Shown: in pieces, positions 1 through 64,000 of the stretch
Numbering within the stretch: position 1 is the stretch's first letter
How the letters are laid out: each line of letters opens with the position of its first letter
Assembly: GCA_050700355.1 (NCBI GenBank)
Contig: JBOHHE010000057.1
Span: 24,163-88,162, forward strand
Origin: Pseudonocardiaceae bacterium
Lineage (GTDB): Bacteria; Actinomycetota; Actinomycetes; Mycobacteriales; Pseudonocardiaceae
DNA length: 64,000 nt
Reading direction: 5' to 3'
Notes under the pieces: generated by a model
The model's input: the letters and a program-made list of their open reading frames with translations, nothing else
The model's database searches: none
What the model was told of the DNA's origin: nothing
Made by a program: the position numbers and the translations under genes

Positions 1-333
1 TCCGGCATTGCCGGGCAATCCAACCAAAGTACTTACGGCCCCGCCAAATTCGTCGCCTCCGGTTTGACGAAACACCTGGCGATCGAATGGGCGGGCGAGG
101 GCATCCGGGTGAACGCCGTCGCGCCGGGAACTATCCGCACCGACCGGGTGCGACGGCTACCCGACGAACCAGGCGGGGCCGCCTATCTCGCCGAGATCGA
201 GCTCAGGCATCCACTGGGCCGGATCGGCGAACCCGAGGAGGTCGCCAGCGCCATCGCCTTCCTCGCCTCGGACGACGCCTCCTTCATCACCGGCGCGGTG
301 CTCCCGGTCGACGGGGGGTACCTGGCTCAATAG
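1..333 (+). CDS. short-chain dehydrogenase/reductase, C-terminal part (5' end outside window)
   Basis: Frame 1 is open from the window edge. Translation SGIAGQSNQSTYGPAKFVASG...IRVNAVAPGTIRT has the SDR catalytic YxxxK (YGPAK) and NAVAPG motifs. Stop TAG at 331-333. Confidence 0.85.
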   Translation, partial: SGIAGQSNQSTYGPAKFVASGLTKHLAIEWAGEGIRVNAVAPGTIRTDRVRRLPDEPGGAAYLAEIELRHPLGRIGEPEEVASAIAFLASDDASFITGAVLPVDGGYLAQ

Positions 334-360
334 GGGTATGCGAAATAGGGGTATGCGAAT

Positions 361-657
361 TCAATGCGGGCGCAGACCATCGAGCAGCCGCGCCGGACAC
401 ACCCGCACCGGGAACGGCCGGGACGCGAGGGAGATCTCCTCGCCACTCACTTTCGCCGTCAGCTGGTACCGACCAGTCCGCAACACCATGTACAGGGTGA
501 GCGCCATCTCCTGGTGCGGCCAGCCCGGCACCGGGGTCACCAGCAGCATCCCGTCGATGAGCTCATACCGTCGGCCGTCATCGGGCATCGCCTCCAGATT
601 GCGCACCGTGAACGGGCGACCCTCGGCAAGTCCGATCGGTTCGGTTATGACCGTCAT
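361..657 (-). pseudogene. Uma2-family (DUF820) endonuclease remnant, internally deleted
   Basis: The N-terminus has the typical YELIDGMLLVTP motif and the C-terminus the typical PFPVRV..LLDGL tail. The product is only about 98 aa and lacks the central catalytic D..E.K region expected in roughly 190-aa Uma2 proteins. Confidence 0.5.
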
Positions 658-922
658 GGTCCCCCTCCTTTCTGTTCCCAGCCAGTGCGGGCACAAACCG
701 CCCGGGACGCCGGTCCCGAACGTGTGGCACCGTCACCAGACATCGTGAGCCCGAAAGAACCGACAACCCGAGCATGCGAATCTGAGGCCTCATTAGCAGT
801 TGAACAGCAGTGTGAGCAAGAGTGTGCACCCTTAATTCACACTCGTTGTCACGCTGGTTTTCTGTTGCCAGGCGGTTACGCTGCGGCGTCAAGGCAGCAG
901 GCAGATCTGGCATGGGGGTGGC

Positions 923-2353
923 ATGGCCCGGGAACCGGAAGAGCTCACCGAGTTGTGGCGGGCGTTGGGAGCGCAGCTGGTCACCTATCGGGTGGCGGCT
1001 GAGCTGACTCAAGGCCAGCTCGCCAAGACCGGCAACTACCACCCCAGCGCGGTGTGCCATATCGAGAAGGGCCGGGCCCACGGCACCGAGCGGTTCTGGA
1101 AACTCGCCGATGAGCGTTGCGGTGCGCAGGGAGCACTGCTGGACGCGTTCCGCACCGTGCAGGCAGCCAAGCACGATCACGAGGCGCGGGCCCGGAAAGC
1201 GCAACTTGAGCAGGCCAGGGCCAAGGCCGCGACGCTGCGCGCCAATGTCACCGAAGGTGCTGTTCCCGCTGGTAGGGTGGCCGGAGACGAGTGCCCCGGG
1301 ACCGCGGAGGACCAGGCGATGAGACGGCGCGAGGCGATCGGGCTGGCCGCGAGAATCACGGTGGGGGCGAGCCTGAGCCTTGCGGACCGGGCCGTGCTGG
1401 ACACCCCGCCTGGCGCGAGCCCGGTTCCGGCCCGGATCGGCAGGTCAGACGTTGCGCGAATCGCGGCGATGACCCGCGCTCTGATGGCTCAGGACAAGGC
1501 AATGGGCGGGGGTTCCTGCCGGGACGCTGTACTCGGCCACCTGCGCTGGGCGCTGCAACTGCGGAACGCAACCGCATCAGACCCCGTCCGGGCCGCCCTG
1601 AACGCGGAACTGGCTCGGCTGCAGAACCTGGCCGGCTGGACGTCGGCGGATCTGTGTCTGCCGCTCTCGGCGCAACGCTGCTACCTGCGGTCGCTGGAAT
1701 CAGCGCGGCTGGCGGGAGAGCCGCTGCTCGCCGCTCATGCGCTGGGGAACCTCGGCGACCTGTATCTGCAGGCCGAACACTTCCGGGAAGCATTGCAGAT
1801 CTTTCAGTTCGGCCCGATCCCCGCTCAGGATGCCAGTTCACCCGGTATGCTCGCCGGTCTTGCTCTCGATGAGGCATGGGCATACGCAGGTCTGGGCAAC
1901 GTCGATGAGATGCATCGCGCCCTGCGCCACGCTGGGGAGCACTACGACCGGGCTCAGCAGTCACCTGACGAATGGGTCAGCACCGCTGTGTTGCCCGACG
2001 ACTCCGACCTGCCCGCCGGCCGAGCCAATGCCTACTCCCAGCTCGCTAGCCATCACCCACGCTTCGCCGAGAACGCCGTCATCGAGATGACCGAGGCACT
2101 GACCCTTCGCGACCCCACCCGAGCCCGCGCGTTGCTATGGGGCCGGATCACGCTGGCCACCAACCAGTACCGCTACGGCGAAACCGGCCTCGCCAACACC
2201 ACCACCGAACTGGTGCTGGCGTCGGTGAGCCAGATCAGCTCCCGGCGTACCATCCGCGACCTGACTGACATGGGCGCTGCGATCCGCCGACACACCACCG
2301 ATTCCACCGCACTCGACCTCGCCCACCGCATCCACACCGACACCGCTGCCTGA
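923..2353 (+). CDS. XRE-type HTH regulator with C-terminal TPR-like helical domain
   Basis: N-terminal HTH (LTQGQLAKTGNYHPSAVCHIEKG) followed by a long alpha-helical repeat region. High GC3 frame. Confidence 0.7.
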   Translation: MAREPEELTELWRALGAQLVTYRVAAELTQGQLAKTGNYHPSAVCHIEKGRAHGTERFWKLADERCGAQGALLDAFRTVQAAKHDHEARARKAQLEQARAKAATLRANVTEGAVPAGRVAGDECPGTAEDQAMRRREAIGLAARITVGASLSLADRAVLDTPPGASPVPARIGRSDVARIAAMTRALMAQDKAMGGGSCRDAVLGHLRWALQLRNATASDPVRAALNAELARLQNLAGWTSADLCLPLSAQRCYLRSLESARLAGEPLLAAHALGNLGDLYLQAEHFREALQIFQFGPIPAQDASSPGMLAGLALDEAWAYAGLGNVDEMHRALRHAGEHYDRAQQSPDEWVSTAVLPDDSDLPAGRANAYSQLASHHPRFAENAVIEMTEALTLRDPTRARALLWGRITLATNQYRYGETGLANTTTELVLASVSQISSRRTIRDLTDMGAAIRRHTTDSTALDLAHRIHTDTAA

Positions 2354-2501
2354 GCTCAAGGCCGCCGTGCCGCGACACCAGGTTTCCGCGTAACGTCGTC
2401 GACAAGATCGGCAAGCAGCTGACCTGTATCCCGAGGGAGGAGTGGTGGCGATCAGGTCAGCGGGCTGGCCAGGGCAACGATGACAGCGCATTATCGAACA
2501 T

Positions 2502-2813
2502 GTGTTCGATTCTCGGCCGGAGCGGCTGCGCGGGTTCCCCAAGGTGTGGGTTGATCTGGCGTGCGTCGTCGACGATGCTCGCTCGCGCCCGTCGTGGGTC
2601 AACCCTCGGGGCTATGACATGTCGCTGATCGTGCCGGGCCTGCTGTTGATGCGACTGACGAGCGCACACGGCCGCCAGCTCGCTGTCGTGGAAACTCGCC
2701 TGCTGCGGGCCGATGGACGCCCCCCAGGGCTGCGGGTCACCCTCCTCGTCCCTGGCCATGCGGTGACGCCACGGATCGACGAGCCGGCCAGGCCGGAGCA
2801 ACCAGGGGAATGA
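2502..2813 (+). CDS. hypothetical protein (weak)
   Basis: 103-aa ORF whose third-codon positions are mostly G/C by hand inspection. No recognisable motif. Confidence 0.3.
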   Translation: MFDSRPERLRGFPKVWVDLACVVDDARSRPSWVNPRGYDMSLIVPGLLLMRLTSAHGRQLAVVETRLLRADGRPPGLRVTLLVPGHAVTPRIDEPARPEQPGE

Positions 2814-2858
2814 CTTCTCTCTTCTGGCGGTCGTTGGCCCGGTTGGCAGCTGAGTAGG

Positions 2859-3590
2859 GTGCCGGACGTGATGCACGACGACGAACTGCTCAGCCGGGTG
2901 CGGGAGCTGCGCGCGGCGGGACGTTCCCCCAAGGAAATCGCCAGAGCGCTGGGTGCGCGGCCGGCCACGATCGCGCCCTTGATCCGGGCCATCGCCAAGC
3001 AGGATGGTGCCGACGCACCGGAGTCTGCGCTGGTCGGCTGCTGGGTGAGCCCAGGCTGGAGCGCGGGCCTTACCATCGACGGGCACGACGAGTGGCCGGA
3101 CGTCACCTCGGCCGACCCTGGCATCAGTGGGCTCGCAGCTGTCGTCGTCGCCCGGCGACACCGCCCGCAACGAGTGGCGGTCTGCGGCTATCTCGTCGAT
3201 GTGTACTGCCTGGGGGTGAAGAACGCGCTCGGACCCAAAGTCATGAACGACCGCGACGTGCCCTCCTTCCGCGACATGTTCTTCGGCGGATTCGAGCATG
3301 CCGGAACCCCGGTCGAGGCACCGCTGGAGCTGGCCCGTCACCTGGTCTGGGGAGGTATCGACTACGCCCGAGGGCTCGGGTTCGAACCCCACCCCGACTT
3401 CCCAGCAGCAGCCGGTCATCTCGGGCCATGGCAGGAGAACAGTGCCATCACCTTCGGACGTGACGGCAAACCCTTGTACATCCAGGGCCCCCACGATAAC
3501 CCGGACCGAGTCATGCGCACCCTGACCAGATCCGTCGGCGGGGGGAACTTCGACTACAGCCTAGTGGTGGGGACCACGGCCAACTGGTGA
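2859..3590 (+). CDS. HTH-domain protein of unknown function
   Basis: N-terminal HTH-like segment (RSPKEIARALGARPATIAPLIRAI) followed by a conserved-looking globular domain. The overlapping 345-aa antisense ORF is judged a GC shadow. Confidence 0.6.
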   Translation: MPDVMHDDELLSRVRELRAAGRSPKEIARALGARPATIAPLIRAIAKQDGADAPESALVGCWVSPGWSAGLTIDGHDEWPDVTSADPGISGLAAVVVARRHRPQRVAVCGYLVDVYCLGVKNALGPKVMNDRDVPSFRDMFFGGFEHAGTPVEAPLELARHLVWGGIDYARGLGFEPHPDFPAAAGHLGPWQENSAITFGRDGKPLYIQGPHDNPDRVMRTLTRSVGGGNFDYSLVVGTTANW

Positions 3591-3601
3591 TCCACGGCTG
3601 A

Positions 3602-4273
3602 TTACCGCTTGACCCGAAGAACACCATCCTCGTTCGAGACTATACGCAGCGTATCGGGTTCGATATTCGGGTCGTCGAAGTGAATCACGATCTTATCGGG
3701 CCCCTTCGCCTTCCAGCGACCCGGCACTTCCACCAGGCCATCAGCTGGGCCGATATCATATCGGATGAATTCTCCGTCTCGTTTAATTTCGAATCCGTCC
3801 CTCCCACGGGCCGGTGGGAACTCGAAACCGAAAGGCCGGTACACGTTCACCCCCTCGGTATCTTCCTCGAAGGAATGAACCCAGCGCCGGAACAATGTCT
3901 GCTCGACAGGTTGCCCATCCGGCGGGATCACACGCTGCTCGGACCTCGTGGCGCCAATGACCTCGATACCCTCGGTGCCTATAATTCCATTGAGCGAGAT
4001 CGATACGGTATACGGCGCCGTGGCCGGCAGACCGAAACCCGGCAGACAACCGACCACCTCGATTCCCCAGTACTCCGGCTGACGGATGTAGACGAGCGGA
4101 ACGAGCTCGACCTTCATGTTCGAGTAGGGCTTTGTGCCCTTCACCACCAGAACAAACTGAGGCGGAAAGCTCTCCAAGATCAAAATCTCGACCGACTCGA
4201 AATCAATCAGACGACAGGACCCGGATGACGGTAGATCGTTGAATTCTCGCAGCCGACCCTCGCTCATGGTCAT
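3602..4273 (-). CDS. hypothetical protein, atypically low GC
   Basis: 223-aa ORF with balanced, non-repetitive composition. Codon usage is visibly richer in A/T-ending codons than its neighbours. No motif recognised. Confidence 0.6.
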   Translation of the reverse strand: MTMSEGRLREFNDLPSSGSCRLIDFESVEILILESFPPQFVLVVKGTKPYSNMKVELVPLVYIRQPEYWGIEVVGCLPGFGLPATAPYTVSISLNGIIGTEGIEVIGATRSEQRVIPPDGQPVEQTLFRRWVHSFEEDTEGVNVYRPFGFEFPPARGRDGFEIKRDGEFIRYDIGPADGLVEVPGRWKAKGPDKIVIHFDDPNIEPDTLRIVSNEDGVLRVKR

Positions 4274-4388
4274 ATCGAACTCCCCATCTGGACATCCTTT
4301 TTAAGGTATTGTTCGCTCGCTCACCGCCAGTGGCGAAGCCCTGCCGTACCGCCCTTGAGGTAACTAAAATTGCCCCAGAGGGCACTGG

Positions 4389-5594
4389 CTAGTCCTTGAG
4401 CAGGGCACGGGCCATGACCATGCGCTGAATCTGGTTGGTGCCCTCGTAGATCTGGGTGATCTTCGCGTCGCGCATCATGCGCTCCACCGGGAAATCTTGG
4501 GTGTAGCCGTAGCCGCCGAAGAGCTGCACGGCGTCGGTGGTCACCTCCATTGCCACGTCGGAGGCGAAGCATTTGGACGCCGAAGAGATGAAGCCGAGCT
4601 TGGCCTCGCCCCGTTCGGCGCGCGCGGCGGCGATATAAACGAGCTGGCGGGCGGCCTCGGTCTTCATCGCCATATCGGCCAGCATGAACTGGACTCCTTG
4701 AAAGTCACCGATCACGCGCCCGAACTGCTTGCGCTCCTTGACGTAGGCGATCGAGGCGTCCACCGCGCCCTGGGCGATGCCCACGGCCTGGGCACCGATC
4801 GTCGGGCGGGTGTGATCCAGGGTCGCCAGCGCGGTCTTGAAGCCGGTGCCGGGATCGCCGATGATCCGATCGGCCGGAATCGTGCAGTCCTCGAAGTAGA
4901 TCTCCCGAGTCGGGCTGCCCTTGATACCGAGTTTGCGTTCCTTGGCCCCGACCGAGAAACCCGGGTCGTCCTGGTGAACGATGAAGGCGCTGATCCCCCG
5001 GGTGCCCTGATCCGGATCGGTTACCGCCATCACGGTGTACCAGGCGGACTCCCCCGCGTTGGTGATCCAGCACTTCGTGCCGTTCAACACCCAGTGCTCG
5101 CCGTCGAGACGAGCTCTGGTCCGCATCGCTGCGGCGTCACTGCCCGCTTCCCGCTCCGACAGCGCATAGGAAGCCATCGCCGCGCCGGAAGCCACCGACG
5201 GCAGTACCTGCTTCTTCAAGCTCTCCGAGCCTGCCAGCAGTAGTCCCATCGTGGCCAGCTTGTTCACGGCCGGGATCAACGAGGACGAGGCGCACACCCG
5301 GGCCACCTCCTCGATCACGATGCAGGTCGCCACCGCGTCCGCCTCCTCACCGCCATAGGCGTCCGGTATGTGCACCGCGTGGAAGCCCGAGCGCACCATG
5401 GCCGCTCGGGCTTCTTCCGGAAACCGTGCCTGCTCGTCGACACTCGCGGCGTGCGGAGCGATCTCCTTCTCGGCCATGGCCCGCACCGCCTCCCGCAGGG
5501 CATCGTGCTCCGCACCGAGCTGGTACAGGTCGAAGTCGGGGTTCACGGCACACCTCCGGAGGGTCGAGCGGTTAATGAATGCTAACTCGGCCAT
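4389..5594 (-). CDS. acyl-CoA dehydrogenase (FadE25-like)
   Basis: Full-length ACAD architecture ending in ...IYEGTNQIQRMVMARALL. Its position next to purE/purK matches mycobacteria. The true start may be the GTG at 5546. Confidence 0.9.
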   Translation of the reverse strand: MAELAFINRSTLRRCAVNPDFDLYQLGAEHDALREAVRAMAEKEIAPHAASVDEQARFPEEARAAMVRSGFHAVHIPDAYGGEEADAVATCIVIEEVARVCASSSLIPAVNKLATMGLLLAGSESLKKQVLPSVASGAAMASYALSEREAGSDAAAMRTRARLDGEHWVLNGTKCWITNAGESAWYTVMAVTDPDQGTRGISAFIVHQDDPGFSVGAKERKLGIKGSPTREIYFEDCTIPADRIIGDPGTGFKTALATLDHTRPTIGAQAVGIAQGAVDASIAYVKERKQFGRVIGDFQGVQFMLADMAMKTEAARQLVYIAAARAERGEAKLGFISSASKCFASDVAMEVTTDAVQLFGGYGYTQDFPVERMMRDAKITQIYEGTNQIQRMVMARALLKD

Positions 5595-5666
5595 CCGGGT
5601 GGCACCGTTACTGCATATAACGGCATCTCGCGCCGAGCGCGGCGGTGCGGCTGCGGCGTCGGCCGA

Positions 5667-6161
5667 TCAGTGCTGGAGCTCGGCACGCAGCGCGGCGTCG
5701 GCGCGCAGCACCCGCTCGGCGAGCTCACGCTGGAAGGCGGTCATCCGTGAACCCAGCGCCGGGTCGGCCACCGCGAGAATGCGCACCGCGAGCAAGCCGG
5801 CATTGCGACCCCCACCGACCGATACCGTCGCCACCGGCACGCCTGCGGGCATCTGCACGATGGAGAGCAGCGAGTCCAGCCCGTCCAGATGAGCCAGCGG
5901 AATCGGCACTCCAATCACCGGCAGCACGGTCGCCGAGGCCACCATGCCCGGCAGGTGCGCCGCGCCGCCGGCCCCCGCAATGATCACTTTCAGGCCGCGG
6001 GCCGCGGCCTGCTGAGCGTAGTCGAGCATCCTGGCCGGAGTGCGGTGCGCGGAGACCACCGACACCTCATGGGGCACGCCGAACTCGTCGAGGGTCTCGG
6101 CGGCGGCACGCAGTACCGGCCAGTCCGAATCGCTCCCCATGATCACGCCGACCAGACTCAT
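5667..6161 (-). CDS. purE: N5-carboxyaminoimidazole ribonucleotide mutase
   Basis: [12 protein letters not shown] and SAHRTP motifs. Overlaps the purK stop by 4 nt. Confidence 0.95.
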
Positions 6162-7396
6162 GGCCTCACATCAACCTTTCTGTCCACATCAGCATTTCCA
6201 TCCGCCTCCGGCCGGTCCGGCCACTGCCCGGTGGCCAGAAAGACGGCGGACCGCACGGCCATCTCGCGGACCGGCGTCAGCGCCTCCCCCAGCACCGTGA
6301 CGTGCCCGATCTTGCGCCCCGGGCGTTCCGCCTTGGCGTACAGGTGCACCTTCGCAGCCGGGTACCGGGCCATCAGATGGTGCACTCGCTCGTCCATCCT
6401 CATCCCGGAACCTCCGTCAGCGGGAACACCAGCGCTCAGCACATTGGCCATCACACAGATCGGGGCACGTGACCCGGTGGAGCCGAGCGGGTAATCCAGC
6501 ACGGCCCGCAGATGCTGCTCGAACTGCGAGGTCGTCGCGCCCTCGATGGTCCAGTGCCCGCTGTTGTGTGGGCGCATCGCCAGCTCGTTGACCAGCAGCT
6601 GCCCGGTAACGGTTTCGAACAGTTCGACGGCCAGCACGCCGACCACACCCAGCTTCCCGGCCACCCGCAGCGCCAGCTCCTGGGCGGCCTGGGCGAGTTC
6701 CTGGTCGAGGCCGGGTGCCGGAGCGAGCACCTGCACACAGATACCGTTGCGCTGCACGGTCTGCACCACCGGCCACGCCGCGCCCTGTCCGAACGGAGAT
6801 CGGGCCACCAGCGCGGCCAGTTCCCGGCGCATCGCCACGCATTTCTCGATCATCAACGGCGTACCCGCGGCGAGTAGTTCGGGGACCACGCGTTGTGCGC
6901 CTGCGGGGGTGTTGAGCATCCACACACCCCGCCCGTCATAACCACCACGCACCGCCTTGAGCACACTCGGCCAGCCGTGCTCGGCCCCGAACCGCACCGC
7001 GTCCTCGGGCCGGATCACCTCGCGGAAGGGCGGGACCGGCACATCCAAGCCAGCCAGCGTACGGCGCATCAGCAACTTGTCCTGCGCGTGCACCAGAGCG
7101 TCGGGACCCGGATGCACCTGAATGCCTTCGGCGACCAGGACCCGTAGGTGCTCGGCGGGGACGTGCTCGTGGTCGAAGGTCAGCGCGTCGCAGCCGACGG
7201 CGAAACTGCGCAATGCAGCTAGATCGTCGTGCCTGCCGAGAACCACGTCATGGGCCACCAACGCGGCGGGCTCATCGGGTTCGACTGCCAGTACCCGCAG
7301 GGACTGGCCCAGCGCTACAGCGGCCTGGTGGGTCATCCGGGCCAGCTGGCCGGCGCCCACCATGCCGACGACGGGAAGGCTGATGCAGGGAGCCAC
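6158..7396 (-). CDS. purK: N5-carboxyaminoimidazole ribonucleotide synthase
   Basis: [13 protein letters not shown]-terminus and an ATP-grasp body, immediately upstream of purE. The start is GTG at 7396 or ATG at 7363. Confidence 0.9.
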
Positions 7397-7469
7397 GGAC
7401 GAACGATCCTACGGCGACCGTTGAGGGTGGTTGACTGAGCACCCGTGCCTGGTCGCTTAGACTGCCGCG

Positions 7470-7994
7470 ATGCCCGTGGTCGATGCCGTGCTTATCCGAA
7501 TCCCACAGCCCTATCGTGACATCGCGATCCGACACCGTGAGATGGTGAAATTCGCCTTGGTAGGCGGTACCGCCTACCTGGTGGACATCACGGTGTTCAC
7601 GATCCTCAAGACGACGGTGCTGGAGCCCAAACCGGTCACTGCCAAGATCATCGCAGTGTTGATCGCGACCATCGTGTCCTACCTGTTGAACCGGGAGTGG
7701 TCCTTCCGTACCCGCGGGGGCCGGGAACGGCATCACGAGGCCGGGCTGTTCTTCCTGGTCTGCGGAATCGGGCTGGTCATCAACACCATCCCACTGTGGA
7801 TCTCACGGTATGTGTTCCATCTTCAGGTGCCCGAGGTGAGCCTGTTCGCCCAAGAGATCGCCGACTTCGCCAGCGCCAACCTGATCGGCACCGTGCTGGC
7901 GATGGGGTTCCGGTGGTGGGCCTTCCGCAAGTACGTCTTCCCGAATGAGAACGTGCGGCGCCAGGATCCGATGCAAGAGCTCAGCCCGTCCTGA
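7470..7994 (+). CDS. GtrA-family membrane protein
   Basis: Four hydrophobic segments and a KFALVGGTAYLVD N-terminal motif. The gene slot is syntenic with Rv3277 (from memory). Confidence 0.8.
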   Translation: MPVVDAVLIRIPQPYRDIAIRHREMVKFALVGGTAYLVDITVFTILKTTVLEPKPVTAKIIAVLIATIVSYLLNREWSFRTRGGRERHHEAGLFFLVCGIGLVINTIPLWISRYVFHLQVPEVSLFAQEIADFASANLIGTVLAMGFRWWAFRKYVFPNENVRRQDPMQELSPS

Positions 7995-8005
7995 CCGATG
8001 GCGGC

Positions 8006-8806
8006 GTGGCAGTATCCGGGCCCGTGACCGAGCACAGCCCCGACCTCGCTCTCGCTCTCGCCTTGGCCGATGCCGCCGACGAGATCACCCTGAGCCGCGC
8101 AGGCGCAGGAGACCTGAAGATCGACCGCAAGCCGGACCGCACCCCGGTCACCGACGCAGACCTCGCGGTCGAAGACACCGTGCGAGCCATGCTGGCGAGG
8201 CAACGCCCCCAGGATGCAGTGCTCGGCGAGGAGCGCGGCGGGCCGTCCGACGCCAGCCGGACCTGGGTGCTGGATCCGATCGACGGAACGAAGAACTTCC
8301 TCCGTGGGGTGCCGATCTGGGCCACCCTCATCGCGCTCGTCGTCGACGATCGGCCGGTGGTCGGAGTCATCAGCGCACCGGCGCTGGGACGGCGCTGGTG
8401 GGCTGCCACCGGAGCGGGCGCCTATACCCAGGATGGGACCGGAGCTGCGCGAGCGATCACCGTATCCGGAGTGGGCGAGCTGGCCGACGCCTACGTCTCC
8501 ACCACGCATCTGGGTAGTTGGGTGGAGCACCACGACCGGAACTCCTACCTGGCGCTGGTGGACGCCTGCTGGGAGAACCGCGCCTTCGGTGACTTCTGGC
8601 AGCACTGCCTGGTCGCCGAGGGAGCGATCGACCTCGCCGCCGAGCCGATCGTCAATCCTTGGGATGTGGCCGCCGTGCAGATCCTGGTGGAGCAGGCCGG
8701 TGGGCGATTCACCGACCTGGTCGGCGTCCCCCGCTACCACCGCGGCACCGCTTTATCCTCCAACGGCCTGCTGCACGACGCCGCGCTGAGCTTATTGCAG
8801 CGATGA
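8006..8806 (+). CDS. hisN: inositol-monophosphatase-family protein, HisN-like histidinol-phosphatase
   Basis: KPDRTPVTDADLAVE and WVLDPIDGTKNF motifs typical of actinobacterial HisN and the IMPase fold. Confidence 0.7.
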   Translation: MAVSGPVTEHSPDLALALALADAADEITLSRAGAGDLKIDRKPDRTPVTDADLAVEDTVRAMLARQRPQDAVLGEERGGPSDASRTWVLDPIDGTKNFLRGVPIWATLIALVVDDRPVVGVISAPALGRRWWAATGAGAYTQDGTGAARAITVSGVGELADAYVSTTHLGSWVEHHDRNSYLALVDACWENRAFGDFWQHCLVAEGAIDLAAEPIVNPWDVAAVQILVEQAGGRFTDLVGVPRYHRGTALSSNGLLHDAALSLLQR

Positions 8807-8909
8807 GCGGACAGCTTCCGAACAGAGAACACGCCCACATCGGCAAGGTTTCGGCGATGAGCACGGTCTATCGTGCGTCGTCCGTAACACAATTCAGCCA
8901 AGCGTCAAT

Positions 8910-10382
8910 CTAGTGTCGAGCACTGCGGGTGAGAAAGACGGTGATTCGCTCGTCCAGCTCCCGCAGGTGCGGTGATCGGCTGCGCAGTGCTCGGACCTGG
9001 CGTTGCAGGGTGCGCAGCCGGTCGTGGGTACGGGTGGAGCTGACGTCGGCGGCGGTGCGCAGCGCGGCTCGACCTGCCGCGGCGGCCTGCTCCAGGTCGT
9101 TGCCCAGCAGGTGGATGCCGGCGAGGTCGGTCTGGGCGAAGCAGCGGGCGCGGGCTCGCCAGGGCTCGTAACCGTCCACTGCGGCGGTGGTCAGCTTGAT
9201 GGCCTGCTCGGCCTCACCGAGGTCACCCAGACAACGGCCGATGTCCGCAGTGAACGCGGCTTCGGTATAGAGACCCAGCCACGGCGGCTCATCGTCGGGG
9301 CGTAGTGACTCGTAGGACCGCTGGGCCGCCAGCACCGCACGCTGTGCCTCACGTGAGTCGCCGACCAGAGCAAGACCGCGTGCCTCCATCGCGTGCAGCA
9401 CGGTTGCCAACACCGGGGTCGCCGTGCCCTGGGTGACGGCCAGCCCGGCCCGGGCCAGGGCTGCAGCCTGACGCCCGTGCCGGAGCCTGTCATGCTCGGT
9501 GAGCGCGTTCTGCCCGACCTGCAGCGTCATGCGGCTCATCGAGCCCAGCACGTTGGCGGCAAAGAGCCGGTCCCCCGCCGCCATCGCCAGATCGAGCGCC
9601 TGGATATAGTAGCGCTGCGCCAGCGAGTGCCTACCCACATCACCCGACGCCAAGCCGGCCAGGTCGGCAGCCTGCGCGACGCCGATCAGCAGGGGCTTGC
9701 CGGTCTTGGCCGTGTAGGTGGCGTGCAGCAGCTGGTTAGCCTCCCGGTGCAGCAGCGATACCACCTGCTCGCGCACCCGCCCCGAGCCGTAACGGTAATC
9801 GAGCTGGCGCAGCTGGGTTACCTGCTCGGTGAGGATCTGCACCTCGGCCATGCCCACCCGCTTACCCCCAGCGCGCGCCGTGTTCTGAACCGGCGGCACC
9901 GTCAGGGCCAACAGCGCGGGCTCGGCGAAAGCCCCCGCCGCGAACACAGAGCCCAGCAAAAGCTTGCGACGGCGCATATCACGTCCTGACAGCTCGACGA
10001 TCGTACGGATCGTGCCGTCCAGTGTCCCAGCAGGGCGCAACCCGTCATAACGATCGTCCTCGGCCGGTGAACGGTCCACAAACCCGCACTCGGTGATGGT
10101 GATCTCCTGGTGCAGCCGCCGGGACAGCACCTTGGCCACCAACCGGGGTATCGGCCAGTGCGGCTGACAGCCTTCCAGCATTCGCCGCACCGCGGTCGTG
10201 TTCGTCCCGACGTGGATCCCTTCCTCCGCAGCCGTCGTGACCACCGCGCGGGCCAGCCCGGCATTACTCATCTCCCCCTCCTCCAACAACGCCCGCAACG
10301 CGATATTGCCCCTCGCCCCACCCTTACCGTCCATGACATTCCCATTCCGGTAGCCGTCCTCTGACGAAACGCCGCCGATCAT
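8910..10382 (-). CDS. XRE-type regulator with TPR-like domain (paralogue class of 923-2353)
   Basis: N-terminal HTH-like region (MSNAGLARAVV...), one central hydrophobic segment and a long helical-repeat C-terminus. Confidence 0.7.
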   Translation of the reverse strand: MIGGVSSEDGYRNGNVMDGKGGARGNIALRALLEEGEMSNAGLARAVVTTAAEEGIHVGTNTTAVRRMLEGCQPHWPIPRLVAKVLSRRLHQEITITECGFVDRSPAEDDRYDGLRPAGTLDGTIRTIVELSGRDMRRRKLLLGSVFAAGAFAEPALLALTVPPVQNTARAGGKRVGMAEVQILTEQVTQLRQLDYRYGSGRVREQVVSLLHREANQLLHATYTAKTGKPLLIGVAQAADLAGLASGDVGRHSLAQRYYIQALDLAMAAGDRLFAANVLGSMSRMTLQVGQNALTEHDRLRHGRQAAALARAGLAVTQGTATPVLATVLHAMEARGLALVGDSREAQRAVLAAQRSYESLRPDDEPPWLGLYTEAAFTADIGRCLGDLGEAEQAIKLTTAAVDGYEPWRARARCFAQTDLAGIHLLGNDLEQAAAAGRAALRTAADVSSTRTHDRLRTLQRQVRALRSRSPHLRELDERITVFLTRSARH

Positions 10383-10651
10383 GGCCGATCACCGGACGCC
10401 GGGAAAAGCCAGCCACGCAAAGTGGGACCCCGGTGGGACCCCTGAACTCTGCCTGACCCGTGCACCCCTCACGCCGGCTACCACTGTGCTGAGCAGTCCG
10501 TTTCGCTGATGGCCACCGATCAGCACCACAGGAGGCGAGGGTCACCGCCACGCGGCCGAAATCCGCGACCGGGAGATGCTCAACGGCCAGCTGATCAGCA
10601 CCCTGTGCAGACAGCGCCTGAAAGGGGCGCCCCCAGCGGGCTACTCGTCAG

Positions 10652-11800
10652 CTACCAGGTCACCGGGAGTGCGTCAAGGCCGCCGGTGAGCAGGTGGCTG
10701 CGGGGTCGCAATTCCTCGAGCGGCACCGCGAGTTCCAAGGTAGGGAAGCGGGTGAACAGAGCACCGAACAGAACTTGTAGCTCCATCCGGGCCAGCGGGG
10801 CACCGACGCAGAAGCGCGCGCCGTGCCCGAAGGTCAGATGGGGATTCTCCGCGCGAGTCACGTCGAATTCCTGGGGGGTATCGAAGACGTTTTCGTCATG
10901 GTTGGCATCCTGCAGCTCGAGCAGCACCAGATCCCCGGCGGGGATGGTGATGCCGTCGATAACAACGTCGGCGTTGGTCCAGCGCGGCAGTCCGGTAGCC
11001 CGGCCGGTATCCGGGTTCGGTACCGGGACGGGGAACCGCAGGATCTCCTCAACCATGGTGGGTACGAGCGTCGGGTCTCGTTGCAGCGCCGCACGCTGCG
11101 CGGGGTGGGTGAGCAGCAGCAGGACGCCCTTGTCGATCGCGGCGACCGTCGTCTCGTGGCCGGCGAACAGCAGTCCAGCGCCCAACTCCGCCACCTGATC
11201 AAGCGTGATTGCCGCAGGATTCTCGCGGTGGGTGGCGGCCAGGTCGGACAGCACGTCCTCGGCGGGCTGCGCCAGCTTTTTCTGCACGAGCTGCCCGATG
11301 TACTGCCACAGTGCCCCGAGTCCAGCCAGGGAGCGGGCTCGATCGGTGATGTCGCCGGCATCGTCGGACCAGCGGCGAAAGTTCTCGCGGTCCGCGTAGG
11401 GAACGCCGAGCAATTCGCAGATGACCAACGCGGGCAAGGGGAACGATATGGCGTCGTGGAGGTCCACCGGCGGAGTCTTGCTGCCGAGCTCGTCGAGCAG
11501 GCCGTCGACCAGCTCCTGCACCCGCGGTCGCAGGGTGGCCAGCCGCCGGGCGGAGAACGACCGGCCGAGCAGGCGTCGCATATACGCGTGCTCTTCCCGC
11601 TCGGTCGCCGAGGACTGCCTGGGCTTGCCGAAGATGACCGACTCGGAATAGTGCGAGGCGTGCTCGGGATCGGGATGGGTCGTGCCCAGCCGAGGATCGA
11701 CGAGCAACCGCCTGATGGTCTCGTATCCGGTCACCAGCCACGCCGGATCTCCAGCGTGTGAGGTCACCCGCTGCACCGTTGCACTCATCGTCGCCTCCAC
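10652..11800 (-). CDS. cytochrome P450
   Basis: Heme-binding loop FGHGARFCVGAPLA, the EEILRF (ExxR) motif and the AGHETT I-helix motif. Confidence 0.9.
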   Translation of the reverse strand: MEATMSATVQRVTSHAGDPAWLVTGYETIRRLLVDPRLGTTHPDPEHASHYSESVIFGKPRQSSATEREEHAYMRRLLGRSFSARRLATLRPRVQELVDGLLDELGSKTPPVDLHDAISFPLPALVICELLGVPYADRENFRRWSDDAGDITDRARSLAGLGALWQYIGQLVQKKLAQPAEDVLSDLAATHRENPAAITLDQVAELGAGLLFAGHETTVAAIDKGVLLLLTHPAQRAALQRDPTLVPTMVEEILRFPVPVPNPDTGRATGLPRWTNADVVIDGITIPAGDLVLLELQDANHDENVFDTPQEFDVTRAENPHLTFGHGARFCVGAPLARMELQVLFGALFTRFPTLELAVPLEELRPRSHLLTGGLDALPVTW

Positions 11801-12024
11801 GAACGTCGCTTCCCAGGCTACCTACGCAGCAGGTCGACCGGGTCTGACCAGGCATCGGCTGACGGCACTTGCCCGGTGGGCGATCGTAAGGTAACGATAT
11901 GTACATGCAGCGTCCCCTGCTCGAGCAGTTCTGGCCGAGTAGGCGCATGGCAGCCTTTGACGAGCTGTGTAGCAGGGCCGCGCGTCGGCGCATGGCCTGA
12001 GCCCGCCTCGCGCGGCCGCTCCCG

Positions 12025-12549
12025 GTGCCCGTCCGTATCACAAACACACCAGGAGTCTGCGTGTCCGTCACTGATGAACTACTCGCCAACAACTCCCGCT
12101 ACGTCGAGACCTTCGGTGGTGCATTGCCGCTGCCACCTGCCAAGGGCGTAGCTGTCGTCGCTTGCATGGATGCTCGGCTGGACGTTTACCGCATCCTCGG
12201 CCTGAATGAGGGCGAAGCGCACGTTATTCGTAACGCCGGCGGCGTGGTCACCGACGATGAGATCCGCTCGCTGGCGATCAGCCAGCGGCTGCTCGCCACG
12301 AAGGAGATCATCCTCATTCACCACACCGATTGCGGAATGCTCACCTTCACTGACGACCAGTTCAAGAAATCCATCCAGGACGAGCTCGGGATCAAGCCGA
12401 CGTGGTCCGCTGAAGCATTCCCGAACCTCGAAGAGGATGTCCAGCAGTCCATCGCTCGGATCAAGGCCAGCCCGTTCATCCCGAGGAAGGACGCCATCCG
12501 CGGCTTCGTCTTCGACATCGCGACCGGCAAGCTCAACGAGGTCATCTGA
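12025..12549 (+). CDS. beta-class carbonic anhydrase
   Basis: Zinc-ligand motifs CMDARL and HTDCGM. GTG start. Confidence 0.9.
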   Translation: MPVRITNTPGVCVSVTDELLANNSRYVETFGGALPLPPAKGVAVVACMDARLDVYRILGLNEGEAHVIRNAGGVVTDDEIRSLAISQRLLATKEIILIHHTDCGMLTFTDDQFKKSIQDELGIKPTWSAEAFPNLEEDVQQSIARIKASPFIPRKDAIRGFVFDIATGKLNEVI

Positions 12550-12608
12550 GCACTCCGAGGTTGAGTGCCCTTCAAGGACTACCAACCCACATCTAGGACG
12601 TCGCAAGC

Positions 12609-12646
12609 GGCAGCCCACCCCCTGGCGAGTCAGGGGGTGGGCTGCC
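12609..12646 (+). terminator. perfect 16-bp-stem hairpin downstream of the carbonic anhydrase gene
   Basis: ggcagcccaccccctg / gcgagt / cagggggtgggctgcc. There is no T-tract, as is common in actinomycetes. Confidence 0.5.
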
Positions 12647-12953
12647 GTCATGAGCAGTGACCCAACGACGGCCCAACCATCATGCCAGTAGAGTTCCCGG
12701 CTTCTCGACAGATCTGCGGCATCGTGGTCGGCGTCGGTCCGGACGCAGCATCTGGTGGATCAACCACTGGGTCGTCCACCCGAACGGTGGTCGCGTAGGT
12801 TGCGCTCCGCGCGTGTATCGAACCACCCTGCTACCCCGAAGCCTCCAACGTTCGGGATACTACTCGCCGATCCAGCTCGACCCCGCGTTGCGGCTACGAC
12901 TACGCTAGCGATAAGGACCACAAATATATCCACCTCGTCAAGAGGAGACTGCT

Positions 12954-13925
12954 GTGCTTCCTGTAATGATTCTATGCGGCGGCTTATCGTTTGAACGTGA
13001 AGTATCGCTATCATCAGGACGCCGAGCCTGCCAGGCGCTGAAAAGTGAGGGGGTTGATGCCCTCACCATCGACACAGATCAGCACCTCCTATTACGCCTA
13101 GAACGAGACCCACCTTCAGCGGTAATCAACTTGCTGCACGGTCAGCGTGGCGAAGACGGCGCAATTTCAGAAGTTCTTGAGATGGCCGCAGTACCCTACG
13201 TCGGGCCACAACCACATGCCGCTCGGCTCGCCTTTGACAAGCCGACAGCGAAGGAACTGGTACGCCGAGCCGGACTCCGAACACCGAATTTCTGTGTATT
13301 GCCCCTCGGTACCTTTCAAGAACTGGGCGCCGACGGAATAACTAGCGCGCTTGCCGCGAGATTCGGCCTTCCACTGGTCGTGAAGCCGGCCTGCGGCGGA
13401 TCCGCGCTCGGGGTCACCATTGTCCGCGAACGCCGAGATCTTCCGGCCGCCATGGTCCAATGCTTCGCTTATTCGGACACGGCATTGATAGAGCAGTATA
13501 TCGATGGAACCGAAATTGCAATAACAATTATCGAAGAAGCGACCGGCATCACCGCACTTCCAGTAGTAGAGATCGCCTACAGAACAAACCGCTGCGACTA
13601 CGAAGCTCGGTATACAGCCGGGCAGGTAGATTTCACCGTACCAAGTAACTTGTCCCCCGCTGTCCAAACTCGAGCCACCGATGCGGCCGTAGCGATACAC
13701 CAAGAGCTCCGGCTTCGTGACTTGTCACGGGTAGACATGATCGTCGATGCCTCGGGAACACCGAACTTTCTGGAGGTAACCTGTTGCCCGGGTCTGACCG
13801 AAACCAGCGTGGTGCCTATTGCAATCGAAGCAAGCGGGCGAACTCTCGGTGGAATCCTAACGAAGATTGTCGCCCGCGCAATGGGCAGGTTCAGCGCGCC
13901 CGAGCATGCCCTGGTTCATGAGTAA
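12954..13925 (+). CDS. D-alanine--D-alanine ligase family ATP-grasp enzyme (paralogue A)
   Basis: GTG start preceded by agaggaga. N-terminus ILCGGLSFEREVSLSSG and an ATP-grasp body. Lower GC than the backbone. Confidence 0.8.
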   Translation: MLPVMILCGGLSFEREVSLSSGRRACQALKSEGVDALTIDTDQHLLLRLERDPPSAVINLLHGQRGEDGAISEVLEMAAVPYVGPQPHAARLAFDKPTAKELVRRAGLRTPNFCVLPLGTFQELGADGITSALAARFGLPLVVKPACGGSALGVTIVRERRDLPAAMVQCFAYSDTALIEQYIDGTEIAITIIEEATGITALPVVEIAYRTNRCDYEARYTAGQVDFTVPSNLSPAVQTRATDAAVAIHQELRLRDLSRVDMIVDASGTPNFLEVTCCPGLTETSVVPIAIEASGRTLGGILTKIVARAMGRFSAPEHALVHE

Positions 13926-13942
13926 CTTCATCGTATGCGGGG

Positions 13943-15046
13943 CTACGCCAACTTCTTGGCGATGGCGCCAGCGGTGCGAAGAGCCAAGCCATCTGCGCCA
14001 GCGGTGGCCGCAGCATAGCTCGGATATTTGACAGCTTCCTCGAGCATATCATCCAGCAACGCTTCGTGCGTGACCGAAGACGCTCGCCACAGATAGAGCG
14101 ACATTGCCCCAGGAATTGTGTTGATCTCATTGACCCACAACTGGTCTCCATCCAGAAGGTAGTCTATCCGGGCGACACCCCGAACCTGAACGAGGGAAGA
14201 CACCGCCAAAGCGTAACGGCGTAGACGTTCTTCGATATCTGGAGCAAGTATGGCCGGCAGCTCGCGAGGAGCACCGGTCAAACCCCCGCCGCTCAGGTAC
14301 TTATCCTCATAAGTGTAGAACTCGGCAGCTGAATCACGGACCGGCCGTTCTATCTCGGACAGAGCCGGGGAGCCGTGCCCGCGGACAGAGATATTAAGGT
14401 CGATAGAATTCGGTAGATAGGGTTCGACCACCGCTCCCAACCGAAGGTGCGGAGAGCTGTCAAGCAAAGAAAGTGCTGTTTCGATTCCATCCACCACAGA
14501 TATGCCAATAGATGATCCACCATATCTCGGCTTTACCAGCCAGGGGGCAGGAAAATCAGGCGCCGGCCCGTCCTCTAAGAGCGCGAACCGCGGTAAAGTC
14601 GGTATCCCCGCGGCGGCCAAAACACCTCCGAAGGCCAACTTATCCATTCCTAGTGCTGCGGATCGTACCGTCGGGCCGGTATACTTCACGCCCGCGAGAT
14701 CGAGCACGCTTTGCAGGCGGCCGTCTTCTCCGGGGCCCCCGTGACAGCAGTTCACCGCAACGTCGAAGTGCAAATTTCGAAGCCGACCCAATGCTCGCCG
14801 CTCCGCGAACCCGTTGCCCATCCCGGTAACCAGCACTACGGCGCGGGAGTCCGAAGGTACTCCGTTTACGAATGCCTCCGCCTCTAAATCCGGCGCCACC
14901 AGATGCCAGTTTCCGCTCTTGGTCCAGTAGAGTGCCGCCACGTCGTGGCCGCCGCTGGAGAGCACCCGGCACACCTGCAAACCGGTGAGAATACTGACGT
15001 CGTGTTCCGGCGACGGACCTCCGAAGAGGACGCATGTACTAACCAC
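13943..15046 (-). CDS. D-alanine--D-alanine ligase family ATP-grasp enzyme (paralogue B)
   Basis: VLFGGPSPEHDVSILTG N-terminus and NEINTIPG C-terminal motif. Last gene of the minus-strand operon. Confidence 0.85.
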   Translation of the reverse strand: MVSTCVLFGGPSPEHDVSILTGLQVCRVLSSGGHDVAALYWTKSGNWHLVAPDLEAEAFVNGVPSDSRAVVLVTGMGNGFAERRALGRLRNLHFDVAVNCCHGGPGEDGRLQSVLDLAGVKYTGPTVRSAALGMDKLAFGGVLAAAGIPTLPRFALLEDGPAPDFPAPWLVKPRYGGSSIGISVVDGIETALSLLDSSPHLRLGAVVEPYLPNSIDLNISVRGHGSPALSEIERPVRDSAAEFYTYEDKYLSGGGLTGAPRELPAILAPDIEERLRRYALAVSSLVQVRGVARIDYLLDGDQLWVNEINTIPGAMSLYLWRASSVTHEALLDDMLEEAVKYPSYAAATAGADGLALRTAGAIAKKLA

Positions 15047-15074
15047 AGTCGCACGCCTTTCTGTTCACCTGGAC

Positions 15075-16601
15075 TCACGGATAGTGGTCCGGCAAATCAT
15101 TTTCGTACAGCACAACATCATTTTCGGTGAGGTTCTCACGAACCCATCGGACGGCGTCATCCCTGGTCGGCACCAACCGGACGGTCGCACTGCCACCTCG
15201 ACTACCGCTCCGCATCGCGGATAGATTGGTTCGCCCGACGATAAAGATATCGGTTGCATCCGTTGCCGCATTTCGGGCGAACCTCTCATTTTCCTTGTAC
15301 TGCTCATTTCCCAACTCTATCATCCCTGGTGAAACAACCACGCGGCGACCGCCGTTAGAAATCCGCGAGAGAAGCCTCAACGCGCTCGCCGCTCCGGCTG
15401 GATTCGAATTGTAAGTATCGTCGATGACTCGTACTCCATGGGATGTCGTCACAACCTGCTGACGATGAGCAGGGGTTGGTAAAGATTCCAGCCGATTCAG
15501 TATGTGCTCTATCGCAACATCAAGCGCCAAGGCCACCGAAATCGCCGCCGCAACATTGTTTGCGAATACTCCAGGATTCCGCACCACCCCGACCTGTTCA
15601 CCGGAAACATAGACGGCAAGTTGGCCATCAAATGGGACTACGGCGACATCATTACCGTCCTTGACGCTACCACAACGCATCACAGATTTGCCGGAGGCCA
15701 TCTTTTTAGCCATGCTTTTCAGATGGGGTGAATCGGTGCTCAATATGGCCAGATCGACCTTCTCCAGCAGTTCGGCCTTGGCTTCAGCTATGTTGTCCAA
15801 GGAGCCCATACGTTCCATGTGAACAGCATCAATAGCGGTAATCACACCAATGTTCGGCCGCAACCAGCCGCAGATGTCTCTGATTTCGCCTTTGCCATAA
15901 GTACCGACCTCGGCCACGAGCACTTCGGTACCTTCCGCCAGATGCTCGTTGATAGTTCGGCAAAGTCCGGCTGTGTTATTGAAACTTGCCGGACTTGCCA
16001 CAACTACGCGCACACCCGAGACCAGGTGCCTTACATACTCCTTGGTCGTGGTCTTTCCGTAGGAGCCGGTGATCGCAACAACTACTGGACCGACAGCTGT
16101 GAGCCGCTTGCTCGCTGCATCGACATAGCGCCGGGCGAGGCGGCTCTCAACGGGCCGTGTGATCACCAGGGCCAAATCCACGAAAACAGGGATCAGCACC
16201 GCTGAGAAAGCCAACGGGGCAACGCTGGTGAGAATTACTAAGCCAAGCACCGAGATAATTGCAACCATCGAGCCCGTGACCAGGGCGAGGAACTTGAGCC
16301 GTCGAGTCCAGACCAGGCGCGCCGAACGCCCTCGTACCGTGAGACCGAGTGGACCCAAGCCGAGTATTATTCCAGTAATACAGGCAGCCAGCGGAAACCA
16401 GGCCGATACGATGGCGCCAAGAACTGCACCGACAACCATTGCTATATTTATCGGACGGTGCAGCCACCAGCGCATGACGAATCGCGTGGTAGATCCAGGT
16501 ATGTAATGTTCCCGTTGGGCGATTCTCAGCCACCGTAAGAGGGCGAGCGCCGCGCCGGCCAAGGCGAGAACCACGGAGAAGACGATTATTGCCACAGTCA
16601 T
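15075..16601 (-). CDS. MurF-like Mur ligase with N-terminal multi-pass membrane domain
   Basis: P-loop ITGSYGKTTTKEY plus MurF-type DDTYNSNP and SPGMIELG motifs. The first ~165 aa form 4-5 hydrophobic helices where the UDP-binding domain would normally sit. Confidence 0.8.
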   Translation of the reverse strand: MTVAIIVFSVVLALAGAALALLRWLRIAQREHYIPGSTTRFVMRWWLHRPINIAMVVGAVLGAIVSAWFPLAACITGIILGLGPLGLTVRGRSARLVWTRRLKFLALVTGSMVAIISVLGLVILTSVAPLAFSAVLIPVFVDLALVITRPVESRLARRYVDAASKRLTAVGPVVVAITGSYGKTTTKEYVRHLVSGVRVVVASPASFNNTAGLCRTINEHLAEGTEVLVAEVGTYGKGEIRDICGWLRPNIGVITAIDAVHMERMGSLDNIAEAKAELLEKVDLAILSTDSPHLKSMAKKMASGKSVMRCGSVKDGNDVAVVPFDGQLAVYVSGEQVGVVRNPGVFANNVAAAISVALALDVAIEHILNRLESLPTPAHRQQVVTTSHGVRVIDDTYNSNPAGAASALRLLSRISNGGRRVVVSPGMIELGNEQYKENERFARNAATDATDIFIVGRTNLSAMRSGSRGGSATVRLVPTRDDAVRWVRENLTENDVVLYENDLPDHYP

Positions 16602-17380
16602 GTGTTACCCGGGCTTTCCAGCTTATCGATTGCGGCGCGAAGGTGTTCGGGTGCGGAAATGGGGAGCAGGTGTCCGATCTCCGGCAGAATCATGAGGTCG
16701 GCCCGCGAGATGATTTCTGCCGCCGTCTGCGCCATCTCTGGTGAAGCCTCCGCATCAGCGGAGCCCCAGACCATCTGCACAGGGCATCGAAGTTTGCGGA
16801 GGTCTTGTTCGTAATCTTCATTGACAACCCGGACCATGATAGAACGCATAACACCCTCGGCGGCCCGGTAGTCGGTCGATCCGTATCTATTTCGTACTCG
16901 ATTGAGCAGACCGTCGCTTACCAAGTTCCACCGACGGAGCGCACGGCCGAGCCGCACCGGCAGCGGAGGAGCTGGCCGAGCAGATTTTCGGCGCAACAAT
17001 GGCACCCCGGTGAGAACGAGCCCGCTTACACGATCCGGGAAATGAGCCCCCAGGCGGAGGGCGACCCTTCCGCCAAAGGAGTGACCCACTACAATCGGAG
17101 GATGCGGACATTCGTCTAGCACAGGAATGAGATGCTCGGCGTACTCCATGGTGCCCCAAATTTCACCGGGGGCGGGAGACAATCCGAATCCTGGCAGGTC
17201 GACCGCCAGGGCATCCAAGCCGGCAAGTGTCGCCGTGAAGTCTTGCCGATTCCGACCCCAACCGTGAAGTGCAATAACCGTAGGTGGCCCGGTACCGAAC
17301 CGCTCGGCGAATAACCGACCTGCCGAGTACGTGGTGAGCATCACTTTCTCCGTCGCGGGGTGACACACATTTATCTTCAC
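16598..17380 (-). CDS. alpha/beta-fold hydrolase
   Basis: HGWG oxyanion motif and GHSFGG nucleophile elbow. Its stop overlaps the MurF-like start by 4 nt. Confidence 0.8.
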   Translation of the reverse strand: MKINVCHPATEKVMLTTYSAGRLFAERFGTGPPTVIALHGWGRNRQDFTATLAGLDALAVDLPGFGLSPAPGEIWGTMEYAEHLIPVLDECPHPPIVVGHSFGGRVALRLGAHFPDRVSGLVLTGVPLLRRKSARPAPPLPVRLGRALRRWNLVSDGLLNRVRNRYGSTDYRAAEGVMRSIMVRVVNEDYEQDLRKLRCPVQMVWGSADAEASPEMAQTAAEIISRADLMILPEIGHLLPISAPEHLRAAIDKLESPGNT

Positions 17381-17549
17381 ACTGCGAAACTCAGCGGCCC
17401 ACGGCTCCTGTCCGGCCGTAGGCTGTGAAGTCTACTGGCCGCCACTCGGGCTACGCAGCCGGGCACAAGTGCGGCGACGGAGATCTTGGGGTTACTCACG
17501 ACGTACCACGTAGAGACGTTTGGTGAGGGTTGGTACATGAGGGCGATGA

Positions 17550-18491
17550 CTATTCTTGCAGGGCTCGGACCACCCGGGATGGTGCGGGCCTGCCCAGCTT
17601 CCCGGCCATCCACACGCTGGTCCGAACCAGAGCATCCAGATCTACTCCGTGCGCGATACCGAGCCCGTCCAACATCCACACCAGGTCCTCGGTGGCGAGA
17701 TTGCCGGTAGCCGATTCGGCATAGGGGCAACCGCCCAGTCCACCGGCGGAGGCATCCACACAAGTCACTCCGGCACGCAGGGCGGTGAGCGTGTTGGATA
17801 GGGCCTGACCGTAGGTGTCGTGGAAGTGCACGGCGAGTACATCAGCCCCGACACCAGCCCGGCGAAACCCGGAAAGCAGCGCGGCGACATGGCCCGGAGT
17901 GGCCACCCCGATGGTGTCCCCCAGCGAAAGCTCCGAACACCCCATGTCCAGCAGCCTGCGACCGACGGCGACGACCTGATGTACCGGCACAGCACCCTCC
18001 CATGGATCACCGAAGCACATCGAGAGGTATCCCCGCACGGCGAGCCCGGCAGCCCGAGCCCGGGCCACCACCGGGAAGAGCATCACGAACTGCTCGTCCA
18101 GACCCCGATTGAGGTTGCGCTGGGCGAAGCTCTCGGTGGCCGAGGCAAAGACCGCGATCTCGGCGATGCCGGCCGCCAGCGCCCGGTCCAACCCGCGCTC
18201 GTTGGGCACCAGCACGGGGTAGCGCACCCCCTCTCGGCGCACCAGCAACTGGAGCAACTCCGCGGCGTCGGCCAGTTGCGGCACCCAGCGTGGATGCACG
18301 AAGCTGGTGGCCTCCAAGACCGTCAACCCAGCCCCGGCCAGCCGGTCCAGAAATTCGGCCTTGACCTCGACAGGCACCAGCGAGGTCTCGTTCTGCAAGC
18401 CGTCGCGAGCCCCGACCTCCCAGATCCGCACCCGCTCGGGCAGCCCGTCGCTGCGGTGGAGGTGGGGCAGTCCGGTCGGTCTGGCCGCCAT
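17550..18491 (-). CDS. hydroxymethylglutaryl-CoA lyase
   Basis: EVGARDGLQNE motif and a DRE-TIM fold pattern through to ...GGCPYA. Confidence 0.9.
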   Translation of the reverse strand: MAARPTGLPHLHRSDGLPERVRIWEVGARDGLQNETSLVPVEVKAEFLDRLAGAGLTVLEATSFVHPRWVPQLADAAELLQLLVRREGVRYPVLVPNERGLDRALAAGIAEIAVFASATESFAQRNLNRGLDEQFVMLFPVVARARAAGLAVRGYLSMCFGDPWEGAVPVHQVVAVGRRLLDMGCSELSLGDTIGVATPGHVAALLSGFRRAGVGADVLAVHFHDTYGQALSNTLTALRAGVTCVDASAGGLGGCPYAESATGNLATEDLVWMLDGLGIAHGVDLDALVRTSVWMAGKLGRPAPSRVVRALQE

Positions 18492-18527
18492 CCCGTTAGC
18501 CTGTCACACCTCGCTGCCGGTCAGGTC

Positions 18528-19034
18528 TCAGTGCCGGTCAGCCACGTCGGATTCGCCCGGATCCAGGTCGTATTGAAGCAGTGAATGCACCCGCTCGACC
18601 TGTGGAATGTCGTCGAACTCCAGCGGTTCGTCGGAGGCCGACTCAATGCTCAGCGTGCCGCAACCCAGCAGTCGCTCGACGACGGTGTACCGGAACTGCA
18701 CGCTGTTGATCCGGTGGACCGGGATATCGATGCCGCTGCGCGACAGGATGCCCTCCCGGACCAGCACCCGCCTGGTGGTGAGCACGAAATGCGTGGTGCG
18801 CCAGCGCAGCAGCGGCACCAACGTCAACCACACCGCTCCGGCACCGCCAAGGCCTACCAGCACGATCCAGGCATAGAGCTCCCAGGACTGCCCGGCGGCC
18901 AGCGCGGCGAGATAGGCGCACAGAGCCACGATGAGCAGGAAGGTCAGCACCGGCACAACCAGCATCTTCCAATGTGGGTGCTTATGGATCACTACCCGCT
19001 CGTCGGATCTCAACAGCTCATCCGGGTACGCCAC
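18528..19034 (-). CDS. membrane protein with bacterial PH (bPH_2) domain
   Basis: Two TM helices followed by the pattern THFVLTTRRVLVREGILSR...I. The slot is syntenic with Rv3278c (from memory). Confidence 0.75.
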   Translation of the reverse strand: MAYPDELLRSDERVVIHKHPHWKMLVVPVLTFLLIVALCAYLAALAAGQSWELYAWIVLVGLGGAGAVWLTLVPLLRWRTTHFVLTTRRVLVREGILSRSGIDIPVHRINSVQFRYTVVERLLGCGTLSIESASDEPLEFDDIPQVERVHSLLQYDLDPGESDVADRH

Positions 19035-19112
19035 CGCTCCTCCTCCTGACCGCAGGCGCGAGCACGGTACCGCTGCGCGGGCAACCCAGGCGATCGCCGG
19101 AGCCGGAGAAGA

Positions 19113-19931
19113 TCAGCCCACCCGAACATGCGTGACGTCGCCGGCTGCCAGCGCACGGAGTCGCCCATCCGACAACACCATCAGGCGACCCTCGCTGTCC
19201 AGATCCACCGCGCTGCCGGTGAGCGCGGATTGCCCCGGCAACTCGACCCGGACCTGTTTGCCCAGGGTCGCGCAACAGTGCCGATATGCCTCTCGTAGCC
19301 CGGTGGCGTCCGGATCACCCCCGTGCCCGCACCACCCCAGTACCGCTCGGTCCAGCTCATGCAGCAGAGCTCGCAGCAGCAGCTCACGATCAGTACAGGC
19401 GGCTTGCTCCAGTGCCAACGAGGTGGCACCGGGCACCGGCAGTTCATCGGGTTGCACTGTCACGTTGAGCCCGATACCGATCACCACGGCGGGCCCGGGG
19501 ACCACTTCGACGAGGATTCCGGCAGCCTTCCGCCCGTCCGCGCCGAGCAGCAAATCGTTCGGCCACTTCAGCGCGGCCGGAATGGCGGCCAGCTCGGTGA
19601 CGATCCGGCACAGTGCGACGCCTGCCAACAGCGGCAGCCAGCCCCACCGGGCCTGCGGTACCTCGCGCGGCCGCAGCAGCACGGACAACGCCAGCCCGGA
19701 TCGGGCTGGCGCGACCCACCGGCGATTCACCCGCCCGCGTCCGGCGCTCTGGTGCTCACCGATGAGTACCGTGCGATCGTGTGCCCCGGCTCGCGCGGCG
19801 GCAACCAGCGCGGCGTTCGTCGAAGGCAGCGAAGCGACGACGTCCAGCGCGGCATATGGCCCGGCCGGGACCACCAACGCCCGGCGCAGCACGTCCGCGC
19901 GGAGCGGGGGCCGATCAAGAGCGGACAACAC
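19113..19931 (-). CDS. birA: biotin--[acetyl-CoA-carboxylase] ligase (group I, no DNA-binding domain)
   Basis: GEHQSAGRGRVNRRW (GRGRxGRxW-type) and KWPNDLL motifs. Confidence 0.85.
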   Translation of the reverse strand: MLSALDRPPLRADVLRRALVVPAGPYAALDVVASLPSTNAALVAAARAGAHDRTVLIGEHQSAGRGRVNRRWVAPARSGLALSVLLRPREVPQARWGWLPLLAGVALCRIVTELAAIPAALKWPNDLLLGADGRKAAGILVEVVPGPAVVIGIGLNVTVQPDELPVPGATSLALEQAACTDRELLLRALLHELDRAVLGWCGHGGDPDATGLREAYRHCCATLGKQVRVELPGQSALTGSAVDLDSEGRLMVLSDGRLRALAAGDVTHVRVG

Positions 19932-20029
19932 AGAGCAACGCTAACGCCTGCCCGTAGCGCCTGCGCGAATCGTCACACTCCTGTCCCGGGCAGCGACGTT
20001 TCTTAAGGACGCTCCTAGGGTGTTCCACC

Positions 20030-21660
<1,631 letters not shown>

Positions 21661-21664
<4 letters not shown>

Positions 21665-21900
21665 GCGGCGATACGAGTCCTAGTTCACCTCCGCATTCAC
21701 GGGTTATCCACATCGTGCGGGGTGATCCCTCGGACGAGGAGGTCGCCGCGCTGACCACAGTGATCGTCAGCTTGGGCAGCAGGAGGTCGGCGCGCATCCG
21801 ATCGCCCGAAACTGGCCAGCGCTCGGCCTGGGCACACCCGCTGCATGCTTCCCTGCATCCCGGCCCCGGCGCCTGGCGGACCTCAGCGCTGCCACGCTAA
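21661..21900 (+). CDS. accE5: acyl-CoA carboxylase epsilon subunit
   Basis: In-frame TTG start overlaps the accD5 stop. The [19 protein letters not shown] motif is typical of AccE. Confidence 0.65.
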
Positions 21901-22041
21901 TTCACGTTCTGCACGGCAATGCACCCGCACGGTACCCAGAACGCCGCCAAGCACAACGCCGCCAAGCACATAGTGGCCCGGCAGCTCATCTTTCCGAGCT
22001 CGGCAGCTGGAGCTTGCGGCGGGTCCGTACAGTGCGGTGCC

Positions 22042-22698
22042 GTGCGCCTGATTCTTGCTTCCGCCTCCCCTGCCCGGCTCACCGTGCTGCGCGCCGCCGG
22101 AGTACGACCCGTCGTACGGGTGTCCGGAGTGGACGAACATGCGCTGGCCGCCGCGCTGGGCGACGCGTCGCCCCGAAAACTGGTCATCACGCTGGCTCGG
22201 GCGAAGGCCGATGCGGTGGCAGCACAGGTTGGTGACGAGTACCCCGAGGCCGTGATCGTCGGATGTGACTCGATGCTGTACATGGGAGGTGAAGTGGTCG
22301 GCAAACCCGGCTGTGCAGACGTCGCTCGACGACGCTGGCAGGCGATGGCGGGCGGCACCGGCGAACTGCTGACCGGCCATGCGATAGTGCGGCTGCACGC
22401 GGGCGTTGCGGTGACAAGCGCCAGTGCCGCCGAGACCACCCTGGTCCACTTCGGCACCCCGAGCGCCGAGGAGATCGCTGCCTACATCGGCACCGGCGAG
22501 CCGCTGAAGGTGGCAGGCGGATTCACCTTGGACGGTCTGGGCGGCTGGTTCGTGGAGGGGATCGAAGGTGATCCGTCCAGCGTGATGGGTATCAGCCTGC
22601 CACTGACCCGGCAGCTGCTCGCCGAGGTCGGCATAGGCGTGATCGAGCTGTGGAATGGACCCAGCCGGTTGGGCCAGCCGGCTGCGCCCCCCGGTTGA
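22042..22698 (+). CDS. maf: Maf-family nucleoside triphosphate pyrophosphatase
   Basis: A GTG start gives VRLILASASPARLTVL. GCDSML motif present. The upstream extension of the ORF is judged non-coding. Confidence 0.85.
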   Translation: MRLILASASPARLTVLRAAGVRPVVRVSGVDEHALAAALGDASPRKLVITLARAKADAVAAQVGDEYPEAVIVGCDSMLYMGGEVVGKPGCADVARRRWQAMAGGTGELLTGHAIVRLHAGVAVTSASAAETTLVHFGTPSAEEIAAYIGTGEPLKVAGGFTLDGLGGWFVEGIEGDPSSVMGISLPLTRQLLAEVGIGVIELWNGPSRLGQPAAPPG

Positions 22699-22710
22699 CC
22701 CAGACGACGG

Positions 22711-22995
22711 TCAGCGAATTGCCTGCTCCACCATCCGGTAGCCGAACAGCCGCCGTAGCCGGGCACGTCCACTGTTTCCACGGCGCGGCGGTTCCGGGAT
22801 CGCCTCCACATGTAGTGCACAGCGAGGGCAGGCCCGACCGATGGCACTCACCATGGCGGCAGCGTGAACGGTGTGTCCACACAGCGCGATATAGGTCCCC
22901 CGCCCAGCGGCAATACCGGCAGCTGCGGCGTCGTCACTTACTAAATGGGCGAGGCCATCGACAGTGCAGGTCAGCGATGACGTGTAGGACCCCAC
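22711..22995 (-). CDS. small Cys-containing hypothetical protein (weak)
   Basis: 94-aa ORF with a CGH...CPRC arrangement, divergent from the XRE gene. Confidence 0.35.
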   Translation of the reverse strand: MGSYTSSLTCTVDGLAHLVSDDAAAAGIAAGRGTYIALCGHTVHAAAMVSAIGRACPRCALHVEAIPEPPRRGNSGRARLRRLFGYRMVEQAIR

Positions 22996-23239
22996 GGCGT
23001 AACCCCTCCCTACGCTGGGTAGTTCACCGGCACTGCGTGTAGCTTGGGGTGCCGAACCCGAACCTTCGTCCCGCTACGGTCCCAGACGTCTCGTACCGAT
23101 GCAAGAACCGATGCACACACAGAATGCCAGCATCCGAGGCTAGGATGCGAACGCCATCGCCCAACTGGGCCACCGCTCTGTACAGCACGGGGTGTGAGGT
23201 GGGAACATCGCGCTGCGGCGTTCACCCGAAGGGGGAATT

Positions 23240-24142
23240 TTGACCTTAGCTCAGCCGGACCACTACCCGATCTCCGGCAATCCACAGGCACCGGCCCGGA
23301 GCGGACCGACCGTGCTACGCATCGCGTTGGGCGCCCAGCTACGTGGGCTCCGGGAAGCGAGCGGGATCACGCGCGAAGCCGCAGGCCATGCGATCCGGGC
23401 ATCACACGCCAAGATCAGCCGCCTCGAGCTCGGCAGGGTCGGCTTCAAGCAGCGGGATGTCGCCGACCTGCTGACCCTCTACGGCATCACCGACGAGCAG
23501 GAACGAGAAGCGTTCCTCACCCTGGCACAGCAGGCCAACACCCCTGGCTGGTGGCACCAATACAGCGACATCCTGCCGCACTGGTTCGAAATGTACCTCG
23601 GCTTGGAGCAGGCCAGTTCGGTCATCCGCACGTATGAGCCCCAACTCGTACCCGGCCTGTTGCAGACCGAGGAATGCGCCCGCGCGGTCATCCGTCTGGG
23701 CCATTCGAGCGAGTCCGTCGACGATATCGAGCGCCGGGTGGCGCTGCGCATGAGACGTCAGGAGTTGCTCACCCAGCCCGGAGCACCCAACCTGTGGGCC
23801 GTGGTGGACGAGGCGGCGCTCTGGCGGCTCGGCGGTCGCACGGCAATGCGCGAACAGATCCAGCATCTGATCGAGCTGGCCGAGCTTCCGAACATCACAC
23901 TGCAGGCGGTACCGTTCTACTCAGGGGGCCATGCCGCAGCGGGCGGCCCATTCACCATACTTCGGTTCGCCGACCCCGATCTGCCCGACGTGGTCTACCT
24001 CGAGCAACTCACCAGTGCGCTGTACTTGGACAAGAGCCAGGACATCGATCACTATCTGGTGGTTATGGATCGGCTCTGCGTCCAGGCCAAATCACCGTCC
24101 AAAACAGCCCGATTCCTGGCCAGCATCATCAAAGAGGTCTGA
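23240..24142 (+). CDS. XRE-family HTH regulator with DUF5753-type C-terminal domain
   Basis: HTH (LREASGITREAAGHAIRASHAKISRLELG) plus WWHQYSD, YEPQLVPGLLQT and VVYLE motifs characteristic of this actinobacterial family. Confidence 0.8.
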   Translation: MTLAQPDHYPISGNPQAPARSGPTVLRIALGAQLRGLREASGITREAAGHAIRASHAKISRLELGRVGFKQRDVADLLTLYGITDEQEREAFLTLAQQANTPGWWHQYSDILPHWFEMYLGLEQASSVIRTYEPQLVPGLLQTEECARAVIRLGHSSESVDDIERRVALRMRRQELLTQPGAPNLWAVVDEAALWRLGGRTAMREQIQHLIELAELPNITLQAVPFYSGGHAAAGGPFTILRFADPDLPDVVYLEQLTSALYLDKSQDIDHYLVVMDRLCVQAKSPSKTARFLASIIKEV

Positions 24143-24967
24143 TCAGGGCAATCTCCCAACACCCCCGAACTCATACACCGGAGTAGGCGCACCGAGGCGG
24201 GTGGGTCCGGGCCGCCACAGCGAACAAGAGACCACCCCCGGATCCAGGAGCTCCAGGCGATCGAAGAAACGGGTCAGCTCCTGGCGGTCGCGGAAGACCA
24301 CCGGCGGCGTTCCACCGCCCTCGTTCCACTGTCGCACGACCTCACCCATGACCTCAGCGTCCACTTCTGTGGTGGGGTGGGAAATCGCCAGGTGGCTGCC
24401 CGAGGGTAGGGCATCAAGAAGCCGGTTCACGATGGCGTGCGCCTGGTCTGTGTCCATGATGTGGTTGAGGATTCCCAGCAGCATGAGTCCCACGGGTTGA
24501 CTGAAGTCCAGCGTGCGGGCGGCCTTTCGCAGAATCGTGTCAGGGTCACGCAGGTCGGCGAAGACATAGTCGGTGACGCCGGCGGGAGTGCTGGTGAGCA
24601 GGGCGCGAGCGTGCGCCATGATCAGCGGATCGTTGTCGACATAGACGATGCGGCACTCCGGTGCGGTCATCTGGGCGACTTCGTGAGTGTTGCTGGCGGT
24701 GGGCAGGCCAGTTCCGATATCGAGGAACTGACGGATCCCCACCTCGCCTGCCAGGTGCCGGACAGAGCGGACCAGAAAACCTCGGACGGCGCGCGCAGCG
24801 TCGCGGAAACCCGGCGCGATAGCAAGTATCTGGTCACCGGCCTCACGGTCGATCGGGTAGTTGTCCTTGCCACCCAATAGGTAATCCCAAAAGCGAGCCG
24901 AGTGCGCCACACTGGTATCGATATCCGGAAGCTGTCCCTGGTCGGACGCGGTTGACCTGTCAGTCAC
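24143..24967 (-). CDS. SAM-dependent methyltransferase (DUF574 family)
   Basis: ARFWDYLLGGKDNYPIDRE and FLDIGTGLPT motifs. Confidence 0.8.
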   Translation of the reverse strand: MTDRSTASDQGQLPDIDTSVAHSARFWDYLLGGKDNYPIDREAGDQILAIAPGFRDAARAVRGFLVRSVRHLAGEVGIRQFLDIGTGLPTASNTHEVAQMTAPECRIVYVDNDPLIMAHARALLTSTPAGVTDYVFADLRDPDTILRKAARTLDFSQPVGLMLLGILNHIMDTDQAHAIVNRLLDALPSGSHLAISHPTTEVDAEVMGEVVRQWNEGGGTPPVVFRDRQELTRFFDRLELLDPGVVSCSLWRPGPTRLGAPTPVYEFGGVGRLP

Positions 24968-25141
24968 AATGTCCCCTTGCGCTCTGAGCGGTGCGTGACA
25001 GCGTAACTATAGTGTGGGTCAAGCGTCCACCATGATCGACGAAGTCCTGGTCTCGAGGCCGAGCCGGACACCATCGCTGTTAATCCGAAGTGTGGCGTTC
25101 GCCATCGGGCGCGGACCCACCTCGCCTCTAGACTTCCGTAG

Positions 25142-26908
25142 ATGACCTCAGCGCTGCACAAGGTGCTCATCGCCAACCGTGGTGAGATCGCGGTCCGAGT
25201 GATCCGCGCCTGCCGGGACGCCGGGCTGGGCAGCGTCGCCGTCTACGCCGACGGCGACCGCGACGAGCCGTTCGTGCACCTCGCCGACGAGGCTTTCGCG
25301 CTGGGTGGCGCCACGGCCGCGCAGAGCTACCTGGATGCGGCCAAGCTGCTCGACGTGGCGGCCAGGGCGGGCGTGGATGCCCTGCATCCCGGCTACGGTT
25401 TCCTGTCCGAGAACGCCGATTTCGCCCAAGCGGTGATCGACGCGGGACTGATCTGGATCGGTCCCGGCCCGCAGGCGATCCGGGATCTGGGGGACAAGGT
25501 CACCGCGCGCCGGATCGCCACCACGGCGGGCGCGCCGCTGGTGCCCGGTACCAAGGATCCGGTATCCGGGGCGGCTGAGGTGGTGGCCTTCGCTGAGGAG
25601 TACGGGCTGCCGGTAGCCATCAAGGCCGCTTTCGGCGGTGGCGGGCGCGGTCTGCGCGTCGCTCACACGATTCGGGAAATCCCCGAACTGTTCGACTCCG
25701 CAGTGCGCGAAGCCGTCTCGGCCTTCGGACGTGGCGAGTGCTTCGTGGAGCGTTATCTGGACAAGCCGCGACACGTCGAAGCGCAGGTGCTGGCCGACCA
25801 GCACGGCACCGTGATCGTGGTCGGTACCCGGGACTGCTCGCTGCAGCGGCGCCACCAGAAGCTGATCGAGGAGGCCCCCGCACCATTCCTCTCCGCTGAG
25901 CAACGCCGCACACTGCACGACGCGGCGCGGACGATCTGCGTCAACGCCGGCTACCACGGCGCGGGAACCGTCGAGTTCCTCGTCGGGCAGGACGGGACCA
26001 TCTCGTTCCTGGAGGTGAACACCCGGCTCCAGGTGGAGCATCCGGTTTCGGAAGAGACCACTGGGCTGGACCTGGTCCGCGAGCAGTTTCGCATCGCGGC
26101 CGGTGAGAAGCTGTCGATCAGCGAAGATCCCGAGCCGCAGGGTCATGCGATCGAGTTCCGGATCAACAGTGAGGACGCCGGGCGCGGCTTCCTGCCTACC
26201 CCGGGCACCGTCACCGTGTTCGATCCACCGGCAGGACCGGGCGTGCGGCTGGATGCCGGGATCCGCCAGGGCAGCGTGATCAGTGGCCAGTTCGACTCGA
26301 TGCTGGCCAAGCTGATCGTGGTGGGTGAGAATCGCGAGCAGGCTCTGGAACGCTCCCGCCGGGCGCTGGCCGAATTTCGTGTCGAGGGCGTGCCGACGGT
26401 CATCCCGTTCCACCGGGCGGTGCTCGACGATCCGGCCTTCACAGCGGCCGATCCGGAGGGCTTCACCGTGCACACGCGGTGGATCGAGACCGAGTTCTCC
26501 GCCCGGCTGGTGCCCTACAGCGCCACGTCGCACGACACTGAACCAGCAGCGCAGCGCCAAACCATGGTGGTCGAGGTGGATGGGCGCCGTCTGGTGGTCT
26601 CACTACCGGGTGACCTGGGCCTACCCGGGGACACCGGTGCCGCCAGGACCAGACCTCGCACCCGAGGCGGCGGACGGACGGCCACGGTATCGGGGGATGC
26701 GGTCACCGCACCCATGCAGGGCACCGTCGTCAAGGTCGAGGTCTGCGATGGAGAGACCGTCGAGGCCGGCGATCTCATCATCGTGATCGAAGCAATGAAA
26801 ATGGAGAACCCGGTCACCGCCCACAAGCCGGGCACGATCACCGGCCTCACGCTCGAACAAGGCAGCTCGATCACCCAAGGCACCACCATCTGCGAAATCA
26901 AGTCCTAA
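25142..26908 (+). CDS. accA3: acetyl/propionyl-CoA carboxylase alpha subunit (biotin carboxylase + BCCP)
   Basis: Biotin carboxylase N-terminus [14 protein letters not shown] and C-terminal biotinylation motif EAMKMEN. Confidence 0.93.
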
Positions 26909-28104
26909 CCGCTGAGCAGGAACGCTCCTTCCGCCGCGAGCAGGACAGCGGCGGCGGTCACGGCGCCGGTCGCGGCGAAGCGCCCCCAGGGGATCGACAC
27001 CCCGCTGGCCCGGCACCGCTCGTACCAAATGATGATCGCCAGCGACGCCCACGGGGTGATCAGCGGGCTCACATTCGTGGCGATCAGCAGGCCCAGCAGT
27101 TGATCACTGTTGGTCACCACGGCCTCACCCGCCACGTACGCAGGCAGGTTGTTGACCCCGTTGGACAGCACGGCGCCCAGGATGCCGGCCCTGGCGACGC
27201 CCTCCACCCCGCCCTCGGTGCCGACCAGACTGCCGAGCAGGTCGCCCAGCCCGTACCGGTCAATGGTCTGGACCACCAGGAATAACCCCGTAACGAAGGC
27301 CAACAGCCGCAACGGAATCATCCGCCATGTGAAGGCTGCGCGATCCCGGGCGATAAACGCCACGACAAGCACTCCCATGCAGGTCAGCGCCGAGACCGCC
27401 AGCGGAACCCCGAGCAGTACCAGCACGGTGAACGCGGCACAGGCCAGGCCCGCGGTCCGCAGCAGAACCCGATCCCGCGGCACGTGGCGTCCCGGAGGCT
27501 CGTACCGGTCACTGCCGCGTCGGCGCGGACGCCAGTAGAACACCCAGAGGCAGACCGCCGTGGCCACGATAGCCGCTGCCTGGGGGGTCGCCATGCGAAT
27601 CGCGAAAGCGGGAGGCGATAGCTCCACCCGGTCCATGGCCAGCAGGTTGGTGAGGTTGGATACCGGCAACAGCAGGCTCGCGGTGTTGGCCAGCCACACC
27701 GTCAGCATCGCCAACGGAAGGGGCGGGATATCGGCCTTCGCAGCGGTGGCGAGCATGACCGGAGTGAGCAGTACCGCAGTGGTGTCCAGATTGAGGAAAA
27801 TCGTCGTTGCGGAAGCGAACACGACGCATAACCCGAACAGCGCGAGGTAGTTCCCGCCCGCCCAGCGCGCCAGCCGGACCGCGACCACGTCGAACACTTC
27901 GGCCTTCGCGGTCAGCTCGGCCAGCACGATCACAGAGCCGAGAAAAACCAGTAGCGGCAGAACCCGGCGGACCGTCTGGCCGGCCTCGGCAAGGGGGAGG
28001 AATCCAACCAATACCGCGCCGCATCCGGCGATCAGGAAGGTCGCGGCCACCCAGTCCAACAGCTCCAACTGCCGCGCTCGGTCCGTAGCCTGCGCCTGCT
28101 TCAC
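26905..28104 (-). CDS. ArsB/NhaD-superfamily permease
   Basis: About 400 aa and multi-pass, with [11 protein letters not shown] and SNLTNLL motifs. I chose the GTG start at 28104 because the longer ORF runs into the divergent gene region. Confidence 0.7.
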
Positions 28105-28201
28105 CCGACCACGGTACCGATCACCTACACTCCCGAGGAGATCACCTCCGAAAGTCTGGGCCCATACAGGATGGTCTGCACAAGACCTCGCCAGGAGTGC
28201 C

Positions 28202-29188
28202 ATGCCTCGGGTCATCAAATGGATCGGCAAGAACGCCGACGGCGTGATCGCGCTTGTGCTGGCCGCGTGTGTCGCCATCCTCGGCTTGACCGAGGTAGTC
28301 GGGGGAACCGATGTCGTCGGGGACACTGCAATCAGCAGTGCGGTGCTGTTCGTCCTCGCTGTGCTCGCCACGACTCTGCTGCGCGACCGGGTCCGCTCCG
28401 GGGTGGTCGAGCGGGAGGTGGAGAAGGTGCTCGAGGTGGTCCATCAGCTCGATGCGAAGATCACTAGTACCAAGACGGCGCTGGATGCCGCCGCGAACGT
28501 GCGCGTGCTCGTGGGCGAGGAGGTCGGTCAGGCGCACGCTGATGCGCATCGGCAAACCGATACGTGGATGTTCAAGGGTGGCACCGGCACCTTCGTCCGG
28601 GCGGTCACCCTCCCCCAGTGCATCGCGCAAGCACGTCGAGACGGGCGCCCGCTGACCGTCCGGCTGGAGATTCTGGATCCGACCAATGAGAGCGCGTGTG
28701 AGCACTACGCGGTGTTCCGCCGGTCGCTGTCGGACCGGCCGGACGGCACCGGCGAGATATGGACGCCCGATCGGACCCGCAAGGAGGCTCTCGCCACCGT
28801 CCTGGCCGCCTGCTGGCACCGGCAGCGGTATCGGCTGCTCACTGTCGAGGTTGGCCTATCGTCGACCATCACCACGTTCCGGTGGGACCTGTCCTCCCGG
28901 TCCCTGATCATCACTCAGCAGGACCCCAGGGAGCCCGCCCTGCTGATCAAGCGCGGCTGGGTCTATTACGACCGGTACGCCACCGAACTGCTGACCAGCC
29001 TCGAGCAATCCACTCGGCTGCCGATCGAGCAAGCCGCGAAGACTGTTCCGCTGAGCGACGAACCCTCGGTGGAGGAGGTCGAGCGGCTCTTCCTCGCCTT
29101 GAACCTGCCACTGCCCACGTCATTCGACGAACGCGCCATCAATGACATCATCGGTAAGGCCATCCAGGCCAAGAACCCCTATGAGTGA
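28202..29188 (+). CDS. hypothetical membrane-anchored protein (2 TM + coiled segment + unknown globular domain)
   Basis: Two N-terminal hydrophobic helices and a high GC3 frame. No motif recognised. Confidence 0.6.
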   Translation: MPRVIKWIGKNADGVIALVLAACVAILGLTEVVGGTDVVGDTAISSAVLFVLAVLATTLLRDRVRSGVVEREVEKVLEVVHQLDAKITSTKTALDAAANVRVLVGEEVGQAHADAHRQTDTWMFKGGTGTFVRAVTLPQCIAQARRDGRPLTVRLEILDPTNESACEHYAVFRRSLSDRPDGTGEIWTPDRTRKEALATVLAACWHRQRYRLLTVEVGLSSTITTFRWDLSSRSLIITQQDPREPALLIKRGWVYYDRYATELLTSLEQSTRLPIEQAAKTVPLSDEPSVEEVERLFLALNLPLPTSFDERAINDIIGKAIQAKNPYE

Positions 29189-29850
29189 GCATGAACTACC
29201 CGGACATCCTGCGTGAGATCGAGCAGCGCACCGCAAGCACACAGCTGCCTGCCAGGGTGATTTCCGTGATGACGGAGGTGGCGGCGGGCCGCAGACCAAT
29301 GGCCGCGATCCGGCATCCGCTCGGCTTCGTCTGCCTCCAGGTGCAACGACGCGGCGCGTACGGCGTCTGTGTGCACCTGTGGACCGAGTGGCTGCCGGAT
29401 TCGGAGCTCACCACCTCGCCGATGCACTCGCACAGCTGGGATCTGCTCAGTTACGTCCTCTACGGCGAGATCGGTAATCAGCTCGTGCGCGTCACCGATG
29501 CCCCGACCGCCCCCACCCACCGATTGTTCGAGGTGCTCAGTGACGGCGACATGGATGAGATCCGTCCCACCGATCGCCTGGTGCGTTGCGAGCCCGGGCC
29601 GGTGCAATCGATCGCGGCGGGTGAGGTGTACCGCCTCGCCGCAGGCGAATTCCACCTGACGATCGTGCCCGGCGCAGCAGAGACAGCGACCGTCGTACTC
29701 GGCCACGCCCGGACCGACCTGGTCGACCTGTCGCTGGGCGCACCGGGCACGCGGCGCCATCAGGTGTTCCGGCGACGGTGCACCGAACCTGAGACGGCGC
29801 ACGCGGCCGGGCTGATCGCGCGCCGCCTGACAGATAACATGACGGGATAG
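29185..29850 (+). CDS. hypothetical cupin-like protein
   Basis: The start overlaps the previous stop (GTGA). The HSHSWD...G motif suggests a cupin or cysteine-dioxygenase-like metal site; this is tentative. Confidence 0.5.
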   Translation: MSMNYPDILREIEQRTASTQLPARVISVMTEVAAGRRPMAAIRHPLGFVCLQVQRRGAYGVCVHLWTEWLPDSELTTSPMHSHSWDLLSYVLYGEIGNQLVRVTDAPTAPTHRLFEVLSDGDMDEIRPTDRLVRCEPGPVQSIAAGEVYRLAAGEFHLTIVPGAAETATVVLGHARTDLVDLSLGAPGTRRHQVFRRRCTEPETAHAAGLIARRLTDNMTG

Positions 29851-29869
29851 GCCCTGAGGAGGGGTTGAT

Positions 29870-30766
29870 ATGGACGTGGTGCCCAGGCTGGCGGCGGCCG
29901 CACTTGATCCGGAGCTCAACCTGGCCCAGCGGGTGGCCGTGGGTGCCGCCCAAGCGGCCGGCGCCCTGGTGAGCAGCCGCGCTCAGGGTGAGCTCGGGCT
30001 CCGCGGCAAGGGGCCCGCCGGGGATGTGGTGACAGACCTCGACATCTCGGCCGAACGCTTGATCATCAGCCGTATTCAGACCGCCTTTCCTGAGCACCGC
30101 ATCATCTCGGAAGAGGCAGGTGTACTCGGCGCCGAGGGCAGTGGCTGGACCTGGCTGGTCGATCCGTTGGACGGCACCAACAATCTGGCGGTCGCACTGC
30201 CCACCTACGTGATCGGCATCGCGCTGTGCCATGATCGGATTCCGGTCCTGGGCGTCGTGCACGATCCGGTCACCGGGGGAACCTGGCAAGCGGCCCGCGG
30301 CGCCGGCGCGCACGGGCCGGACCAGCGTGTGCTGTGCGCGCCGTTTCGCACCCATCCGGCCGGTCCCCTGCTGGCCTGGACCCAGGGTTACTCCGTGACC
30401 AGGGACGACGCAACCGCGGGCGCGCTGAAGATCGTCATGGAGTCGGCCGCGCGACGGGTCTTCCAGCTGTGGACCCCACTGCTGTCCCTGGTGATGCTGG
30501 CCCGAGGGGACATCGACGGCATGATCGGATATCACGCGGAAGAGATCGACCTGCCTGCCGGCGCACTGATCGCAGCCGAGGCGGGGGTGGCCCTGTTCAA
30601 CCTCAACGGTGCCCCCTTCGACGAACGGATCGGCAGGCCCCAGGTGGACCGTAGCTTCATCGCCTGTCGCCCTGAGCACCTCGAATCCCTGCTGGCATTG
30701 GTGCACACCGCAGAGCGGGTCGTCCCGGAGGTCAAGGAACTGATGGCCCTGCTGCCGTCCGGCTAA
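29870..30766 (+). CDS. inositol-monophosphatase-family phosphatase
   Basis: ISEEAG and WLVDPLDGTNN metal-binding motifs. Confidence 0.8.
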   Translation: MDVVPRLAAAALDPELNLAQRVAVGAAQAAGALVSSRAQGELGLRGKGPAGDVVTDLDISAERLIISRIQTAFPEHRIISEEAGVLGAEGSGWTWLVDPLDGTNNLAVALPTYVIGIALCHDRIPVLGVVHDPVTGGTWQAARGAGAHGPDQRVLCAPFRTHPAGPLLAWTQGYSVTRDDATAGALKIVMESAARRVFQLWTPLLSLVMLARGDIDGMIGYHAEEIDLPAGALIAAEAGVALFNLNGAPFDERIGRPQVDRSFIACRPEHLESLLALVHTAERVVPEVKELMALLPSG

Positions 30767-30828
30767 GCCCTGCTGCCGCCCTACCACGCCCCTGCTACCG
30801 CCCTGCTACGCACAATGTCATATTGACA
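30746..30828 (+). promoter_or_regulatory. four CCCTGCT(G/A)C(C)G direct repeats plus TGTCA-TAT-TGACA palindrome abutting the STAND gene ATG
   Basis: Repeat copies begin near 30747, 30768, 30790 and 30801. The palindrome lies at 30816-30828, 2 nt before the ATG at 30831. No Shine-Dalgarno sequence is visible. Confidence 0.3.
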
Positions 30829-30830
30829 CC

Positions 30831-33800
30831 ATGCGGCGGCGCACCGAGAACACGAATCGCCCCATCGACTTTTTCATCAGCTACTCCCCCGCCGATGAAC
30901 GGTGGGCCACCTGGATCGCCTGGGAGCTCGAGGCCGTCGGTTACTCGACGATGCTGCAGGCATGGGACTTCGTGCCCGGCACCAATTTCATCGACTTCAT
31001 GGATCGCGGCGTCAGCGAGGCCGCTGTCGTTGTTTCGGTGCTCTCCCGCAACTACCTCGCCTCCCGATACGGACGGCTGGAATGGCAGGCCGCCCTACGT
31101 GCCGACCCGGACGATGCCAACCGCCTGGTGACGATCCGGATCGAGGACTGTCCGCTGGAGGGTCTGCTCTCCATGATCACTTACGTGGACCTGGTGAGGA
31201 TCAGCGATCCGAAGGCGGCTCGGGCCGCGCTACTCGGTCGGATGCGCGAAGCGCTCGACGGCCGGGCGAAACCCGCCAGCGGGCCCGGCTATCCGTCCGA
31301 CCGGATCGGCAGGCAGGCACAGCCGGTGGACGAGCCGGTGGTCACCGGCCAAGTCACCCGCAGGCGGAACCCGGTCACCGCGCCCGCCTATCCCCCCGCA
31401 GCACCGGCCGGAGACCCCACCCAGTCGGCAGTGACCGCGCTGCACGTCCCCGGGCCCCGGTTCGGTCGCGGCCTGATCCAGCCGGGTCAGGCAAGGACTC
31501 CGGAGGAACTGCAAGCTCGGATCTACGGGGAGCTGACCCGGGCCACCGGGGATGGGGCGCCCGCGCCTGACCTCCTCATCATCACCGGCGACCTCACCGA
31601 GACCGGCAGTCGCCGCGAGTTCACAGCGGCAACGGAGTTCCTGACCGGTCTGCGAGTGCTCCTCGGCCTGGAACCGAACCGCCTTGTCGTGGTCCCCGGC
31701 CCGCGGGACATCACCGGTCCGGCCTGCCGGGCCTACTTCGCCAGCTGTGAAGCCGACGACGTGACGCCCAAACCTCCTTACTGGCCCAAGTGGCGACATT
31801 TCACCACGCTGTTCGAAGAGCTTTACCAGGGCTTGGACGAGCTGGTTTTCGACAGCCAGCAGCCGTGGACGCTGTTCACTGTTCCCGAGCTGCGCGTGGT
31901 CGTCGCGGGGCTCAATTCGACCATCAACGACAGTCACCGGGAGGACGATCACTACGGCTGGATCGGCGAGACACAGGCCGCCTGGTTCGCCCAGCGGCTG
32001 CGATCGTTCGAGCAATCGGCGTGGTTGCGGATCGGTGTGCTGCGCCACACTCCGGCTGACGCCAACCCCGGCGTCAGGCCAGATCCAGCGCTGTTGCGGG
32101 ACACCGCGACGTTGGACGCGCTGCTGGGCCGTCGGCTCAACCTCCTGCTGCATGGCACGCTCGGCACCCGGCAGCGCGCCGCCGAGGGCGAACTGCCGCT
32201 GATTTCACCGGCCGGGCCGGACAGCTGCCAGCTCCTCCAGATCACCGCCCAGGGGCTGGTCCGGATACCCTTCGGAGCAGGCCGTGAGGTACTGACCTGC
32301 CAGTGGCACGCGGTCGGCGGCACCTTCGCGGCCGGTGCTTCGGATTCCTCGGACGACCGCCCCGATTCCGGAGAAATCGAGCCGGTCGAGGACGAGACAC
32401 CGCCGGATCCGACGCGCCTGTTGCTGGACCGGATCACCGAGGTGTGCCAGACGCGGTACGACAACCCGAAGATCCGGTTCGTCGTCGGTGCGTTGCCGTA
32501 TCTGATGGTCAGCCATCGCGAGGACGGATTCGTCCGGCAGCTGCGGGTGGCGGCGCACGTCGGCGAGCTGACCACCGCCGACGTCGAGCGGTTCTTCGAT
32601 CAGATCCACGCGGCAGAGCCGGACACCGTCTCCGAGCTGGTCTACCAGGGGCCGCCGGTGGGCCAGGCATTGCGGATCGAGGCGCTGCGTCGTGGCATCC
32701 GGGTGCGCAGCTTCATCGAGTTCCAGGGCCTGCTGGATCTCCGCGAGTTCGTCGCCGGGCAGACCGCGCGGTTGCGCGTGGACACCCTCTACCCACCCGA
32801 GGGGTACGTGCCCCAACGATTCCGCGAGCTCACCGGCACCGATCGAACCGTGCGCCGCAACCTGGTCGAGGAACTGCTCACCCTGCTGGCCACCGACGAG
32901 GGACGGTTCGTCCTGCTGATGGGCGACTTCGGGCGAGGCAAGACCTTCGCGCTGCACGAGCTGGCCCGGCGGCTGCCGACCGAGCTGCCGCACCTGATCC
33001 CCATCCTGTTGGAGCTGCGCTCGCTGGAGAAGACCCATTCGGTGGAGGCGATGGTGGCCGCGCACCTGGCCAACCACGGCGAAGAGCTGATCGATCTCAA
33101 GGCCTTCACCTACATGCTGCGGGAAGGCCGGATCGTGCTGCTCTTCGACGGTTTCGACGAGCTGGCCACCCGGGTGACCTACGACCGGGCGGCCGATCAC
33201 CTGGATCTGATCCTGCGGGCGGTCGAAGGCAAAGCGAAAGTTCTCATCTCCAGCCGGTCGCAGCATTTCAGGACCGACACCCAAGTACTCACCGCGCTGG
33301 GCGAGCGGGTGGGACTACTCACCCAGCGCCGCGTGCTGAGCATCGAGGACTTCACCCCCGACCAGATCCGCCGGTATCTGGACAACCGCTACGGCGGGGA
33401 CACCGACGCCACCGAAGATCGGTTGCGGCTGCTCAGCGGCGCCCACGGCTTGCTCGGGCTCTCCCAGAATCCGCGCATGCTCAGCTTCATCGCCGATCTG
33501 GACGAGAGCCGACTACGGGCAGTCGCGGAGTCCGGGCATGTCATCAGTGCTGCCTCGCTGTACGAGGAGATCCTCAGCGCCTGGCTGAGTTACGAGGAGC
33601 GGCGGACCGGAGACACCCACGGAGCTGCCGCCGGGCTCACCGTGGGCGAACTCTGGCAGGCGGTGACCGCACTGGCCATCCGGCTGTGGGAGTCCAATGA
33701 GCAATACCTGGAGCCGACCGACCTCGCCGAGGTCGCCGAGACGCTCAGTGCACTGTCGGAGCACCAGCTCACCCCCCACCAGACCCTCCATGCCGTTGGC

Positions 33801-36587
33801 GCGGGCAGCCTGCTGGTGCGCACCGAGGACGGCCAGCTGGGTCTGATCCACGGTTCGGTGGTGGAGTGGCTGGTCGCCAAGGCGATCGCCGAGGAACTGG
33901 CAGGCGGTGCGACCACTGTCGCGATGCTGTCCCGGCGGCCGCTCTCCCAATTGAGCGTGGACTTCCTCTGTGACCTCGCCGATACCCGCTCCTGTCAGCT
34001 CTGGCTGCGCAGGGTACTCGCCGACGCCCACGCCGATGAAGTGGCAAGACGCAACGCCATCAAGATCAGCACTCGGCTGCGCTCGATGGTCCGAACCGAC
34101 CTGCGAGCAGCGGTCCTGCGTGGTGAGGACCTCTCCCACCGGGAACTGGCCGACGCCGACCTCACCGGCGCTGATCTCACCGATGCCAGACTGGTCGGCA
34201 CGGACCTGAGCCGAGCGGTGCTGCGGGACGCGGTGCTGGCCGGGGCCCGGCTCGATGAGGCGAAGCTGGTCGGAGCGGATCTGACCGGGGCCGACTTCAC
34301 CCGGGCCCGACTGGCTCGAGCCGACCTGCGTGATGTGGTGGTGACGGGCAGTCGCTGGCGGGGCGCCGCGCTGCTCGACGTCTCGGCCCGTCAGGAGTTC
34401 TTCGACGCCCCGGAACTGCATGGTGCGGCCATTGCACCGGGTCAACCGGTCGAAGCGGAGTTCGCGCCCGCCGCGATCGGCGTGTCCTACGGATTCGACG
34501 TCGGCAGGCTCCCAGCGCCGGTCGACTACAGCACCGACGGACACACCCTTGCCATCGGCAACGACGACGGCGGGGTGCTGATCTGTGACGCGGTCTCCGG
34601 GCGCCCGCTGCGCACACTGCATGGCCATCGTGGGCGGGTATACGCGGTGGCCTACGGACCCGGCGACTCGGTGCTGGTCACCGGGGCGAGCGACGGCACG
34701 ATCTGCCTGTGGGATCCGGTGACGGGGGCTCGACGTCACCGCATCGAGGGTTGCCGCGACTGGGTGTGGCCGGTGACGATCAGCTCGGCTGAGTCCGGCT
34801 CTTCGGGAACACTGCTCGCGGCTGGTGAGCACAGTGGCGAGGTCCGGCTCTTCGACGTCGCGACCGGCGCGGTGCGTCACGTTCTGCCCGGTCACACCGC
34901 GCCCGTGTGGACCGCTCGGTTCTCCCCTGACGGCACTACGCTGGCGACCGGCGACGATGCCGGGATCGTCCGGCTGTGGGACACCGCGACCGGTACGTTG
35001 CGCACCGCGTTGGCGGATCACCACGGCTCGGTGTACCGGCTGGTGTTCAGCCCGGACTCCGCACAGCTTGCCACCGCCGATCATGGCGGCACTGTCCGGC
35101 TCTATGACGTGGGCAACGCTGGGAACGCCGCAAGCGCTGTGCCGCGCCTCGAGTTGACCGAGCACCACGCCTCCGTCTACGCCCTGGACTTCCACCCCGA
35201 CGGCGGCCTGCTGGCCAGCGGCGACACCCGCGGTGGAGTCCAGCTGTGGGATCTGCCCAGCGGGCAAGGCACGCCATTGCTCAGTCCTGGCAGCGGCGCC
35301 ATTTACTGGGTCACCTTCTCCCCTGGCGGTGAGCTACTCGCGATCGGTGGAAACACCGGAATCGTCGGGGTGTGGGATGTCGCGAGCCGCCGGCTGCGGC
35401 ACGAACTGACCGGGCACAAGGGGTCGGCTTGGCCAATAGCGTTCCGCCCGGACGGCAGCCAGTTGGCCACCAGCAGCAATGACTGGACCACCCGACTGTG
35501 GGATCCGCGCAGCGGACAATGCCTGCATGTGCTGCGCGGTCACGGACGGCGGATCACCTCGGTGCACTTCAATACCGCCGGGTCCCTGCTCGCGACCAGC
35601 GGCAACGACGGGGTGGTACGGCTGTGGGATCCTCGGACCGGGCATCTGCGCCGCACGCTGACCGGCATCGCCGACCGATTGATCGCCGCGTTCTTCGACC
35701 CGGCGAGCTCCTTGATCGCCACCCCGAGCAACGACGGTGACGTGCACCTCTGGAACGCCGAGTCCGGCGTCTACGAGCGCGCGTTGGACGTCGGCACCGA
35801 TTACGTGTGGGCGACCGCCTTCAGCCCGGACGGAGACATCCTGGCCACCGCGAACGACAACGACACGGTCCGGCTGTGGTACCGCACGACCGGGCGGGCG
35901 GTGCGCACCTTCGCCGAGCATCGGGGCCGAGTGCGCTCGATCGCGTTCAGTCCCTCCGGAGACCATCTGGCCACGGGCTGTGATGACGCGGTGGTGCGGT
36001 TGTGGCACGTCGACACCGGCGTCTGCCGTCGCACGCTTCGTCGCCATACCGGTCGGGTGTACGCGGTGGTGTTCACCCCGGACGGCTCCCAGCTGGTGAG
36101 CGCGAGCCACGACGGCACGGCGTGCATCTGGGACTGCGAGTCCGGCGAGGTGCTGCACACGCTCACCGGGCACACCGGCAGGCTCTGGGCCGCCGCCCTG
36201 GATCCAACCGGCGCGATGATCGCCACGGCAGGTGATGACCTGGGTGTGCGGCTCTGGGACGCCCGCACCGGCAGGCATCTGCACACCCTGCAAGCCCACA
36301 CCCGGAGGGTCTGGTCGGTCGCCTTCAGCCCGGACAGCACCCAGCTCGCCAGTGCCGGCGACGACGGCGCCGTACATGTCTGGGACCTGGAGACCGCGCA
36401 GGTGCGGGTCACGCTGCTCGGGCTGGCGCAGGGCTGGGCCGCGCTCGCACCAGACGGCAACTACAAGCTTCAGGGCAACGTGGCAGGCGAATTCTGGCAC
36501 GTGATCGGCACCTGCCGCTTCGAACCGGGCGATGTGAACACCTACCTGCCCGCTGTACGCCAGCTTCCGCTGGGCACCGAGTTCTGA
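30831..36587 (+). CDS. 1918-aa STAND/NLR-like protein: TIR, degenerate metallophosphoesterase, NACHT NTPase, pentapeptide repeats, 15 WD40 repeats
   Basis: Single uninterrupted ORF. TIR (DFFISYSPADERWATWIAWELE...RLEWQ). Walker A GDFGRGKTF and Walker B VLLFDGFDEL. A(D/N)LxG pentapeptide tract. 15 repeats ending in WD-type dipeptides. Confidence 0.9.
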   Translation: MRRRTENTNRPIDFFISYSPADERWATWIAWELEAVGYSTMLQAWDFVPGTNFIDFMDRGVSEAAVVVSVLSRNYLASRYGRLEWQAALRADPDDANRLVTIRIEDCPLEGLLSMITYVDLVRISDPKAARAALLGRMREALDGRAKPASGPGYPSDRIGRQAQPVDEPVVTGQVTRRRNPVTAPAYPPAAPAGDPTQSAVTALHVPGPRFGRGLIQPGQARTPEELQARIYGELTRATGDGAPAPDLLIITGDLTETGSRREFTAATEFLTGLRVLLGLEPNRLVVVPGPRDITGPACRAYFASCEADDVTPKPPYWPKWRHFTTLFEELYQGLDELVFDSQQPWTLFTVPELRVVVAGLNSTINDSHREDDHYGWIGETQAAWFAQRLRSFEQSAWLRIGVLRHTPADANPGVRPDPALLRDTATLDALLGRRLNLLLHGTLGTRQRAAEGELPLISPAGPDSCQLLQITAQGLVRIPFGAGREVLTCQWHAVGGTFAAGASDSSDDRPDSGEIEPVEDETPPDPTRLLLDRITEVCQTRYDNPKIRFVVGALPYLMVSHREDGFVRQLRVAAHVGELTTADVERFFDQIHAAEPDTVSELVYQGPPVGQALRIEALRRGIRVRSFIEFQGLLDLREFVAGQTARLRVDTLYPPEGYVPQRFRELTGTDRTVRRNLVEELLTLLATDEGRFVLLMGDFGRGKTFALHELARRLPTELPHLIPILLELRSLEKTHSVEAMVAAHLANHGEELIDLKAFTYMLREGRIVLLFDGFDELATRVTYDRAADHLDLILRAVEGKAKVLISSRSQHFRTDTQVLTALGERVGLLTQRRVLSIEDFTPDQIRRYLDNRYGGDTDATEDRLRLLSGAHGLLGLSQNPRMLSFIADLDESRLRAVAESGHVISAASLYEEILSAWLSYEERRTGDTHGAAAGLTVGELWQAVTALAIRLWESNEQYLEPTDLAEVAETLSALSEHQLTPHQTLHAVGAGSLLVRTEDGQLGLIHGSVVEWLVAKAIAEELAGGATTVAMLSRRPLSQLSVDFLCDLADTRSCQLWLRRVLADAHADEVARRNAIKISTRLRSMVRTDLRAAVLRGEDLSHRELADADLTGADLTDARLVGTDLSRAVLRDAVLAGARLDEAKLVGADLTGADFTRARLARADLRDVVVTGSRWRGAALLDVSARQEFFDAPELHGAAIAPGQPVEAEFAPAAIGVSYGFDVGRLPAPVDYSTDGHTLAIGNDDGGVLICDAVSGRPLRTLHGHRGRVYAVAYGPGDSVLVTGASDGTICLWDPVTGARRHRIEGCRDWVWPVTISSAESGSSGTLLAAGEHSGEVRLFDVATGAVRHVLPGHTAPVWTARFSPDGTTLATGDDAGIVRLWDTATGTLRTALADHHGSVYRLVFSPDSAQLATADHGGTVRLYDVGNAGNAASAVPRLELTEHHASVYALDFHPDGGLLASGDTRGGVQLWDLPSGQGTPLLSPGSGAIYWVTFSPGGELLAIGGNTGIVGVWDVASRRLRHELTGHKGSAWPIAFRPDGSQLATSSNDWTTRLWDPRSGQCLHVLRGHGRRITSVHFNTAGSLLATSGNDGVVRLWDPRTGHLRRTLTGIADRLIAAFFDPASSLIATPSNDGDVHLWNAESGVYERALDVGTDYVWATAFSPDGDILATANDNDTVRLWYRTTGRAVRTFAEHRGRVRSIAFSPSGDHLATGCDDAVVRLWHVDTGVCRRTLRRHTGRVYAVVFTPDGSQLVSASHDGTACIWDCESGEVLHTLTGHTGRLWAAALDPTGAMIATAGDDLGVRLWDARTGRHLHTLQAHTRRVWSVAFSPDSTQLASAGDDGAVHVWDLETAQVRVTLLGLAQGWAALAPDGNYKLQGNVAGEFWHVIGTCRFEPGDVNTYLPAVRQLPLGTEF
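30864..31235 (+). other. TIR domain (aa ~12-135 of the STAND protein)
   Basis: FISYS motif and the conserved Glu in SRYGRLEWQAAL. Confidence 0.8.
31437..32270 (+). other. calcineurin-like metallophosphoesterase-like domain with degenerate metal ligands (aa ~203-480)
   Basis: LIITGDLTETG (GD motif kept), VVVPGPRDI in place of GNHD, LLLHGT in place of GHxH, ALHVPGPRFG in place of DxH. Confidence 0.55.
32898..33900 (+). other. NACHT NTPase module (aa ~690-1020)
   Basis: GRGKT P-loop, hhhhDGFDE Walker B, and SQNPRML downstream motif. Confidence 0.8.
34098..34385 (+). other. pentapeptide-repeat tract (aa ~1090-1185)
   Basis: LRGEDLSHRELADADLTGADLTDARLVGTDLSRAVLRDAVLAGARLDEAKLVGADLTGADFTRARLARADLRD. 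Confidence 0.8.
34503..36500 (+). other. WD40 repeat region, 15 recognisable blades
   Basis: Blade ends read LICD, LWDP, LFDV, LWDT, LYDV, LWDL, VWDV, LWDP, LWDP, LWNA, LWYR, LWHV, IWDC, LWDA and VWDL. Confidence 0.85.
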
Positions 36588-36609
36588 GCCCTCCAGCGCC
36601 GGGACCGTG

Positions 36610-36675
36610 CATGAGCGCGGGATATCGCGTGTACGAGCGCCGGACACGCCGTGCAGGGGTGTCGGACACGTGGAT
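36610..36675 (+). repeat. 22-bp tandem repeat x3 (interspersed family, locus 1)
   Basis: catgagcgcgggatatcgcgtg / tacgagcgccggacacgccgtg / caggggtgtcggacacgtggat, lying between the convergent STAND and glpD genes. Confidence 0.8.
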
Positions 36676-38429
36676 TAGATGACTGATTCGAGGAGGCGGG
36701 GACGGGCTTCGGGGGCGGTGTTGCGACGGGCGGCGGCTGCGGAATCGTCGGGCTCGGATTGGGAATCGCGTTCGGCGGTGACTCGCGCGCGGTAGAGCTC
36801 GATCTCGCGACTACACTCAGTGGTGTCCCAGCCGAGCACCTCGCCCATCAGCTCGGCGACCTCCGTAACGCACGCCTCGCCTCGGTGCGGGTACTCGATC
36901 GAGATACGGGTACGGCGGGTGAGCACATCCTCCAAATGCAGAGCGCCTTCGTGGCTGGCCGCGTGCACCACCTCGACCTTGAGATAATCCGGGGCCTCGG
37001 GCACCGGCGCGAGCAGATCCCGACGCTGGGCGGCCAAGGCCAGCACCTGGTGCACCGCCGAGCCGTAGCGATCCAGCAGGTACCGCAGGCGATAGGGATG
37101 CAGTCCGTGCCGGGCGGCCAGCGCATCGGCCTGGTTGACCAGCGCGTGATAGCCGTCCGCGCCGAGCAGGGGCACCTTGTCGGTGATCGAGGGAGCGACC
37201 CGGCCGGGTAGATCGGGCACCGCCGCGTCGACCGCGTCGGCCGCCATCACCCGGTAGGTGGTGTACTTGCCACCTGCGATCGCGACCAGCCCTGGCGCCA
37301 CCCGGGCCACCGCGTGCTCCCGGGACAGCCGGGAGGTCTCCTCGCTCTCCCCAGCCAGCAGGGGTCGCAGTCCCGCGTAGACGCCCTCGATATCGTCCGA
37401 GGTCAGCGGGGTGGCCAGCACCGTATTGACGGTTTCGAGCAGGTAGTCGATGTCCGCTCGGGTGGCTGAAGGATGAGCGAGGTCGAGATTCCAGCCGGTA
37501 TCGGTGGTGCCGACGATCCAGTGGTTGCGCCACGGAATGACGAACAGCACCGACGTCGCGGTGCGCAGGATCAGCCCGCTCTCCGACACGATGCGGTCCC
37601 GGGGCACCACGATGTGCACGCCCTTGGAGGCGCGCACCCGGAACCGACCACGCCCGCCGGAGAGCCGCTGAATCTCATCGGTCCACACCCCAGTGCAGTT
37701 GAGCACCGCATGCGCCTCGACGTCAGCGGTCTCACCGGTCTCACAGTCCCGCACGCGGACCCCACAGATCCGGTCCGCCTCCCGGAGGAAGCCGACGACC
37801 TGGGTGGAGGTGCGCACCACGGCGCCGTACTGGGCCGCCGTCCGGGCCACCGTCACGGTATGCCGAGCGTCATCGGCGATCGCGTCGTAGTAGCGCACCC
37901 CGCCGATGAGCGTGTCGCGGCGCAGGGCAGGTGCCATCCGCAGGGCTCCAGCCCGGGTGAGATGGGACTGCCCCGGTACCGAGCGGGCCCCGCCCAATGT
38001 CTGGTAGATCGCCAGCCCGGCGGCGACGTAGGGGCGCTCCCAGATCCGGTGGTTCAGCGGGTACAAGAAACTCACCGGTTTGACCAGGTGCGGCGCCAAC
38101 CGGGTGAGCATCAGCTCCCGCTCGTGCAACGCCTCGCGAACCAGCCCGAATTCGAGCTGCTCCAGGTAACGCAAGCCGCCGTGGAACAGCTTGGACGATC
38201 GGCTGGACGTGCCTGACGCGAGATCCCTGGCCTCGACCAGGGCGACCTTGAGCCCTCGGGTGGCGGCATCCAGCGCGGCGCCGGTACCGACCACGCCACC
38301 GCCGATGACCAAGACGTCGAACTGTTCACCGGTCAGCCGCTGCCAGCCCACCGCCCGCTGTGCCGGACCAAGCTGTCCCGGGGCAGGTCCGCCTCCGATC
38401 TGCTGGTGGTCGCGTTCGGCCTCCTGCAC
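36675..38429 (-). CDS. glpD: FAD-dependent glycerol-3-phosphate dehydrogenase
   Basis: [23 protein letters not shown] dinucleotide fold over the full length. The GTG at 38429 gives 584 aa; the ORF can extend to 38516. Confidence 0.9.
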
Positions 38430-38603
38430 CGCATCTCCTCCAGTCCGCGCCGCCCATGCCCGTCGTGCGCTCCCGCTGCACGCTACCGTCGATGGGCCTG
38501 TTCGGTCTGCCCACACCCGACGTCGATGTCCGGTCAGAGCTCGGCTCGTAACTTGTCGAGCATGGTGGCGGCGCCGCGTTACCAGGCGCTAACGTCGGGC
38601 TCG

Positions 38604-40118
38604 ATGAACCAGTACGTCGCAGCGATCGACCAGGGCACCACCTCCACCCGCGCCATGGTGTTCGACCACCACGGTCGGGTGGTTTCGGCGGACCAGCGCG
38701 AGCACCAGCAGATCTTGCCCAGGCCCGGTTGGGTGGAGCACGACGCGATCGAGATCTGGACGAACACCCGGGAGGTCGCGGCTGGGGCACTGGCCAAGGC
38801 AGACCTGACGCCCGGCGATCTCGCCGCGGTGGGCATTACCAACCAGCGGGAGACCACTCTGGTATGGGACCGGCTCAGCGGCGAGCCGGTGCACAATGCG
38901 ATCGTCTGGCAGGACACGCGTACCGACACGCTGTGCGCGCAGCTCGGCGGAGACGCCGGTGCAATGCGCTATCAGGAGCGCACCGGGTTGCCGCTGGCCA
39001 CCTACTTCTCCGGACCCAAGATTCGCTGGATCCTCGACAACGTCGAGAGTGCCCGCGAGCGGGCTGAGAACGGCGAACTCTGCTTCGGAACGATGGATAC
39101 CTGGGTGTTGTGGAACATGACCGGTGGCCCGGCCGGAGGATTGCACGTCACCGACGTCACCAACGCCTCCCGGACGCTGCTGATGGATCTGGACACGCTG
39201 TCCTGGGACGAGACCATCGCCGAGGAGATGGGGGTTCCAGTGGCGATGCTGCCGGAGATCCGCTCATCGTCGGAGGTGTACGGCCCGGCCCGGGAACGCG
39301 GCGCGCTGGCCGGCGTTCCGATCGCCAGCATCCTCGGTGACCAGCAAGCGGCCACCTTCGGGCAGGCCTGCCTGGCCGTCGGGGAGGCCAAGAACACCTA
39401 CGGCACCGGCAATTTCATGTTGCTCAACACCGGTACCGAGAAAGTGATGAGCCGCAACGGACTGCTCACCACGATCTGCTACCAGATCGGATCACGGGCC
39501 CCGGTGTATGCGCTGGAGGGCTCGATCGCGGTCACCGGATCGCTGGTGCAGTGGCTGCGGGACAACCTCGGCCTGATCTCCTCAGCGGCTGAGATCGAGC
39601 AGGCCGCAGCCGGCGTCGAGGACAACGGCGGGGCATACTTCGTGCCCGCCTTCTCCGGGCTGTTCGCCCCGCACTGGCGCTCCGATGCCCGGGGGGCCAT
39701 CGTCGGCTTGACCCGTTACGTCACCCGCGCTCACCTGGCCAGAGCAGCGCTGGAAGCCACCGCGTTCCAGTCCCGCGAAGTGCTCGATGCGATGAACGCG
39801 GACTCTGGGGTGGCCCTGACCGCACTGAAGGTGGACGGCGGGATGGTGGTCAACGAGCTGCTCATGCAGTTCCAGGCCGACATCCTGGGGGTCCCGGTGA
39901 TCCGGCCGGTGGTCAGCGAGACCACCGCGCTGGGCGCCGCGTACGCCGCTGGCCTGGCGGTCGGGTTCTGGTCGGGCGAGGATGAGATCCGGGCCAACTG
40001 GGCCGCGGACCGGCAATGGGATCCGATGATGGACGACGCCCGACGCGAAGGCCTCTACGCTCAGTGGCGCAAGGCCGTAACCCGGACCTTCGATTGGGTG
40101 GACGCTGCACAGCCGTGA
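38604..40118 (+). CDS. glpK: glycerol kinase
   Basis: The ATG at 38604 gives [25 protein letters not shown] motif present. Divergent from glpD. Confidence 0.95.
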
Positions 40119-40244
40119 ACAAGGCATCGAAAATGATGTTGTCATGGTGCAGGTCGGGGTGCATTCGCAGTCCAGCGACATCCACCACCCCCACGGGGAC
40201 GACAGCCGCGCGAAGCGTCGGCCCGGGCAGCTAGGCTGTCGCGC

Positions 40245-40697
40245 GTGCCGCTCTACGCCGCCTACGGATCCAACATGGATCCCGCTCAGATGATGGAGCG
40301 CGCTCCGCACTCGCCCATGGCGGGCACGGGGTGGCTGGTCGGGTGGCGGCTGACTTTCGGCGGGGAGGACCTGGGCTGGGAAGGTGCTTTGGCCACCATC
40401 GTCGAGGATCCTCTTTCCCAAGTGTTCGTCGTGATCTATGACGTAACTCCGGAGGACGAGAAACTGCTCGACATCTGGGAGGGAGGCGAGCTCGCGCTGC
40501 ACAGGAAGCTGCGGTTGCGGGTGGACACCTTAGATGGGACGGTTCTCGCCTGGCTCTACGTACTGGATGCCTACGAGGGAGGCATCCCTTCCGCACGCTA
40601 CCTCGGCGTGATGTCCGATGCCGCTGAATCAGCCGGAGCCCCCGAGGACTACGTCACGGAGCTGCGCAGCCGCCCCTGCCGAGGCACCACCCTCTAA
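40245..40697 (+). CDS. gamma-glutamylcyclotransferase (AIG2/GGCT-like) family protein
   Basis: The YAAYGSNMD N-terminal motif is typical of the family. Confidence 0.75.
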   Translation: MPLYAAYGSNMDPAQMMERAPHSPMAGTGWLVGWRLTFGGEDLGWEGALATIVEDPLSQVFVVIYDVTPEDEKLLDIWEGGELALHRKLRLRVDTLDGTVLAWLYVLDAYEGGIPSARYLGVMSDAAESAGAPEDYVTELRSRPCRGTTL

Positions 40698-40702
40698 CCC
40701 GC

Positions 40703-40746
40703 GTGTCCGGCTCTCATGCACGCTGTGTCCGGCTCTCATGCATAGC
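40703..40746 (-). repeat. 22-bp tandem repeat x2 (same family, inverted orientation, locus 2)
   Basis: gtgtccggctctcatgcacgct / gtgtccggctctcatgcatagc. The reverse-complement unit catgagagccggacacagcgtg matches the locus 1 and locus 3 units at about 17/22 positions. Confidence 0.8.
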
Positions 40747-40774
40747 ACCGTTTCCGCACCGCACCTTCTCAGCG

Positions 40775-41761
40775 CTACGCGGTGTCCGTCACCGCGTAAC
40801 ATGGCCCTTGCCGCTGAGCTGAAGCACGGCGTTTCCGGACACGCAGCTCGCCTAGAGCGGCTTGGCAGCCAACCGCTCCTCTGCTCCGGAACGCTTCGTC
40901 GAGTCTTTCGAACAACTCAGTCGGCTCGCATAGATCCGCCGCAGTCGCGCGAATAGTAATCCACCCACGCCGTCGCAGGTCGCGGTCACGCCGAGCGTCC
41001 CGGTCCTTGCGATTCTCGTGCGCCTCGTAGCCGTCGTATTCCAGTGCGATGCGCAGCGACGGCCAACACAGATCGAGGACATACAGGACGACATCAAGAG
41101 TGTCGACCACCTTGAATTGATCCACCGGTGGCGGGAAGCCCGCCTCCACCACGAGGAGTTTCAGCCAACTCTCCGGTGGTGAATCGGCCCTGCCCGTCAC
41201 CAGCGGGAGGAGTCCGTTCGCGCGGGCGGTACCTCGACGATCTGCTCGGGCACTCAGCCGGCTGGCGATTTGTAGCCGAAATTCCGGCCGCTCAAGCTCC
41301 GGGAACAGGCCAGCCGCTTGATCTGCCACAGCGAGGGCCCGTCTGGCTACATCGGTACAGAGCAATTCGGTGACAGCGACGTCGAGGGGGACCGTGCGCA
41401 GACCTCGTACATCGATCACCTCCTCCAACAACTTACGACCCTGATGGACGACCAGACCTTCCCTCACCCGCAACGATCGCGAGTACGGCACCACCACGTG
41501 CACGATGCAGGACTCCGCAGCTGAGCAACCTTGTAACCAGGCCGCCGTGAGACCCGTGAGCGCTGCCGTGGAACCCGTCGCGAGCAATGCTGCTGACGCC
41601 CGAATGAACGGATCCAGGACCATCTCACGTGGGATCAGCACGCCCCAGAGCTGCCTGATCCGGCCATCAGCGAGCATCCGTTCGAGGGACCGGCGACCGA
41701 GTTCGGCACGCAGCTCGGCGTGCGTCCATGGACCTCGTAGGTGTTCCGGGAGACCGACCAT
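40775..41761 (-). CDS. DUF559 / Vsr-like endonuclease-fold domain protein
   Basis: C-terminal LRIALEYDGYEAHENRKDRDARRDRDLRRRGW motif. I chose the start at M48 of the ORF (MVGLPEHL); the ORF extends to 41902. Confidence 0.7.
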   Translation of the reverse strand: MVGLPEHLRGPWTHAELRAELGRRSLERMLADGRIRQLWGVLIPREMVLDPFIRASAALLATGSTAALTGLTAAWLQGCSAAESCIVHVVVPYSRSLRVREGLVVHQGRKLLEEVIDVRGLRTVPLDVAVTELLCTDVARRALAVADQAAGLFPELERPEFRLQIASRLSARADRRGTARANGLLPLVTGRADSPPESWLKLLVVEAGFPPPVDQFKVVDTLDVVLYVLDLCWPSLRIALEYDGYEAHENRKDRDARRDRDLRRRGWITIRATAADLCEPTELFERLDEAFRSRGAVGCQAALGELRVRKRRASAQRQGPCYAVTDTA

Positions 41762-41874
41762 GCCTTGAGCATCACCGCGTGGACTACCCGGGCGCGAGCC
41801 CCAGAGCGTGCAGCTGTGGACACCTACCCCCGATGTGGACAACCAGCGACTACGCGCCAACGCCGATTTGACAG

Positions 41875-41984
41875 CCTTGGTGCCCGGTACACCGGGCACC
41901 AAGGCCTGACACGCCAGGCATCAACGCACGACACACCGAGCATCAGGGCCTGACACACCGGGCATGGGGGGCTGACATGCGGGA
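41875..41984 (+). repeat. 22-bp tandem repeat x5, degenerate (same family, locus 3)
   Basis: ccttggtgcccggtacaccggg / caccaaggcctgacacgccagg / catcaacgcacgacacaccgag / catcagggcctgacacaccggg / catggggggctgacatgcggga. Confidence 0.8.
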
Positions 41985-41988
41985 GGGT

Positions 41989-43257
41989 TTAGGTGAGGGC
42001 GGATAGGGCTGCGTGCACCATGACTCGCACACCGAGGGAGAGCGCGCGCTCGTCGATGTTGAAGGTGGGCTGGTGCAGATCGAGCTGCGGACCATCGCCG
42101 GGCCAGACGCCCAGGCGGGCCAACGAACCGGGCACGTGCTCGAGGTACCAGCCGAAGTCCTCGCCGCCGGAGGACTGCTCGGTCGTGACCACGGCATCCT
42201 TGCCGAGGGCGCTCTCAGCACCTTGACGCAGCAGTTGGGTGCTGACCGAGTCGTTGACGACCGGAGGCACCCCGCGCACGTATTTGAGATCGAACCCGAC
42301 GCCGGTGGGCGCGAGCAGCGCGGTGACCAGCTCACGGGCCAGCGGAGCCAGACTGGCCCAGATGTCGCGATCGCCGGTTCGCAGAGTGCCACGTAGTACC
42401 CCTTCTCGTGGCATCGCGTTGTGGGCTTGGCCTGCCTTGACCGCGCCCCAGACGAGCACCGTGGCCGAACGTGGATCAACGCGCCGGGACAGCAGGGTAG
42501 GCAGGCCGGTGATCACGGTGCCGAGTGCATGAATGAGATCCGAGGTGAGATGGGGGCGCGAGGTATGCCCGCCAGGCGAGGAGAGCTGCAGCTCAAGCAT
42601 GTCGGTCGCCGACGTGATCGCCCCGACGCGGGTGCCGATCCGGCCGACCCGCAACCGGGGGTCGCAGTGCAGGGCGAAAATCCGGTCAACACCGAAAAGG
42701 CCCTCCGCGGCGATCACGTCCTGCGCGCCACCGGGCTGCTCTTCGGCCGGCTGGAAGATCAAGCGGATTCGGCCCGGCAACGCTGGGGCGGATGCGAGGG
42801 CGAGTGCTGTGCCGATCAGGATAGCCGTGTGTGCATCGTGCCCACAGGCATGCATCACGTTGCCCATGGTGGATGCAAAGGGCAGCCCGGTTTCCTCCTG
42901 CATCGGCAATGCGTCGAGATCGGCGCGCAGCGCGACGCACCGTGGACCAGAACCGATGTCGCAGATCAAACCGGTGCCTCCGGGCAGCGCCCTCGGGCGC
43001 AGACCCGCGGCAACGAGCTGGTCGGCGACCAGCGCGGTGGTGGTGTGCTCGTGGTAAGCGAGTTCTGGGTGGGCATGAATCTGCCTGCGCAAGGACACTA
43101 CCTTGGCGCTGTGGATCGATAGCCACGCGTCCAACCAGGACGGACCCCGCCCGGCGGCGAGGTCGATCGGCGCGGCGATTAGCGACGTCCCGATTCGGCT
43201 TTTCGACGTCGAGGATGGTTGGAGCAGCATGTCAGGACGGGAATCCAGCACGGTCAT
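41989..43257 (-). CDS. M20-family amidohydrolase (N-acyl-L-amino-acid amidohydrolase type, AmiB1-like)
   Basis: HAHPELAYHE, MHACGHDAH and FQPAEE motifs. The start is uncertain (43287, 43257 or 43230). Confidence 0.85.
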   Translation of the reverse strand: MTVLDSRPDMLLQPSSTSKSRIGTSLIAAPIDLAAGRGPSWLDAWLSIHSAKVVSLRRQIHAHPELAYHEHTTTALVADQLVAAGLRPRALPGGTGLICDIGSGPRCVALRADLDALPMQEETGLPFASTMGNVMHACGHDAHTAILIGTALALASAPALPGRIRLIFQPAEEQPGGAQDVIAAEGLFGVDRIFALHCDPRLRVGRIGTRVGAITSATDMLELQLSSPGGHTSRPHLTSDLIHALGTVITGLPTLLSRRVDPRSATVLVWGAVKAGQAHNAMPREGVLRGTLRTGDRDIWASLAPLARELVTALLAPTGVGFDLKYVRGVPPVVNDSVSTQLLRQGAESALGKDAVVTTEQSSGGEDFGWYLEHVPGSLARLGVWPGDGPQLDLHQPTFNIDERALSLGVRVMVHAALSALT

Positions 43258-44231
43258 AATGCACCTCCGGCGGTGGCCTCGACACATTGTGGCGTCGGGA
43301 CACTCCGCCGATTAGTTGATCTCGCTGCGCGTCATCGGTGGCCGCCGCCAGTGCGGTGCGCGCCAGGGCCAGTGCCCCCTCGCACACTGCACGATCCGCC
43401 GAGGGCATGACACCTGCCGTGGCGAACTCGGGCTGGTGGTTCACCGCGTCATCACAGTCGATCGCGATGGTCGGATGGATAGCAGGCAGCGTGACGGACA
43501 CGTTGCCCATGTCAGTACTGCCGGTCTGGCGGCGCTGCTCGTCCTCGGGGCTCAGCAGGGAGCGACCGAACCCGGTGATAGCCGTGCGATAAGCCTCGGC
43601 GAGCCAGGCGTCGGGGACGAGCTGGGTGCAGACCGGGGAAACCTGAAACAGCGCCGAGGTGTTTGTCGGGATCATATTGGGCGCGGCTGCGGCATGCGCC
43701 GCAGTGCCGGTGTGGTGCAGCTGAAAGTCGGTGATGGTCAGCGAAGAAGGGACACAGGTCTCCTCCGGTGCTGGGTGAACCATCCTCGCCATAGCCACGT
43801 CGTCGAATACCCCTCGTTCCAAGAGAGGCACTTTGCCCCCGCCCGACTCTTCGGCAGACGCGCCCACCAACTTGATCGTCAGATCGAGCCGGTTCGCGAT
43901 CTCTCCCCGAGCCGGCGGCGCTCCGGGGGAGACGCCGCAGCGATAACGTTACGGCCGCGGGCGGGCCCGATTCCGACAGCGCGTCGTACTCCGCGTACCG
44001 CCCGATGATCATTTTCTCCGGTCCGTAAGTCGCGGTGAACACGGTGTCCAAGCTAGCTATACCCCGCGTGACCTCGAAACCCTCGGCCTCGACGAGGTCG
44101 GTCGCCTCGGCGACGCTACGGTGCTCGGCGAAGGTCAGCTCAGGTTGGGCGTCGACGCTGGGTGACGACCCGCAGCAAGCGACGAGTCGCCGTTCGACGG
44201 AGGTAGCCAGAACGACAGCACCTGAGTACAC
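43232..44231 (-). pseudogene. M20-family amidohydrolase pseudogene (two or more frameshifts)
   Basis: The N-terminal part (...FAEHRS...YAEYDALS) lies in one frame and the C-terminal part (IKLVGASAEESGGGK...) in another. The joining segment in the third frame reads GIGPARGRNVIAAAS. Confidence 0.6.
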
Positions 44232-44312
44232 CCGGCAATTCTGCCTGATCGGGTGATACTTCTCCGAGTCCGCCGAAACGGGGATTTCACCGCCGGGTCA
44301 GGTCAGGCGCGA

Positions 44313-45233
44313 CTATGGATCTATGAGGCTGCGGGCTCCTTGACGGAGCAGCGCGGCGCCGACGGAGACGCCGAGAGCGGCGGGATCGTCAGCCGGACCC
44401 CACTCATGGGCGTCGTGCCAACGGCTGCCATCGAGGCTGAAGACCATGGCACGCAACGAGAGCGCGCCATGCGGCTCGGTGCTGGCATAACCGGCGATTG
44501 GGCTGTTGCAGTGACCCTGCAACGTGTGCAGCATCGTGCGTTCAGCGATGGCGTGGCGGGTGGCGTCGGCGTCGGTCAGTCGGCTGGCCAGCTGGCGGAG
44601 CGGGGAGTCGGTGGTGCGGCATTGCAGGACGATGATGCCTGCGCCGATGGGGGGACACATGACATCGACTGACAAGACCTCACTGACGCGATCAGTGAGG
44701 CCGAGCCGGTGCAGGCCGGACATGGCCAGGACGATGGCGTCGAAGTGGCCTTCATCGAGCCGCATGAGTCGGGTGTTGGCGTTACCCCGCAGTGGGGCGA
44801 TGGCCAGGTGGGGAAAGCGCAGCCGAAGCTGCGCGGCGCGGCGCACGCTGCTGGTGCCGACGACCGCACCCTCGGGCAGATCCGCGAGGCGCTCGCCGGT
44901 GCGGGTGAGGGCGGCGTCGCGGATGTCCTCGCGGGCGAGGTAAGCGGCGAAGGTGGTCCCGGACGGAGGTGGCACATCGCCGGGAATGTCCTTGAGACAG
45001 TGCACGGCGAGGTCGATCTCCTCGTCGAGCAGGGCGCGGTCGATGTCGCGGACGAAGGCTCCCTTGCCACCGAGTTTCGAAAGGTCGCCCAGCCACATGT
45101 CCCCACTCGTGGTGATCTTGACGAGTTCGACACTGAGGTCAGGATCGTGCGCGTGCAGGTCAGTGCTGACCTGCTCGGCCTGGTGCACCGCCATCGGACT
45201 GGCGCGGGTGCCGATTTTGATCAGACGCGGCAT
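44313..45233 (-). CDS. hemC: hydroxymethylbilane synthase (porphobilinogen deaminase)
   Basis: IKIGTRASPMAVHQA, ITTSGD and the cofactor Cys context LQGHCNSPIAGYA. Confidence 0.9.
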   Translation of the reverse strand: MPRLIKIGTRASPMAVHQAEQVSTDLHAHDPDLSVELVKITTSGDMWLGDLSKLGGKGAFVRDIDRALLDEEIDLAVHCLKDIPGDVPPPSGTTFAAYLAREDIRDAALTRTGERLADLPEGAVVGTSSVRRAAQLRLRFPHLAIAPLRGNANTRLMRLDEGHFDAIVLAMSGLHRLGLTDRVSEVLSVDVMCPPIGAGIIVLQCRTTDSPLRQLASRLTDADATRHAIAERTMLHTLQGHCNSPIAGYASTEPHGALSLRAMVFSLDGSRWHDAHEWGPADDPAALGVSVGAALLRQGARSLIDP

Positions 45234-45284
45234 GAGGAAACCTTACGGGTCGGGCGCGGGCGGCCAGGGGCAGGTTGGTTGCGA

Positions 45285-47915
45285 TCAGGCATCGTTGCGG
45301 GGCCCGGGCAGCGCGACGTCGACGCTGGGAGCCACGCCGACGCTGAGTTCCACTCGGGTGGCGACGGGAGGGTAGCCGGTGGCGGTGAGCGTGAGGTTGC
45401 CCTCGGGCAACTCGTCGAAGACGTAGTCACCTGTCTGTCCGGTGATGGCCGCACCGAGCACGGTGCCGTCGACGTCCAAGACGGTGACCAGAGCTTCCTC
45501 GATCGGTTTGCCGGTGGTGGCCGAGCGCACCGTGCCCGTGAGACGGGCGCGGGCAGCCAGGTCGATGTTTCGTTCGAGCCGGACGCCTGCCGGCACGGTG
45601 ACCGCCATGGCCCTCGGACGACAGCGCTCGGCCACAGCCGCCAGCGTGTAGGTGCCACCGGGTAGCTCGTGGACGATATACCTGCCCTCGAGGTCGGTCG
45701 TGGCGATCGCCACGACATTGCCCGCCACGTCGACGAGGGTGACCAGCGCCCCGGGCACGCCGTGCGGTGCGCTGTCGGCACGCACCGAACCCGTCAGCGT
45801 CCCCGCCGCGGTCCGTCCGAGGTCGTGGCGCAGCCGCAGCGCGCGGGCAGCCCGCGGTGGCATCCACCAGTTCGCCCGCCCCAGCAACGTGACGATCGCA
45901 GGGGTCAGCACAGCCCGGACCACGAGCGCATCAATGGCGATGCCCAGGGCCAACGCGGTGGCCAGGATCTTGACTTCGATCTCCGGGACGGTGGAGAGCG
46001 CGACGAACGCAAGGAACAGAATCAACGCTCCGGACGTCACCAGCCGCCCGGTGTAAGAAATGCCGTTCACCACGGCTTGGTCGGTGGAGCCGGCGCGATC
46101 GTATTCCTCACGCATCCGGGCGAGGATGAACAGCTCGTAGTCCATGGACAGGCCGAAGAGGAAGGCGAATACCGCGATCGGCGCCCAGGTGGTGATCGCC
46201 CCGCTGGGCTCGCTGCCGAATATGGTCTGGGTCAGCCAACCGTGCTGCCAGATGAGCACGGTGATCCCATAGGCCGCGCCGATGGACAACACGTTCAACA
46301 CCAACGCCTTGACCGGCAGCACCACCGAGCGCAACGCACGCGCCAGCAACACGAGGGTGACGATGATGATCACTACCACCACGACGGGCGCGCTGCCGTA
46401 CACCACGTCGACGAAGTCGAGATCCTCAGCCGCGCTGCCACCCACCTGAGTAGTCGGAAGGTCGGCCATCGTGGCCCGGACCCGTTCGACGGTGCTCTTG
46501 CCGGCCGAGCTGGCCGGGTCGTCCTCGGTCCAGACCTGCACCAGCGCGGCGTCACCCGCAGTCCAGCCCGCACCACCCGGAGCCAGCGCAGCGGCGACGC
46601 CGGGAGTGTCCGTCAGCCGTTGCACCGCATCGTCGGGCGCCGTGGTGAGGACTTCGATCGGGCGAAACACCCCTCGGGGCACCCCGGCGTCTCCCAGCTC
46701 CCCGGCCACCTCGCCCGCGGTGTCGCCCGCCGGATACGCGTCGATCTGCGGCGCGCCGAGTTGCAGGGTGAACACCGGGGCCGCCAGCGCCAGAAGCAGA
46801 CCGGTGGCCGCGAGGACAGCGAGCCGGGGCCGGCGCGTCATCGCCTGGGCGATCGCCGCCCAGCGCCGGCTGTGTGGGTCCCGCGGGCGGCGGCGCGGCC
46901 ATTCGAGCCATGGCCCAGCGGTGGACAGGATCACCGGCAGCAAGGTGACCGCAACCGCGACGCTGAGCAGCGGAATGAGCAGGCCGCCGTAGCCGATGCT
47001 GCGCAGGAACGGCACCGGAATCGCGACCAACGCCGCCAGGGACACCGCTACCGTGATGCCACTGAAAATCACGGACCGACCCGCGGTCTCCATCGCCGTA
47101 TGCACGGCCGCGGTGTTCTCCGCGCCTCGCGAACGCTCCTCACGCCATCTCATGACGATCAGCAGCGCATAGTCGATGGCCACGCCGAGACCGATCAATG
47201 TGGCGAGGAACTGCACGACGAACGAGACATCGGTGATGGCGGTCAAACCGAGCAAGCACAGAAATGTGGTTAGAATCGACACGCTTGCGATGAGCAACGG
47301 CACCGCGGCGAGCAGCGAGCTGAACACAAGAACCAACACCACGAACGCACCTACGCCACCGAGGATGACTTCGAAGAACAGGCCGCGGTCCTCGGCAACC
47401 GGCGAGGTTTCCAGCAGCTCGACTCCGGTGAGCCGTAGCGGTGCGCCCGCTACCTCCACGTCCGCGACCGCGGCCTCCAATGCGGGCCGCGCTGCGGCGT
47501 ACGGCTCCGGCCCGGGGGTCGGGGGTGGATAGACCAACGCGAACGTCGTCCGCTGGTCCGCACTCAGGAACGCCGGATTCTGCGTGCTGGGGTACGAGGC
47601 GATTCTGGCACCGGGCACAACGGAGGTGACCTGGTTCACCGCCGTGGTGAACTGATCCTGCACGGCTTGGTCGGTGACCGAGCTGCCGTTCGGCACGGTG
47701 AGCGTGAGCAGTAAGGGATCGTTCACCCCACCCGAGCCGACCTGCTCGACGATCTCCTGATTCGCCTCATACGCGGGCTGGCCGGGCAACGCGAAATCAT
47801 AACTCAGGGCGTCCACCGTCCGCGGAGCCAGTGCCCCACCCAGCCCCGCCAGACCCACCCAGAAAAGTACGACCACCATCCGGTACTGCAACACCCAGCC
47901 GGTCCAGACCCGCAT
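45285..47915 (-). CDS. MMPL-family RND-type transporter with two C-terminal carboxypeptidase-regulatory-like beta-sandwich repeats
   Basis: 12-TM MMPL layout. The C-terminal ~175 aa hold two units of the pattern LTGxV...G.P..GALVTLxD.xG....A.TD..G.Y.F..LP.G.YTL. Confidence 0.85.
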   Translation of the reverse strand: MRVWTGWVLQYRMVVVLFWVGLAGLGGALAPRTVDALSYDFALPGQPAYEANQEIVEQVGSGGVNDPLLLTLTVPNGSSVTDQAVQDQFTTAVNQVTSVVPGARIASYPSTQNPAFLSADQRTTFALVYPPPTPGPEPYAAARPALEAAVADVEVAGAPLRLTGVELLETSPVAEDRGLFFEVILGGVGAFVVLVLVFSSLLAAVPLLIASVSILTTFLCLLGLTAITDVSFVVQFLATLIGLGVAIDYALLIVMRWREERSRGAENTAAVHTAMETAGRSVIFSGITVAVSLAALVAIPVPFLRSIGYGGLLIPLLSVAVAVTLLPVILSTAGPWLEWPRRRPRDPHSRRWAAIAQAMTRRPRLAVLAATGLLLALAAPVFTLQLGAPQIDAYPAGDTAGEVAGELGDAGVPRGVFRPIEVLTTAPDDAVQRLTDTPGVAAALAPGGAGWTAGDAALVQVWTEDDPASSAGKSTVERVRATMADLPTTQVGGSAAEDLDFVDVVYGSAPVVVVVIIIVTLVLLARALRSVVLPVKALVLNVLSIGAAYGITVLIWQHGWLTQTIFGSEPSGAITTWAPIAVFAFLFGLSMDYELFILARMREEYDRAGSTDQAVVNGISYTGRLVTSGALILFLAFVALSTVPEIEVKILATALALGIAIDALVVRAVLTPAIVTLLGRANWWMPPRAARALRLRHDLGRTAAGTLTGSVRADSAPHGVPGALVTLVDVAGNVVAIATTDLEGRYIVHELPGGTYTLAAVAERCRPRAMAVTVPAGVRLERNIDLAARARLTGTVRSATTGKPIEEALVTVLDVDGTVLGAAITGQTGDYVFDELPEGNLTLTATGYPPVATRVELSVGVAPSVDVALPGPRNDA

Positions 47916-48022
47916 GCTCTATCTCCTCGGCGACCGCGGTCGGTCGCAGCTCGGTATGAAGGAAGCCCATGCTAACCGGCGCGCATCGAGGATTTCTCAG
48001 CATACGTTAAAAAGACACTACG

Positions 48023-48694
48023 CTAGTGTGCGGAGGTGACTCCGGAATCCATCCCGATGACCAAGGAACAGACCTGCTTGGCGATCGCCACCGCATGGTC
48101 GGCGAAGCGCTCATAGTAGTGGCCAATGAGTACGACGTGGGCGGCCGGCCCTGGCCCGTGTGACCAGTTCTCGGCGAGCGCGATACAGGACAGCTGGCGG
48201 CGTAGGGCGTCAACCTCGTCGTCAGCTCGGATCAGCCGGTCGCTGGCCAGCGGGTCCAGCCTCTCGATCGCGGTGGCTGCTTGGTGCGCAAGTCCACTGG
48301 CGAGCAGGCTCAGCTGGGCGATCAGCGTGCGGACGTCTTCCGGGATGGCGAGATTCGGATGGGTGAGACGGACGATCTTGGCGATGCACTGGGCCAGGTG
48401 ACCCATGTGCTGTAGATCACCCACTGTGTTCAGGGCCGTGACCACCGCCGACAGATCGGTAGCGGCCGGGGCGTACCGCGTGAGCAGCGTGCGACAGCGC
48501 CGCCTCGCGTCGTGGTGCTGGAGCTCCAGCTCCTCACCCCGAGCGATCACCAGCTCGGCGAGCGTCAGATCGGCCTGGAGCAGCGCCGCCGATGCATTGA
48601 TCATGATCTGACTGACCAGCCGACCCATGCCAGCGAGATCTCTCATCAGTTCATCCAGCTCGGCGGAAAACGCTATCCGCATCAGCCGCACCAT
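48023..48694 (-). CDS. PhoU-domain protein
   Basis: Two PhoU-like helical repeats, ending in the typical GHYYERFADHAVAIA motif. Confidence 0.75.
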   Translation of the reverse strand: MVRLMRIAFSAELDELMRDLAGMGRLVSQIMINASAALLQADLTLAELVIARGEELELQHHDARRRCRTLLTRYAPAATDLSAVVTALNTVGDLQHMGHLAQCIAKIVRLTHPNLAIPEDVRTLIAQLSLLASGLAHQAATAIERLDPLASDRLIRADDEVDALRRQLSCIALAENWSHGPGPAAHVVLIGHYYERFADHAVAIAKQVCSLVIGMDSGVTSAH

Positions 48695-48730
48695 AGGTAC
48701 CGCCGCAGCACCAGCAGTCCGGTAGCGTCG

Positions 48731-49036
48731 TCACACATCCAGGTAACCCAAACCAGACGGAGTAGCCGCAACAGGAGCCGGCTTAGCGTCGATGAGGCGC
48801 TCGGCACTTCCGTACAGCAGTGGCAGCGCACCGACCAATTCCTTGCCGATGTGGTTCAGGCTTATCACACCAGGCCCAATTAACTCGGCCTGGTCACGAA
48901 TATTCTTGACACTCTGCAGGCAGTCGCCGAGATTTTCTGCAATTCGGTTGAGTAGCATGCCCACCAGGAAAAGATAGTTCGTCAGAACAGCAACCAACAA
49001 CACTATGACGATTACTGTCAAGGCAACAAGAGTCAC
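48731..49036 (-). CDS. small single-pass membrane protein, hypothetical
   Basis: GTG start, N-terminal TM helix (LVALTVIVIVLLVAVLTNYLFLV) and lower GC. Confidence 0.45.
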   Translation of the reverse strand: MTLVALTVIVIVLLVAVLTNYLFLVGMLLNRIAENLGDCLQSVKNIRDQAELIGPGVISLNHIGKELVGALPLLYGSAERLIDAKPAPVAATPSGLGYLDV

Positions 49037-49039
49037 GTC

Positions 49040-49100
49040 TAAATCCTTTCCAATCGGAGTGTCGCCAATGGGAATGTCGCCAATGGGAATGTCGCCAATG
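49040..49100 (+). repeat. 15-bp tandem repeat (gtcgccaatgggaat) x3 plus partial flanking copies
   Basis: Perfect copies at 49051-49065, 49066-49080 and 49081-49095, with degenerate copies on both sides. The array begins 4 nt upstream of the small membrane protein start. Confidence 0.85.
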
Positions 49101-49498
49101 GGAATGTCGGAAGTGCGGCCACGGTCAGCGTGACCCGGTGGACAGCCCGGTCGCCGATCACTGCCACAGCCGGCGTCCGCCCCGTGGTGGGGTCACCGTG
49201 GGTGCCGCCGGTCGGGCTGCCGTCGTGGTCATCAGAGTCAGCCGGGCGCAGAGTGGCGAGCAGGCCGATCATGGGCAGGACCTCCATGCCGAACCGCATC
49301 CTGCGGCCACCTTCCGACGAGGATCACTCAAGCACATACTGTTTCCGTAAAAACGGATTGTCAAGATGCTATCACCCGCATATACGGATGATACAGACTT
49401 TAATCTTCTCATGAGCGGATATGATACGAGCTGGAGGGAAGGTACGCGGACATGGGGCAGGCTGACGAGCCGGGCCGTCGTCACCCTCGAGGTGCCCG

Positions 49499-50695
49499 GT
49501 GAGCGAGGCAGACTTTGCAAAGCTGTGGACGAACCCGCGCGGAAGCCAGACCAAGGTCCGGGAACGGCCCCACCGGATCGTCGCACTGGAGCCCGCGCGG
49601 ATCACCGAGTGCCTGCTCGCCCTCGGTGTCGTTCCGGTGGGTTCCTCCACCTACGAGGACCTCCGTACCCTGCAGCGTGGCCACTGGCCACCCGCCTTGC
49701 ACGGTCACGTTCCCCATCAGGTCGCCGACGTCGGTTGGTACCACGAGCCGCCCGATGCCGAGCGTATCCGCGCGGTGAATCCCGATCTCATCCTCGCCCT
49801 CGGCGGGGACGAGGACCGGCGCGGCGAGGAGCGGCGACTTCGGAAGTCGCCGCTGGCGGGTGTCGCCCCGATGATCCTGCTGGCCGACCGGCGCAGCCCC
49901 GACGACCGGCCCGCATTCATCGAACGACTCCGCGACCTGGCCTGGTTGACCGACCGAGCAGACCGCGCCGAGACACTGATCGACGGCTATGAAGCGCGCT
50001 GTGCCGCACTCCGGCCTCTCGTAGCGGGAGAGCTGGTCGCCGCAGTGTGGTTCCGCGCCGGAAAAGTCGCGATCTACACCCGCCATCACACCAGCCAGGT
50101 GTTCACCGACCTGGGCATCACCGTGGAGGAACCGCCCGGTGAACCAGTGTGGCCCTCCGACACCTGCCCGCGGGCCCGTTTCATCGGCCATGACGGCCTT
50201 CACGGGTTACGCTCCCCCGCCTTCGTCTTCACCCAGCGCTACGTCGACGCCAGCGAGACCGCAGGGTTTCTGTCCGACCCCCGATGGGCTCAGCACCCCA
50301 CCGTCGTCGCGGGCAACGCACTGTTCCTGGGATGGCCCCTGCTCAACAGTGGTTACTTCAGCTCGCATGCCCAGCTCGATGCCATCGAGCGGCTGTTCGG
50401 TGTCACCGCAGTCGCCGCTCGGATCAGTCACACGGTCGTCCGGGTGGGAATCCGTGCCGCCCGAGGTCTGGCCAGCTGGTCCGTCCAAGGCCCCGCCCTC
50501 GACGGCGACGTGTGGATAGGAAGCCGGGGCGACCGGGTTCTCGTTCTCGACGCCGACAAGCAGCTCGGTCGATGCACGCTTGCCGGTGATCGGCAACTCG
50601 CTCTCCACAACTTCCGACTGTGGGTGGCGAACCGCGAGGGTCTGCACGAACACCTGCTCGTACCCGACTCGGTAGAGCTCGTACTCCAATCCTGA
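49499..50695 (+). CDS. periplasmic-binding-protein (FecB/BtuF type) like protein with C-terminal extension, no evident signal peptide
   Basis: RIVALEPARITECLLALGVVPVG and NPDLILA motifs of class III SBPs. GTG start. The last ~100 aa are unassigned. Confidence 0.6.
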   Translation: MSEADFAKLWTNPRGSQTKVRERPHRIVALEPARITECLLALGVVPVGSSTYEDLRTLQRGHWPPALHGHVPHQVADVGWYHEPPDAERIRAVNPDLILALGGDEDRRGEERRLRKSPLAGVAPMILLADRRSPDDRPAFIERLRDLAWLTDRADRAETLIDGYEARCAALRPLVAGELVAAVWFRAGKVAIYTRHHTSQVFTDLGITVEEPPGEPVWPSDTCPRARFIGHDGLHGLRSPAFVFTQRYVDASETAGFLSDPRWAQHPTVVAGNALFLGWPLLNSGYFSSHAQLDAIERLFGVTAVAARISHTVVRVGIRAARGLASWSVQGPALDGDVWIGSRGDRVLVLDADKQLGRCTLAGDRQLALHNFRLWVANREGLHEHLLVPDSVELVLQS

Positions 50696-50728
50696 CCTGT
50701 ATCCGCTGCGGCTCACTCGACCACTTCA

Positions 50729-52426
50729 TCAGCAGTTGGGTCGGCAGGCCCTACGTCCGATCGCTTCGAGCACGACCTCACGGATCTGCCGCGGATCCTG
50801 CGCTCGATACATCTCGCCGCCGGTAGCAGCACTCATCGCCGTGAGGGCGTCGGTATCCGCGTCGGCCCCGTACGCAATCGTGAGCAGGAGCACGGGACGC
50901 GCCGGATCATGTTCCGCTCGCAGTGTCGCGAGCAGCATTTCCAGCGTGATCCCGTCAGGGTCATCATCCTTGCCATCTGTCAACAGCACGACCGAATTGA
51001 CGCTGTCCGCACGCCAGCTTTCGCGCAATGATCGAACAGCAGCCAGCGCCGTGTCGTATAAGGCCGTTTCGCCGTTGGGTACCGCCTGGATCGACCCTAG
51101 GGCCTGCGCCAGCCGCTCCCTCCCGGTGGTGCCATCGGGGTTCTTGCCGAGCCGGATCACGGGCACCAGCTCCCGGTAGTCAACGCCGGGCGCCAGGTTC
51201 GTCGAGAAGGTCCACAGCCCGGCCTCGGTGTCGTCGGGGTAGAGCGCCAGGCCGTTCACCGCTACCTGAAGCGCCACGTCGAGTTTGCTGACCCCGCCGC
51301 CCCCAGGGGCCAGCGCCGCCATGGATCCCGAGACGTCGAGGACCGTGAGCAGACGCGACCCACTTTGAATCGACGTGAGGGCACGGATCGCCGTGTCGAT
51401 ACTCCCGGTGTCGGGCACCGCACCGACGTCGGTGCGAGCCGGATCGATACCGTCCACCGCGCTCAGCTGTGGACCCGCCGCCCCGCGTACGTCACGGAAT
51501 CCCGCAGCCTGCAGCCGCTGTTGCCCGATGTCACCAGTGAGCTGGTCGAGCAGCCGCTGCGCGCGGACCCGCTGAGCGTGCTCGGAGGAGAGCACGATGT
51601 ACGGGTAGTCCAGGGTGTAGCCCTCCTCGGGCAGGTAGACCACGCTGGCTCGACTGCGCGGACGTTGCGCGTTACGCAACCACACCTGCTGCTCCGTCGT
51701 CGGAACGACGCGAGCCGTGCCCTGGCGCAGAGAGGCCAGCAGCTGGTCAGACCGTTGACTGGTCCGCTCGGCGGCGCGTATCACGCCCGTGAGGATTGCT
51801 CTCGCGTCGGGCCGATCGGCGAGAGCCGACTGCAATCCGAGTACCAATCCCACCGTCGGCGCGGAGCGGTTGGGGTCGGCGAGGGCGAACTGGACCGGGC
51901 CGGCGGCGACGTCTGGGGCGGGCAGCAGAGTCTGGACATCCGGCTGACCGAGCTGCCCGGCCACATCCTCGGGCAATGCCACCACGATCGGCGAGCGGGC
52001 GACGGAGACATTGTTCTGTGGCAGTCCTCGGCCGATCGGAGAGCTCCGATTCACCCATACGGAGGAATCGGCGATCCAGACATCAGGGCGATCACCCTGC
52101 TCGGCCGCAATCGCGTCCGCGACCTCCGCGGGGTCAATGGCTGTTACGACGGGCGGTGCACAGGCACTCGTTTGATTTCCGGGAAACGTCGTGGCCACCA
52201 GATCGGCGACGACACCAGCGATCTCCGGCGCCGCGGAGACGTTCAACGGGCGGGTGGCCCCGTCACAGGGCACGTTCTCCTCAGCGCCTGTCGAGGACCA
52301 CACGATGCCGCCGAGCACTATTCCTGCTGCGGCGCAGGCCACCACCGCCGTCCGCAGTCGGCCGCGCGGGCCGCGACGCCGAGGACTCTCGTATTCCTGC
52401 GCCAGGGAACTGTTTCGATCCGTCAT
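50729..52426 (-). CDS. membrane-anchored substrate-binding-like + von Willebrand factor A domain protein
   Basis: N-terminal TM anchor and the MIDAS motif LDVSGSMA in the C-terminal half. The start overlaps the upstream MMPL stop by 4 nt. Confidence 0.75.
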   Translation of the reverse strand: MTDRNSSLAQEYESPRRRGPRGRLRTAVVACAAAGIVLGGIVWSSTGAEENVPCDGATRPLNVSAAPEIAGVVADLVATTFPGNQTSACAPPVVTAIDPAEVADAIAAEQGDRPDVWIADSSVWVNRSSPIGRGLPQNNVSVARSPIVVALPEDVAGQLGQPDVQTLLPAPDVAAGPVQFALADPNRSAPTVGLVLGLQSALADRPDARAILTGVIRAAERTSQRSDQLLASLRQGTARVVPTTEQQVWLRNAQRPRSRASVVYLPEEGYTLDYPYIVLSSEHAQRVRAQRLLDQLTGDIGQQRLQAAGFRDVRGAAGPQLSAVDGIDPARTDVGAVPDTGSIDTAIRALTSIQSGSRLLTVLDVSGSMAALAPGGGGVSKLDVALQVAVNGLALYPDDTEAGLWTFSTNLAPGVDYRELVPVIRLGKNPDGTTGRERLAQALGSIQAVPNGETALYDTALAAVRSLRESWRADSVNSVVLLTDGKDDDPDGITLEMLLATLRAEHDPARPVLLLTIAYGADADTDALTAMSAATGGEMYRAQDPRQIREVVLEAIGRRACRPNC

Positions 52427-55335
52427 CGCGAAATCTCCCCTCGTACCGAGGTCCGGGTGAGGAAGCGGACCGCCTCGTGGTCCAGGGCCTGTGTCAGGTA
52501 CCGGATGACAGTATTGATGTGGCTGCGCAGCTCATCGTCGGACATGATACGGGCAGCAGACACGACGACGCTGAAGACGCCGAACCAGATCCACCGCTTG
52601 TAATCCCGCCAACACTGCTCAAGCGGATATCCGGTGATTCCCCCCTCGACTAAATGGGCGTGGTAAGCACCCACCAAGTCCCACTCAGTAGCCCGTCGCA
52701 CCTCGGTGGGCAGCCGGCCGACGAGGTACGCCACGTCGATCAGCGGCGGGGCATGCATGACCAGCTGCCCGTTCACGGGGACTGCCTCGCGTCGACTCTC
52801 CACACCGGTGGTGAACGGCAGATCGAGGTGTAAGTCGGCATGGAGCAGGGCGCGATGGCCATGGTTGGCGCACACCCATCCCGCGAAGTCGCTCCGGTCC
52901 AGTGCGGTACCGATGGCGAACAACTCGGGTTCCAGTACAGTCTCCGGGCGGGACGTCAAGGAACGCCATGCATCGTGGTACAGCTTCTGCCACGTCCCGG
53001 CAGTCACCGGGTCGAGATGGTTCAGCCATGCCAGCCGGGCCAGCGCGGGGTCATCCCAGGTCGTGGCATGCAGCCGGGCCAGCTCGCGCACAGCCGGCAA
53101 GGCGTCCTCGGGCAATGGTGTCGGAACCGGCCCGCGCAGCTGTCCGAAAGCGGGTGCGTCACGGATGCCGAAGCGCCGGACGAAGCCGGCCAGTGCAGAC
53201 GGCAGCCACCAGCTCGCCGGTCCCAGCAGTCCCATCGTCGCAGGCAGAAGGATCGCCCGGATCACAGTCGCGTCGATCAGAATGGTGAATACCAAGCCGA
53301 GACCGATCATTTTGACAAAGCTGATGCCCGATAACGAGAATGCGCCGACAACGACGACGAGCAGGAGCGCAGCACTGGTGATGATAGGAGCGGTATGCTC
53401 CATCCCGGTAGCAACAGCCAGCGTGTTGTCGTGGGTACGATCCCACTCTTCCCGGACGCGGGAGATGAGGAACACCGCATAGTCCGTCGACAGACCGAAC
53501 GCGATGGCGAACATGAGGATCGGTTGGGTGGCCTCCACCGTGCCGGTCGGCGTGAAACCGAGCAGGCCGGACAGATGTCCGTCCTGGAATACCCAGACGA
53601 TCGCACCGAATGACGCCGACATCGACAAGACGCTCAGCACCACCGCGGCCAGCGGCAGCGCGACCGACCCGAAAGCAAGAAACAGGACGAGAAGTGTCAT
53701 GGCGAACATCGTCGCCACCATGAAGGGCAAGATCTTCCGCAGATTGTCGATCAGGTCCACCAACTCGGCGACACTGCCGCCGACCAACGCCTGGCCACCT
53801 GTCGGCGGCGTAGTGGCGCGGATGTCGGCCACCAGGCGACGCGACTGGGCCGGCTCCTCTTCACCGTAGGGGTGCCGCACGCTCACTCGCGCCGTGGCCC
53901 CTGCCTCGGCCGTGACCATGGCGGACGTGACCCCGGGCAGGCCCCGCAGCCTCTCGATGTACTCGCCCAATGCCACAGTTGCGGCAGGGCTGGGAGCGCC
54001 TGATAGGAAGGTGACGAGCACATTGATCGGATCCGGCTCACCACCCGGGAAGTCCGCAGTGAGCTGTTCGGCGACCTGGCGACTCTCGGTTTCCTGGGGC
54101 AGTGCCCGGTAGTCGATCTGACCGAATTGCACCCTCAGGAAGGGGAGGCCGAGCAGGAGCAGCAGCGGCACCATCACAAGTAGCACCGCAATCGGCCGCC
54201 GCATCACCGCCTTCGCGAACCGGAACCATGAGCCGGGGAGCTCCCGACTCCCCCGTACCCAGCCGGGCAGCACGGCGAGCGCGTCGATGCGAGGACCCAG
54301 CACGGCCAGGACGGCGGGCAGGATGGTCAACGCTGCCAGCACCGCGAGGGCCGTGATCGCGATTCCCGCCAGGCCGATCGAACGGAAGTAGACCTGCGGG
54401 AACAGCAGCAGGGTGGCGAGCGTGGTTGCGACGATGACTCCGGAGACGAGCACCGTGCGCCCGGTGGTCGCCAAGGTCTGGGCGATCGCGGCCGCAACCG
54501 TATCCTGCCGGCGCAGCTCCTGCCGGAACCGTGTGATCATGAGCAGCGCATAGTCCACCGCGAGCCCGAGCCCGAGCATGATGACGACGTTGACGGAGAA
54601 CACCGACACGTCGGTCGCCTGGGTCAAACCCCGGAGCAAGGCGAATGCGCCGACAATGACCACGGCCCCGATTACCAGCGGCACAGTCGCGGCGACGACG
54701 CCGCCGAGTAACAGAATCAGCAGCGCGAGCAGTATGGGCAGGGACAGGAGCTCGGCCTTCTGGATGTCGCTTCTGACCTGACTTTTGATGTCATAGTCAA
54801 TGGCCAGATCCCCGCCCACTTCGATGTCGAATCCCGTCGGCGGGCTGGAAAGCTCATCCCTTATCCGTTCGAACACGTCCTTCCGAGCGGACTCGTCCGC
54901 GCCGACGAGGCGCAGTGGCACGGCAATGCTGTGCCCGTCGGTGGAAACCAGCCGAGGAGAGCCAGTCGACCACGGCGTCTGGACATCGAGAACGTCCGAG
55001 GGCGCCAGCTGGGCCAGATCGTCCTCGACGGAGCCGCGGTACTCGGGATCGTCGGCCGTGAGGTCATTGCTCCGGTAGAGCAGGACCACATCCGGCTCTT
55101 CGCGCAGAAGATCCCTGTCTTCGACCTGATCGGCCTGGGCGGATTCACTGCCCGGATCGGAGAAACCGGCACCGGCCAGATCTCCGAACACACCGGAACC
55201 CCACCCGGCCGCCAGGACAAAGATCGCCAGTCCAGCGCCGAGAACCGACCATCTCAGCCGGCAGACGACATAGCCCCACGCGCTCAACATCTGCGATGTT
55301 CCCCCTCTCCCGCTGCCGCCCAGCGGCCGGTACAC
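52423..55335 (-). CDS. MMPL-family transporter fused to a C-terminal degenerate phosphotransferase (APH/EcKL-like) C-lobe
   Basis: A 12-TM MMPL body followed by ~225 aa containing LARLHATTW, LLHADLHLDL (in place of HGDxxxxN) and MHAPPLIDVAYLVG (in place of DxxxxxPxxDLA). Confidence 0.85.
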   Translation of the reverse strand: MYRPLGGSGRGGTSQMLSAWGYVVCRLRWSVLGAGLAIFVLAAGWGSGVFGDLAGAGFSDPGSESAQADQVEDRDLLREEPDVVLLYRSNDLTADDPEYRGSVEDDLAQLAPSDVLDVQTPWSTGSPRLVSTDGHSIAVPLRLVGADESARKDVFERIRDELSSPPTGFDIEVGGDLAIDYDIKSQVRSDIQKAELLSLPILLALLILLLGGVVAATVPLVIGAVVIVGAFALLRGLTQATDVSVFSVNVVIMLGLGLAVDYALLMITRFRQELRRQDTVAAAIAQTLATTGRTVLVSGVIVATTLATLLLFPQVYFRSIGLAGIAITALAVLAALTILPAVLAVLGPRIDALAVLPGWVRGSRELPGSWFRFAKAVMRRPIAVLLVMVPLLLLLGLPFLRVQFGQIDYRALPQETESRQVAEQLTADFPGGEPDPINVLVTFLSGAPSPAATVALGEYIERLRGLPGVTSAMVTAEAGATARVSVRHPYGEEEPAQSRRLVADIRATTPPTGGQALVGGSVAELVDLIDNLRKILPFMVATMFAMTLLVLFLAFGSVALPLAAVVLSVLSMSASFGAIVWVFQDGHLSGLLGFTPTGTVEATQPILMFAIAFGLSTDYAVFLISRVREEWDRTHDNTLAVATGMEHTAPIITSAALLLVVVVGAFSLSGISFVKMIGLGLVFTILIDATVIRAILLPATMGLLGPASWWLPSALAGFVRRFGIRDAPAFGQLRGPVPTPLPEDALPAVRELARLHATTWDDPALARLAWLNHLDPVTAGTWQKLYHDAWRSLTSRPETVLEPELFAIGTALDRSDFAGWVCANHGHRALLHADLHLDLPFTTGVESRREAVPVNGQLVMHAPPLIDVAYLVGRLPTEVRRATEWDLVGAYHAHLVEGGITGYPLEQCWRDYKRWIWFGVFSVVVSAARIMSDDELRSHINTVIRYLTQALDHEAVRFLTRTSVRGEISR

Positions 55336-55470
55336 GAAGCGGCGTCCACTTCTACTGAGGAGGCAATGCGCGGTGCAGATACATCATCTTGCCGACCCGC
55401 TCGGCGGGCGTGTAGCATAGTGATCAAGTCTTTCGAATCGTGGCCGATCCCGTGATTCCATGTGACCACC

Positions 55471-55498
55471 GACGGTGCACATATGACGGTGCACATAT
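55471..55498 (+). repeat. perfect 14-bp tandem duplication gacggtgcacatat x2 in the divergent MMPL/MFS intergenic region
   Basis: Copies at 55471-55484 and 55485-55498. They contain the gtgcac and catatg palindromes and lie about 80 nt upstream of the MFS start. Confidence 0.8.
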
Positions 55499-55577
55499 TT
55501 GGTCGCCAAACCGGGTCCGGAGCGGGCATCATCCAGGAACGGATGACGTACCTGCGTGAAGTCTGAGGGGGATTTGA

Positions 55578-57014
55578 ATGGCCGCCGCCCACGGCTATCT
55601 TCCTACTCTGACCTCCACCAGCAGGGTTCCGCCGTGGACCTTCCTGCTCACTGCGGTAGCCGCGTTCATGGTGGCGTTGGACAACCTGGTGGTGGTCACC
55701 GCGCTGCCGGCAATCGGGAAAAGTCTCGACTCCGGCATCGAAGGCCTGCAATGGACTGTCGGCGCCTACACGCTGACCTACGCGGTCTTCCAGCTGTCCG
55801 GAGCCGCCCTCGGTGATCGCTTCGGACGCCGAAGGGTCTTCGTCGTCGGCCTGCTGCTGTTCACCGTCGCGTCCGCGATCGCGGCGTTCGCCCCGAACAT
55901 TCACGCCCTGGTCGGGGCACGAGCCGGCCAGGGTCTCGGTGCGGCGCTGGTTTCCCCGCTGGCCCTGACAATCCTGGCCGGCGCCACCCCACGGACCAGA
56001 AGGGCCGCCGTGCTCGGCAGATGGACCGCCATCAGCGGAATCGCCATCGCCATCGGCCCGGTGGTGGGCGGCGCAATCGTTTCGGGTGCACGTTGGCAGT
56101 GGATCTTCTTGATCAATGTTCCGATCGGTGCCCTGCTGATCCCAGCCGCGTGGCTGAAGCTGAGCGAATCTCGCGGCCCGCACGGCAAGCTGGACGTTCC
56201 GGCAGCGCTACTGGCCAGCGGTGGTCTGCTTGCGCTGGTTTTCGGATTGATCAACGGCAATGATCACGGCTGGACCAGCTACCCGGTGCTGGGAGCGTTG
56301 GGGTGCGCAGTGGTGCTGCTCACCGCATTCGTGACCTGGGAGTCGCATACCCGCTTCCCGATGCTGCCCATGGTCCTGTTCCGCGCCAGGGGCTTCGCCG
56401 CGTCGGTGTCGATCTACCTGATGATGGCGTTCGGCCTGTTCGGCTCGATCTTCCTACTGACGCAGTTTCTGCAGCTGGAGCTGCACTACTCGGCGCTGGC
56501 GACGGGCTTGGCGATATTGCCGGCCGCGGCGATGCCGGCCGTGGTCGCGCCGCTGATCGGCCCGCTTGACCGGCGTATCGGTGGGCGCGCAACAGTGGTG
56601 ATCGCTCTCGCGCTGCAGGCGGCCGCGCTCGGCTGGCTCAGTGTGGTCTCCCGTTCCGGAGTGGACTATCTGGGGCTGCTGCCTGCCCTGATGCTGATCG
56701 GAATCGCCGCTGGCCTGTTCTTCGGCCAGGTGTCGCGGCTCATCCTCGCCTTCGTACCCCCGGGGTACGAAGGCATGGCCTCCGGTACGGGAACAACATT
56801 CCGCCAGCTCGGCACGACACTCGGAGTCGCGGTTCTCGGCGCCGTGTTCGCGGCGACGGGCGGCTACGCCGATGTCACGGATTTCAGCGCCGGCCTGGAC
56901 ATCGCGCTCAAGGTGGGTGCCGCGGTTTCCGCGGTGGCCGTGGCGATCGCACTGCTCGTGCCGCCGCTCGCGGACCGGGTGCGACCGGCCGCCCGAGCGG
57001 GAAGGGCAGCCTGA
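55578..57014 (+). CDS. MFS transporter, DHA2 (EmrB/QacA, 14-TMS) type
   Basis: The FMVALDNLVVVTALPAIGKSL motif and about 14 hydrophobic segments. Its stop overlaps the next start (TGATG). Confidence 0.85.
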   Translation: MAAAHGYLPTLTSTSRVPPWTFLLTAVAAFMVALDNLVVVTALPAIGKSLDSGIEGLQWTVGAYTLTYAVFQLSGAALGDRFGRRRVFVVGLLLFTVASAIAAFAPNIHALVGARAGQGLGAALVSPLALTILAGATPRTRRAAVLGRWTAISGIAIAIGPVVGGAIVSGARWQWIFLINVPIGALLIPAAWLKLSESRGPHGKLDVPAALLASGGLLALVFGLINGNDHGWTSYPVLGALGCAVVLLTAFVTWESHTRFPMLPMVLFRARGFAASVSIYLMMAFGLFGSIFLLTQFLQLELHYSALATGLAILPAAAMPAVVAPLIGPLDRRIGGRATVVIALALQAAALGWLSVVSRSGVDYLGLLPALMLIGIAAGLFFGQVSRLILAFVPPGYEGMASGTGTTFRQLGTTLGVAVLGAVFAATGGYADVTDFSAGLDIALKVGAAVSAVAVAIALLVPPLADRVRPAARAGRAA

Positions 57015-57583
57015 TGAGCGGCAACCGGCTCGACGTCGCGGTCGTGCACGGCCGGTTTCAGCCATTACACGTGGGGCACCTGGAGTACCTGCTGGCGGGC
57101 AAGAGCCGCTGCCGAACCCTGATAGTGGGTATCACCAATCCTGATCCCACCCAGGTAGCGGTGGAGACCACCGCCCCGCATCGAGCCGAGGAGTCAGCCA
57201 ATCCGTTCACCTTCTACGAGCGCCACCTGATGGTCGACGGCGCGCTCGGGGAGAACGGGGTGGCGCCCGAGGAGTTCCGGATCGTGCCGTTTCCACACAG
57301 CTTTCCGGAGCGACTGAAGTATTACGTGCCCGACGATGCGGCGTTCCTGATGACAATCTACGACGCCTGGGGTGAGGAGAAGCTCCGGCGCTTCACCGAG
57401 CTCGGCCGCCACTGCGAGGTGCTGTGGCGCAGCACCAGCGCGGTGACCAGTGGGACCGCGATCCGGCAACGAATCCGGCACGGGCAGCCGTGGGAACACC
57501 TCGTTCCCAGCGCGACGGCCGAGGTCATCCGGCGGGTTCCAGCAGACCGGCTTGGCGTGCAACCGGGAGTGAAACGTGGCTGA
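57014..57583 (+). CDS. cytidylyltransferase-superfamily nucleotidyltransferase (PhpF-like candidate)
   Basis: The GRFQPLHVGH (HxGH) motif lies at the N-terminus. 189 aa. Confidence 0.7.
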   Translation: MSGNRLDVAVVHGRFQPLHVGHLEYLLAGKSRCRTLIVGITNPDPTQVAVETTAPHRAEESANPFTFYERHLMVDGALGENGVAPEEFRIVPFPHSFPERLKYYVPDDAAFLMTIYDAWGEEKLRRFTELGRHCEVLWRSTSAVTSGTAIRQRIRHGQPWEHLVPSATAEVIRRVPADRLGVQPGVKRG

Positions 57584-58853
57584 TAAGATCATTCTGCTTG
57601 CCTTGTGCGGCGCCGCCGACCGTCCGGCGGACGGGCCTACCCCGCTCGATCAGGCCCGGTTGCCCCATTTGGACGCGCTCTCGGTGAGAGGTGCGCTCGG
57701 CACCCTCACCGTGATCGACAGCGACATCCCCCCGGAATCGGACTCCGGAGCGCTGGCCCTACTCGGTTACGAACCGATCGAGCACTACACCGGCCGAGGG
57801 CCGCTCGAGGGGTTCGGCAACGGGTTTCTCCGTCCCCGTGCCGACGTTTCGACCGTGTGCTTCCGGCTGAACATGGCCAGCTACGACGCCGGGACGCAAC
57901 GCTTCGACCGCCGGACCGCCCGCGACCTGTCCGATGTCGAACTACAGGGGCTGCTCGATGAGGTACGCACCGGCGTCTCGCTCGCCGACCACGACGCCGG
58001 CTTCGAGGTCATGGGTTTCGGGCGGCACCGCGGGGTGCTCGCCCTGCACAGCGCCACCCGAAAGCTGAGTGGAAACGTGACCAACACCGACCCGGAGTAC
58101 GACCGGGTCGGTGCCTTCGGCGTGCCGAGGCGACACCATGGCGATGGCCCGGTCCGCTGCTGCCCGCTCGACTTCTCGACGGCCAGCCGCGACACCGCGA
58201 ACCTGGTCGAGATCTTCCTCGCGCGCAGCGCGTCAGTGCTGGCCGCGAGTGAGATCAACCGCACCCGGCTGGCCAACGGCAAGCTGGCGGCGAACCAGAT
58301 CATCGTTCGGGACGGCGGCGACCGACTTCCCGAACTGCGGCCGTTTCGCGAGCTGCACGGCCGCACGCTGACGTTGTACGGCCAGGTACCTGCCGAACGT
58401 GGCCTCGCCCGGTTGATGGATGCCGCCTGGGTGGACTGTCGGCGCGCCGCGGAGATGAATGAGACCACCTACTATGCCGACCTGGCCGAAGCCGTGGCCA
58501 AGGACTCCGCAGACGTCGTCTACGTTCACGTCAAGGGAGCAGACGAAGCCGCGCACGATCGGGATTTCGACGGCAAGGTCACCGCACTCGAGCGGGTCGA
58601 CCAGCTGCTCATCGCCGAACTGCTGCCCCGGATGCGCCCGGTCGACACGTTGCTCGTGACCGGTGACCACGCCACTCCGTGGCGGGCAGGCATCCACACC
58701 GCAGATCCGGTTCCGGTCCTTGCCGTCGGTGGCGGTGTCGAGCCGGACGGATGCACCTCGTTCACCGAGACCGCGGCGCGCGCCGGCTCGCTCGGTCACC
58801 GCCGGGCCTGCGAGCTGTTGTCCACGGTGACCGCGTACCGAGCCGGACGGTAA
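57576..58853 (+). CDS. archaeal-type cofactor-independent phosphoglycerate mutase family protein (PhpG-like candidate)
   Basis: PESDSGALALLGYEP, TGRGPLEGFG and GDHATP...HTADPVP motifs. Overlaps the previous gene by 8 nt. Confidence 0.75.
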   Translation: MADKIILLALCGAADRPADGPTPLDQARLPHLDALSVRGALGTLTVIDSDIPPESDSGALALLGYEPIEHYTGRGPLEGFGNGFLRPRADVSTVCFRLNMASYDAGTQRFDRRTARDLSDVELQGLLDEVRTGVSLADHDAGFEVMGFGRHRGVLALHSATRKLSGNVTNTDPEYDRVGAFGVPRRHHGDGPVRCCPLDFSTASRDTANLVEIFLARSASVLAASEINRTRLANGKLAANQIIVRDGGDRLPELRPFRELHGRTLTLYGQVPAERGLARLMDAAWVDCRRAAEMNETTYYADLAEAVAKDSADVVYVHVKGADEAAHDRDFDGKVTALERVDQLLIAELLPRMRPVDTLLVTGDHATPWRAGIHTADPVPVLAVGGGVEPDGCTSFTETAARAGSLGHRRACELLSTVTAYRAGR

Positions 58854-58855
58854 CC

Positions 58856-59977
58856 ATGATTGAGTCGGTAGGTTTCTGCTCAACGCTGAAGGATCGCGGT
58901 TTCCGGCTGTTCGCAGCTGTTCCGTGCTCGTTCTTCAAAGGCGTCGTGAACGTCCTGCTCGACGATCCGGACGTCTACTATGTACCTGCCGCCAACGAGG
59001 GCGCCGCGCTGGCGGTCGCGGCGGGAGGAGCGCTGGCAGGCACCCGGTCGGTGGTGCTGTTACAGAACTCCGGGCTCGGCAATCTGATCAACCCGCTGGC
59101 TTCCCTTTCGATCCCGTTCGCGCTGCCGTGCCTGCTGATCGTCAGCTGGCGGGGATGCCCGGACCTGCCCGCCGACGAACCGCAGCACGCGGTCATGGGG
59201 GCCAGCACTCCGGCGCTGTTCCACGAGTTGGGGGTCAGCCACTGGACGCTGCCCGACGACCCCGACGAGCTCCCGTCCATCATGGACGCTGCAGATCGGG
59301 AGATGGACAAGACCGGTCGACCGGTCGCGCTGCTGCTGCGCAAGGGTGTGCTCTCCGATGGGCCGGGCCGGTACCCCGCTGCCACGAGCTACCCGCTGCG
59401 CCGGGGTGCGGTGCTGCGCCAGGTACTCGACCGGCTCACCGATGATGACGCGATCATCTCCACCACCGGGATCACCTCGCGGGAGCTGTTCGCCATCCGG
59501 GATCGCCCGGCCAACTTCTACATGCAGGGCTCCATGGGCCATGCCATCGCGATCGCGCTCGGTTGCGCGATCTCCCAGCCGGACCGGCGGTTCGTGGTGT
59601 TCGACGGGGATGGGGCGGCGCTGATGCATCTCGGCACACAGTCCACCGTGGGGGCCTGCGCACCACCGAATCTGGTGCACATCGTGGTGGACAACGAATC
59701 CTACGATTCCACCGGCGACCAGGACACCACGGCCGATCACACCGACCTCGCCGGCGTCGCCAGGGCCTGTGGCTACCGGCAGGTCCACCGCTGCACCGAC
59801 CGGGCATCCCTGCACACGGCCACCACAGCCGCGTTGAGCGGGCCAGGACCCACGTTTCTCCATGTGAAGGTCGCGCGCGAGCACGCAACGGCGCCACCGA
59901 GAGTGACTTCGGCGCGCTCGCCGACCGAGGTCGCCAGACGATTCACCGATCGCATCACCGAGGCGGAGGCGTCATGA
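58856..59977 (+). CDS. ppd: phosphonopyruvate decarboxylase (ThDP-dependent)
   Basis: The ATG at 58856 gives MIESVGFCSTLKDRGF...VPCSFF. ThDP motif FDGDGAALMHLG...VVDNESYDSTG. It lies 2 nt after the previous stop. Confidence 0.85.
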   Translation: MIESVGFCSTLKDRGFRLFAAVPCSFFKGVVNVLLDDPDVYYVPAANEGAALAVAAGGALAGTRSVVLLQNSGLGNLINPLASLSIPFALPCLLIVSWRGCPDLPADEPQHAVMGASTPALFHELGVSHWTLPDDPDELPSIMDAADREMDKTGRPVALLLRKGVLSDGPGRYPAATSYPLRRGAVLRQVLDRLTDDDAIISTTGITSRELFAIRDRPANFYMQGSMGHAIAIALGCAISQPDRRFVVFDGDGAALMHLGTQSTVGACAPPNLVHIVVDNESYDSTGDQDTTADHTDLAGVARACGYRQVHRCTDRASLHTATTAALSGPGPTFLHVKVAREHATAPPRVTSARSPTEVARRFTDRITEAEAS

Positions 59978-61368
59978 CTGACCGGAGCTACCGGAGCAGG
60001 ACCGGCGCGACATTTCGCGGAATAATCAACGACCTCAAACGCAACACCGAGTCCGCGGCAGCCGAACTCGGCGTCGAGCCCGAGCTGATCGACCGAATCA
60101 TCGCCGGGGAGATGGACGTTCCTGCCGAGCTGGTGCGCCGTGCGGTCAGCAGCTGGCCGGTCAACGAGCGCGACTTCTTCCCGATCCATGACGACGCCCC
60201 GGACGGCGTCATCGTGATGCGGGCCGACGAATCGGCCAAGACCAGCCGGGTCTTCCAGCGTGGCGGCACCGATTATTACGAGTACCGCGATACCGCGATG
60301 AGCCGAGTGGCGATGTTCCGACCGGAGTGGATCAAGATGCTTCAGCCGGTCACCGATGATGATCCAAACAACCCCGCGGTGCGCTGGAACAACGGTCATT
60401 TCCTGTACCAATTCACCTATTTCGTCGGAGCGGTGAACTATTACTACGAGTGGGAGGGCCGTCGCCACTGCGCGGTGATGAACACCGGGGACTCGGTGTC
60501 CGGGCTCCCCTATGCTCCGCACAGCTTCACCCGCCGCGGCGCCGAACCCGGATTGATCCTGGCGTTGACCTACGGTGGCCGGTTACTCGGCGACGCGCAA
60601 CACGAGATCGGTGCGCTGGGTCCCGAGCTCGCCCAGCAGTACGCCCCGGCGGCCGACGACGAGCTGTCGGCGTTCGCACATCTGCTGACCGAGCAGCTCG
60701 CCGACACCCTGCTGACGCCGGCTCAGCTGGCCGGCACCAGCGGGATGGCACCGCAGCGCGTTGCCGAGCTACTCGCTGGACGAGCCACGCCCTCGGCGGC
60801 GGAGGTTGACACGCTGGCCGAGGCGCTGCGGGTCAACTCCCGTGATCTCCTGCCGATGATCGGAACCGAACGTGACGGCGTGCAGATCATGCGCGGTGCC
60901 GCCGCGCAGACCTGGTTTGTGCCCGACGTGGACGCCCCGGCGTATCGGGTCAAGGCGCTGGCCGGCACCCGACTGTGTCCGAGCTCGCGGGCACTGGAGA
61001 TCGAGGTGCTCGGCTCCGATCCGGCCGCCGCTCACCAGCGCACCGGCCTGCACCAGTATTGCTACGTGCTCGGCCCCGACCCGGTCGATCTGGCTTGGGA
61101 GCACCGAGGAGAGCGATTCGGCGCACGGCTCGAACCGGGCGATTCGCTCTATCTCAAACCATTCGTACCGCACGGTTTCACCCGCTGCGGCGACGGCAGC
61201 GCCGCGGTACTCGCCCTGCGAATCGGCGGAAAGGTCTCCGGCGACGCCCGCCGGGAGGCCGCCGCGCTCGGCAGGGCGACTGTGCGGCGACTGGTGTCGG
61301 ACAACGGCCAGTGGTACGACCCATCGCGCACCAGCCCGACCAACGGGCAGAGACGAGGAAAACGATGA
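59974..61368 (+). CDS. 2-hydroxyethylphosphonate dioxygenase (HEPD) / methylphosphonate synthase family bi-cupin
   Basis: ATGA overlap with ppd. N-terminal HTH-like segment followed by two cupin halves. Candidate Fe site at H142, Q146 and H183. Confidence 0.75.
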   Translation: MTDRSYRSRTGATFRGIINDLKRNTESAAAELGVEPELIDRIIAGEMDVPAELVRRAVSSWPVNERDFFPIHDDAPDGVIVMRADESAKTSRVFQRGGTDYYEYRDTAMSRVAMFRPEWIKMLQPVTDDDPNNPAVRWNNGHFLYQFTYFVGAVNYYYEWEGRRHCAVMNTGDSVSGLPYAPHSFTRRGAEPGLILALTYGGRLLGDAQHEIGALGPELAQQYAPAADDELSAFAHLLTEQLADTLLTPAQLAGTSGMAPQRVAELLAGRATPSAAEVDTLAEALRVNSRDLLPMIGTERDGVQIMRGAAAQTWFVPDVDAPAYRVKALAGTRLCPSSRALEIEVLGSDPAAAHQRTGLHQYCYVLGPDPVDLAWEHRGERFGARLEPGDSLYLKPFVPHGFTRCGDGSAAVLALRIGGKVSGDARREAAALGRATVRRLVSDNGQWYDPSRTSPTNGQRRGKR

Positions 61369-62267
61369 TCAACAAGAGCGGCCGGCTACGCGAAATGCTC
61401 GAACATGGCGACATCGTCCAGGTTGCGGGCGCGCACGACGGAATGAGTGCGAAGCTGGTCGAGTCCAACGGCTTTTCCGCCGTCTGGGCCTCCGGTTTCG
61501 CGCTGTCCACCTGCCATGCGGTGCCCGACGCCAGCATCCTCACGATGACTGATTACCTGCATGCGGCACGAGTGATGAACTACGCGGTGGACATCCCGGT
61601 GATCGCCGACTGCGACACCGGGTTCGGCAACAGCCTCAACGTCAGCCACATGGTGAAGTACTACGAGCTCGCCGAGATCGCCGCGGTGTGCATCGAAGAC
61701 AAACGCTTTCCCAAACTGAACAGTTTCCTCGGCGGCGGCCAAGATCTCGAGCTGGCGGAGGATTTCGCCGATAAGATCGCCGTCGGCAAGCGGAGCCAGC
61801 GCGGAACGGACTTCGTGATCATCGCCAGGACCGAGGCGTTCATCGCCGGGTTCGACGTCAACGAGGCTCTGCGCCGCGCACACATCTACGCCGATGCCGG
61901 GGCAGATGCGATCCTGGTCCAGTCCAAGGCACGCACCCCGGAACAGGTCTTTACCTTCCTGCGGGGGTGGAATCAGCGGCTTCCGGTGGTGGTCGTGCCC
62001 ACCAGCTACCACCAGGTGACCGCGGACGAGCTCGCCGAAGCCGGCGCGCGCATGGTCATCTACGCCAACCAGGCCATTCGCGCCGGAGTGCGGGCGATGG
62101 ACGAAACACTGCGGGAGATCAGGACCAGCGGAACGACAACGCGGGTCGAGTCGCGGATCGCACCGATGAAGGAACTCTTCGAGCTGCAGGGAGTGCGCGA
62201 GCCGACCGCGCGAGAGGTCGGGAACGGCTACTACCCGGCTGAGCACGTCAGCAGAACCAGGCTGTGA
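61365..62267 (+). CDS. pepM: phosphoenolpyruvate mutase
   Basis: ATGA overlap with the upstream gene. PepM signature EDKRFPKLNS (EDK-X5-NS) and the DCDTGFG motif. Confidence 0.9.
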   Translation: MINKSGRLREMLEHGDIVQVAGAHDGMSAKLVESNGFSAVWASGFALSTCHAVPDASILTMTDYLHAARVMNYAVDIPVIADCDTGFGNSLNVSHMVKYYELAEIAAVCIEDKRFPKLNSFLGGGQDLELAEDFADKIAVGKRSQRGTDFVIIARTEAFIAGFDVNEALRRAHIYADAGADAILVQSKARTPEQVFTFLRGWNQRLPVVVVPTSYHQVTADELAEAGARMVIYANQAIRAGVRAMDETLREIRTSGTTTRVESRIAPMKELFELQGVREPTAREVGNGYYPAEHVSRTRL

Positions 62268-63424
62268 CGCCGACTGCCCCACGTGGCCGGATCGAGCGGC
62301 GGGCCGGGGCCGGAGTGATCCGCGAGCTGCCGGCGTTGCTGCGAGCCCGTGGGGTGCGCTCCTGTCTGCTCGTCACCGGCGGAAAGTCCTATGTCGACTC
62401 CGGGGCCGCGAGTGTCGAGCAGTTGCTCAACGGCATCGAGGTAACCCGCGTGGCCGGCATCCGGCCAGATCCCGACCTGGCCGACCTCACCCCCGGGGTG
62501 GCCCGGCTGCGGGCCGCCGGGGTCGACGCCGTCATCGGAATCGGCGGTGGCAGCGTCCTCGATTACGCCAAGGCGATAACCGCGCTGGCTCCCCAGGACC
62601 ATTCGCCGGAAGAGAGCTACACCAATGGGGTAAGGGCGCTGGTCAACGAACGAACCCACCTGCTGGTGCTGGTCCCGACCACCGCAGGCACCGGCAGCGA
62701 GGTCACCTCGATCGCCGTGCTGACTGTGCAGGGCCGCAAGCGATCACTGCACCACCCCCGGCTGCTCGCCGACATCGCCGTCATCGATCCGGCGCTCACC
62801 CTGTCGGTACCGCCGTGGATCACCGCGAGCACGGGCGCCGACGCACTCAGCCAGGCGATCGAGTCCTACTGGTCGATCAGCTCCACCGATCGATCGAGGC
62901 GTTACGCGCTGGAGTCGATGACGCTGGCCGCTGGCCACCTCCAACGCGCCACCGGCGACGGTGACCTGCCCGCCAGGATCGCGATGAGTCAGGCCGCGAC
63001 GCTGTCCGGGCTGGCCATCGACATCACCCAGACCACTGTGCCGCACGCGCTCTCCTATCTGCTCACCACCAGGTTCGGAGTACCGCATGGCCACGCCTGC
63101 GGAGTTTTCCTCCGGCCGGTGCTGGACTACAACGCCGGAGTCGGGCCCGCTGATGTCGCCGATCCCCGAGGGGTCCGGTTCGTTCTGGCCAGGATCCGGG
63201 AGATCACCAGCTGCCTGCGCGCCGCCGGCGCCGGTGATCACCCGGGGGCGATCGACGACCTGCTGCGTGGAGCCGGGCTCAGCATGGAACTCACCGGCTT
63301 CGGAGTCGCGGTGGCCGATGTCGACGCGCTGGTCGATGCTGCCATGGATTCGCCGAGAATGACCGCCAATCCCAGGTACGTCCCGCGCGAAGCACTGCGC
63401 GAACTGGTTCTCGCCCGGCTGTGA
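62264..63424 (+). CDS. iron-containing (group III) alcohol dehydrogenase, phosphonoacetaldehyde reductase candidate
   Basis: GTGA overlap with pepM. GIGGGSVLDYAK and PTTAGTGSE motifs. Confidence 0.8.
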   Translation: MTPTAPRGRIERRAGAGVIRELPALLRARGVRSCLLVTGGKSYVDSGAASVEQLLNGIEVTRVAGIRPDPDLADLTPGVARLRAAGVDAVIGIGGGSVLDYAKAITALAPQDHSPEESYTNGVRALVNERTHLLVLVPTTAGTGSEVTSIAVLTVQGRKRSLHHPRLLADIAVIDPALTLSVPPWITASTGADALSQAIESYWSISSTDRSRRYALESMTLAAGHLQRATGDGDLPARIAMSQAATLSGLAIDITQTTVPHALSYLLTTRFGVPHGHACGVFLRPVLDYNAGVGPADVADPRGVRFVLARIREITSCLRAAGAGDHPGAIDDLLRGAGLSMELTGFGVAVADVDALVDAAMDSPRMTANPRYVPREALRELVLARL

Positions 63425-63447
63425 GCCCGACCCGCGAAGGAGTGCTG

Positions 63448-64000
63448 ATGTCCCCGTCGATCGTCGTGTACACCGATCCCGCCTGGGCCGTGGCCGACGG
63501 GCGCCGCGTCGACCCCGACCGGGCGACCATTGAACGTGAGGTCTTCGGGAACACGGTCGACCTGCGATTCGGTCCGCTGAGCTCCGGGCGGTACGCGACT
63601 GAGGGCGCCGCCCTGCTCGACACGGTGACCGGTGCCTGCGCGCTCGGCGTGTACCGATGCCCGGTGACGCCCGAGCTGCTCGACGCCGCCGGTTCAACGC
63701 TGAAGGTGGTGGCCAGGCAGGGCGTCGGCACCGACAATCTCAACGTGCCGCTGCTCACCGAACGGGGGCTGATCGGTTTCAACGTCCCGGATTACTGCGT
63801 CGATGAGGTGGCCGTACACACCATCGCCATGGTGCTCTCCTGGGAGCGCGGCCTGATCGATCAGCACAACGACCTGGCCGGTGGGAGGTTCGACATCTAC
63901 CACGGATCGATCCCGCGACGGTTGAGCCGGCTGACGGCCGGCATCATCGGGCTCGGCCGGATCGGCAAGGCCGTCGCGCACCGGCTGCGCACCTTCTACC
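63448..64000 (+). CDS. D-isomer-specific 2-hydroxyacid dehydrogenase (PhpE-like candidate), 3' end outside window
   Basis: ATG preceded by gaaggag. The frame stays open to the window edge. GIIGLGRIGKAVA NAD-binding motif. Absent from the ORF track because no stop lies in the window. Confidence 0.8.
   Translation, partial: MSPSIVVYTDPAWAVADGRRVDPDRATIEREVFGNTVDLRFGPLSSGRYATEGAALLDTVTGACALGVYRCPVTPELLDAAGSTLKVVARQGVGTDNLNVPLLTERGLIGFNVPDYCVDEVAVHTIAMVLSWERGLIDQHNDLAGGRFDIYHGSIPRRLSRLTAGIIGLGRIGKAVAHRLRTFY

Follow-up and report, generated by a model that had tools for sequence, protein, structure and literature searches.

A low-GC island of four genes in Pseudonocardiaceae DNA is, on balance, probably an accessory copy, gained by horizontal transfer, of a widespread and undescribed peptidoglycan-precursor module, one that would add a D-Ala-D-X dipeptide to the peptide stem. 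Neither this operon nor a transmembrane ligase of MurF type turned up in literature searches. The island and its immediate surroundings in the stretch analysed (64,000 nucleotides, hereafter the window) contain the following features.

12025 to 12549, plus strand: carbonic anhydrase gene
12608 to 12647, no strand: perfect 17-bp hairpin, from a repeat scan and sequence reading
12650 to 17549, no strand: low-GC island, approximate limits set by the putative terminator of carbonic anhydrase and the stop of HMG-CoA lyase
12954 to 13925, plus strand: Ddl1, DdlB-type ligase-like protein, 323 aa, converging on Ddl2 (Dala_Dala_lig_N/C)
13943 to 15046, minus strand: Ddl2, divergent DdlA-lineage ATP-grasp ligase, 367 aa, third gene of the operon (Dala_Dala_lig_N/C)
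15075 to 16601, minus strand: MurFL, MurF-like ATP-dependent amide ligase, 508 aa, second gene of the operon (Mur_ligase_M and Mur_ligase_C)
16152 to 16601, minus strand: MurFL residues 1-150, a membrane domain of five hydrophobic helices with two conserved Arg/Trp-rich loops
16598 to 17380, minus strand: Hyd, alpha/beta-fold serine hydrolase, 260 aa, first gene of the operon (Abhydrolase_6/1, Hydrolase_4)

The first-pass annotation, made from the sequence alone, had placed the four open reading frames and their spacings exactly: the Hyd stop and the MurFL start overlap by 4 nt, and a gap of 28 nt lies between MurFL and Ddl2. Pfam and NCBIfam agreed with its family calls (two Ddl-type proteins, one Mur ligase with murF as best model and one Abhydrolase_1/6 protein). 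The drop in GC that it reported was also recovered, 1-kb segments having a GC fraction of 0.54-0.59 at 13-17 kb versus about 0.65-0.70 elsewhere. The island genes have a GC of 0.56-0.60 and a GC3 of 0.56-0.63, against a GC3 of 0.78-0.87 in the flanks (p450, carbonic anhydrase, HMG-CoA lyase, bPH, birA and accD5), and contain nine TTA codons versus none or one per gene in the three neighbours checked. The island is inserted with HMG-CoA lyase on one side and carbonic anhydrase on the other, within a birA/accD5 block that recurs in a Pseudonocardiales-labelled MAG.

The same island is present at other sites in related hosts. The window's clade comprises seven loci with at least four insertion sites or flanking contexts; its proteins are 62-92% identical, the gene order is kept, and in 7/7 loci the islands (54-56% GC) contrast with their flanks (64-68%). 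In Acidimicrobiia, by comparison, the composition of the Hyd-MurFL-Ddl2 trio matches that of its flanks (median difference +0.016). The foreign composition, the four or more flanking contexts and the native-looking Acidimicrobiia copies together support the horizontal acquisition that had been suggested at first pass. A search of PLSDB for MurFL on plasmids returned none, only matches to canonical MurF at no more than 33% identity.

The strong hairpin noted at the left edge of the island does exist, with two fully complementary arms of 17 nt (12608-12624 and 12631-12647) and a 6-nt loop. It lies 60 nt past the carbonic anhydrase stop and is therefore probably the terminator of that gene, not a boundary element of the island; the closest relative, L002, has a different hairpin in the equivalent position. 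An 18-nt imperfect inverted repeat at the island edges (12684-12701 and 17422-17439) was considered as a pair of terminal repeats and rejected as a chance match, since it is missing in L002 and in the other island copies. Rfam gave no RNA family across 12000-18600, and promoter and terminator scans gave no excess of matches over shuffled sequence.

Among Mur ligases, MurF is the one that MurFL most resembles, both in sequence and in fold. It scored 202 bits against the murF model TIGR01143, below the cut-off of 288.6, versus 73 bits for murD, 57 for murC and 38 for murE, and the best Foldseek matches to its AlphaFold model (pLDDT 91.3) were MurF structures, over about 360 columns. The protein has the central ATP-binding and C-terminal domains with the Mur-ligase catalytic residues, and 72 homologues show no variation in the P-loop GSYGKT, E231, H261, K275, R380, D394 or N400. 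The likeness to MurF runs through the C-terminal domain, to which published work ascribes binding of the amino acid or dipeptide that is to be added (PMC10214165). It does not extend to the N-terminus, as the TIGR01143 match covers only model positions 63-402 and the BLASTP alignment to E. coli MurF begins at MurF residue 70.

In place of the N-terminal UDP-binding domain of MurF stands a five-helix membrane domain, delimited from a hydropathy scan and loop charges. The prediction of a membrane-anchored MurF-like ligase was thereby borne out, hydropathy scan and AlphaFold model alike showing about 150 N-terminal residues that form membrane helices, with the UDP-binding domain gone. Modelled alone, the domain reached a pLDDT of 92.5; it had no significant structural neighbour in the PDB (best E about 1), and across 1.84 billion representatives it occurred only at the N-terminus of MurFL-type proteins and in no other architecture. 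Its two loops carry the motifs RWLRxAQREHY..RFxxRWW and GPxGLxxRGRxxxLxWTRRL, and R26, Q29, R30, E31, H32, Y33, F41, W45, P84, G86, G91, T99 and R101 are invariant. Given the score below the murF cut-off and the missing UDP-binding domain, the acceptor of MurFL may differ from that of canonical MurF.

We examined gene linkage in 165 related loci, drawn from scans with matches in no fewer than 584 species genomes and 553 metagenome contigs, together more than a thousand environmental lineages. Among the matches listed, Hyd lies directly upstream of MurFL in all 142 assessable loci, Ddl2 lies downstream of MurFL in 135/137, and the full trio is found in 119/121. The proposal of a self-contained module is upheld by this conserved operon and its membrane-anchored ligase, and the suggested check for co-occurrence of the four genes comes out positive for the trio, whereas Ddl1 is restricted to the clade of the window. 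The housekeeping ddlA slot is taken by Ddl2 in Acidimicrobiia and relatives. The Acidimicrobiia gene order is Hyd-MurFL-Ddl2-AsnC(-)-rpmB(-)-FakA-RecG-CoaD; on a Nonomuraea chromosome that is filed in PLSDB as a plasmid and served as synteny reference, a DdlA-type ligase fills the slot of Ddl2 beside an AsnC 77% identical. A plasmid-borne RecG from Dietzia was uninformative for this comparison. At a further locus (L172), gpsA is followed directly by Ddl2. A Limnocylindrales (Chloroflexota) contig reads mraW-ftsI-mraY-murD-ftsW-murG-murB-Hyd-MurFL-Ddl2-ftsQ-ftsA, and MurL, MurD and PgeF lie within a few kb of the trio at locus L013. In addition, a cytosolic dipeptidase with all VanX motifs adjoins the trio in 8 loci (about 5%), in 5/8 of them upstream and co-directional; at L087, which belongs to the window's clade, it is island cargo of equally low GC.

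The window had been described as lacking any Van or peptidoglycan-cluster context. This is correct for the window itself, where no Van or dcw gene occurs within about 8 kb on either side of the island, but it does not hold elsewhere. The contexts in other genomes (ddlA slot, dcw cluster, VanX-type dipeptidase) tie the module to peptidoglycan.

The two Ddl-type proteins, first described as paralogues, are both of Ddl type but belong to different Ddl lineages, only Ddl2 being part of the universal core. Both have the Ddl fold and most of the catalytic residues of DdlA and DdlB, which we compared over the full set in E. coli DdlB numbering (E15, S150, K215, Y216, R255, D257, E270, N272 and S281). 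Ddl2 scored below every NCBIfam Ddl and Van cut-off (199 versus 245.65; 192 for the Acidimicrobiia orthologue) and is 26-30% identical to Nonomuraea DdlA. It keeps K215, Y216 and the E-x-N motif, and its sole departure from the set is S281Y. This otherwise universal serine is Tyr in 131 of about 146 Ddl2 orthologues, and nearly all members of the family have Y, H, R or F there; the omega loop is longer and four residues are deleted after L282. Tyr at this position suggests that the product may differ from D-Ala-D-Ala.

Ddl1 is an accessory component limited to the window's clade: among the matches listed, its true orthologues occur only at L002, L003, L004, L086, L087 and L089. Its best PDB match was DdlB, and it scored above the cut-off of NF002378 (262 versus 243) but below that of TIGR01205 (223 versus 245.65). 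It departs from the catalytic set at N272T and K215R, the former a Mg2+ ligand. Thr at position 272 is found in 8/8 of the closest relatives, whereas Asn is kept in 110/110 more distant relatives with a readable motif.

Hyd matched NCBIfam models only far below their cut-offs. Its triad (S101, D209 and H237) and the lid motif YGSxDYRAAxGxMR are at least 93% conserved in 125 orthologues, and its best PDB match was the esterase-like Rv0045c (E 1e-13), with no informative relatives. Three hydrolase-MurFL fusions (P0270, P0306 and P0380) were considered as Rosetta-stone evidence and rejected as frameshift artefacts on account of their Arg/Ala/Pro-rich, out-of-frame stretches.

From the architectures, catalytic residues, gene linkage, peptidoglycan contexts and foreign composition, we propose the following sequence of steps, in which the parts played by Hyd and Ddl1, like the acceptor and the dipeptide, are predicted. 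Ddl2, presumably an active ligase that descends from housekeeping DdlA and whose pocket for the second substrate has been remodelled, would make a D-alanyl-D-X dipeptide, either D-Ala-D-Ala or a close variant. MurFL, with its catalytic residues intact and tethered by the novel five-helix domain, would work at the cytoplasmic face of the membrane, activating the free carboxylate of a muramyl-tripeptide stem and joining the dipeptide to it. Hyd, its obligatory and translationally coupled partner, may edit or turn over the precursor or the dipeptide. Ddl1, which has lost a Mg2+ ligand, would not simply duplicate an ordinary D-Ala-D-Ala ligase but would be a partner of altered or non-canonical type. 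As a VanX-type dipeptidase beside a maker of D-Ala-D-Ala would be futile, we favour a variant dipeptide over plain D-Ala-D-Ala. MurFL resembles MurF in its P-loop, Mg ligands, conserved Lys, C-terminal domain and operonic link to a dipeptide-supplying Ddl-type ligase; it differs in its N-terminus, in its sub-cut-off score, in the invariant VLYENDLPDHYP at its C-terminus, in its obligatory coupling to an alpha/beta hydrolase and in not lying beside murE or mraY.

A more far-reaching version is possible but unlikely in our judgement: Acidimicrobiia, Limnocylindria and relatives would have no soluble MurF step, and MurFL would complete the stem on lipid I/II-tripeptide with a co-evolved Ddl2 and editing by Hyd, the island being a portable version of that system. 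The Arg/Trp-rich cytoplasmic loops of MurFL would then bind the undecaprenyl-pyrophosphate-linked muramyl-tripeptide. MurT is a Mur-family ligase without the canonical UDP-binding N-terminal domain that acts on a lipid-linked substrate with a dedicated partner enzyme, so MurT/GatD offers a precedent for such a lipid-linked reaction. The likeness is limited, however, as MurT models gave 25 bits where the cut-off is 800, MurFL resembles MurF more than MurT and is an integral membrane protein, and no GatD/GATase neighbour of the trio was found at any locus examined.

We also weighed, as a tentative and rather unlikely sub-variant of the main proposal, a Van-like reprogramming of the stem terminus. 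Ddl2 would make a D-Ala-D-X other than D-Ala-D-Ala, MurFL would install it, and a VanX-like dipeptidase, or else perhaps Hyd, would remove the normal dipeptide or precursor, the altered terminus conferring tolerance to glycopeptides, D-cycloserine or similar. The adjacent dipeptidase in 8 loci, including that carried as low-GC cargo at L087, and the altered second-substrate site of Ddl2 are both consistent with this, and van clusters in Actinobacteria are known with accompanying murF-like genes (PMC8698665). Such clusters and the module share the pairing of a Ddl-family with a MurF-like ligase, and the module is horizontally mobile in actinomycetes. Against it, the window lacks vanH, vanT, vanX, vanRS and vanY, and neither VanH/VanT, VanX/VanXY nor VanRS was found within 8 kb. 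Ddl2 lies outside the Van ligase families: these models gave 66-159 bits in the window against cut-offs of 495-775, and Ddl2 scored on them no better than on generic Ddl models. It retains Lys215 and Tyr216, which we take to be the signature of dipeptide and not depsipeptide formation. MurFL, furthermore, is embedded in the membrane, and the module is found mostly in housekeeping positions of native hosts and not in inducible resistance cassettes. The case in which the cluster would always sit beside vanH/vanX-type genes, raised by the first-pass annotation as an objection to its own proposal, did not materialize, as the dipeptidase accompanies only those 8 related loci.

That annotation itself favoured an acceptor at the membrane other than the canonical nucleotide precursor. 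Taken to mean a non-peptidoglycan acceptor (envelope polymer, carboxylated lipid or secreted peptide), this we find doubtful. The swap of the UDP-binding domain for a membrane domain without structural relative, the scores of MurFL and Ddl2 below curated cut-offs and the lack of cell-wall context in the window all speak for it. There is precedent in membrane-associated, polymer-building Mur-family ligases (PgsB/CapB) and in cyanophycin synthetase, which combines ATP-grasp and Mur-ligase modules; all are Mur-family amide ligases outside the UDP-MurNAc pathway. Yet every informative context elsewhere is one of peptidoglycan or cell division, which points away from an unrelated polymer or secreted peptide. 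No partner for polymer export or lipid synthesis, such as PgsC or PgsA, is conserved beside the trio, and NCBIfam PgsB models gave no match at E up to 0.001. The analogy with cyanophycin synthetase also failed, as its models reached 28 bits against cut-offs of 850-877 over part of the central domain, like the MurT models far below threshold, and here the two modules, ATP-grasp and Mur, reside in different proteins.

It is improbable that the island genes are simply the only murF and ddl of the genome. Ddl2 does occupy the ddlA/ddl slot of native hosts, and the dcw cluster of the Limnocylindrales contig has no murF between ftsI and mraY, so the trio may be housekeeping there. In the window, by contrast, the island that contains it has a foreign composition and rare codons and is flanked by HMG-CoA lyase and carbonic anhydrase, and the same island occupies other sites in related hosts. 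Members of the Pseudonocardiales are known to carry a canonical dcw murF and a gpsA-linked ddlA. Least probable is a functionless, neutral or decaying remnant of transfer, as the foreign codon usage and the lost metal ligand of Ddl1 might suggest, since all four reading frames are intact, the window's proteins retain all family-invariant residues, and the gene order and the Ddl1 Thr are conserved across the clade despite protein identities of 62-92%, indicating purifying selection.

The MurF and Ddl steps are regarded as universal and cytoplasmic, and are antibiotic targets. What is new here is an enzyme of MurF type that is embedded in the membrane, has no nucleotide-binding domain and is tightly linked to a hydrolase and to a Ddl whose pocket is altered, in housekeeping positions of abundant marine, freshwater and soil lineages. 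Should its acceptor be lipid-linked, or its dipeptide differ from D-Ala-D-Ala, these groups would depart from the textbook order of the pathway. The portable low-GC version could also give actinomycetes a new way to alter their stem termini and tolerate drugs. Loss of the Mg2+ ligand, finally, arose independently in a second MurFL-linked lineage of DdlB type; its having been lost twice suggests, from these alignments, that such proteins may be recruited pseudo-enzymes or modified enzymes.

The island at approx. 12650-17549 is a horizontally acquired, four-gene copy of a membrane-embedded MurF/Ddl/hydrolase module that is tied to peptidoglycan. Our literature searches found no published description of the ligase or of its operon. 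The four open reading frames lie where the first-pass annotation had placed them, and the 4-nt overlap of Hyd with MurFL and the 28-nt gap between MurFL and Ddl2 were both recovered. Pfam and NCBIfam searches assigned them as follows:

12954-13925, + strand, Ddl1: D-Ala-D-Ala-ligase fold
13943-15046, - strand, Ddl2: D-Ala-D-Ala-ligase fold
15075-16601, - strand, MurFL: Mur ligase, with MurF as the best model
16598-17380, - strand, Hyd: alpha/beta hydrolase

The domain architecture of MurFL sets it apart from MurF at its N-terminus. The murF model match begins at model position 63 (202 bits vs a cut-off of 288.6), and the alignment with E. coli MurF begins at residue 70. Residues 1-150 comprise five hydrophobic helices, and two cytoplasmic loops contain six Arg/Lys each. 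These loops, with the motifs RWLRxAQREHY..RFxxRWW and GPxGLxxRGRxxxLxWTRRL, are the best-conserved region across the family: R26, Q29, R30, E31, H32, Y33, F41 and W45 are invariant in 72 homologues, as are P84, G86, G91, T99 and R101. An AlphaFold model of MurFL computed from a 72-sequence input was confident (pLDDT 91.3, pTM 0.86), and by Foldseek the structures nearest to its catalytic part were those of MurF (E 1.6e-20 to 4qf5 over about 360 columns). When the membrane domain was modelled by itself, confidence was as high as for the whole protein (pLDDT 92.5), but the domain had no structural neighbour in the PDB (best E about 1). Among 1.84 billion representative proteins searched, it was limited to the N-terminus of MurFL-type proteins. 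Because the Mur-ligase catalytic residues are invariant, MurFL is predicted to be an active enzyme.

The source's gene call for MurFL starts 42 codons late (466 aa, listed homologue P0001), and conservation of the N-terminal motifs supports the 508-aa open reading frame. Public gene calls shorten the N-terminus in the same way (466, 454 and 419 aa vs 507-508 aa), so that the first helix is lost together with the conserved RWLRxAQREHY motif and the membrane domain is hidden from annotation. The public names are "Mur ligase family protein" or MurF.

We found 1861 MurFL homologues at E <=1e-10 among 8000 scored candidates, and at least 584 and 553 MurFL loci by scanning species-representative genomes and JGI metagenomes, respectively. 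Among the matches listed, nearly all genomes with a name are MAGs of Acidimicrobiia; complete Acidimicrobiia chromosomes also carry the trio (OZ242183.1, OZ251535.1, NZ_OZ244781.1, OZ253443.1). One remaining locus is from Limnocylindrales (Chloroflexota; the MAG with HWH37980.1); others have a DdlB-type gene, the nearest named relatives of which come from Nitriliruptorales. Linkage was counted over 165 loci, with assessable cases as denominators. A same-strand Hyd gene is directly upstream of MurFL in 142/142, and in about 80% of loci its stop overlaps or abuts the start of MurFL. Ddl2 is directly downstream in 128/137; in 7 others it lies farther downstream, again on that strand. All three genes were present in 119/121. 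The three-gene linkage is all but obligate, and the core unit is therefore Hyd-MurFL-Ddl2, with Ddl1 outside it. A few seeming Hyd-MurFL fusion proteins proved to be frameshift artefacts.

Like MurFL, the other two members of the trio have intact catalytic sets. In 125 Hyd orthologues, the Ser-Asp-His triad is retained, as is a lid motif specific to the family; no informative characterised relative was found. Ddl2 keeps E15, H63, K97, K144, S150, S151, K215, Y216, R255, D257, E270, N272 and G276 (E. coli DdlB numbering). Position 281, however, is Tyr in 131 of about 146 Ddl2 orthologues, and most others have His, Arg or Phe there, whereas it is Ser in every other Ddl-type sequence examined; Ser281 touches the carboxylate of the second D-Ala. 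The omega loop is longer, and four residues are deleted after position 282. Ddl2 and an Acidimicrobiia orthologue both score under every curated Ddl and Van cut-off.

The island's local neighbours encode a p450, carbonic anhydrase, HMG-CoA lyase, a bPH_2 membrane protein, BirA and AccD5, with no cell-wall gene among them by Pfam or NCBIfam. The first-pass annotation had proposed an acquired, self-contained membrane-ligase module without peptidoglycan context. The former part stands; the latter is true of the window only, given what surrounds the trio elsewhere (a ddlA slot, a dcw cluster, MurL/MurD/PgeF and a VanX-type dipeptidase). Downstream of the Acidimicrobiia trio come AsnC(-), a cold-shock gene, rpmB(-), FakA/YloV, RecG, RsmD, CoaD and PlsX. 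We checked the housekeeping ddlA position against the Nonomuraea gerenzanensis chromosome, where a DdlA-type ligase is followed, in the same order, by AsnC (77% identical to that of Acidimicrobiia), rpmB(-), FakA, RecG and CoaD. Although this slot is common to both, Ddl2 is only 26-30% identical to Nonomuraea DdlA. In locus L172, Ddl2 lies immediately after gpsA, which is likewise a classical neighbour of ddlA in actinobacteria. The Limnocylindrales contig reads mraW, ftsI, mraY, murD, ftsW, murG, murB, Hyd, MurFL, Ddl2, ftsQ, ftsA; the trio thus occupies the usual ddl place in the dcw cluster, and neither murE nor murF is found between ftsI and mraY. In L013, MurL, a MurD-type ligase and PgeF lie a few kb from the trio. 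In eight loci there is a cytosolic M15 dipeptidase that carries the full set of VanX motifs (DxxR..Q, PPHxTGGAVDLTL, EWWHWSYGD), immediately upstream and co-directional in 5/8. Every informative context therefore points to peptidoglycan precursor synthesis, at its D-Ala-D-Ala end.

In three of these loci (L087 5594-7335, L013 11639-13908, L110 3008-4734), the dipeptidase has as its partner an uncharacterised protein (about 350-530 aa, with an N-terminal membrane segment), and the pair adjoins the trio; the dipeptidase stands alone in five more. The partner had no match in Pfam, NCBIfam or the PDB. A conserved, divergent gene for a GAF-HisKA-HATPase membrane sensor kinase lies just upstream of the trio in L001 (5310-7121) and about 24 other Acidimicrobiia loci, which may reflect lineage synteny or a regulator. 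L001 also encodes a 909-aa fusion of RecG with an RsmD-type methyltransferase (13145-15874), which are separate genes in other loci.

We propose a model in which Ddl2 would produce D-Ala-D-X, MurFL would join this dipeptide, on the inner side of the membrane, to the carboxylate of a muramyl-tripeptide, and Hyd would edit or turn over the precursor or the dipeptide. The membrane domain of MurFL would take the place of the UDP-binding domain, and for this reason its conserved loops, rich in basic and aromatic residues, are probably what recognises the (pyro)phosphate-bearing portion of the acceptor, which could be UDP-linked or undecaprenyl-pyrophosphate-linked. MurT, which works on lipid II and has no N-terminal domain of the canonical kind, sets a precedent for a lipid-linked acceptor. 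The change at Ser281 and the VanX-like gene found as an accessory speak for a dipeptide that is not plain D-Ala-D-Ala, and retention of Lys215 and Tyr216 argues for a predicted dipeptide, not depsipeptide, product.

Ddl1 comes from another lineage than Ddl2, one of DdlB-type proteins about 317 aa long. Unlinked relatives of Ddl1 (about 55% identity) are found in Nonomuraea, Kribbella and Nitriliruptorales, where they adjoin an aminotransferase close to parAB/oriC. All MurFL-adjacent DdlB-type copies lack the third Mg2+ ligand (E. coli DdlB N272). It is Thr in the window clade (8/8), with Asn in all 110 more distant relatives with a readable motif. In a separate lineage (L148, L171 and L172; gene order Ddl2-DdlB*-Hyd-MurFL), the position is Ser or Ala in 6/6 vs Asp in 114/114 unlinked relatives, and the L114 copy has Thr. 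The ligand has thus been lost independently in two MurFL-linked lineages. Such recurrent loss suggests that the DdlB-type protein, where recruited, does not work as an ordinary D-Ala-D-Ala ligase; it may be a pseudo-enzyme or have altered chemistry. A conserved second ligase gene, of DdlB type, was observed right after a class I/II aminotransferase gene in Actinomycetes and Nitriliruptorales (L084 8001-8957, L085 8001-8951, L173 6340-7299), near trxAB, cwlM, parAB and oriC and separate from the gpsA-linked DdlA-type gene.

The suspected horizontal acquisition was borne out. The GC dip is real (1-kb windows at 0.54-0.59 vs about 0.65-0.70 elsewhere), and GC3 is 0.56-0.63 in island genes vs 0.78-0.87 in neighbouring genes. 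Among the matches listed, true Ddl1 orthologues accompany MurFL (62-86% identity) only in L002, L003, L004, L086, L087 and L089. L002, from a MAG labelled Pseudonocardiales (GCA_052390495.1), shares its flanks with the window; different flanks are seen in L003 and L004, in L086, and in L087. In all seven loci of the window clade, the island is at 54-56% GC vs 64-68% for the flanks, while the Acidimicrobiia trio is close to its flanks (median difference +0.016). The window island contains 9 TTA codons, whereas the three neighbouring genes that were checked have 0-1 apiece. Given this foreign composition and these codons, the module was acquired by high-GC actinomycetes from a lower-GC donor. 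Canonical murF and ddl are expected elsewhere in the host genome because of the island's composition and the host lineage. No terminal repeats, integrase or plasmid copies of the island were found. The L087 island carries extra cargo of equally low GC, an uncharacterised membrane protein and the VanX-like dipeptidase. The island has kept its foreign composition at four or more insertion sites and in copies down to 62% protein identity, with no amelioration of GC visible across them.

The strong hairpin reported at the left edge is perfect (12608-12647, 17-bp arms); it lies 60 nt 3' of the carbonic anhydrase gene and is most simply the terminator of that gene. A partly conserved GACTAnGCTAGC-containing motif at 12893-12922, 35-65 nt 5' of the Ddl1 start, recurs at equivalent sites in L002, L089, L086 (as a tandem duplicate) and L087, and may be a promoter or operator. 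The convergent Ddl1 and Ddl2 stop codons are only 17 nt apart (13926-13942), without a terminator-like structure between them, and the two transcripts may overlap as antisense.

Follow-up and report, generated by a model that had tools for sequence, protein, structure and literature searches.

Bacterial NLR-like proteins are now read almost by default as mobile anti-phage genes, and a TIR effector is a classical hallmark of defence. Activation of TIR NADases by oligomerisation is known from plant TNLs, SARM1, and bacterial TIR-STAND proteins. Among described bacterial systems, the bNACHT proteins place an N-terminal effector and a C-terminal repeat sensor around a central NACHT NTPase that depends on Walker A and carries D[GAS]hDE, the NACHT-specific Walker B signature (Kibby et al., 10.1101/2022.07.19.500537). 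Their surveyed architectures include TIR, calcineurin-like phosphoesterase, (inactive) REase, pentapeptide, and beta-propeller modules. The bNACHTs that were tested are located near defence systems, and the C-terminus of the bNACHT01 clade diversifies rapidly (10.1101/2022.07.19.500537).

The NLR-type gene described here lies in a window of 64,000 nucleotides, the whole stretch of DNA analysed, from a Pseudonocardiaceae bacterium. It shares with the bNACHTs the signature and the three-part layout, but differs in being syntenic, vertically inherited, conserved in its sensor, and paired with a permease. Plant TNL resistosomes and SARM1 follow the same logic, in which TIRs bearing a catalytic Glu become active once an NTPase or scaffold gathers them; the former are built on NB-ARC and LRR and the latter on ARM-SAM, whereas this NLR uses NACHT, pentapeptide, and WD40 modules. 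Plant TNLs are also fast-evolving, multi-copy families, unlike this one. STAND modules are joined to WD40 propellers, as in this NLR, in Apaf-1 (which differs in its NB-ARC module and CARD output), TEP1, and the fungal HET-E and HET-D proteins. No description of the orthologous family was found in the literature. The protein combines the enzymatic hallmarks of an anti-phage receptor with housekeeping-like behaviour, namely a fixed locus, vertical descent, a slow sensor, and an obligate-looking transporter partner.

Domain architecture of the NLR

As originally described, the gene is a single uninterrupted frame of 5757 nt; it starts with ATG, and an identical protein is found on one NCBI contig, GCA_975304795.1. 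Domain profiles and an AF2 model yield the predicted STAND/NLR-type order of TIR, metallophosphoesterase-fold, NA-iREase3, NACHT, pentapeptide, and WD40 modules; profiles matched every module except the phosphoesterase-fold one, which scored below its cut-off. Its features are as follows.

30831..36587, plus strand: NLR-type gene, 1918 aa, with TIR, pseudo-phosphoesterase, inactive REase, NACHT, pentapeptide, and WD40 modules (ORF, translation, domain profiles)
30870..31232, plus strand: TIR domain, aa 14-134, predicted output enzyme (TIR_2 profile, conserved E84)
31431..32240, plus strand: metallophosphoesterase-fold domain, aa ~201-470, with a degenerate active site (AF2, Foldseek, lost motifs)
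32418..32741, plus strand: NA-iREase3, aa 530-637, a NACHT-associated inactive restriction-endonuclease fold (PF22739)
32904..33383, plus strand: NACHT NTPase, aa 692-851 (Pfam NACHT, PF05729)
up to 34085, plus strand: helical/winged-helix region after NACHT
34086..34415, plus strand: pentapeptide-repeat beta-helix, aa ~1086-1195, about 18 pentads (Pfam Pentapeptide)
34548..36470, plus strand: WD40 region, aa ~1240-1880, 14-15 blades (WD40/propeller models)
36471-36584, plus strand: conserved C-terminal tail after WD40

The motifs RLEWQ, GRGKT, and DGFDE are all present in the translation. The TIR_2 profile matches at aa 14-134 (E 2e-32; 112.5 bits for the whole protein against a cut-off of 28), and E84 lines up with the Glu that is conserved in the TIR domains of TLRs. 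This Glu, whose retention had been proposed, is invariant together with W85, S17, Y18, and D22 in 81/81 orthologues among the matches listed, and both profile and catalytic Glu place the domain in the predicted enzymatic TIR class (NADase or signal synthase). NA-iREase3 sits N-terminal to NACHT and scores well above threshold (E 4e-35, 121 bits against 27); the suspicion that a segment of about 110 residues (aa 530-640) resembles restriction endonucleases was therefore correct, the module being the catalytically inactive REase fold of PF22739. The predicted NACHT domain is recovered by Pfam above its cut-off (43.5 bits against 26.7), and its Walker A (GDFGRGKT, K704) and Walker B (D773-G-F-D-E777) are invariant in 81/81 orthologues among the matches listed. 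A phmmer comparison of the NACHT region with PDB sequences returned nothing useful. With TIR as effector, NACHT as NTPase, and pentapeptide and WD40 repeats as sensor, the layout is tripartite, and on profile, Walker motifs, and layout alike the protein is assigned to the NACHT-clade STAND NTPases, which are related to bacterial NLRs.

For the domain that had been called metallophosphoesterase-like, the fold stands while the active site does not. By sequence it is recognised weakly, with a Pfam E value of 0.11 (13.4 bits against a cut-off of 21.5) and a match of 3e-12, also under its cut-off, to the NCBIfam model ‘DS9_1 anti-phage phosphoesterase’; a literature search for a ‘DS-9’ anti-phage phosphoesterase found nothing. 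The AF2 model of the domain (pLDDT 87.7) was compared by Foldseek over aa 195-525, a check that had been suggested for aa 1-700, and the phosphoesterase fold was found, the top PDB matches being Rv0805, GpdQ, and Lmo2642 (E 7e-12 to 4e-10). With these class III cyclic-nucleotide phosphodiesterases and glycerophosphodiesterases the domain shares the fold, the GD motif, and one His. In contrast to them, it has the motif-I Asp, the Asn and His of GNHD (now GPRD), and both His of GHxH (now GTLG) replaced, and the altered positions vary among orthologues. Measured against the active calcineurin-like metallophosphoesterase class, it has the fold and lacks both the full ligand set (DxH, GD, GNH[DE], H, GHxH) and a Pfam score above threshold. 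Because most metal ligands are lost while paralogous and related NLRs keep the motifs (LHLSDxQFG, GD, GNHD, HHN, HGHTH), the domain is probably a pseudoenzyme, with a dN/dS of 0.03-0.25. It would then illustrate well how, in nature, an effector domain becomes a pseudoenzyme within an NLR.

The sensor region had been counted at about 19 pentapeptide repeats and 15 WD40 blades, close to the roughly 18 pentads (Pfam Pentapeptide, E 1e-25) and 14-15 blades (WD40 and propeller models, E 1e-103 to 1e-123) counted here. The blades probably form two propellers, and the WD40 region matches TEP1 propeller models. Fungal HET-E/HET-D repeats are near-alike and hypervariable; the blades of this NLR are only 24-48% identical to each other (pairwise mean 36%), and a tandem-repeat search of the ORF found none in the WD40 region and two small arrays elsewhere. 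High repeat identity with recent turnover is thus not seen, and to judge from their divergence the blades are old. Within genera, WD40 identity is 77-92%, equal to the conservation of the rest of the protein, and dN/dS is 0.04-0.35 for WD40 and 0.08-0.28 for the whole NLR. By these comparisons, the WD40 sensor is not hypervariable.

Conservation of the locus

Orthologous loci were taken as the best 80 of at least 501 matches, each from a different species. All 80 species carry an intact, full-length orthologue (1832-1979 aa) as one copy per genome. These species span several actinomycete orders, the hosts including Streptosporangiales, Micromonosporaceae, Pseudonocardiales, and a few Nocardia and Streptomyces; the family is at best uncommon in Streptomyces. 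In the NJ tree the orthologues group by genus and family, and pairwise divergence tracks that of the adjacent housekeeping gene coaE (r=0.88, rate ratio 1.1) and of rpsA (r=0.73). On this evidence from the best 80 loci, the NLR behaves as an orthologue present once per genome, kept under purifying selection, and passed down through mycelial actinomycetes mostly by vertical descent. In one Mycobacteriales MAG it is cut down to aa 6-60 and aa 1808-1918, with the permease absent and the three-gene group present, and the gene is thus, judging by this genome, dispensable in at least one lineage. The neighbouring features in the window are the following.

26905..28068, minus strand: ArsB/CitMHS (SLC13-like) permease (Pfam CitMHS 5e-35, ArsB 6e-18)
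28202..29188, plus strand: 328-aa protein with two N-terminal TM helices and a PLD-superfamily-like soluble domain (hydropathy, AF2)
29191..29850, plus strand: 219-aa His/Cys-rich protein with invariant H42, C48, C60, H62, H79, H81, H155, and H190 (alignment)
29870..30766, plus strand: inositol-monophosphatase (IMPase)-family phosphatase, 298 aa (Pfam Inositol_P 4.5e-41)
30819..30824, plus strand: -10-like hexamer CATATT, 6 nt 5' of the NLR ATG (cross-species comparison)

The neighbourhood, the permease with or without the three-gene group, is kept in 80/80 loci of this set. The permease gene adjoins the NLR divergently in 78/81 loci among the matches listed, with start codons an estimated 46-370 bp apart, and pairwise distances of the two proteins are correlated (r=0.91). 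Their link is kept in three gene orders, one seen in the window and in locus L002, one in the majority, and one in L005 and L085, while the outer flanks of the pair differ between orders. In Streptosporangiales, the module adjoins coaE and rpsA; in the window, a biotin carboxylase gene (accA3-like) lies further upstream and glpD downstream, which agrees with the predicted location between accA3 and glpD. Genome comparison shows a linkage of the NLR to the ArsB/CitMHS-type permease gene and, more loosely, to the three-gene group.

The members of that group are co-located in about 68/80 (328-aa protein, upstream), 70/80 (219-aa protein), and 68/80 (phosphatase) of the same 80 loci, and the group is separated from the NLR in several Micromonospora and Plantactinospora genomes. 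The 328-aa protein belongs to a family of 703 matches without a Pfam domain. Its invariant WxFKGGTGT had suggested a nucleotide sensor of the LOG/SLOG type, like that in Thoeris ThsA, and this was rejected because the AF2 model (pLDDT 81.6) matches PLD-superfamily folds by Foldseek (PssA, the SauUSI PLD domain, FAM83, E ~2e-4); the PLD-like domain lacks the invariant HKD histidine. The 219-aa protein has no match in Pfam, NCBIfam, PDB, or PADLOC, and profile searches of both proteins against PDB sequences were empty. The phosphatase, whose gene immediately precedes the NLR in the window, scores under every NCBIfam equivalog cut-off.

A generic promoter and terminator scan gave nothing above chance, the hexamer being visible only by cross-species comparison: [G/C/A]ATA[C/A/T]T occurs 4-9 nt before the NLR start in 47 of the best 80 loci, against 0.2 in shuffled sequences, and in 41 of these loci the spacing is exactly 6 nt. 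It is likely the promoter of a leaderless NLR mRNA.

The gene had also been proposed as an accessory gene in a variable slot and as a single-gene defence system. The slot inference is unsupported because intact orthologues share their neighbourhood, the tree follows taxonomy, and mobile copies are lacking: the only full-length match in the plasmid collection comes from a Nonomuraea chromosome that wrongly carries a plasmid label, and the phage collection holds no NLR match. The same gene at the same position is largely what relatives show, an outcome that had been named in advance as pointing away from defence. The single-gene inference is likewise unsupported; the NLR stands nearly always beside the permease. 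No defence-system model was found for it; the suggested PADLOC search gave no system-level match, merely weak partial TIR matches (best 3.5e-8), and none for its four neighbours. The neighbours are metabolic or housekeeping genes, and the surroundings resemble neither a defence island nor a variable region nor a mobile element. As judged from its distribution in the best 80 species and from its context, the NLR is not a mobile accessory defence gene, and the evidence offered for a possible defence role does not hold.

Candidate functions of the NLR and its permease partner

The NLR is most likely a switch driven by NTP, with TIR as its output and a conserved cue that may be linked to the permease. 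Its C-terminal pentapeptide beta-helix and two WD40 propellers would hold it off until cue binding triggers NTP-dependent oligomerisation of the NACHT module; this would bring the N-terminal TIRs together for NAD+ cleavage or production of a NAD-derived signal, and the affected hyphal compartment would be arrested or killed. The phosphoesterase-fold and NA-iREase3 modules would act as inactivated enzymes, regulatory or ligand-binding adaptors rather than catalysts. The cue itself would be conserved, be it an endogenous state, the status or substrate of the permease, or an invariant consequence of infection, and not a rapidly evolving phage epitope. Overall, a genuine NLR-type STAND switch with a conserved cue, coupled to the permease gene, is the best explanation, about evenly poised between right and wrong. 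If the coupling is functional, the pair would offer a workable system in which to ask what such a conserved NLR detects in bacteria, be it a guarded protein of the host or an endogenous cue as opposed to a phage epitope, and the family bears on the use of TIR signalling in multicellular actinomycetes.

Two further readings keep the switch and change its purpose. As a stand-alone anti-phage abortive-infection NLR, the protein would bind a conserved phage protein through its sensor and deplete NAD+ through its TIRs, the neighbours being irrelevant. The TIR-NACHT-repeat layout and intact motifs do match bacterial NACHT proteins shown to be anti-phage, relatives bear other conflict-type effectors (a trypsin-like peptidase, an active phosphoesterase), and the gene can be lost, as in the Mycobacteriales MAG. 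The slow sensor is also compatible with a phage target, as a sensor that recognises conserved core proteins of phages does not have to be hypervariable (PMC13581612). This reading is nevertheless rather unlikely, given a gene that lies outside defence islands among metabolic or housekeeping neighbours, draws only weak TIR matches from PADLOC, passes vertically as a single copy at the same locus in all of the best 80 species at the rate of coaE, was not found in plasmid or phage collections, and keeps a strong permease linkage through rearrangement. Alternatively, a physiological or developmental regulator would respond to an endogenous metabolite, membrane, or ion state linked to the permease, with TIR nucleotides or local NAD+ loss steering hyphal death or differentiation and no part in immunity. 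The core-like conservation, the purifying selection on every domain, and the restriction to mycelial actinomycetes fit such a role, as do the positions beside coaE and rpsA or glpD and accA3 and the conserved promoter of its own with a leaderless start; the IMPase-family phosphatase, PLD-fold membrane protein, and permease suggest small-molecule or lipid metabolism. Yet the family is at best uncommon in Streptomyces, where actinomycete development has been studied most, at least one lineage does without the gene, and no bacterial NLR with TIR output and a non-immune role is known to the authors. A developmental regulator is decidedly unlikely.

The adjacency itself could reflect retained ancestry and a shared divergent promoter, with no physical or signalling link. 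That the NLR, permease, and three-gene group are wholly unrelated and kept together by chance or a shared bidirectional promoter accords with the long retention of synteny in actinomycete core regions and with a three-gene group that persists without the NLR or apart from it. It is quite improbable, however, for a pair that is conserved between orders when its outer flanks are not, that stays intact in three different gene orders, and whose permease has comparable partners elsewhere. Six further orthologous permeases (~60% identity) all adjoin a WD40-containing NTPase system (6/6), namely four WD40-KAP NTPases, one TIR-less NLR, and one MoxR/VMAP system with a TIR-WD40 protein, none orthologous to the NLR and all in otherwise unrelated contexts. 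A general defence hotspot at the site beside the permease was considered too, but was rejected as the leading explanation, since all occupants seen are WD40-containing NTPase systems.

A bolder version of the coupled switch, in which a ‘core’ NLR and its ArsB/CitMHS-type permease form an ancient two-gene guard unit of mycelial actinomycetes, the NLR watches over the transporter, its substrate, or the membrane state, TIRs mediate death or arrest of a hyphal compartment, and the same permease lineage recruits NACHT, KAP, and MoxR/VMAP systems in different genera, is rather unlikely. Were the core-NLR reading true, NLR/NTPase surveillance modules coupled to transporters would form a class not described before, and bacteria would supply a case of NLR signalling of the guard or physiological type. 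The eLife surveys consulted name no permease or transporter as a partner. In other actinomycetes the place next to the orthologous permease is taken by MoxR-vWA-VMAP ternary conflict systems and KAP NTPases (PifA, QatA), with WD40 (plus TIR in Kutzneria); these have other NTPase cores and WD40 regions not orthologous to those of the NLR. The WD40 of such alternative partners (Kutzneria, KAP-type) is 23-34% identical to that of the NLR, a generic likeness only, so that a constant WD40-permease pair rests on domain type and not on orthology. Since the Dactylosporangium relative is without TIR, TIR output would not be obligatory for the role of the pair.

Domain layout and motif retention

The gene at 30831-36587 (+) is a single unbroken ORF of the window that encodes the 1918-aa TIR-NACHT-WD40 protein (NLR). 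Profile searches place the following modules along it:

aa 14-134, TIR_2 (E 2e-32)
aa 530-637, NA-iREase3, 'NACHT-associated inactive restriction endonuclease' (PF22739; E 4e-35)
aa 692-851, NACHT (43.5 bits against a cut-off of 26.7)
aa ~1086-1190, pentapeptide repeats
aa ~1240-1880, WD40 propeller models

The repeats number about 18 pentads and 14-15 WD units. The giant NLR-like series of modules of the original prediction is confirmed by the ORF call, the profile searches and an AlphaFold2 model of the phosphoesterase fold. A ~110-aa segment then described as loosely REase-like matches PF22739, and is therefore a curated NACHT-associated REase-fold domain. Database entries with this architecture are widespread, labelled for instance 'TIR domain-containing protein', and its module types have already been catalogued (10.1101/2022.07.19.500537).

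In an alignment of the NLR with 80 orthologues from genome contigs, TIR residue E84 is invariant and lines up with the Glu that the TIR domains of TLRs conserve, bearing out the expectation that this Glu is retained. Also invariant are TIR residues S17, Y18, D22 and W85, the Walker A motif GRGKT (K704), the Walker B motif D773-G-F-D-E777 and NACHT residue R809. The Walker B residues fit D[GAS]hDE, the NACHT signature (10.1101/2022.07.19.500537), and its defining motifs place the protein in the bacterial NACHT (NLR-related) superfamily.

The expected metallophosphoesterase-like domain stands as a fold; it is weak by sequence and has lost most of its metal ligands. Pfam Metallophos scores below threshold (E 0.11) and the NCBIfam model 'DS9_1 anti-phage phosphoesterase' likewise falls under its cut-off (3e-12). 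The AlphaFold2 model of aa 195-525 (pLDDT 87.7) has a clear metallophosphoesterase fold, with Rv0805, GpdQ and Lmo2642 as best PDB matches (E 7e-12 to 4e-10). Alignment with Lmo2642 and the 80 orthologues locates the losses: GD is kept, the motif-I Asp has been substituted, GPRD stands in place of GNHD and GTLG in place of GHxH. These positions vary across the 81 proteins: position 254 is split between D (45) and N (36), position 292 between R (48) and H (33), and position 205 between H (63) and Q (18).

Searching 1.84 billion representative proteins with aa 195-640 recovered 991 relatives (328 at E<1e-30), in which the phosphoesterase domain is N-terminal or lies behind a trypsin-like peptidase, with NA-iREase3, NACHT and then WD40 or TPR repeats on its C-terminal side. 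Because most of these relatives keep the canonical LHLSDxQFG, GDLAEWG, PGNHD, HHN and HGHTH motifs while the TIR-bearing orthogroup has lost the ligands, the domain of that orthogroup is a degenerate derivative of an active effector. Its dN/dS of 0.03-0.25 indicates that purifying selection persists, and it is predicted to be a pseudoenzyme that serves in binding or regulation.

The annotated start of the NLR is supported by a conserved promoter-like signal:

30819-30824, -10-like hexamer CATATT, ahead of the NLR ATG at 30831

In 47 of the 80 loci a hexamer of the form [G/C/A]ATA[C/A/T]T lies 4-9 nt before the start codon, and in 41 the distance is exactly 6 nt (0.2 in a shuffled-sequence control). 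This conserved position suggests that the NLR mRNA is leaderless and transcribed from its own promoter.

Descent, rate and distribution

The N-terminal 1080 aa of the NLR match 222 database proteins, and a genome scan found at least 501 relatives, of which the best 80 loci were compared. All 80, each from the genome of a different species, carry an intact NLR of 1832-1979 aa; one reaches the contig end ahead of its stop codon. The ~1850-1980-aa architecture occurs in Streptosporangiales and relatives (Nonomuraea, Actinomadura, Spirillospora, Streptosporangium, Microbispora, Sphaerisporangium, Planotetraspora, Actinocorallia), in Micromonospora, Amycolatopsis and Pseudonocardiaceae MAGs, and in single or few genomes elsewhere (one Nocardia, two Streptomyces). 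Among the matches listed, the nearest relative is from a Pseudonocardiaceae MAG (74% identity); the window itself corresponds to an NCBI MAG contig (GCA_975304795.1).

A neighbour-joining tree on simple distances, covering the best 80 of the at least 501 relatives, recovers genera and families. Pairwise divergence of the NLR correlates with the divergence of two adjacent housekeeping genes, coaE (r=0.88, rate ratio 1.1) and rpsA (r=0.73). In ten close pairs dN/dS is 0.08-0.28 for the whole NLR and 0.04-0.35 for the WD40 region. Identity in that region reaches 77% among Nonomuraea sequences and 92% among those of Micromonospora, similar to the other domains. The WD40 blades are 24-48% identical among themselves, and no DNA tandem repeat was found in this region. 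The plasmid and phage collections searched contain no copy on a true plasmid or phage genome; the sole apparent plasmid match, PLSDB NZ_LT559118.1 of Nonomuraea gerenzanensis (11.85 Mb, labelled 'plasmid I'), is evidently the chromosome. PADLOC matched only fragments of TIR models. This evolutionary pattern is not that of a mobile defence gene in an arms race.

Permease pairing and gene neighbourhood

The window has the following gene order:

biotin carboxylase (+)
26905-28068 (-), ArsB/CitMHS-type permease
328-aa protein (+)
219-aa protein (+)
IMPase-family phosphatase (+)
30831-36587 (+), NLR
glpD (-)
glpK (+)

The original prediction set a candidate single-gene defence system in a variable slot between accA3 and glpD. 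The opposite was seen: in 78 of 81 loci the permease and the NLR are divergent neighbours, the permease directly upstream, with an estimated start-codon spacing of 46-370 bp. Within the best 80 loci and the window, glpD adjoins the NLR in the window only, and accA3 is common to the window and its closest relative, L002, only. In these two the 328-aa, 219-aa and phosphatase genes stand between permease and NLR; at L005 and L085 the permease is directly downstream on the same strand. At L085, which is from a MAG, it abuts the NLR end (18376) with zero intervening bases and is called as a 601-aa product (18377-20182) that also bears a TetR_N domain; this is a fusion, or else gene calling has merged the permease with a regulator.

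The three-gene group is linked to the NLR more weakly than the permease is. It lies upstream in about 68 of the 80 loci, and insertions part it from the NLR in several Micromonospora and in Plantactinospora. Beyond these partners, flanking genes vary between orders (coaE, a GNAT and rpsA in Streptosporangiales). In two independent assemblies of a Mycobacteriales MAG (L082 12711-13461, L083 5482-6232), a decayed NLR remnant directly follows the three-gene group, comprising part of the TIR domain (aa 6-60, 82% identical) together with the final WD40 blades and tail (aa 1808-1918). No permease gene was found at this locus; NLR and permease are therefore losable, and were lost together there.

The 328-aa protein has two N-terminal TM helices and a well-modelled soluble domain resembling single PLD-superfamily domains (PssA, the SauUSI nuclease domain, FAM83; E ~2e-4). 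No invariant His occupies the HKD position, and the PLD-fold assignment is of moderate confidence. This resemblance led to the rejection of a SLOG-type nucleotide sensor. The 219-aa protein has eight invariant His/Cys residues and matched no family in the searches; the IMPase-family phosphatase falls under every equivalog cut-off. PADLOC matched none of the three.

Three tandem ~21-nt copies occupy 30746-30809 of the window: GCCCTGCTGCCGTCCGGCTAA, then two that are each 76% identical to it. The first forms the 3' end of the IMPase-family gene, stop codon included, and the others take up the interval between that gene and the NLR start. Most relatives have the permease gene between these two genes, and the repeats may be the footprint of a rearrangement that brought the IMPase-family gene directly upstream of the NLR.

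Six further permease orthologues (~60% identity) were found in genomes outside the 80 loci, all with unrelated outer flanks. In four (Allocatelliglobosispora, Hamadaea, Phytohabitans, strain KLBMP 9797) the permease is divergent from a ~1290-aa WD40 and KAP-NTPase protein, and these permeases cluster together in a neighbour-joining tree on simple distances. In Dactylosporangium the partner is a TIR-less, 38% identical relative of the NLR; the two are collinear from aa 240 as far as the conserved C-terminal tail, and the phosphoesterase motifs of this relative are degenerate too. In Kutzneria viridogrisea (L087 2409-10179), the permease gene immediately follows, after a 4-nt gap, the gene of a 1348-aa TIR-WD40 protein that belongs to a VMAP/MoxR ternary-type conflict system; close by are an EAD2 protein, a Crp-like regulator and a SIR2 gene. 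Similarity between the WD40 region of the NLR and those of the KAP and Kutzneria proteins is just generic. The recurring element is the permease lineage together with a WD40-containing P-loop NTPase system, and no mention of such a transporter partner was found in the surveys of these systems that were consulted.

Proposed function and other features of the window

The analysis establishes that the protein is built like an NLR, that its TIR and NACHT motifs are intact and two other enzyme modules inactivated, and that both its sensor and the pairing of its gene with a permease gene are conserved. From established TIR/STAND biology, cue binding would lift autoinhibition by the sensor, the NACHT module would oligomerise with NTP, and the clustered TIR domains would cleave NAD+ or synthesise a signal, leading to arrest or death of the hyphal compartment. 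The evolutionary pattern points to a conserved cue, which might come from the partner permease (its state or its substrate), from a different endogenous signal, or from some effect of infection that does not vary. Such an NLR-type switch, with TIR output, conserved cue and permease pairing, is about evenly balanced between right and wrong.

A stand-alone anti-phage NLR would fit the intact TIR and NACHT motifs; set beside the slow, vertical descent and the permease at 78 of 81 loci, it is an unlikely reading. A purely physiological or developmental role would suit the core-like behaviour; it is quite doubtful. Judged separately from these readings, a neighbourhood without functional meaning is rather improbable: outer flanks vary between orders and the pair persists, and the permease recurs beside other WD40 NTPase systems with unrelated flanks. 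Three aspects appear to be new, namely an orthogroup that behaves as vertical, syntenic, slow-evolving and core-like, a pseudo-phosphoesterase derived from an active effector, and the recurrent permease partner.

Elsewhere in the window, ~12000-17400 is low in GC (0.57-0.61 versus ~0.66-0.69 elsewhere) and is possibly a cluster, gained from outside, for peptide ligation or modification of the cell wall:

12954-13925 (+), D-Ala-D-Ala-ligase-like ATP-grasp protein
13943-15046 (-), second D-Ala-D-Ala-ligase-like ATP-grasp protein
15075-16601 (-), Mur-ligase-like protein
16598-17380 (-), alpha/beta hydrolase

At 40775-41902 (-), flanked by a GGACT/AIG2-like gene and an M20 peptidase gene, lies the gene of a 375-aa protein with a C-terminal DUF559/REase_MTES_1575-like endonuclease-fold domain.

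Follow-up and report, generated by a model that had tools for sequence, protein, structure and literature searches.

Organization of the operon

The window, a 64,000-nucleotide stretch of a contig from a Pseudonocardiaceae bacterium, ends in eight co-directional plus-strand genes (55578-64000), which were checked base for base against the sequence. In order, they encode an MFS exporter, a PhpF-like protein, PhpG, Ppd, HEPD, PepM, an iron-containing alcohol dehydrogenase (Fe-ADH) and a PhpE-like protein of 478, 189, 425, 373, 464, 300, 386 and 348 aa, respectively. The MFS and PhpF-like genes meet in TGATG (57012-57016), and the PhpG GTG start and the PhpF TGA stop share an 8-nt overlap, GTGGCTGA (57576-57583). 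The TAA stop of the PhpG gene (58851-58853) is followed by a gap of CC (58854-58855) and by the Ppd ATG at 58856. ATGA junctions link Ppd to HEPD (59974-59977) and HEPD to PepM (61365-61368), a GTGA junction links PepM to Fe-ADH (62264-62267), and the 23-nt gap between the Fe-ADH TGA stop (63422-63424) and the PhpE-like ATG (63448) carries a ribosome-binding site, GAAGGAG. An independent gene-calling pipeline, applied to two contigs with 100% and 99.9% identity to the window, recovered these eight genes at equal lengths. The run is a real operon and chance is excluded, because seven consecutive functionally related genes are joined by six overlapping or near-abutting junctions. Two MmpL lipid transporter genes lie directly upstream, inside the window.

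The initial annotation had described this plus-strand run from the letters alone; all of its junction coordinates hold in the sequence, and its guess of a mycobacterial or pseudonocardial host agrees with NCBI, where identical proteins are assigned to a 'Pseudonocardiaceae bacterium' metagenome-assembled genome (MAG). Its enzyme assignments (PepM, Ppd, Fe-ADH, HEPD, PhpE-, PhpF- and PhpG-like proteins and a DHA2 MFS exporter) were likewise borne out, each product being placed in the named family by Pfam and NCBIfam.

The first gene (55578-57014, plus strand, as are all the following) encodes a DHA2-family MFS efflux transporter (PF07690, 168 bits; TIGR00711 efflux_EmrB, 235.2 bits, above the 230.2 cut-off), probably an exporter or self-resistance protein; orthologues with 59-65% identity stand first in the equivalent operons of loci L001, L003, L083 and L091. 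The PhpF-like nucleotidyltransferase (57014-57583; PF01467 CTP_transf_like) contains the motif HGRFQPLHVGH and falls below the NCBIfam equivalog cut-off. As it is 59% identical to the gene in the PhpF position of Kitasatospora phosalacinea, we infer a phosphonoformate cytidylyltransferase producing CMP-5'-phosphonoformate, the function of PhpF being taken from PMC8976061, PMC6697681 and bioRxiv 10.1101/2025.05.01.651723. The PhpG orthologue (57576-58853), with an archaeal-type iPGM fold, scored 558 bits against NF038358 phophono_PhpG (equivalog cut-off 545), shares 48-49% identity with PhpG of K. phosalacinea and was assigned as a putative CMP-5'-phosphonoformate--3-phosphoglycerate phosphonoformyl transferase. 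An exhaustive search for PhpG homologues found only about nine 50%-identity cluster representatives scoring at least 299 bits.

Phosphonopyruvate decarboxylase Ppd (58856-59977; TPP_enzyme_N and TPP_enzyme_C) exceeded the TIGR03297 equivalog cut-off (389 versus 312.5 bits). The Fe-ADH (62264-63424; PF00465 and PF25137) matched TIGR03405 Phn_Fe-ADH best, at 197 bits and thus under the cut-off of 423.7, and shares 40% identity with PhpC of K. phosalacinea in the C-terminal half; its gene context points to a phosphonoacetaldehyde reductase in the PhpC role. The last gene encodes a PhpE-like D-2-hydroxyacid dehydrogenase (PF00389 and PF02826), of which the window edge leaves the first 184 of 348 codons (63448-64000); the complete 348-aa gene is present on contig L087, whose DNA is 100% identical to the window. 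With 54% identity to K. phosalacinea PhpE over 310 aa and 68-72% to the L091 and L001 orthologues, this protein would be a hydroxymethylphosphonate dehydrogenase.

Classification of HEPD and PepM

The 2-hydroxyethylphosphonate dioxygenase (HEPD, 59974-61368) had as its closest PDB entries Streptomyces albus HEPD (6B9R, 402.6 bits) and MPnS (6B9S, 402.0 bits). Its aligned metal ligands are H142, Q146 and H183 (2-His-1-Gln), and in the alignment Y156 and G177 stand where MPnS has F162 and I184; the Tyr-Gly motif is diagnostic of class II HEPD (PMC8976061). The protein was accordingly assigned to class II, with a predicted conversion of 2-hydroxyethylphosphonate to hydroxymethylphosphonate. A PhpD-type HEPD was considered and rejected on these class II residues, which are of the S. 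albus/argolaphos type, and tblastn with the class I PhpD of K. phosalacinea gave zero matches in the window and contig L090.

PepM (61365-62267; PF13714, 182.7 bits) had the PEP phosphomutase 5UNC as its top PDB match (300 bits) and TIGR02320 as its top NCBIfam match (294.1 bits, below the cut-off of 319.55). The signature EDKRFPKLNS (EDK-X5-NS), claimed from the start, is intact at residues 111-120 (61695-61724) and aligns with EDKRFPKVNS of 5UNC, whereas the corresponding residues of phosphonopyruvate hydrolase 2DUA are EDKTFPKDTS. Among 60 PepMs from related loci, 59 carry EDK-X5-NS and one ends in TS. The possibility that this protein is isocitrate-lyase-like and lacks the signature was thus answered in favour of PepM, its best match. 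By neighbor-joining, it falls in the clade of argolaphos-type clusters, outside the phosphinothricin clade.

Genes downstream of the window

The region past the window was read from contig L087 (100% identical over window positions 54984-64000) and from L086/L090 (99.89%), all from the Pseudonocardiaceae MAG. The PhpE-like gene (348 aa) is followed by genes for an aldehyde dehydrogenase (ALDH; Aldedh, 462 aa), a UbiA-family transferase (343 aa) and an Exo_endo_phos phosphoesterase (EEP, 308 aa). The ALDH, next past the window edge, shares 55% identity with PhpJ of K. phosalacinea and scores below its NCBIfam equivalog cut-off; 40 nt separate its stop from the UbiA start, and the UbiA and EEP genes overlap. 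The AF2 model of EEP (pLDDT 94.3) has a TDP2/nocturnin-like phosphoesterase fold. A convergent operon then encodes an unassigned 207-aa protein, PP-binding, PEP-utilizers, two NAD_binding_4 proteins, an acyl-CoA-dehydrogenase-family protein and AMP-binding, after which come PPDK_N/PEP-utilizers and DinB_2 genes.

This fatty-chain module consists of a fatty acyl-AMP ligase (FAAL) and an ACP, an acyl-ACP dehydrogenase resembling MbtN, two reductases (a thioester reductase and a second one of FAR type) and two proteins similar to PEP synthase/rifampicin phosphotransferase. By NCBIfam, the acyl-CoA-dehydrogenase-family protein is closest to MbtN (335 bits), the ligase to FAAL/MbtM (188 bits) and the reductase to the thioester-reductase domain, all under equivalog cut-offs. 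Mycobactin MbtM (FAAL), MbtL (ACP) and MbtN (acyl-ACP dehydrogenase) are the best models for ligase, ACP and dehydrogenase, which suggests that the ACP may receive a fatty acid that is then desaturated at C2-C3. In mycobactin biosynthesis an acyltransferase follows acyl-ACP, whereas the window genome has two FAR/thioester-reductase-type enzymes and PEP-synthase-like phosphotransferases.

The genes expected beyond the edge were a PhpJ-like aldehyde dehydrogenase, which is there, and PhpH, PhpI, a radical-SAM P-methylase and an NRPS, all absent from the 13.5 kb past the window. By tblastn, K. phosalacinea PhpH and PhpK gave zero matches in the window and L090, and PhpI matched PepM alone (29%). 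A transaminase and a peptide ligase are likewise lacking from the cluster.

Distribution of orthologous clusters

Relatives of the cluster were found in Micromonospora sp. ATCC 39149 (GG657738.1), a Micromonosporaceae MAG (DASRII010000282.1; L001/L082) and two metagenome contigs (ERZ27338833 NODE_921 and Ga0193707_1000682). They share the core MFS-PhpF-PhpG-HEPD(II)-PhpE-ALDH-UbiA at 59-74% identity to the window, and orthologue identities across the compared loci range from 35 to 72%. The family is rare and patchy in distribution; neither a description of it nor a product of any orthologous cluster was found in the searchable literature. Where seen, the relatives carry Ppd, PepM and Fe-ADH genes downstream on the opposite strand, whereas the window genome has them interleaved in the first operon and has its fatty-chain module in inverted orientation. 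The ATCC 39149 locus runs ALDH-UbiA-FAAL-ACAD-reductases-PEP-utilizers-ACP-PPDK_N-EEP, and PepM and Ppd come shortly after; PhpG and PhpE seem interrupted in its ORF calls (PhpG tblastn coverage 52%).

The phosphonate operon and the UbiA/EEP/fatty-chain genes might be unrelated neighbours, a lipid pathway merely adjoining an operon for a small polar product such as free phosphonoformate, phosphonoformyl-glycerate or a hydroxymethylphosphonate derivative. The fatty-chain operon is indeed on the opposite strand in the window genome; the UbiA/fatty-chain module of Actinocorallia sp. B10E7 (L088) has no phosphonate gene nearer than 10 kb, and the Micromonosporaceae MAG has MFS-PhpF-PhpG-HEPD-PhpE-ALDH-UbiA-EEP with PepM, Fe-ADH and Ppd and no fatty-chain module within the locus. 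However, the UbiA and EEP genes show translational coupling to the phosphonate operon, UbiA follows ALDH in all five independent loci, and EEP is part of the cluster in each of the four loci of sufficient length (L090, L001/L082, L091 and L003/L093). The module also occurs in NODE_921 and ATCC 39149, and the L091 metagenome contig mixes phosphonate with fatty-chain genes in a single co-directional operon of 16 genes, from MFS to EEP, which comes last. We therefore regard two unrelated neighbours as unlikely.

Comparison with the php and argolaphos clusters

The php clusters of Streptomyces viridochromogenes, S. hygroscopicus and K. phosalacinea (L049) share their chemical logic with the window up to PhpG. 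Identities to K. phosalacinea are 54% for PhpE, 55% for PhpJ, 59% for PhpF, 49% for PhpG, 42% for PepM, 41% for Ppd and 40% for PhpC. The gene order is MFS-F-G-ppd-hepD-pepM-adh-E-J as against phpC-D-E-ppm-ppd-F-G-H-I-J-K, so that the difference in order noted initially was confirmed and, at 39-59% identity, collinear near-identity with php was not found. The php clusters have PhpD where the window has class II HEPD (His/Gln/His). The enolase PhpH, CPEP mutase PhpI, P-methyltransferase PhpK, NRPS and acetyltransferase of php are missing, and the window genome has instead the UbiA transferase, EEP and fatty-chain module, so that no C-P-C bond would be expected to form.

The argolaphos (alp) cluster of Streptomyces monomycini NRRL B-24309 runs five steps from PEP to phosphonoformaldehyde, with a Tyr/Gly class II HEPD and a PhpE-like dehydrogenase (PMC8976061). 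The window shares these steps, and its PepM (53%) and HEPD (50%) are closer to the argolaphos than to the php type. In argolaphos biosynthesis phosphonoformaldehyde is transaminated to aminomethylphosphonate and a peptide is built, whereas ALDH, PhpF and PhpG here point to phosphonoformate and CMP activation.

Of the phosphonate-or-phosphinate product first proposed, the phosphonate part stands and the phosphinate part is not supported, PhpH, PhpI, P-methylase and NRPS being absent from the following 13.5 kb. A phosphinothricin-like route would need PhpH, PhpI, a P-methylase and peptide-assembly genes elsewhere in the genome, or housekeeping enzymes in place of these later functions. Homologues of PhpE, PhpJ, PhpF and PhpG have to date been linked to phosphinothricin-type biosynthesis, and a class II HEPD also occurs in a phosphinate-type metagenome locus (L081) that encodes an enolase and a second paralogue of PEP mutase. 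Yet PhpH, PhpI, PhpK and NRPS are found neither in the 64-kb window and 13.5 kb downstream nor in L091, L001/L082 and L003/L093, where UbiA occupies the post-PhpJ position, and PepM and HEPD lie outside the phosphinothricin clade and class. This route is considered highly improbable.

Proposed pathway and product

From homology, the window is predicted to encode the full set of steps leading from PEP to a one-carbon phosphonate in activated form, with the ALDH step just past its edge. PepM and Ppd would convert PEP to phosphonoacetaldehyde, Fe-ADH would reduce this to 2-hydroxyethylphosphonate, and class II HEPD would yield hydroxymethylphosphonate. The PhpE-like dehydrogenase would then form phosphonoformaldehyde, the PhpJ-like ALDH phosphonoformate and the PhpF-like enzyme CMP-5'-phosphonoformate, from which the PhpG orthologue would transfer the phosphonoformyl group onto (3-phospho)glycerate. 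After this step the route would depart from the phosphinothricin pathway: UbiA may O-alkylate or O-prenylate the phosphonoformyl-glycerate intermediate or a close derivative, with either an alk-2-enyl diphosphate derived from a fatty acid or an ordinary polyprenyl diphosphate as lipid donor. The lipid-linked product would then be trimmed by EEP and exported by the MFS pump.

Since the phosphinothricin machinery is absent and prenyl- and fatty-chain enzymes are present, homology and gene context suggest that the product is an undescribed, amphiphilic, lipid-linked phosphonate of the phosphonoformate type and not a phosphinate. To this whole reading, including that the window segment is the 5' 8.4 kb of a PepM-dependent biosynthetic gene cluster of about 22 kb, we give a probability of roughly 0.6. 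The off-window UbiA, phosphoesterase and fatty-chain genes strengthen the earlier suggestion of a new end product. Against the reading count the separability of the two halves in L001/L082 and Actinocorallia and the scores of Fe-ADH, the PhpF-like protein, ALDH and PepM below NCBIfam equivalog cut-offs.

The Asp-rich motifs of UbiA are intact, with N69, D70, D73, D77, D197 and D201 invariant across 27 homologues. The top PDB fold of its AF2 model (pLDDT 95.8) is DGGGP synthase (7BPU/6M31, TM 0.60/0.71), and the closest PDB sequence is chlorophyll synthase. Archaeal DGGGP synthase and chlorophyll synthase are both O-prenyltransferases; the acceptor is a glycerol-phosphate hydroxyl for the former and a carboxylate for the latter. 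Identity to the cluster UbiA is only about 15%, however, and all NCBIfam UbiA models are far under their cut-offs. An acceptor on the phosphonate intermediate is a guess, and another linkage is possible because chlorophyll synthase, the nearest solved relative by sequence, esterifies a carboxylate.

The UbiA superfamily also includes membrane phosphoribosyltransferases acting on polyprenyl phosphate, and 8J8J is among the fold matches. Both points suit an envelope function, in which UbiA would join phosphonoformyl-glycerate, as the head group, to a membrane anchor or polyprenyl (phosphate) carrier and the phosphonate would end on a cell-wall polymer or in a structural phosphonolipid rather than in a secreted bioactive metabolite; so do the upstream MmpL transporters and the prediction of phosphonoglycans or phosphonolipids for most PepM neighbourhoods (PMC6697681). 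We hold envelope decoration to be of low probability: the 22-kb cluster contains no glycosyltransferase or polymer-assembly gene, the rarity and patchiness of the family are as expected for specialised metabolism, and all family members keep the leading DHA2 drug-efflux-type MFS gene, while the MmpL genes are not conserved.

Operon organization and gene identification

Eight genes on the forward strand run from 55578 to the window edge, encoding MFS, PhpF, PhpG, Ppd, HEPD, PepM, Fe-ADH and an incomplete PhpE, and all of the boundaries given in the initial annotation were reproduced exactly. Successive genes, all on the forward strand, are joined by a common TGATG (MFS/PhpF, 57012-57016), an 8-nt overlap, GTGGCTGA (PhpF/PhpG, 57576-57583), a 'CC' spacer (PhpG/Ppd, 58854-58855), a common ATGA (Ppd/HEPD, 59974-59977, and again HEPD/PepM, 61365-61368), a common GTGA (PepM/Fe-ADH, 62264-62267) and a 23-nt spacer containing a GAAGGAG ribosome-binding site (Fe-ADH/PhpE). 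The same eight products, of 478, 189, 425, 373, 464, 300, 386 and 348 aa, were obtained by an independent gene-calling pipeline from near-identical public contigs. Pfam and NCBIfam analyses identified the first gene product as a DHA2 efflux MFS transporter (TIGR00711, 235 bits; cut-off, 230), the PhpF-like product as a protein that resembles cytidylyltransferases and is, like PhpF, of the archaeal NMNAT type, Ppd by TIGR03297 (389 bits, over the cut-off of 312.5) and the PhpE-like product as a D-2-hydroxyacid dehydrogenase; the top NCBIfam model for Fe-ADH was the phosphonate-associated TIGR03405. Just nine weak relatives were retrieved with the truncated PhpE query in a word-indexed protein search. 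No sigma-70-type site was detected by promoter scan in the 242 bp upstream of the MFS gene, and no Rfam or tRNA match was found in the window. The host, guessed to be mycobacterial or pseudonocardial in the initial annotation, is labelled 'MAG: ... [Pseudonocardiaceae bacterium]' by NCBI for identical downstream proteins, and the purK-purE, accD5-type and accA3-type neighbourhood in the window agrees with a Pseudonocardiaceae host.

The operon belongs to a real, PepM-dependent phosphonate cluster. PepM matched PF13714 with 182.7 bits (cut-off, 31.5), which places it in the isocitrate-lyase/PEP-mutase superfamily fold, and its best PDB match was the PEP phosphomutase 5UNC (300 bits). The EDK-X5-NS active-site signature was used to separate PepM from methylisocitrate lyases and phosphonopyruvate hydrolase; the EDKRFPKLNS of residues 111-120 aligned to EDKRFPKVNS of the solved PepM 5UNC, and phosphonopyruvate hydrolase 2DUA carries ...DTS at the motif position, i.e. 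TS where PepM has NS. The score against the TIGR02320 equivalog (294.1 bits) fell under the cut-off of 319.55, yet this model ranked first, exceeding the phosphonopyruvate hydrolase model by 40 bits and PrpB by 119 bits. Since the NS motif is present and Ppd, a phosphonopyruvate-consuming enzyme, is encoded two genes upstream in the same operon, the shortfall is not disqualifying. Both phosphonopyruvate hydrolase and methylisocitrate lyase were ruled out as identities of this protein by the NS motif and the score ranking, and the original PepM assignment, which grouping with the lyases or loss of the signature upon alignment would have overturned, stands. In a neighbour-joining tree of 61 PepM sequences, the window PepM was located on a long branch among argolaphos-type clusters, and the PepMs of a Micromonosporaceae MAG (L001) and of Micromonospora sp. 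ATCC 39149 (L093), which come from clusters of the same type as the window's, fell in a neighbouring Frankia-type clade; both groups are separate from the phosphinothricin/Nocardia clade.

The HEPD gene product is a cupin/HTH protein for which there is no NCBIfam model. Methylphosphonate synthase (MPnS) had to be weighed as an alternative identity, as the PDB matches to S. albus HEPD 6B9R (402.6 bits) and MPnS 6B9S (402.0 bits) were equal; PhpD-type structures gave no match to the protein in the PDB search, and K. phosalacinea PhpD had no tblastn match in the window. Alignments to 6B9R and 6B9S revealed a 2-His-1-Gln set of metal ligands (H142/Q146/H183), with Y156 and G177 corresponding to Y163 and G184 of S. 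albus HEPD and to F162 and I184 of MPnS (numbering which we take to be that of Born et al. 2017 and which agrees with the 6B9S alignment). The Tyr-Gly pair is diagnostic of class II HEPD (PMC8976061). MPnS was ruled out by Tyr156/Gly177, and because of this pair the protein is identified as a hydroxymethylphosphonate-making HEPD; by its aligned residues it is assigned to class II, the argolaphos/S. albus class and not the phosphinothricin class.

PhpG scored 558 bits against the NF038358 equivalog (cut-off, 545), its residues 4-419 covering model positions 1-416 of 417, and just 281.7 bits against the generic apgM model. By the NCBIfam equivalog it is an orthologue of CMP-5'-phosphonoformate--3-phosphoglycerate phosphonoformyl transferase, with transfer activity predicted and the reaction worded as in the NCBIfam name. 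An exhaustive HMMER search showed that PhpG-like proteins are rare, with about nine representatives (50%-identity clusters) at 299 bits or more, under which the matches shade into ordinary archaeal-type phosphoglycerate mutases. Two of these few representatives (P0159 and P0161) are longer fusions, one of 619 aa, extended by ~190 residues at the N-terminus and perhaps joining PhpF to PhpG, and the other of 815 aa with ~400 extra C-terminal residues.

Genes beyond the window edge

Look-up of the PhpF sequence led to two contigs that reach past the window edge, L087 (Logan SRR27067769; 100% identity to window 54984-64000) and L086 (NCBI GCA_975304795.1, contig CDHZXO010000168.1; 99.89% identity to window 46999-64000), and the EEP (Exo_endo_phos) protein P0038 was used as a second anchor to obtain L090, which holds the whole downstream region. 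In window-equivalent coordinates, the forward strand of L090 continues with an aldehyde dehydrogenase (ALDH) of 462 aa (64494-65882), a UbiA-family protein of 343 aa (65923-66954) and, overlapping the latter, the EEP protein of 308 aa (66951-67877). A convergent operon on the reverse strand (67.9-75.3 kb) encodes a conserved protein of 207 aa without a family match, an ACP (84 aa), a PEP-utilizers protein (500 aa), two NAD_binding_4 reductases (327 and 372 aa), an acyl-CoA-dehydrogenase-family protein (402 aa) and an AMP-binding enzyme (564 aa). Beyond it, on the forward strand, are a PPDK_N/PEP-utilizers protein (390 aa) and a DinB_2/MDMPI_N protein (261 aa), the latter ending at ~77.5 kb. 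The cluster thus delimited spans window-equivalent 55.5-77.5 kb, corresponding to ~30.5-52.5 kb of contig CDHZXO010000168.1.

The ALDH shares 55% identity with K. phosalacinea PhpJ, and its top NCBIfam model is phosphonoacetaldehyde dehydrogenase. The acyl-CoA-dehydrogenase-family protein scored best with MbtN, the acyl-ACP dehydrogenase of the mycobactin system (335 bits), the AMP-binding ligase matched fatty acyl-AMP ligases (FAALs), MbtM among them, the 372-aa reductase matched the thioester-reductase domain, and the two PEP-utilizers proteins matched PEP synthase, PigC/RedH and rifampicin phosphotransferase; for the first 400 residues of the longer one (500 aa), no family match was obtained. 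The AF2 model of the EEP protein (pLDDT 94.3) has a TDP2/nocturnin-like Mg-dependent phosphoesterase fold.

Membership of the UbiA-family protein in the superfamily was judged by the PF01040 match, the Mg-diphosphate-binding motifs NDxxDxxxD and DxxxD and the membrane fold, all of which were found: N69, D70, D73, D77, D197 and D201 are invariant among 27 homologues, and the AF2 model is all-helical (pLDDT 95.8). Its best solved fold was the archaeal digeranylgeranylglyceryl-phosphate (DGGGP) synthase (7BPU/6M31, TM 0.60/0.71), followed by ApUbiA, and the nearest solved proteins by sequence were chlorophyll synthase and DGGGP synthase, both O-prenyltransferases. The protein falls outside the subfamilies modelled in NCBIfam (DGGGPS, ChlG, UbiA, MenA and others), the top model PRK12884 giving 88 bits against a cut-off of 269 and the DGGGPS models 47-56 bits against cut-offs of 296-353. 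Homologues with at least 60% identity form ten 90%-identity clusters, nearly all of them metagenomic.

Comparison with phosphinothricin and other phosphonate clusters

All eight functions of the early phosphinothricin (php) set (PepM, Ppd, PhpC, HEPD, PhpE, PhpJ, PhpF and PhpG) are represented here, seven in the window and the PhpJ-like one directly past its edge (L087/L090), with an HEPD whose class differs from that of PhpD. In the php pathway, PhpH (an enolase homologue) and PhpI (a carboxy-PEP mutase) create the phosphinate, and neither was found: L090 contains no Enolase domain and no second PEP_mutase paralogue, and in tblastn searches of the window plus L090 (~78 kb of genome) K. phosalacinea PhpH had no match and PhpI matched only PepM (29%). 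The radical-SAM P-methyltransferase PhpK, the NRPSs PhsA-C and the N-acetyltransferase were absent from the genes called on L090, and K. phosalacinea PhpK had no tblastn match in the window plus L090. The php-like pathway suggested initially is thus borne out for the early genes through PhpG and for the PhpJ-like ALDH expected off-window and, within the stretch covered by the window and L090, not for PhpH, PhpI, PhpK and the NRPS.

A total of 68 actinomycete loci centred on PhpE homologues were sorted into five types, namely the phosphinothricin/phosalacine type (FeADH..PhpE-PepM-Ppd-PhpF-PhpG, including K. phosalacinea and Nonomuraea candida), the Nocardia type (without PhpF/G), the argolaphos type (HEPD-PepM-Ppd-FeADH-PhpE, including S. 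monomycini NRRL B-24309), the Frankia type and, as the fifth, the type of the window. A separate metagenome locus (L081; ENA ERZ25039463 contig_132882) carries a class II HEPD (46% identity) and PhpE, PhpJ, PhpF and PhpG together with an enolase, a second PEP-mutase paralogue, a B12/radical-SAM enzyme and an acetyltransferase, many of them fragmented in the calls; by gene content it is a predicted phosphinothricin-like phosphinate cluster using the other HEPD class.

Distribution of orthologous clusters

The nearest relatives of the window genes (59-74% identity) have in common the core MFS-PhpF-PhpG-HEPD-PhpE-ALDH-UbiA. On one metagenome contig (L091), 16 genes form a single co-directional operon in the order MFS, PhpF, PhpG, HEPD, PhpE, ALDH, UbiA, FAAL, acyl-CoA dehydrogenase (ACAD), two reductases, PEP-utilizers, ACP, PPDK_N, a 189-aa homologue of the 207-aa protein and EEP. 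Micromonospora sp. ATCC 39149 has ALDH-UbiA-FAAL-ACAD-reductases-PEP-utilizers-ACP-PPDK_N-EEP, followed by PepM and Ppd on the opposite strand. Identities of the orthologues to the Pseudonocardiaceae proteins were 35-72%. These comparative loci argue that the phosphonate and lipid halves are one cluster, though its modules can occur apart. No fatty-chain genes lie near UbiA and EEP in the Micromonosporaceae MAG (L001/L082), and in Actinocorallia sp. B10E7 (L088, JBDPLZ010000008.1, 3006-20856) a UbiA/FAAL/MbtN-like/reductase/PEP-synthase-like/ACP/DinB module forms its own operon, accompanied by two P450s, a luciferase-like monooxygenase, an ABC transporter and an aldo-keto reductase and without phosphonate genes; judged by its genes, this module looks like a separate uncharacterised lipid-type cluster family. 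Another UbiA homologue (L089) adjoins a polyprenyl synthase, a terpene synthase, an MFS gene and a PhpG fragment.

The sole cultured carrier of the orthologous cluster that was found is Micromonospora sp. ATCC 39149 (GG657738.1; L003/L093). In the ORF calls, its PhpG and PhpE look split or incomplete (L003 7327-8345 and 9953-10705), with a PhpG tblastn coverage of 52%, and the breaks could be frameshift errors of an old assembly or real decay. Beyond EEP this strain also has a CMAS-type methyltransferase, another ACP/AMP-binding pair, and a fatty-acid desaturase adjoining PepM/Ppd.

Proposed pathway

Homology strongly supports the prediction of a complete route from PEP to phosphonoformate in the cluster, together with CMP activation of the latter and the PhpG transferase, the roles of PhpC, PhpD, PhpE, PhpJ, PhpF and PhpH being taken from PMC8976061 and bioRxiv 10.1101/2025.05.01.651723. 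As both an enolase and a CPEP mutase are missing, conversion of the phosphonoformyl-(phospho)glycerate to a phosphinate would not be expected; instead, the DGGGP-synthase-like UbiA enzyme would O-alkylate this intermediate, and EEP would strip off a phosphate or phosphodiester group. For the fatty-chain module, a plausible sequence runs from a fatty acid through acyl-ACP and 2-enoyl-ACP to an aldehyde, then to an allylic alcohol, which would be phosphorylated by the PEP-synthase-like enzymes. The phosphorylated fatty-chain species might serve either as the UbiA donor or as a second substituent beside an ordinary polyprenyl chain. Chemically, the closest parallel is moenomycin with its 2-O-prenyl-3-phosphoglycerate anchor, the product of a non-homologous enzyme.

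A lipidated-phosphonoformate product is predicted with moderate confidence, and the specific chemistry of the lipid donor with low confidence. In a bolder reading, to which we assign a probability of roughly one in five, the family would make a natural phosphonoformate-lipid conjugate, putting CMP-5'-phosphonoformate and PhpG to a new use, and the UbiA donor would be a fatty-acid-derived allylic (alk-2-enyl) diphosphate and not an isoprenoid. For this alk-2-enyl donor, FAAL and ACP would load a fatty acid, the MbtN-like enzyme would desaturate it at C2-C3, the two reductases would yield the allylic alcohol, and the two PEP-synthase-like enzymes would phosphorylate it.

PhpF/PhpG chemistry has so far been tied to phosphinothricin biosynthesis, where it is just a stepping stone to the C-P-C bond; here it occurs in a conserved, rare and compact (~22 kb) family without C-P-C machinery, coupled to membrane lipid-transfer enzymes. 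Phosphonoformate is the drug foscarnet. If the proposal is true, a lipid-linked phosphonoformate, a pyrophosphate mimic on a membrane anchor, would represent a new phosphonate structural class, a second role in metabolism would be established for the CMP-5'-phosphonoformate/PhpG step, and the UbiA superfamily might gain a new kind of donor, the 'pseudo-prenyl' diphosphate being a new substrate class for it. No description of the cluster family or of a lipid-linked phosphonoformate was found in the searchable literature, nor anything relevant on phosphonoformate with prenyltransferase/UbiA, phosphonolipid with FAAL, or UbiA with non-isoprenoid donors, and the terms phosphonoformate, lipid and prenyl do not occur in a 2026 review of phosphonate natural products. 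The neighbourhood type may have been catalogued without a product among the PepM gene-neighbourhood groups of Ju et al. 2015.

Surroundings of the operon

Within the divergent intergenic region of 242 bp, the 14-mer GACGGTGCACATAT is perfectly duplicated in tandem at 55471-55498, with the MFS start codon ~80 nt downstream; both copies include a GTGCAC and a CATATG palindrome. The repeat, a possible operator of the cluster, was seen just in the contigs of this species (L086 and L087) and is absent from the orthologous clusters. Directly upstream are two MmpL-family transporters on the reverse strand, one (52423-55335) divergent from the MFS gene and with ~250 extra C-terminal residues lacking a Pfam match, the other (45285-47915) with C-terminal CarboxypepD_reg/SdrD_B-like domains. 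A link to lipid export would be speculative, because the MmpL genes are not conserved beside the orthologous clusters.

Farther upstream, 30831-36587 on the forward strand encodes a 1918-aa STAND-type protein with an N-terminal TIR domain, an NA-iREase3 (NACHT-associated inactive restriction-endonuclease) domain and a long C-terminal WD40 array, an architecture typical of candidate antiphage or conflict systems. The region at ~12950-17380 is an island of lower G+C content (57-61%, vs 65-69% elsewhere) that looks horizontally acquired and may be a peptidoglycan-precursor remodelling or small peptide-ligase cluster; its genes encode two D-Ala-D-Ala-ligase-like ATP-grasp proteins, a MurF-like Mur ligase with an N-terminal membrane region and an alpha/beta hydrolase.
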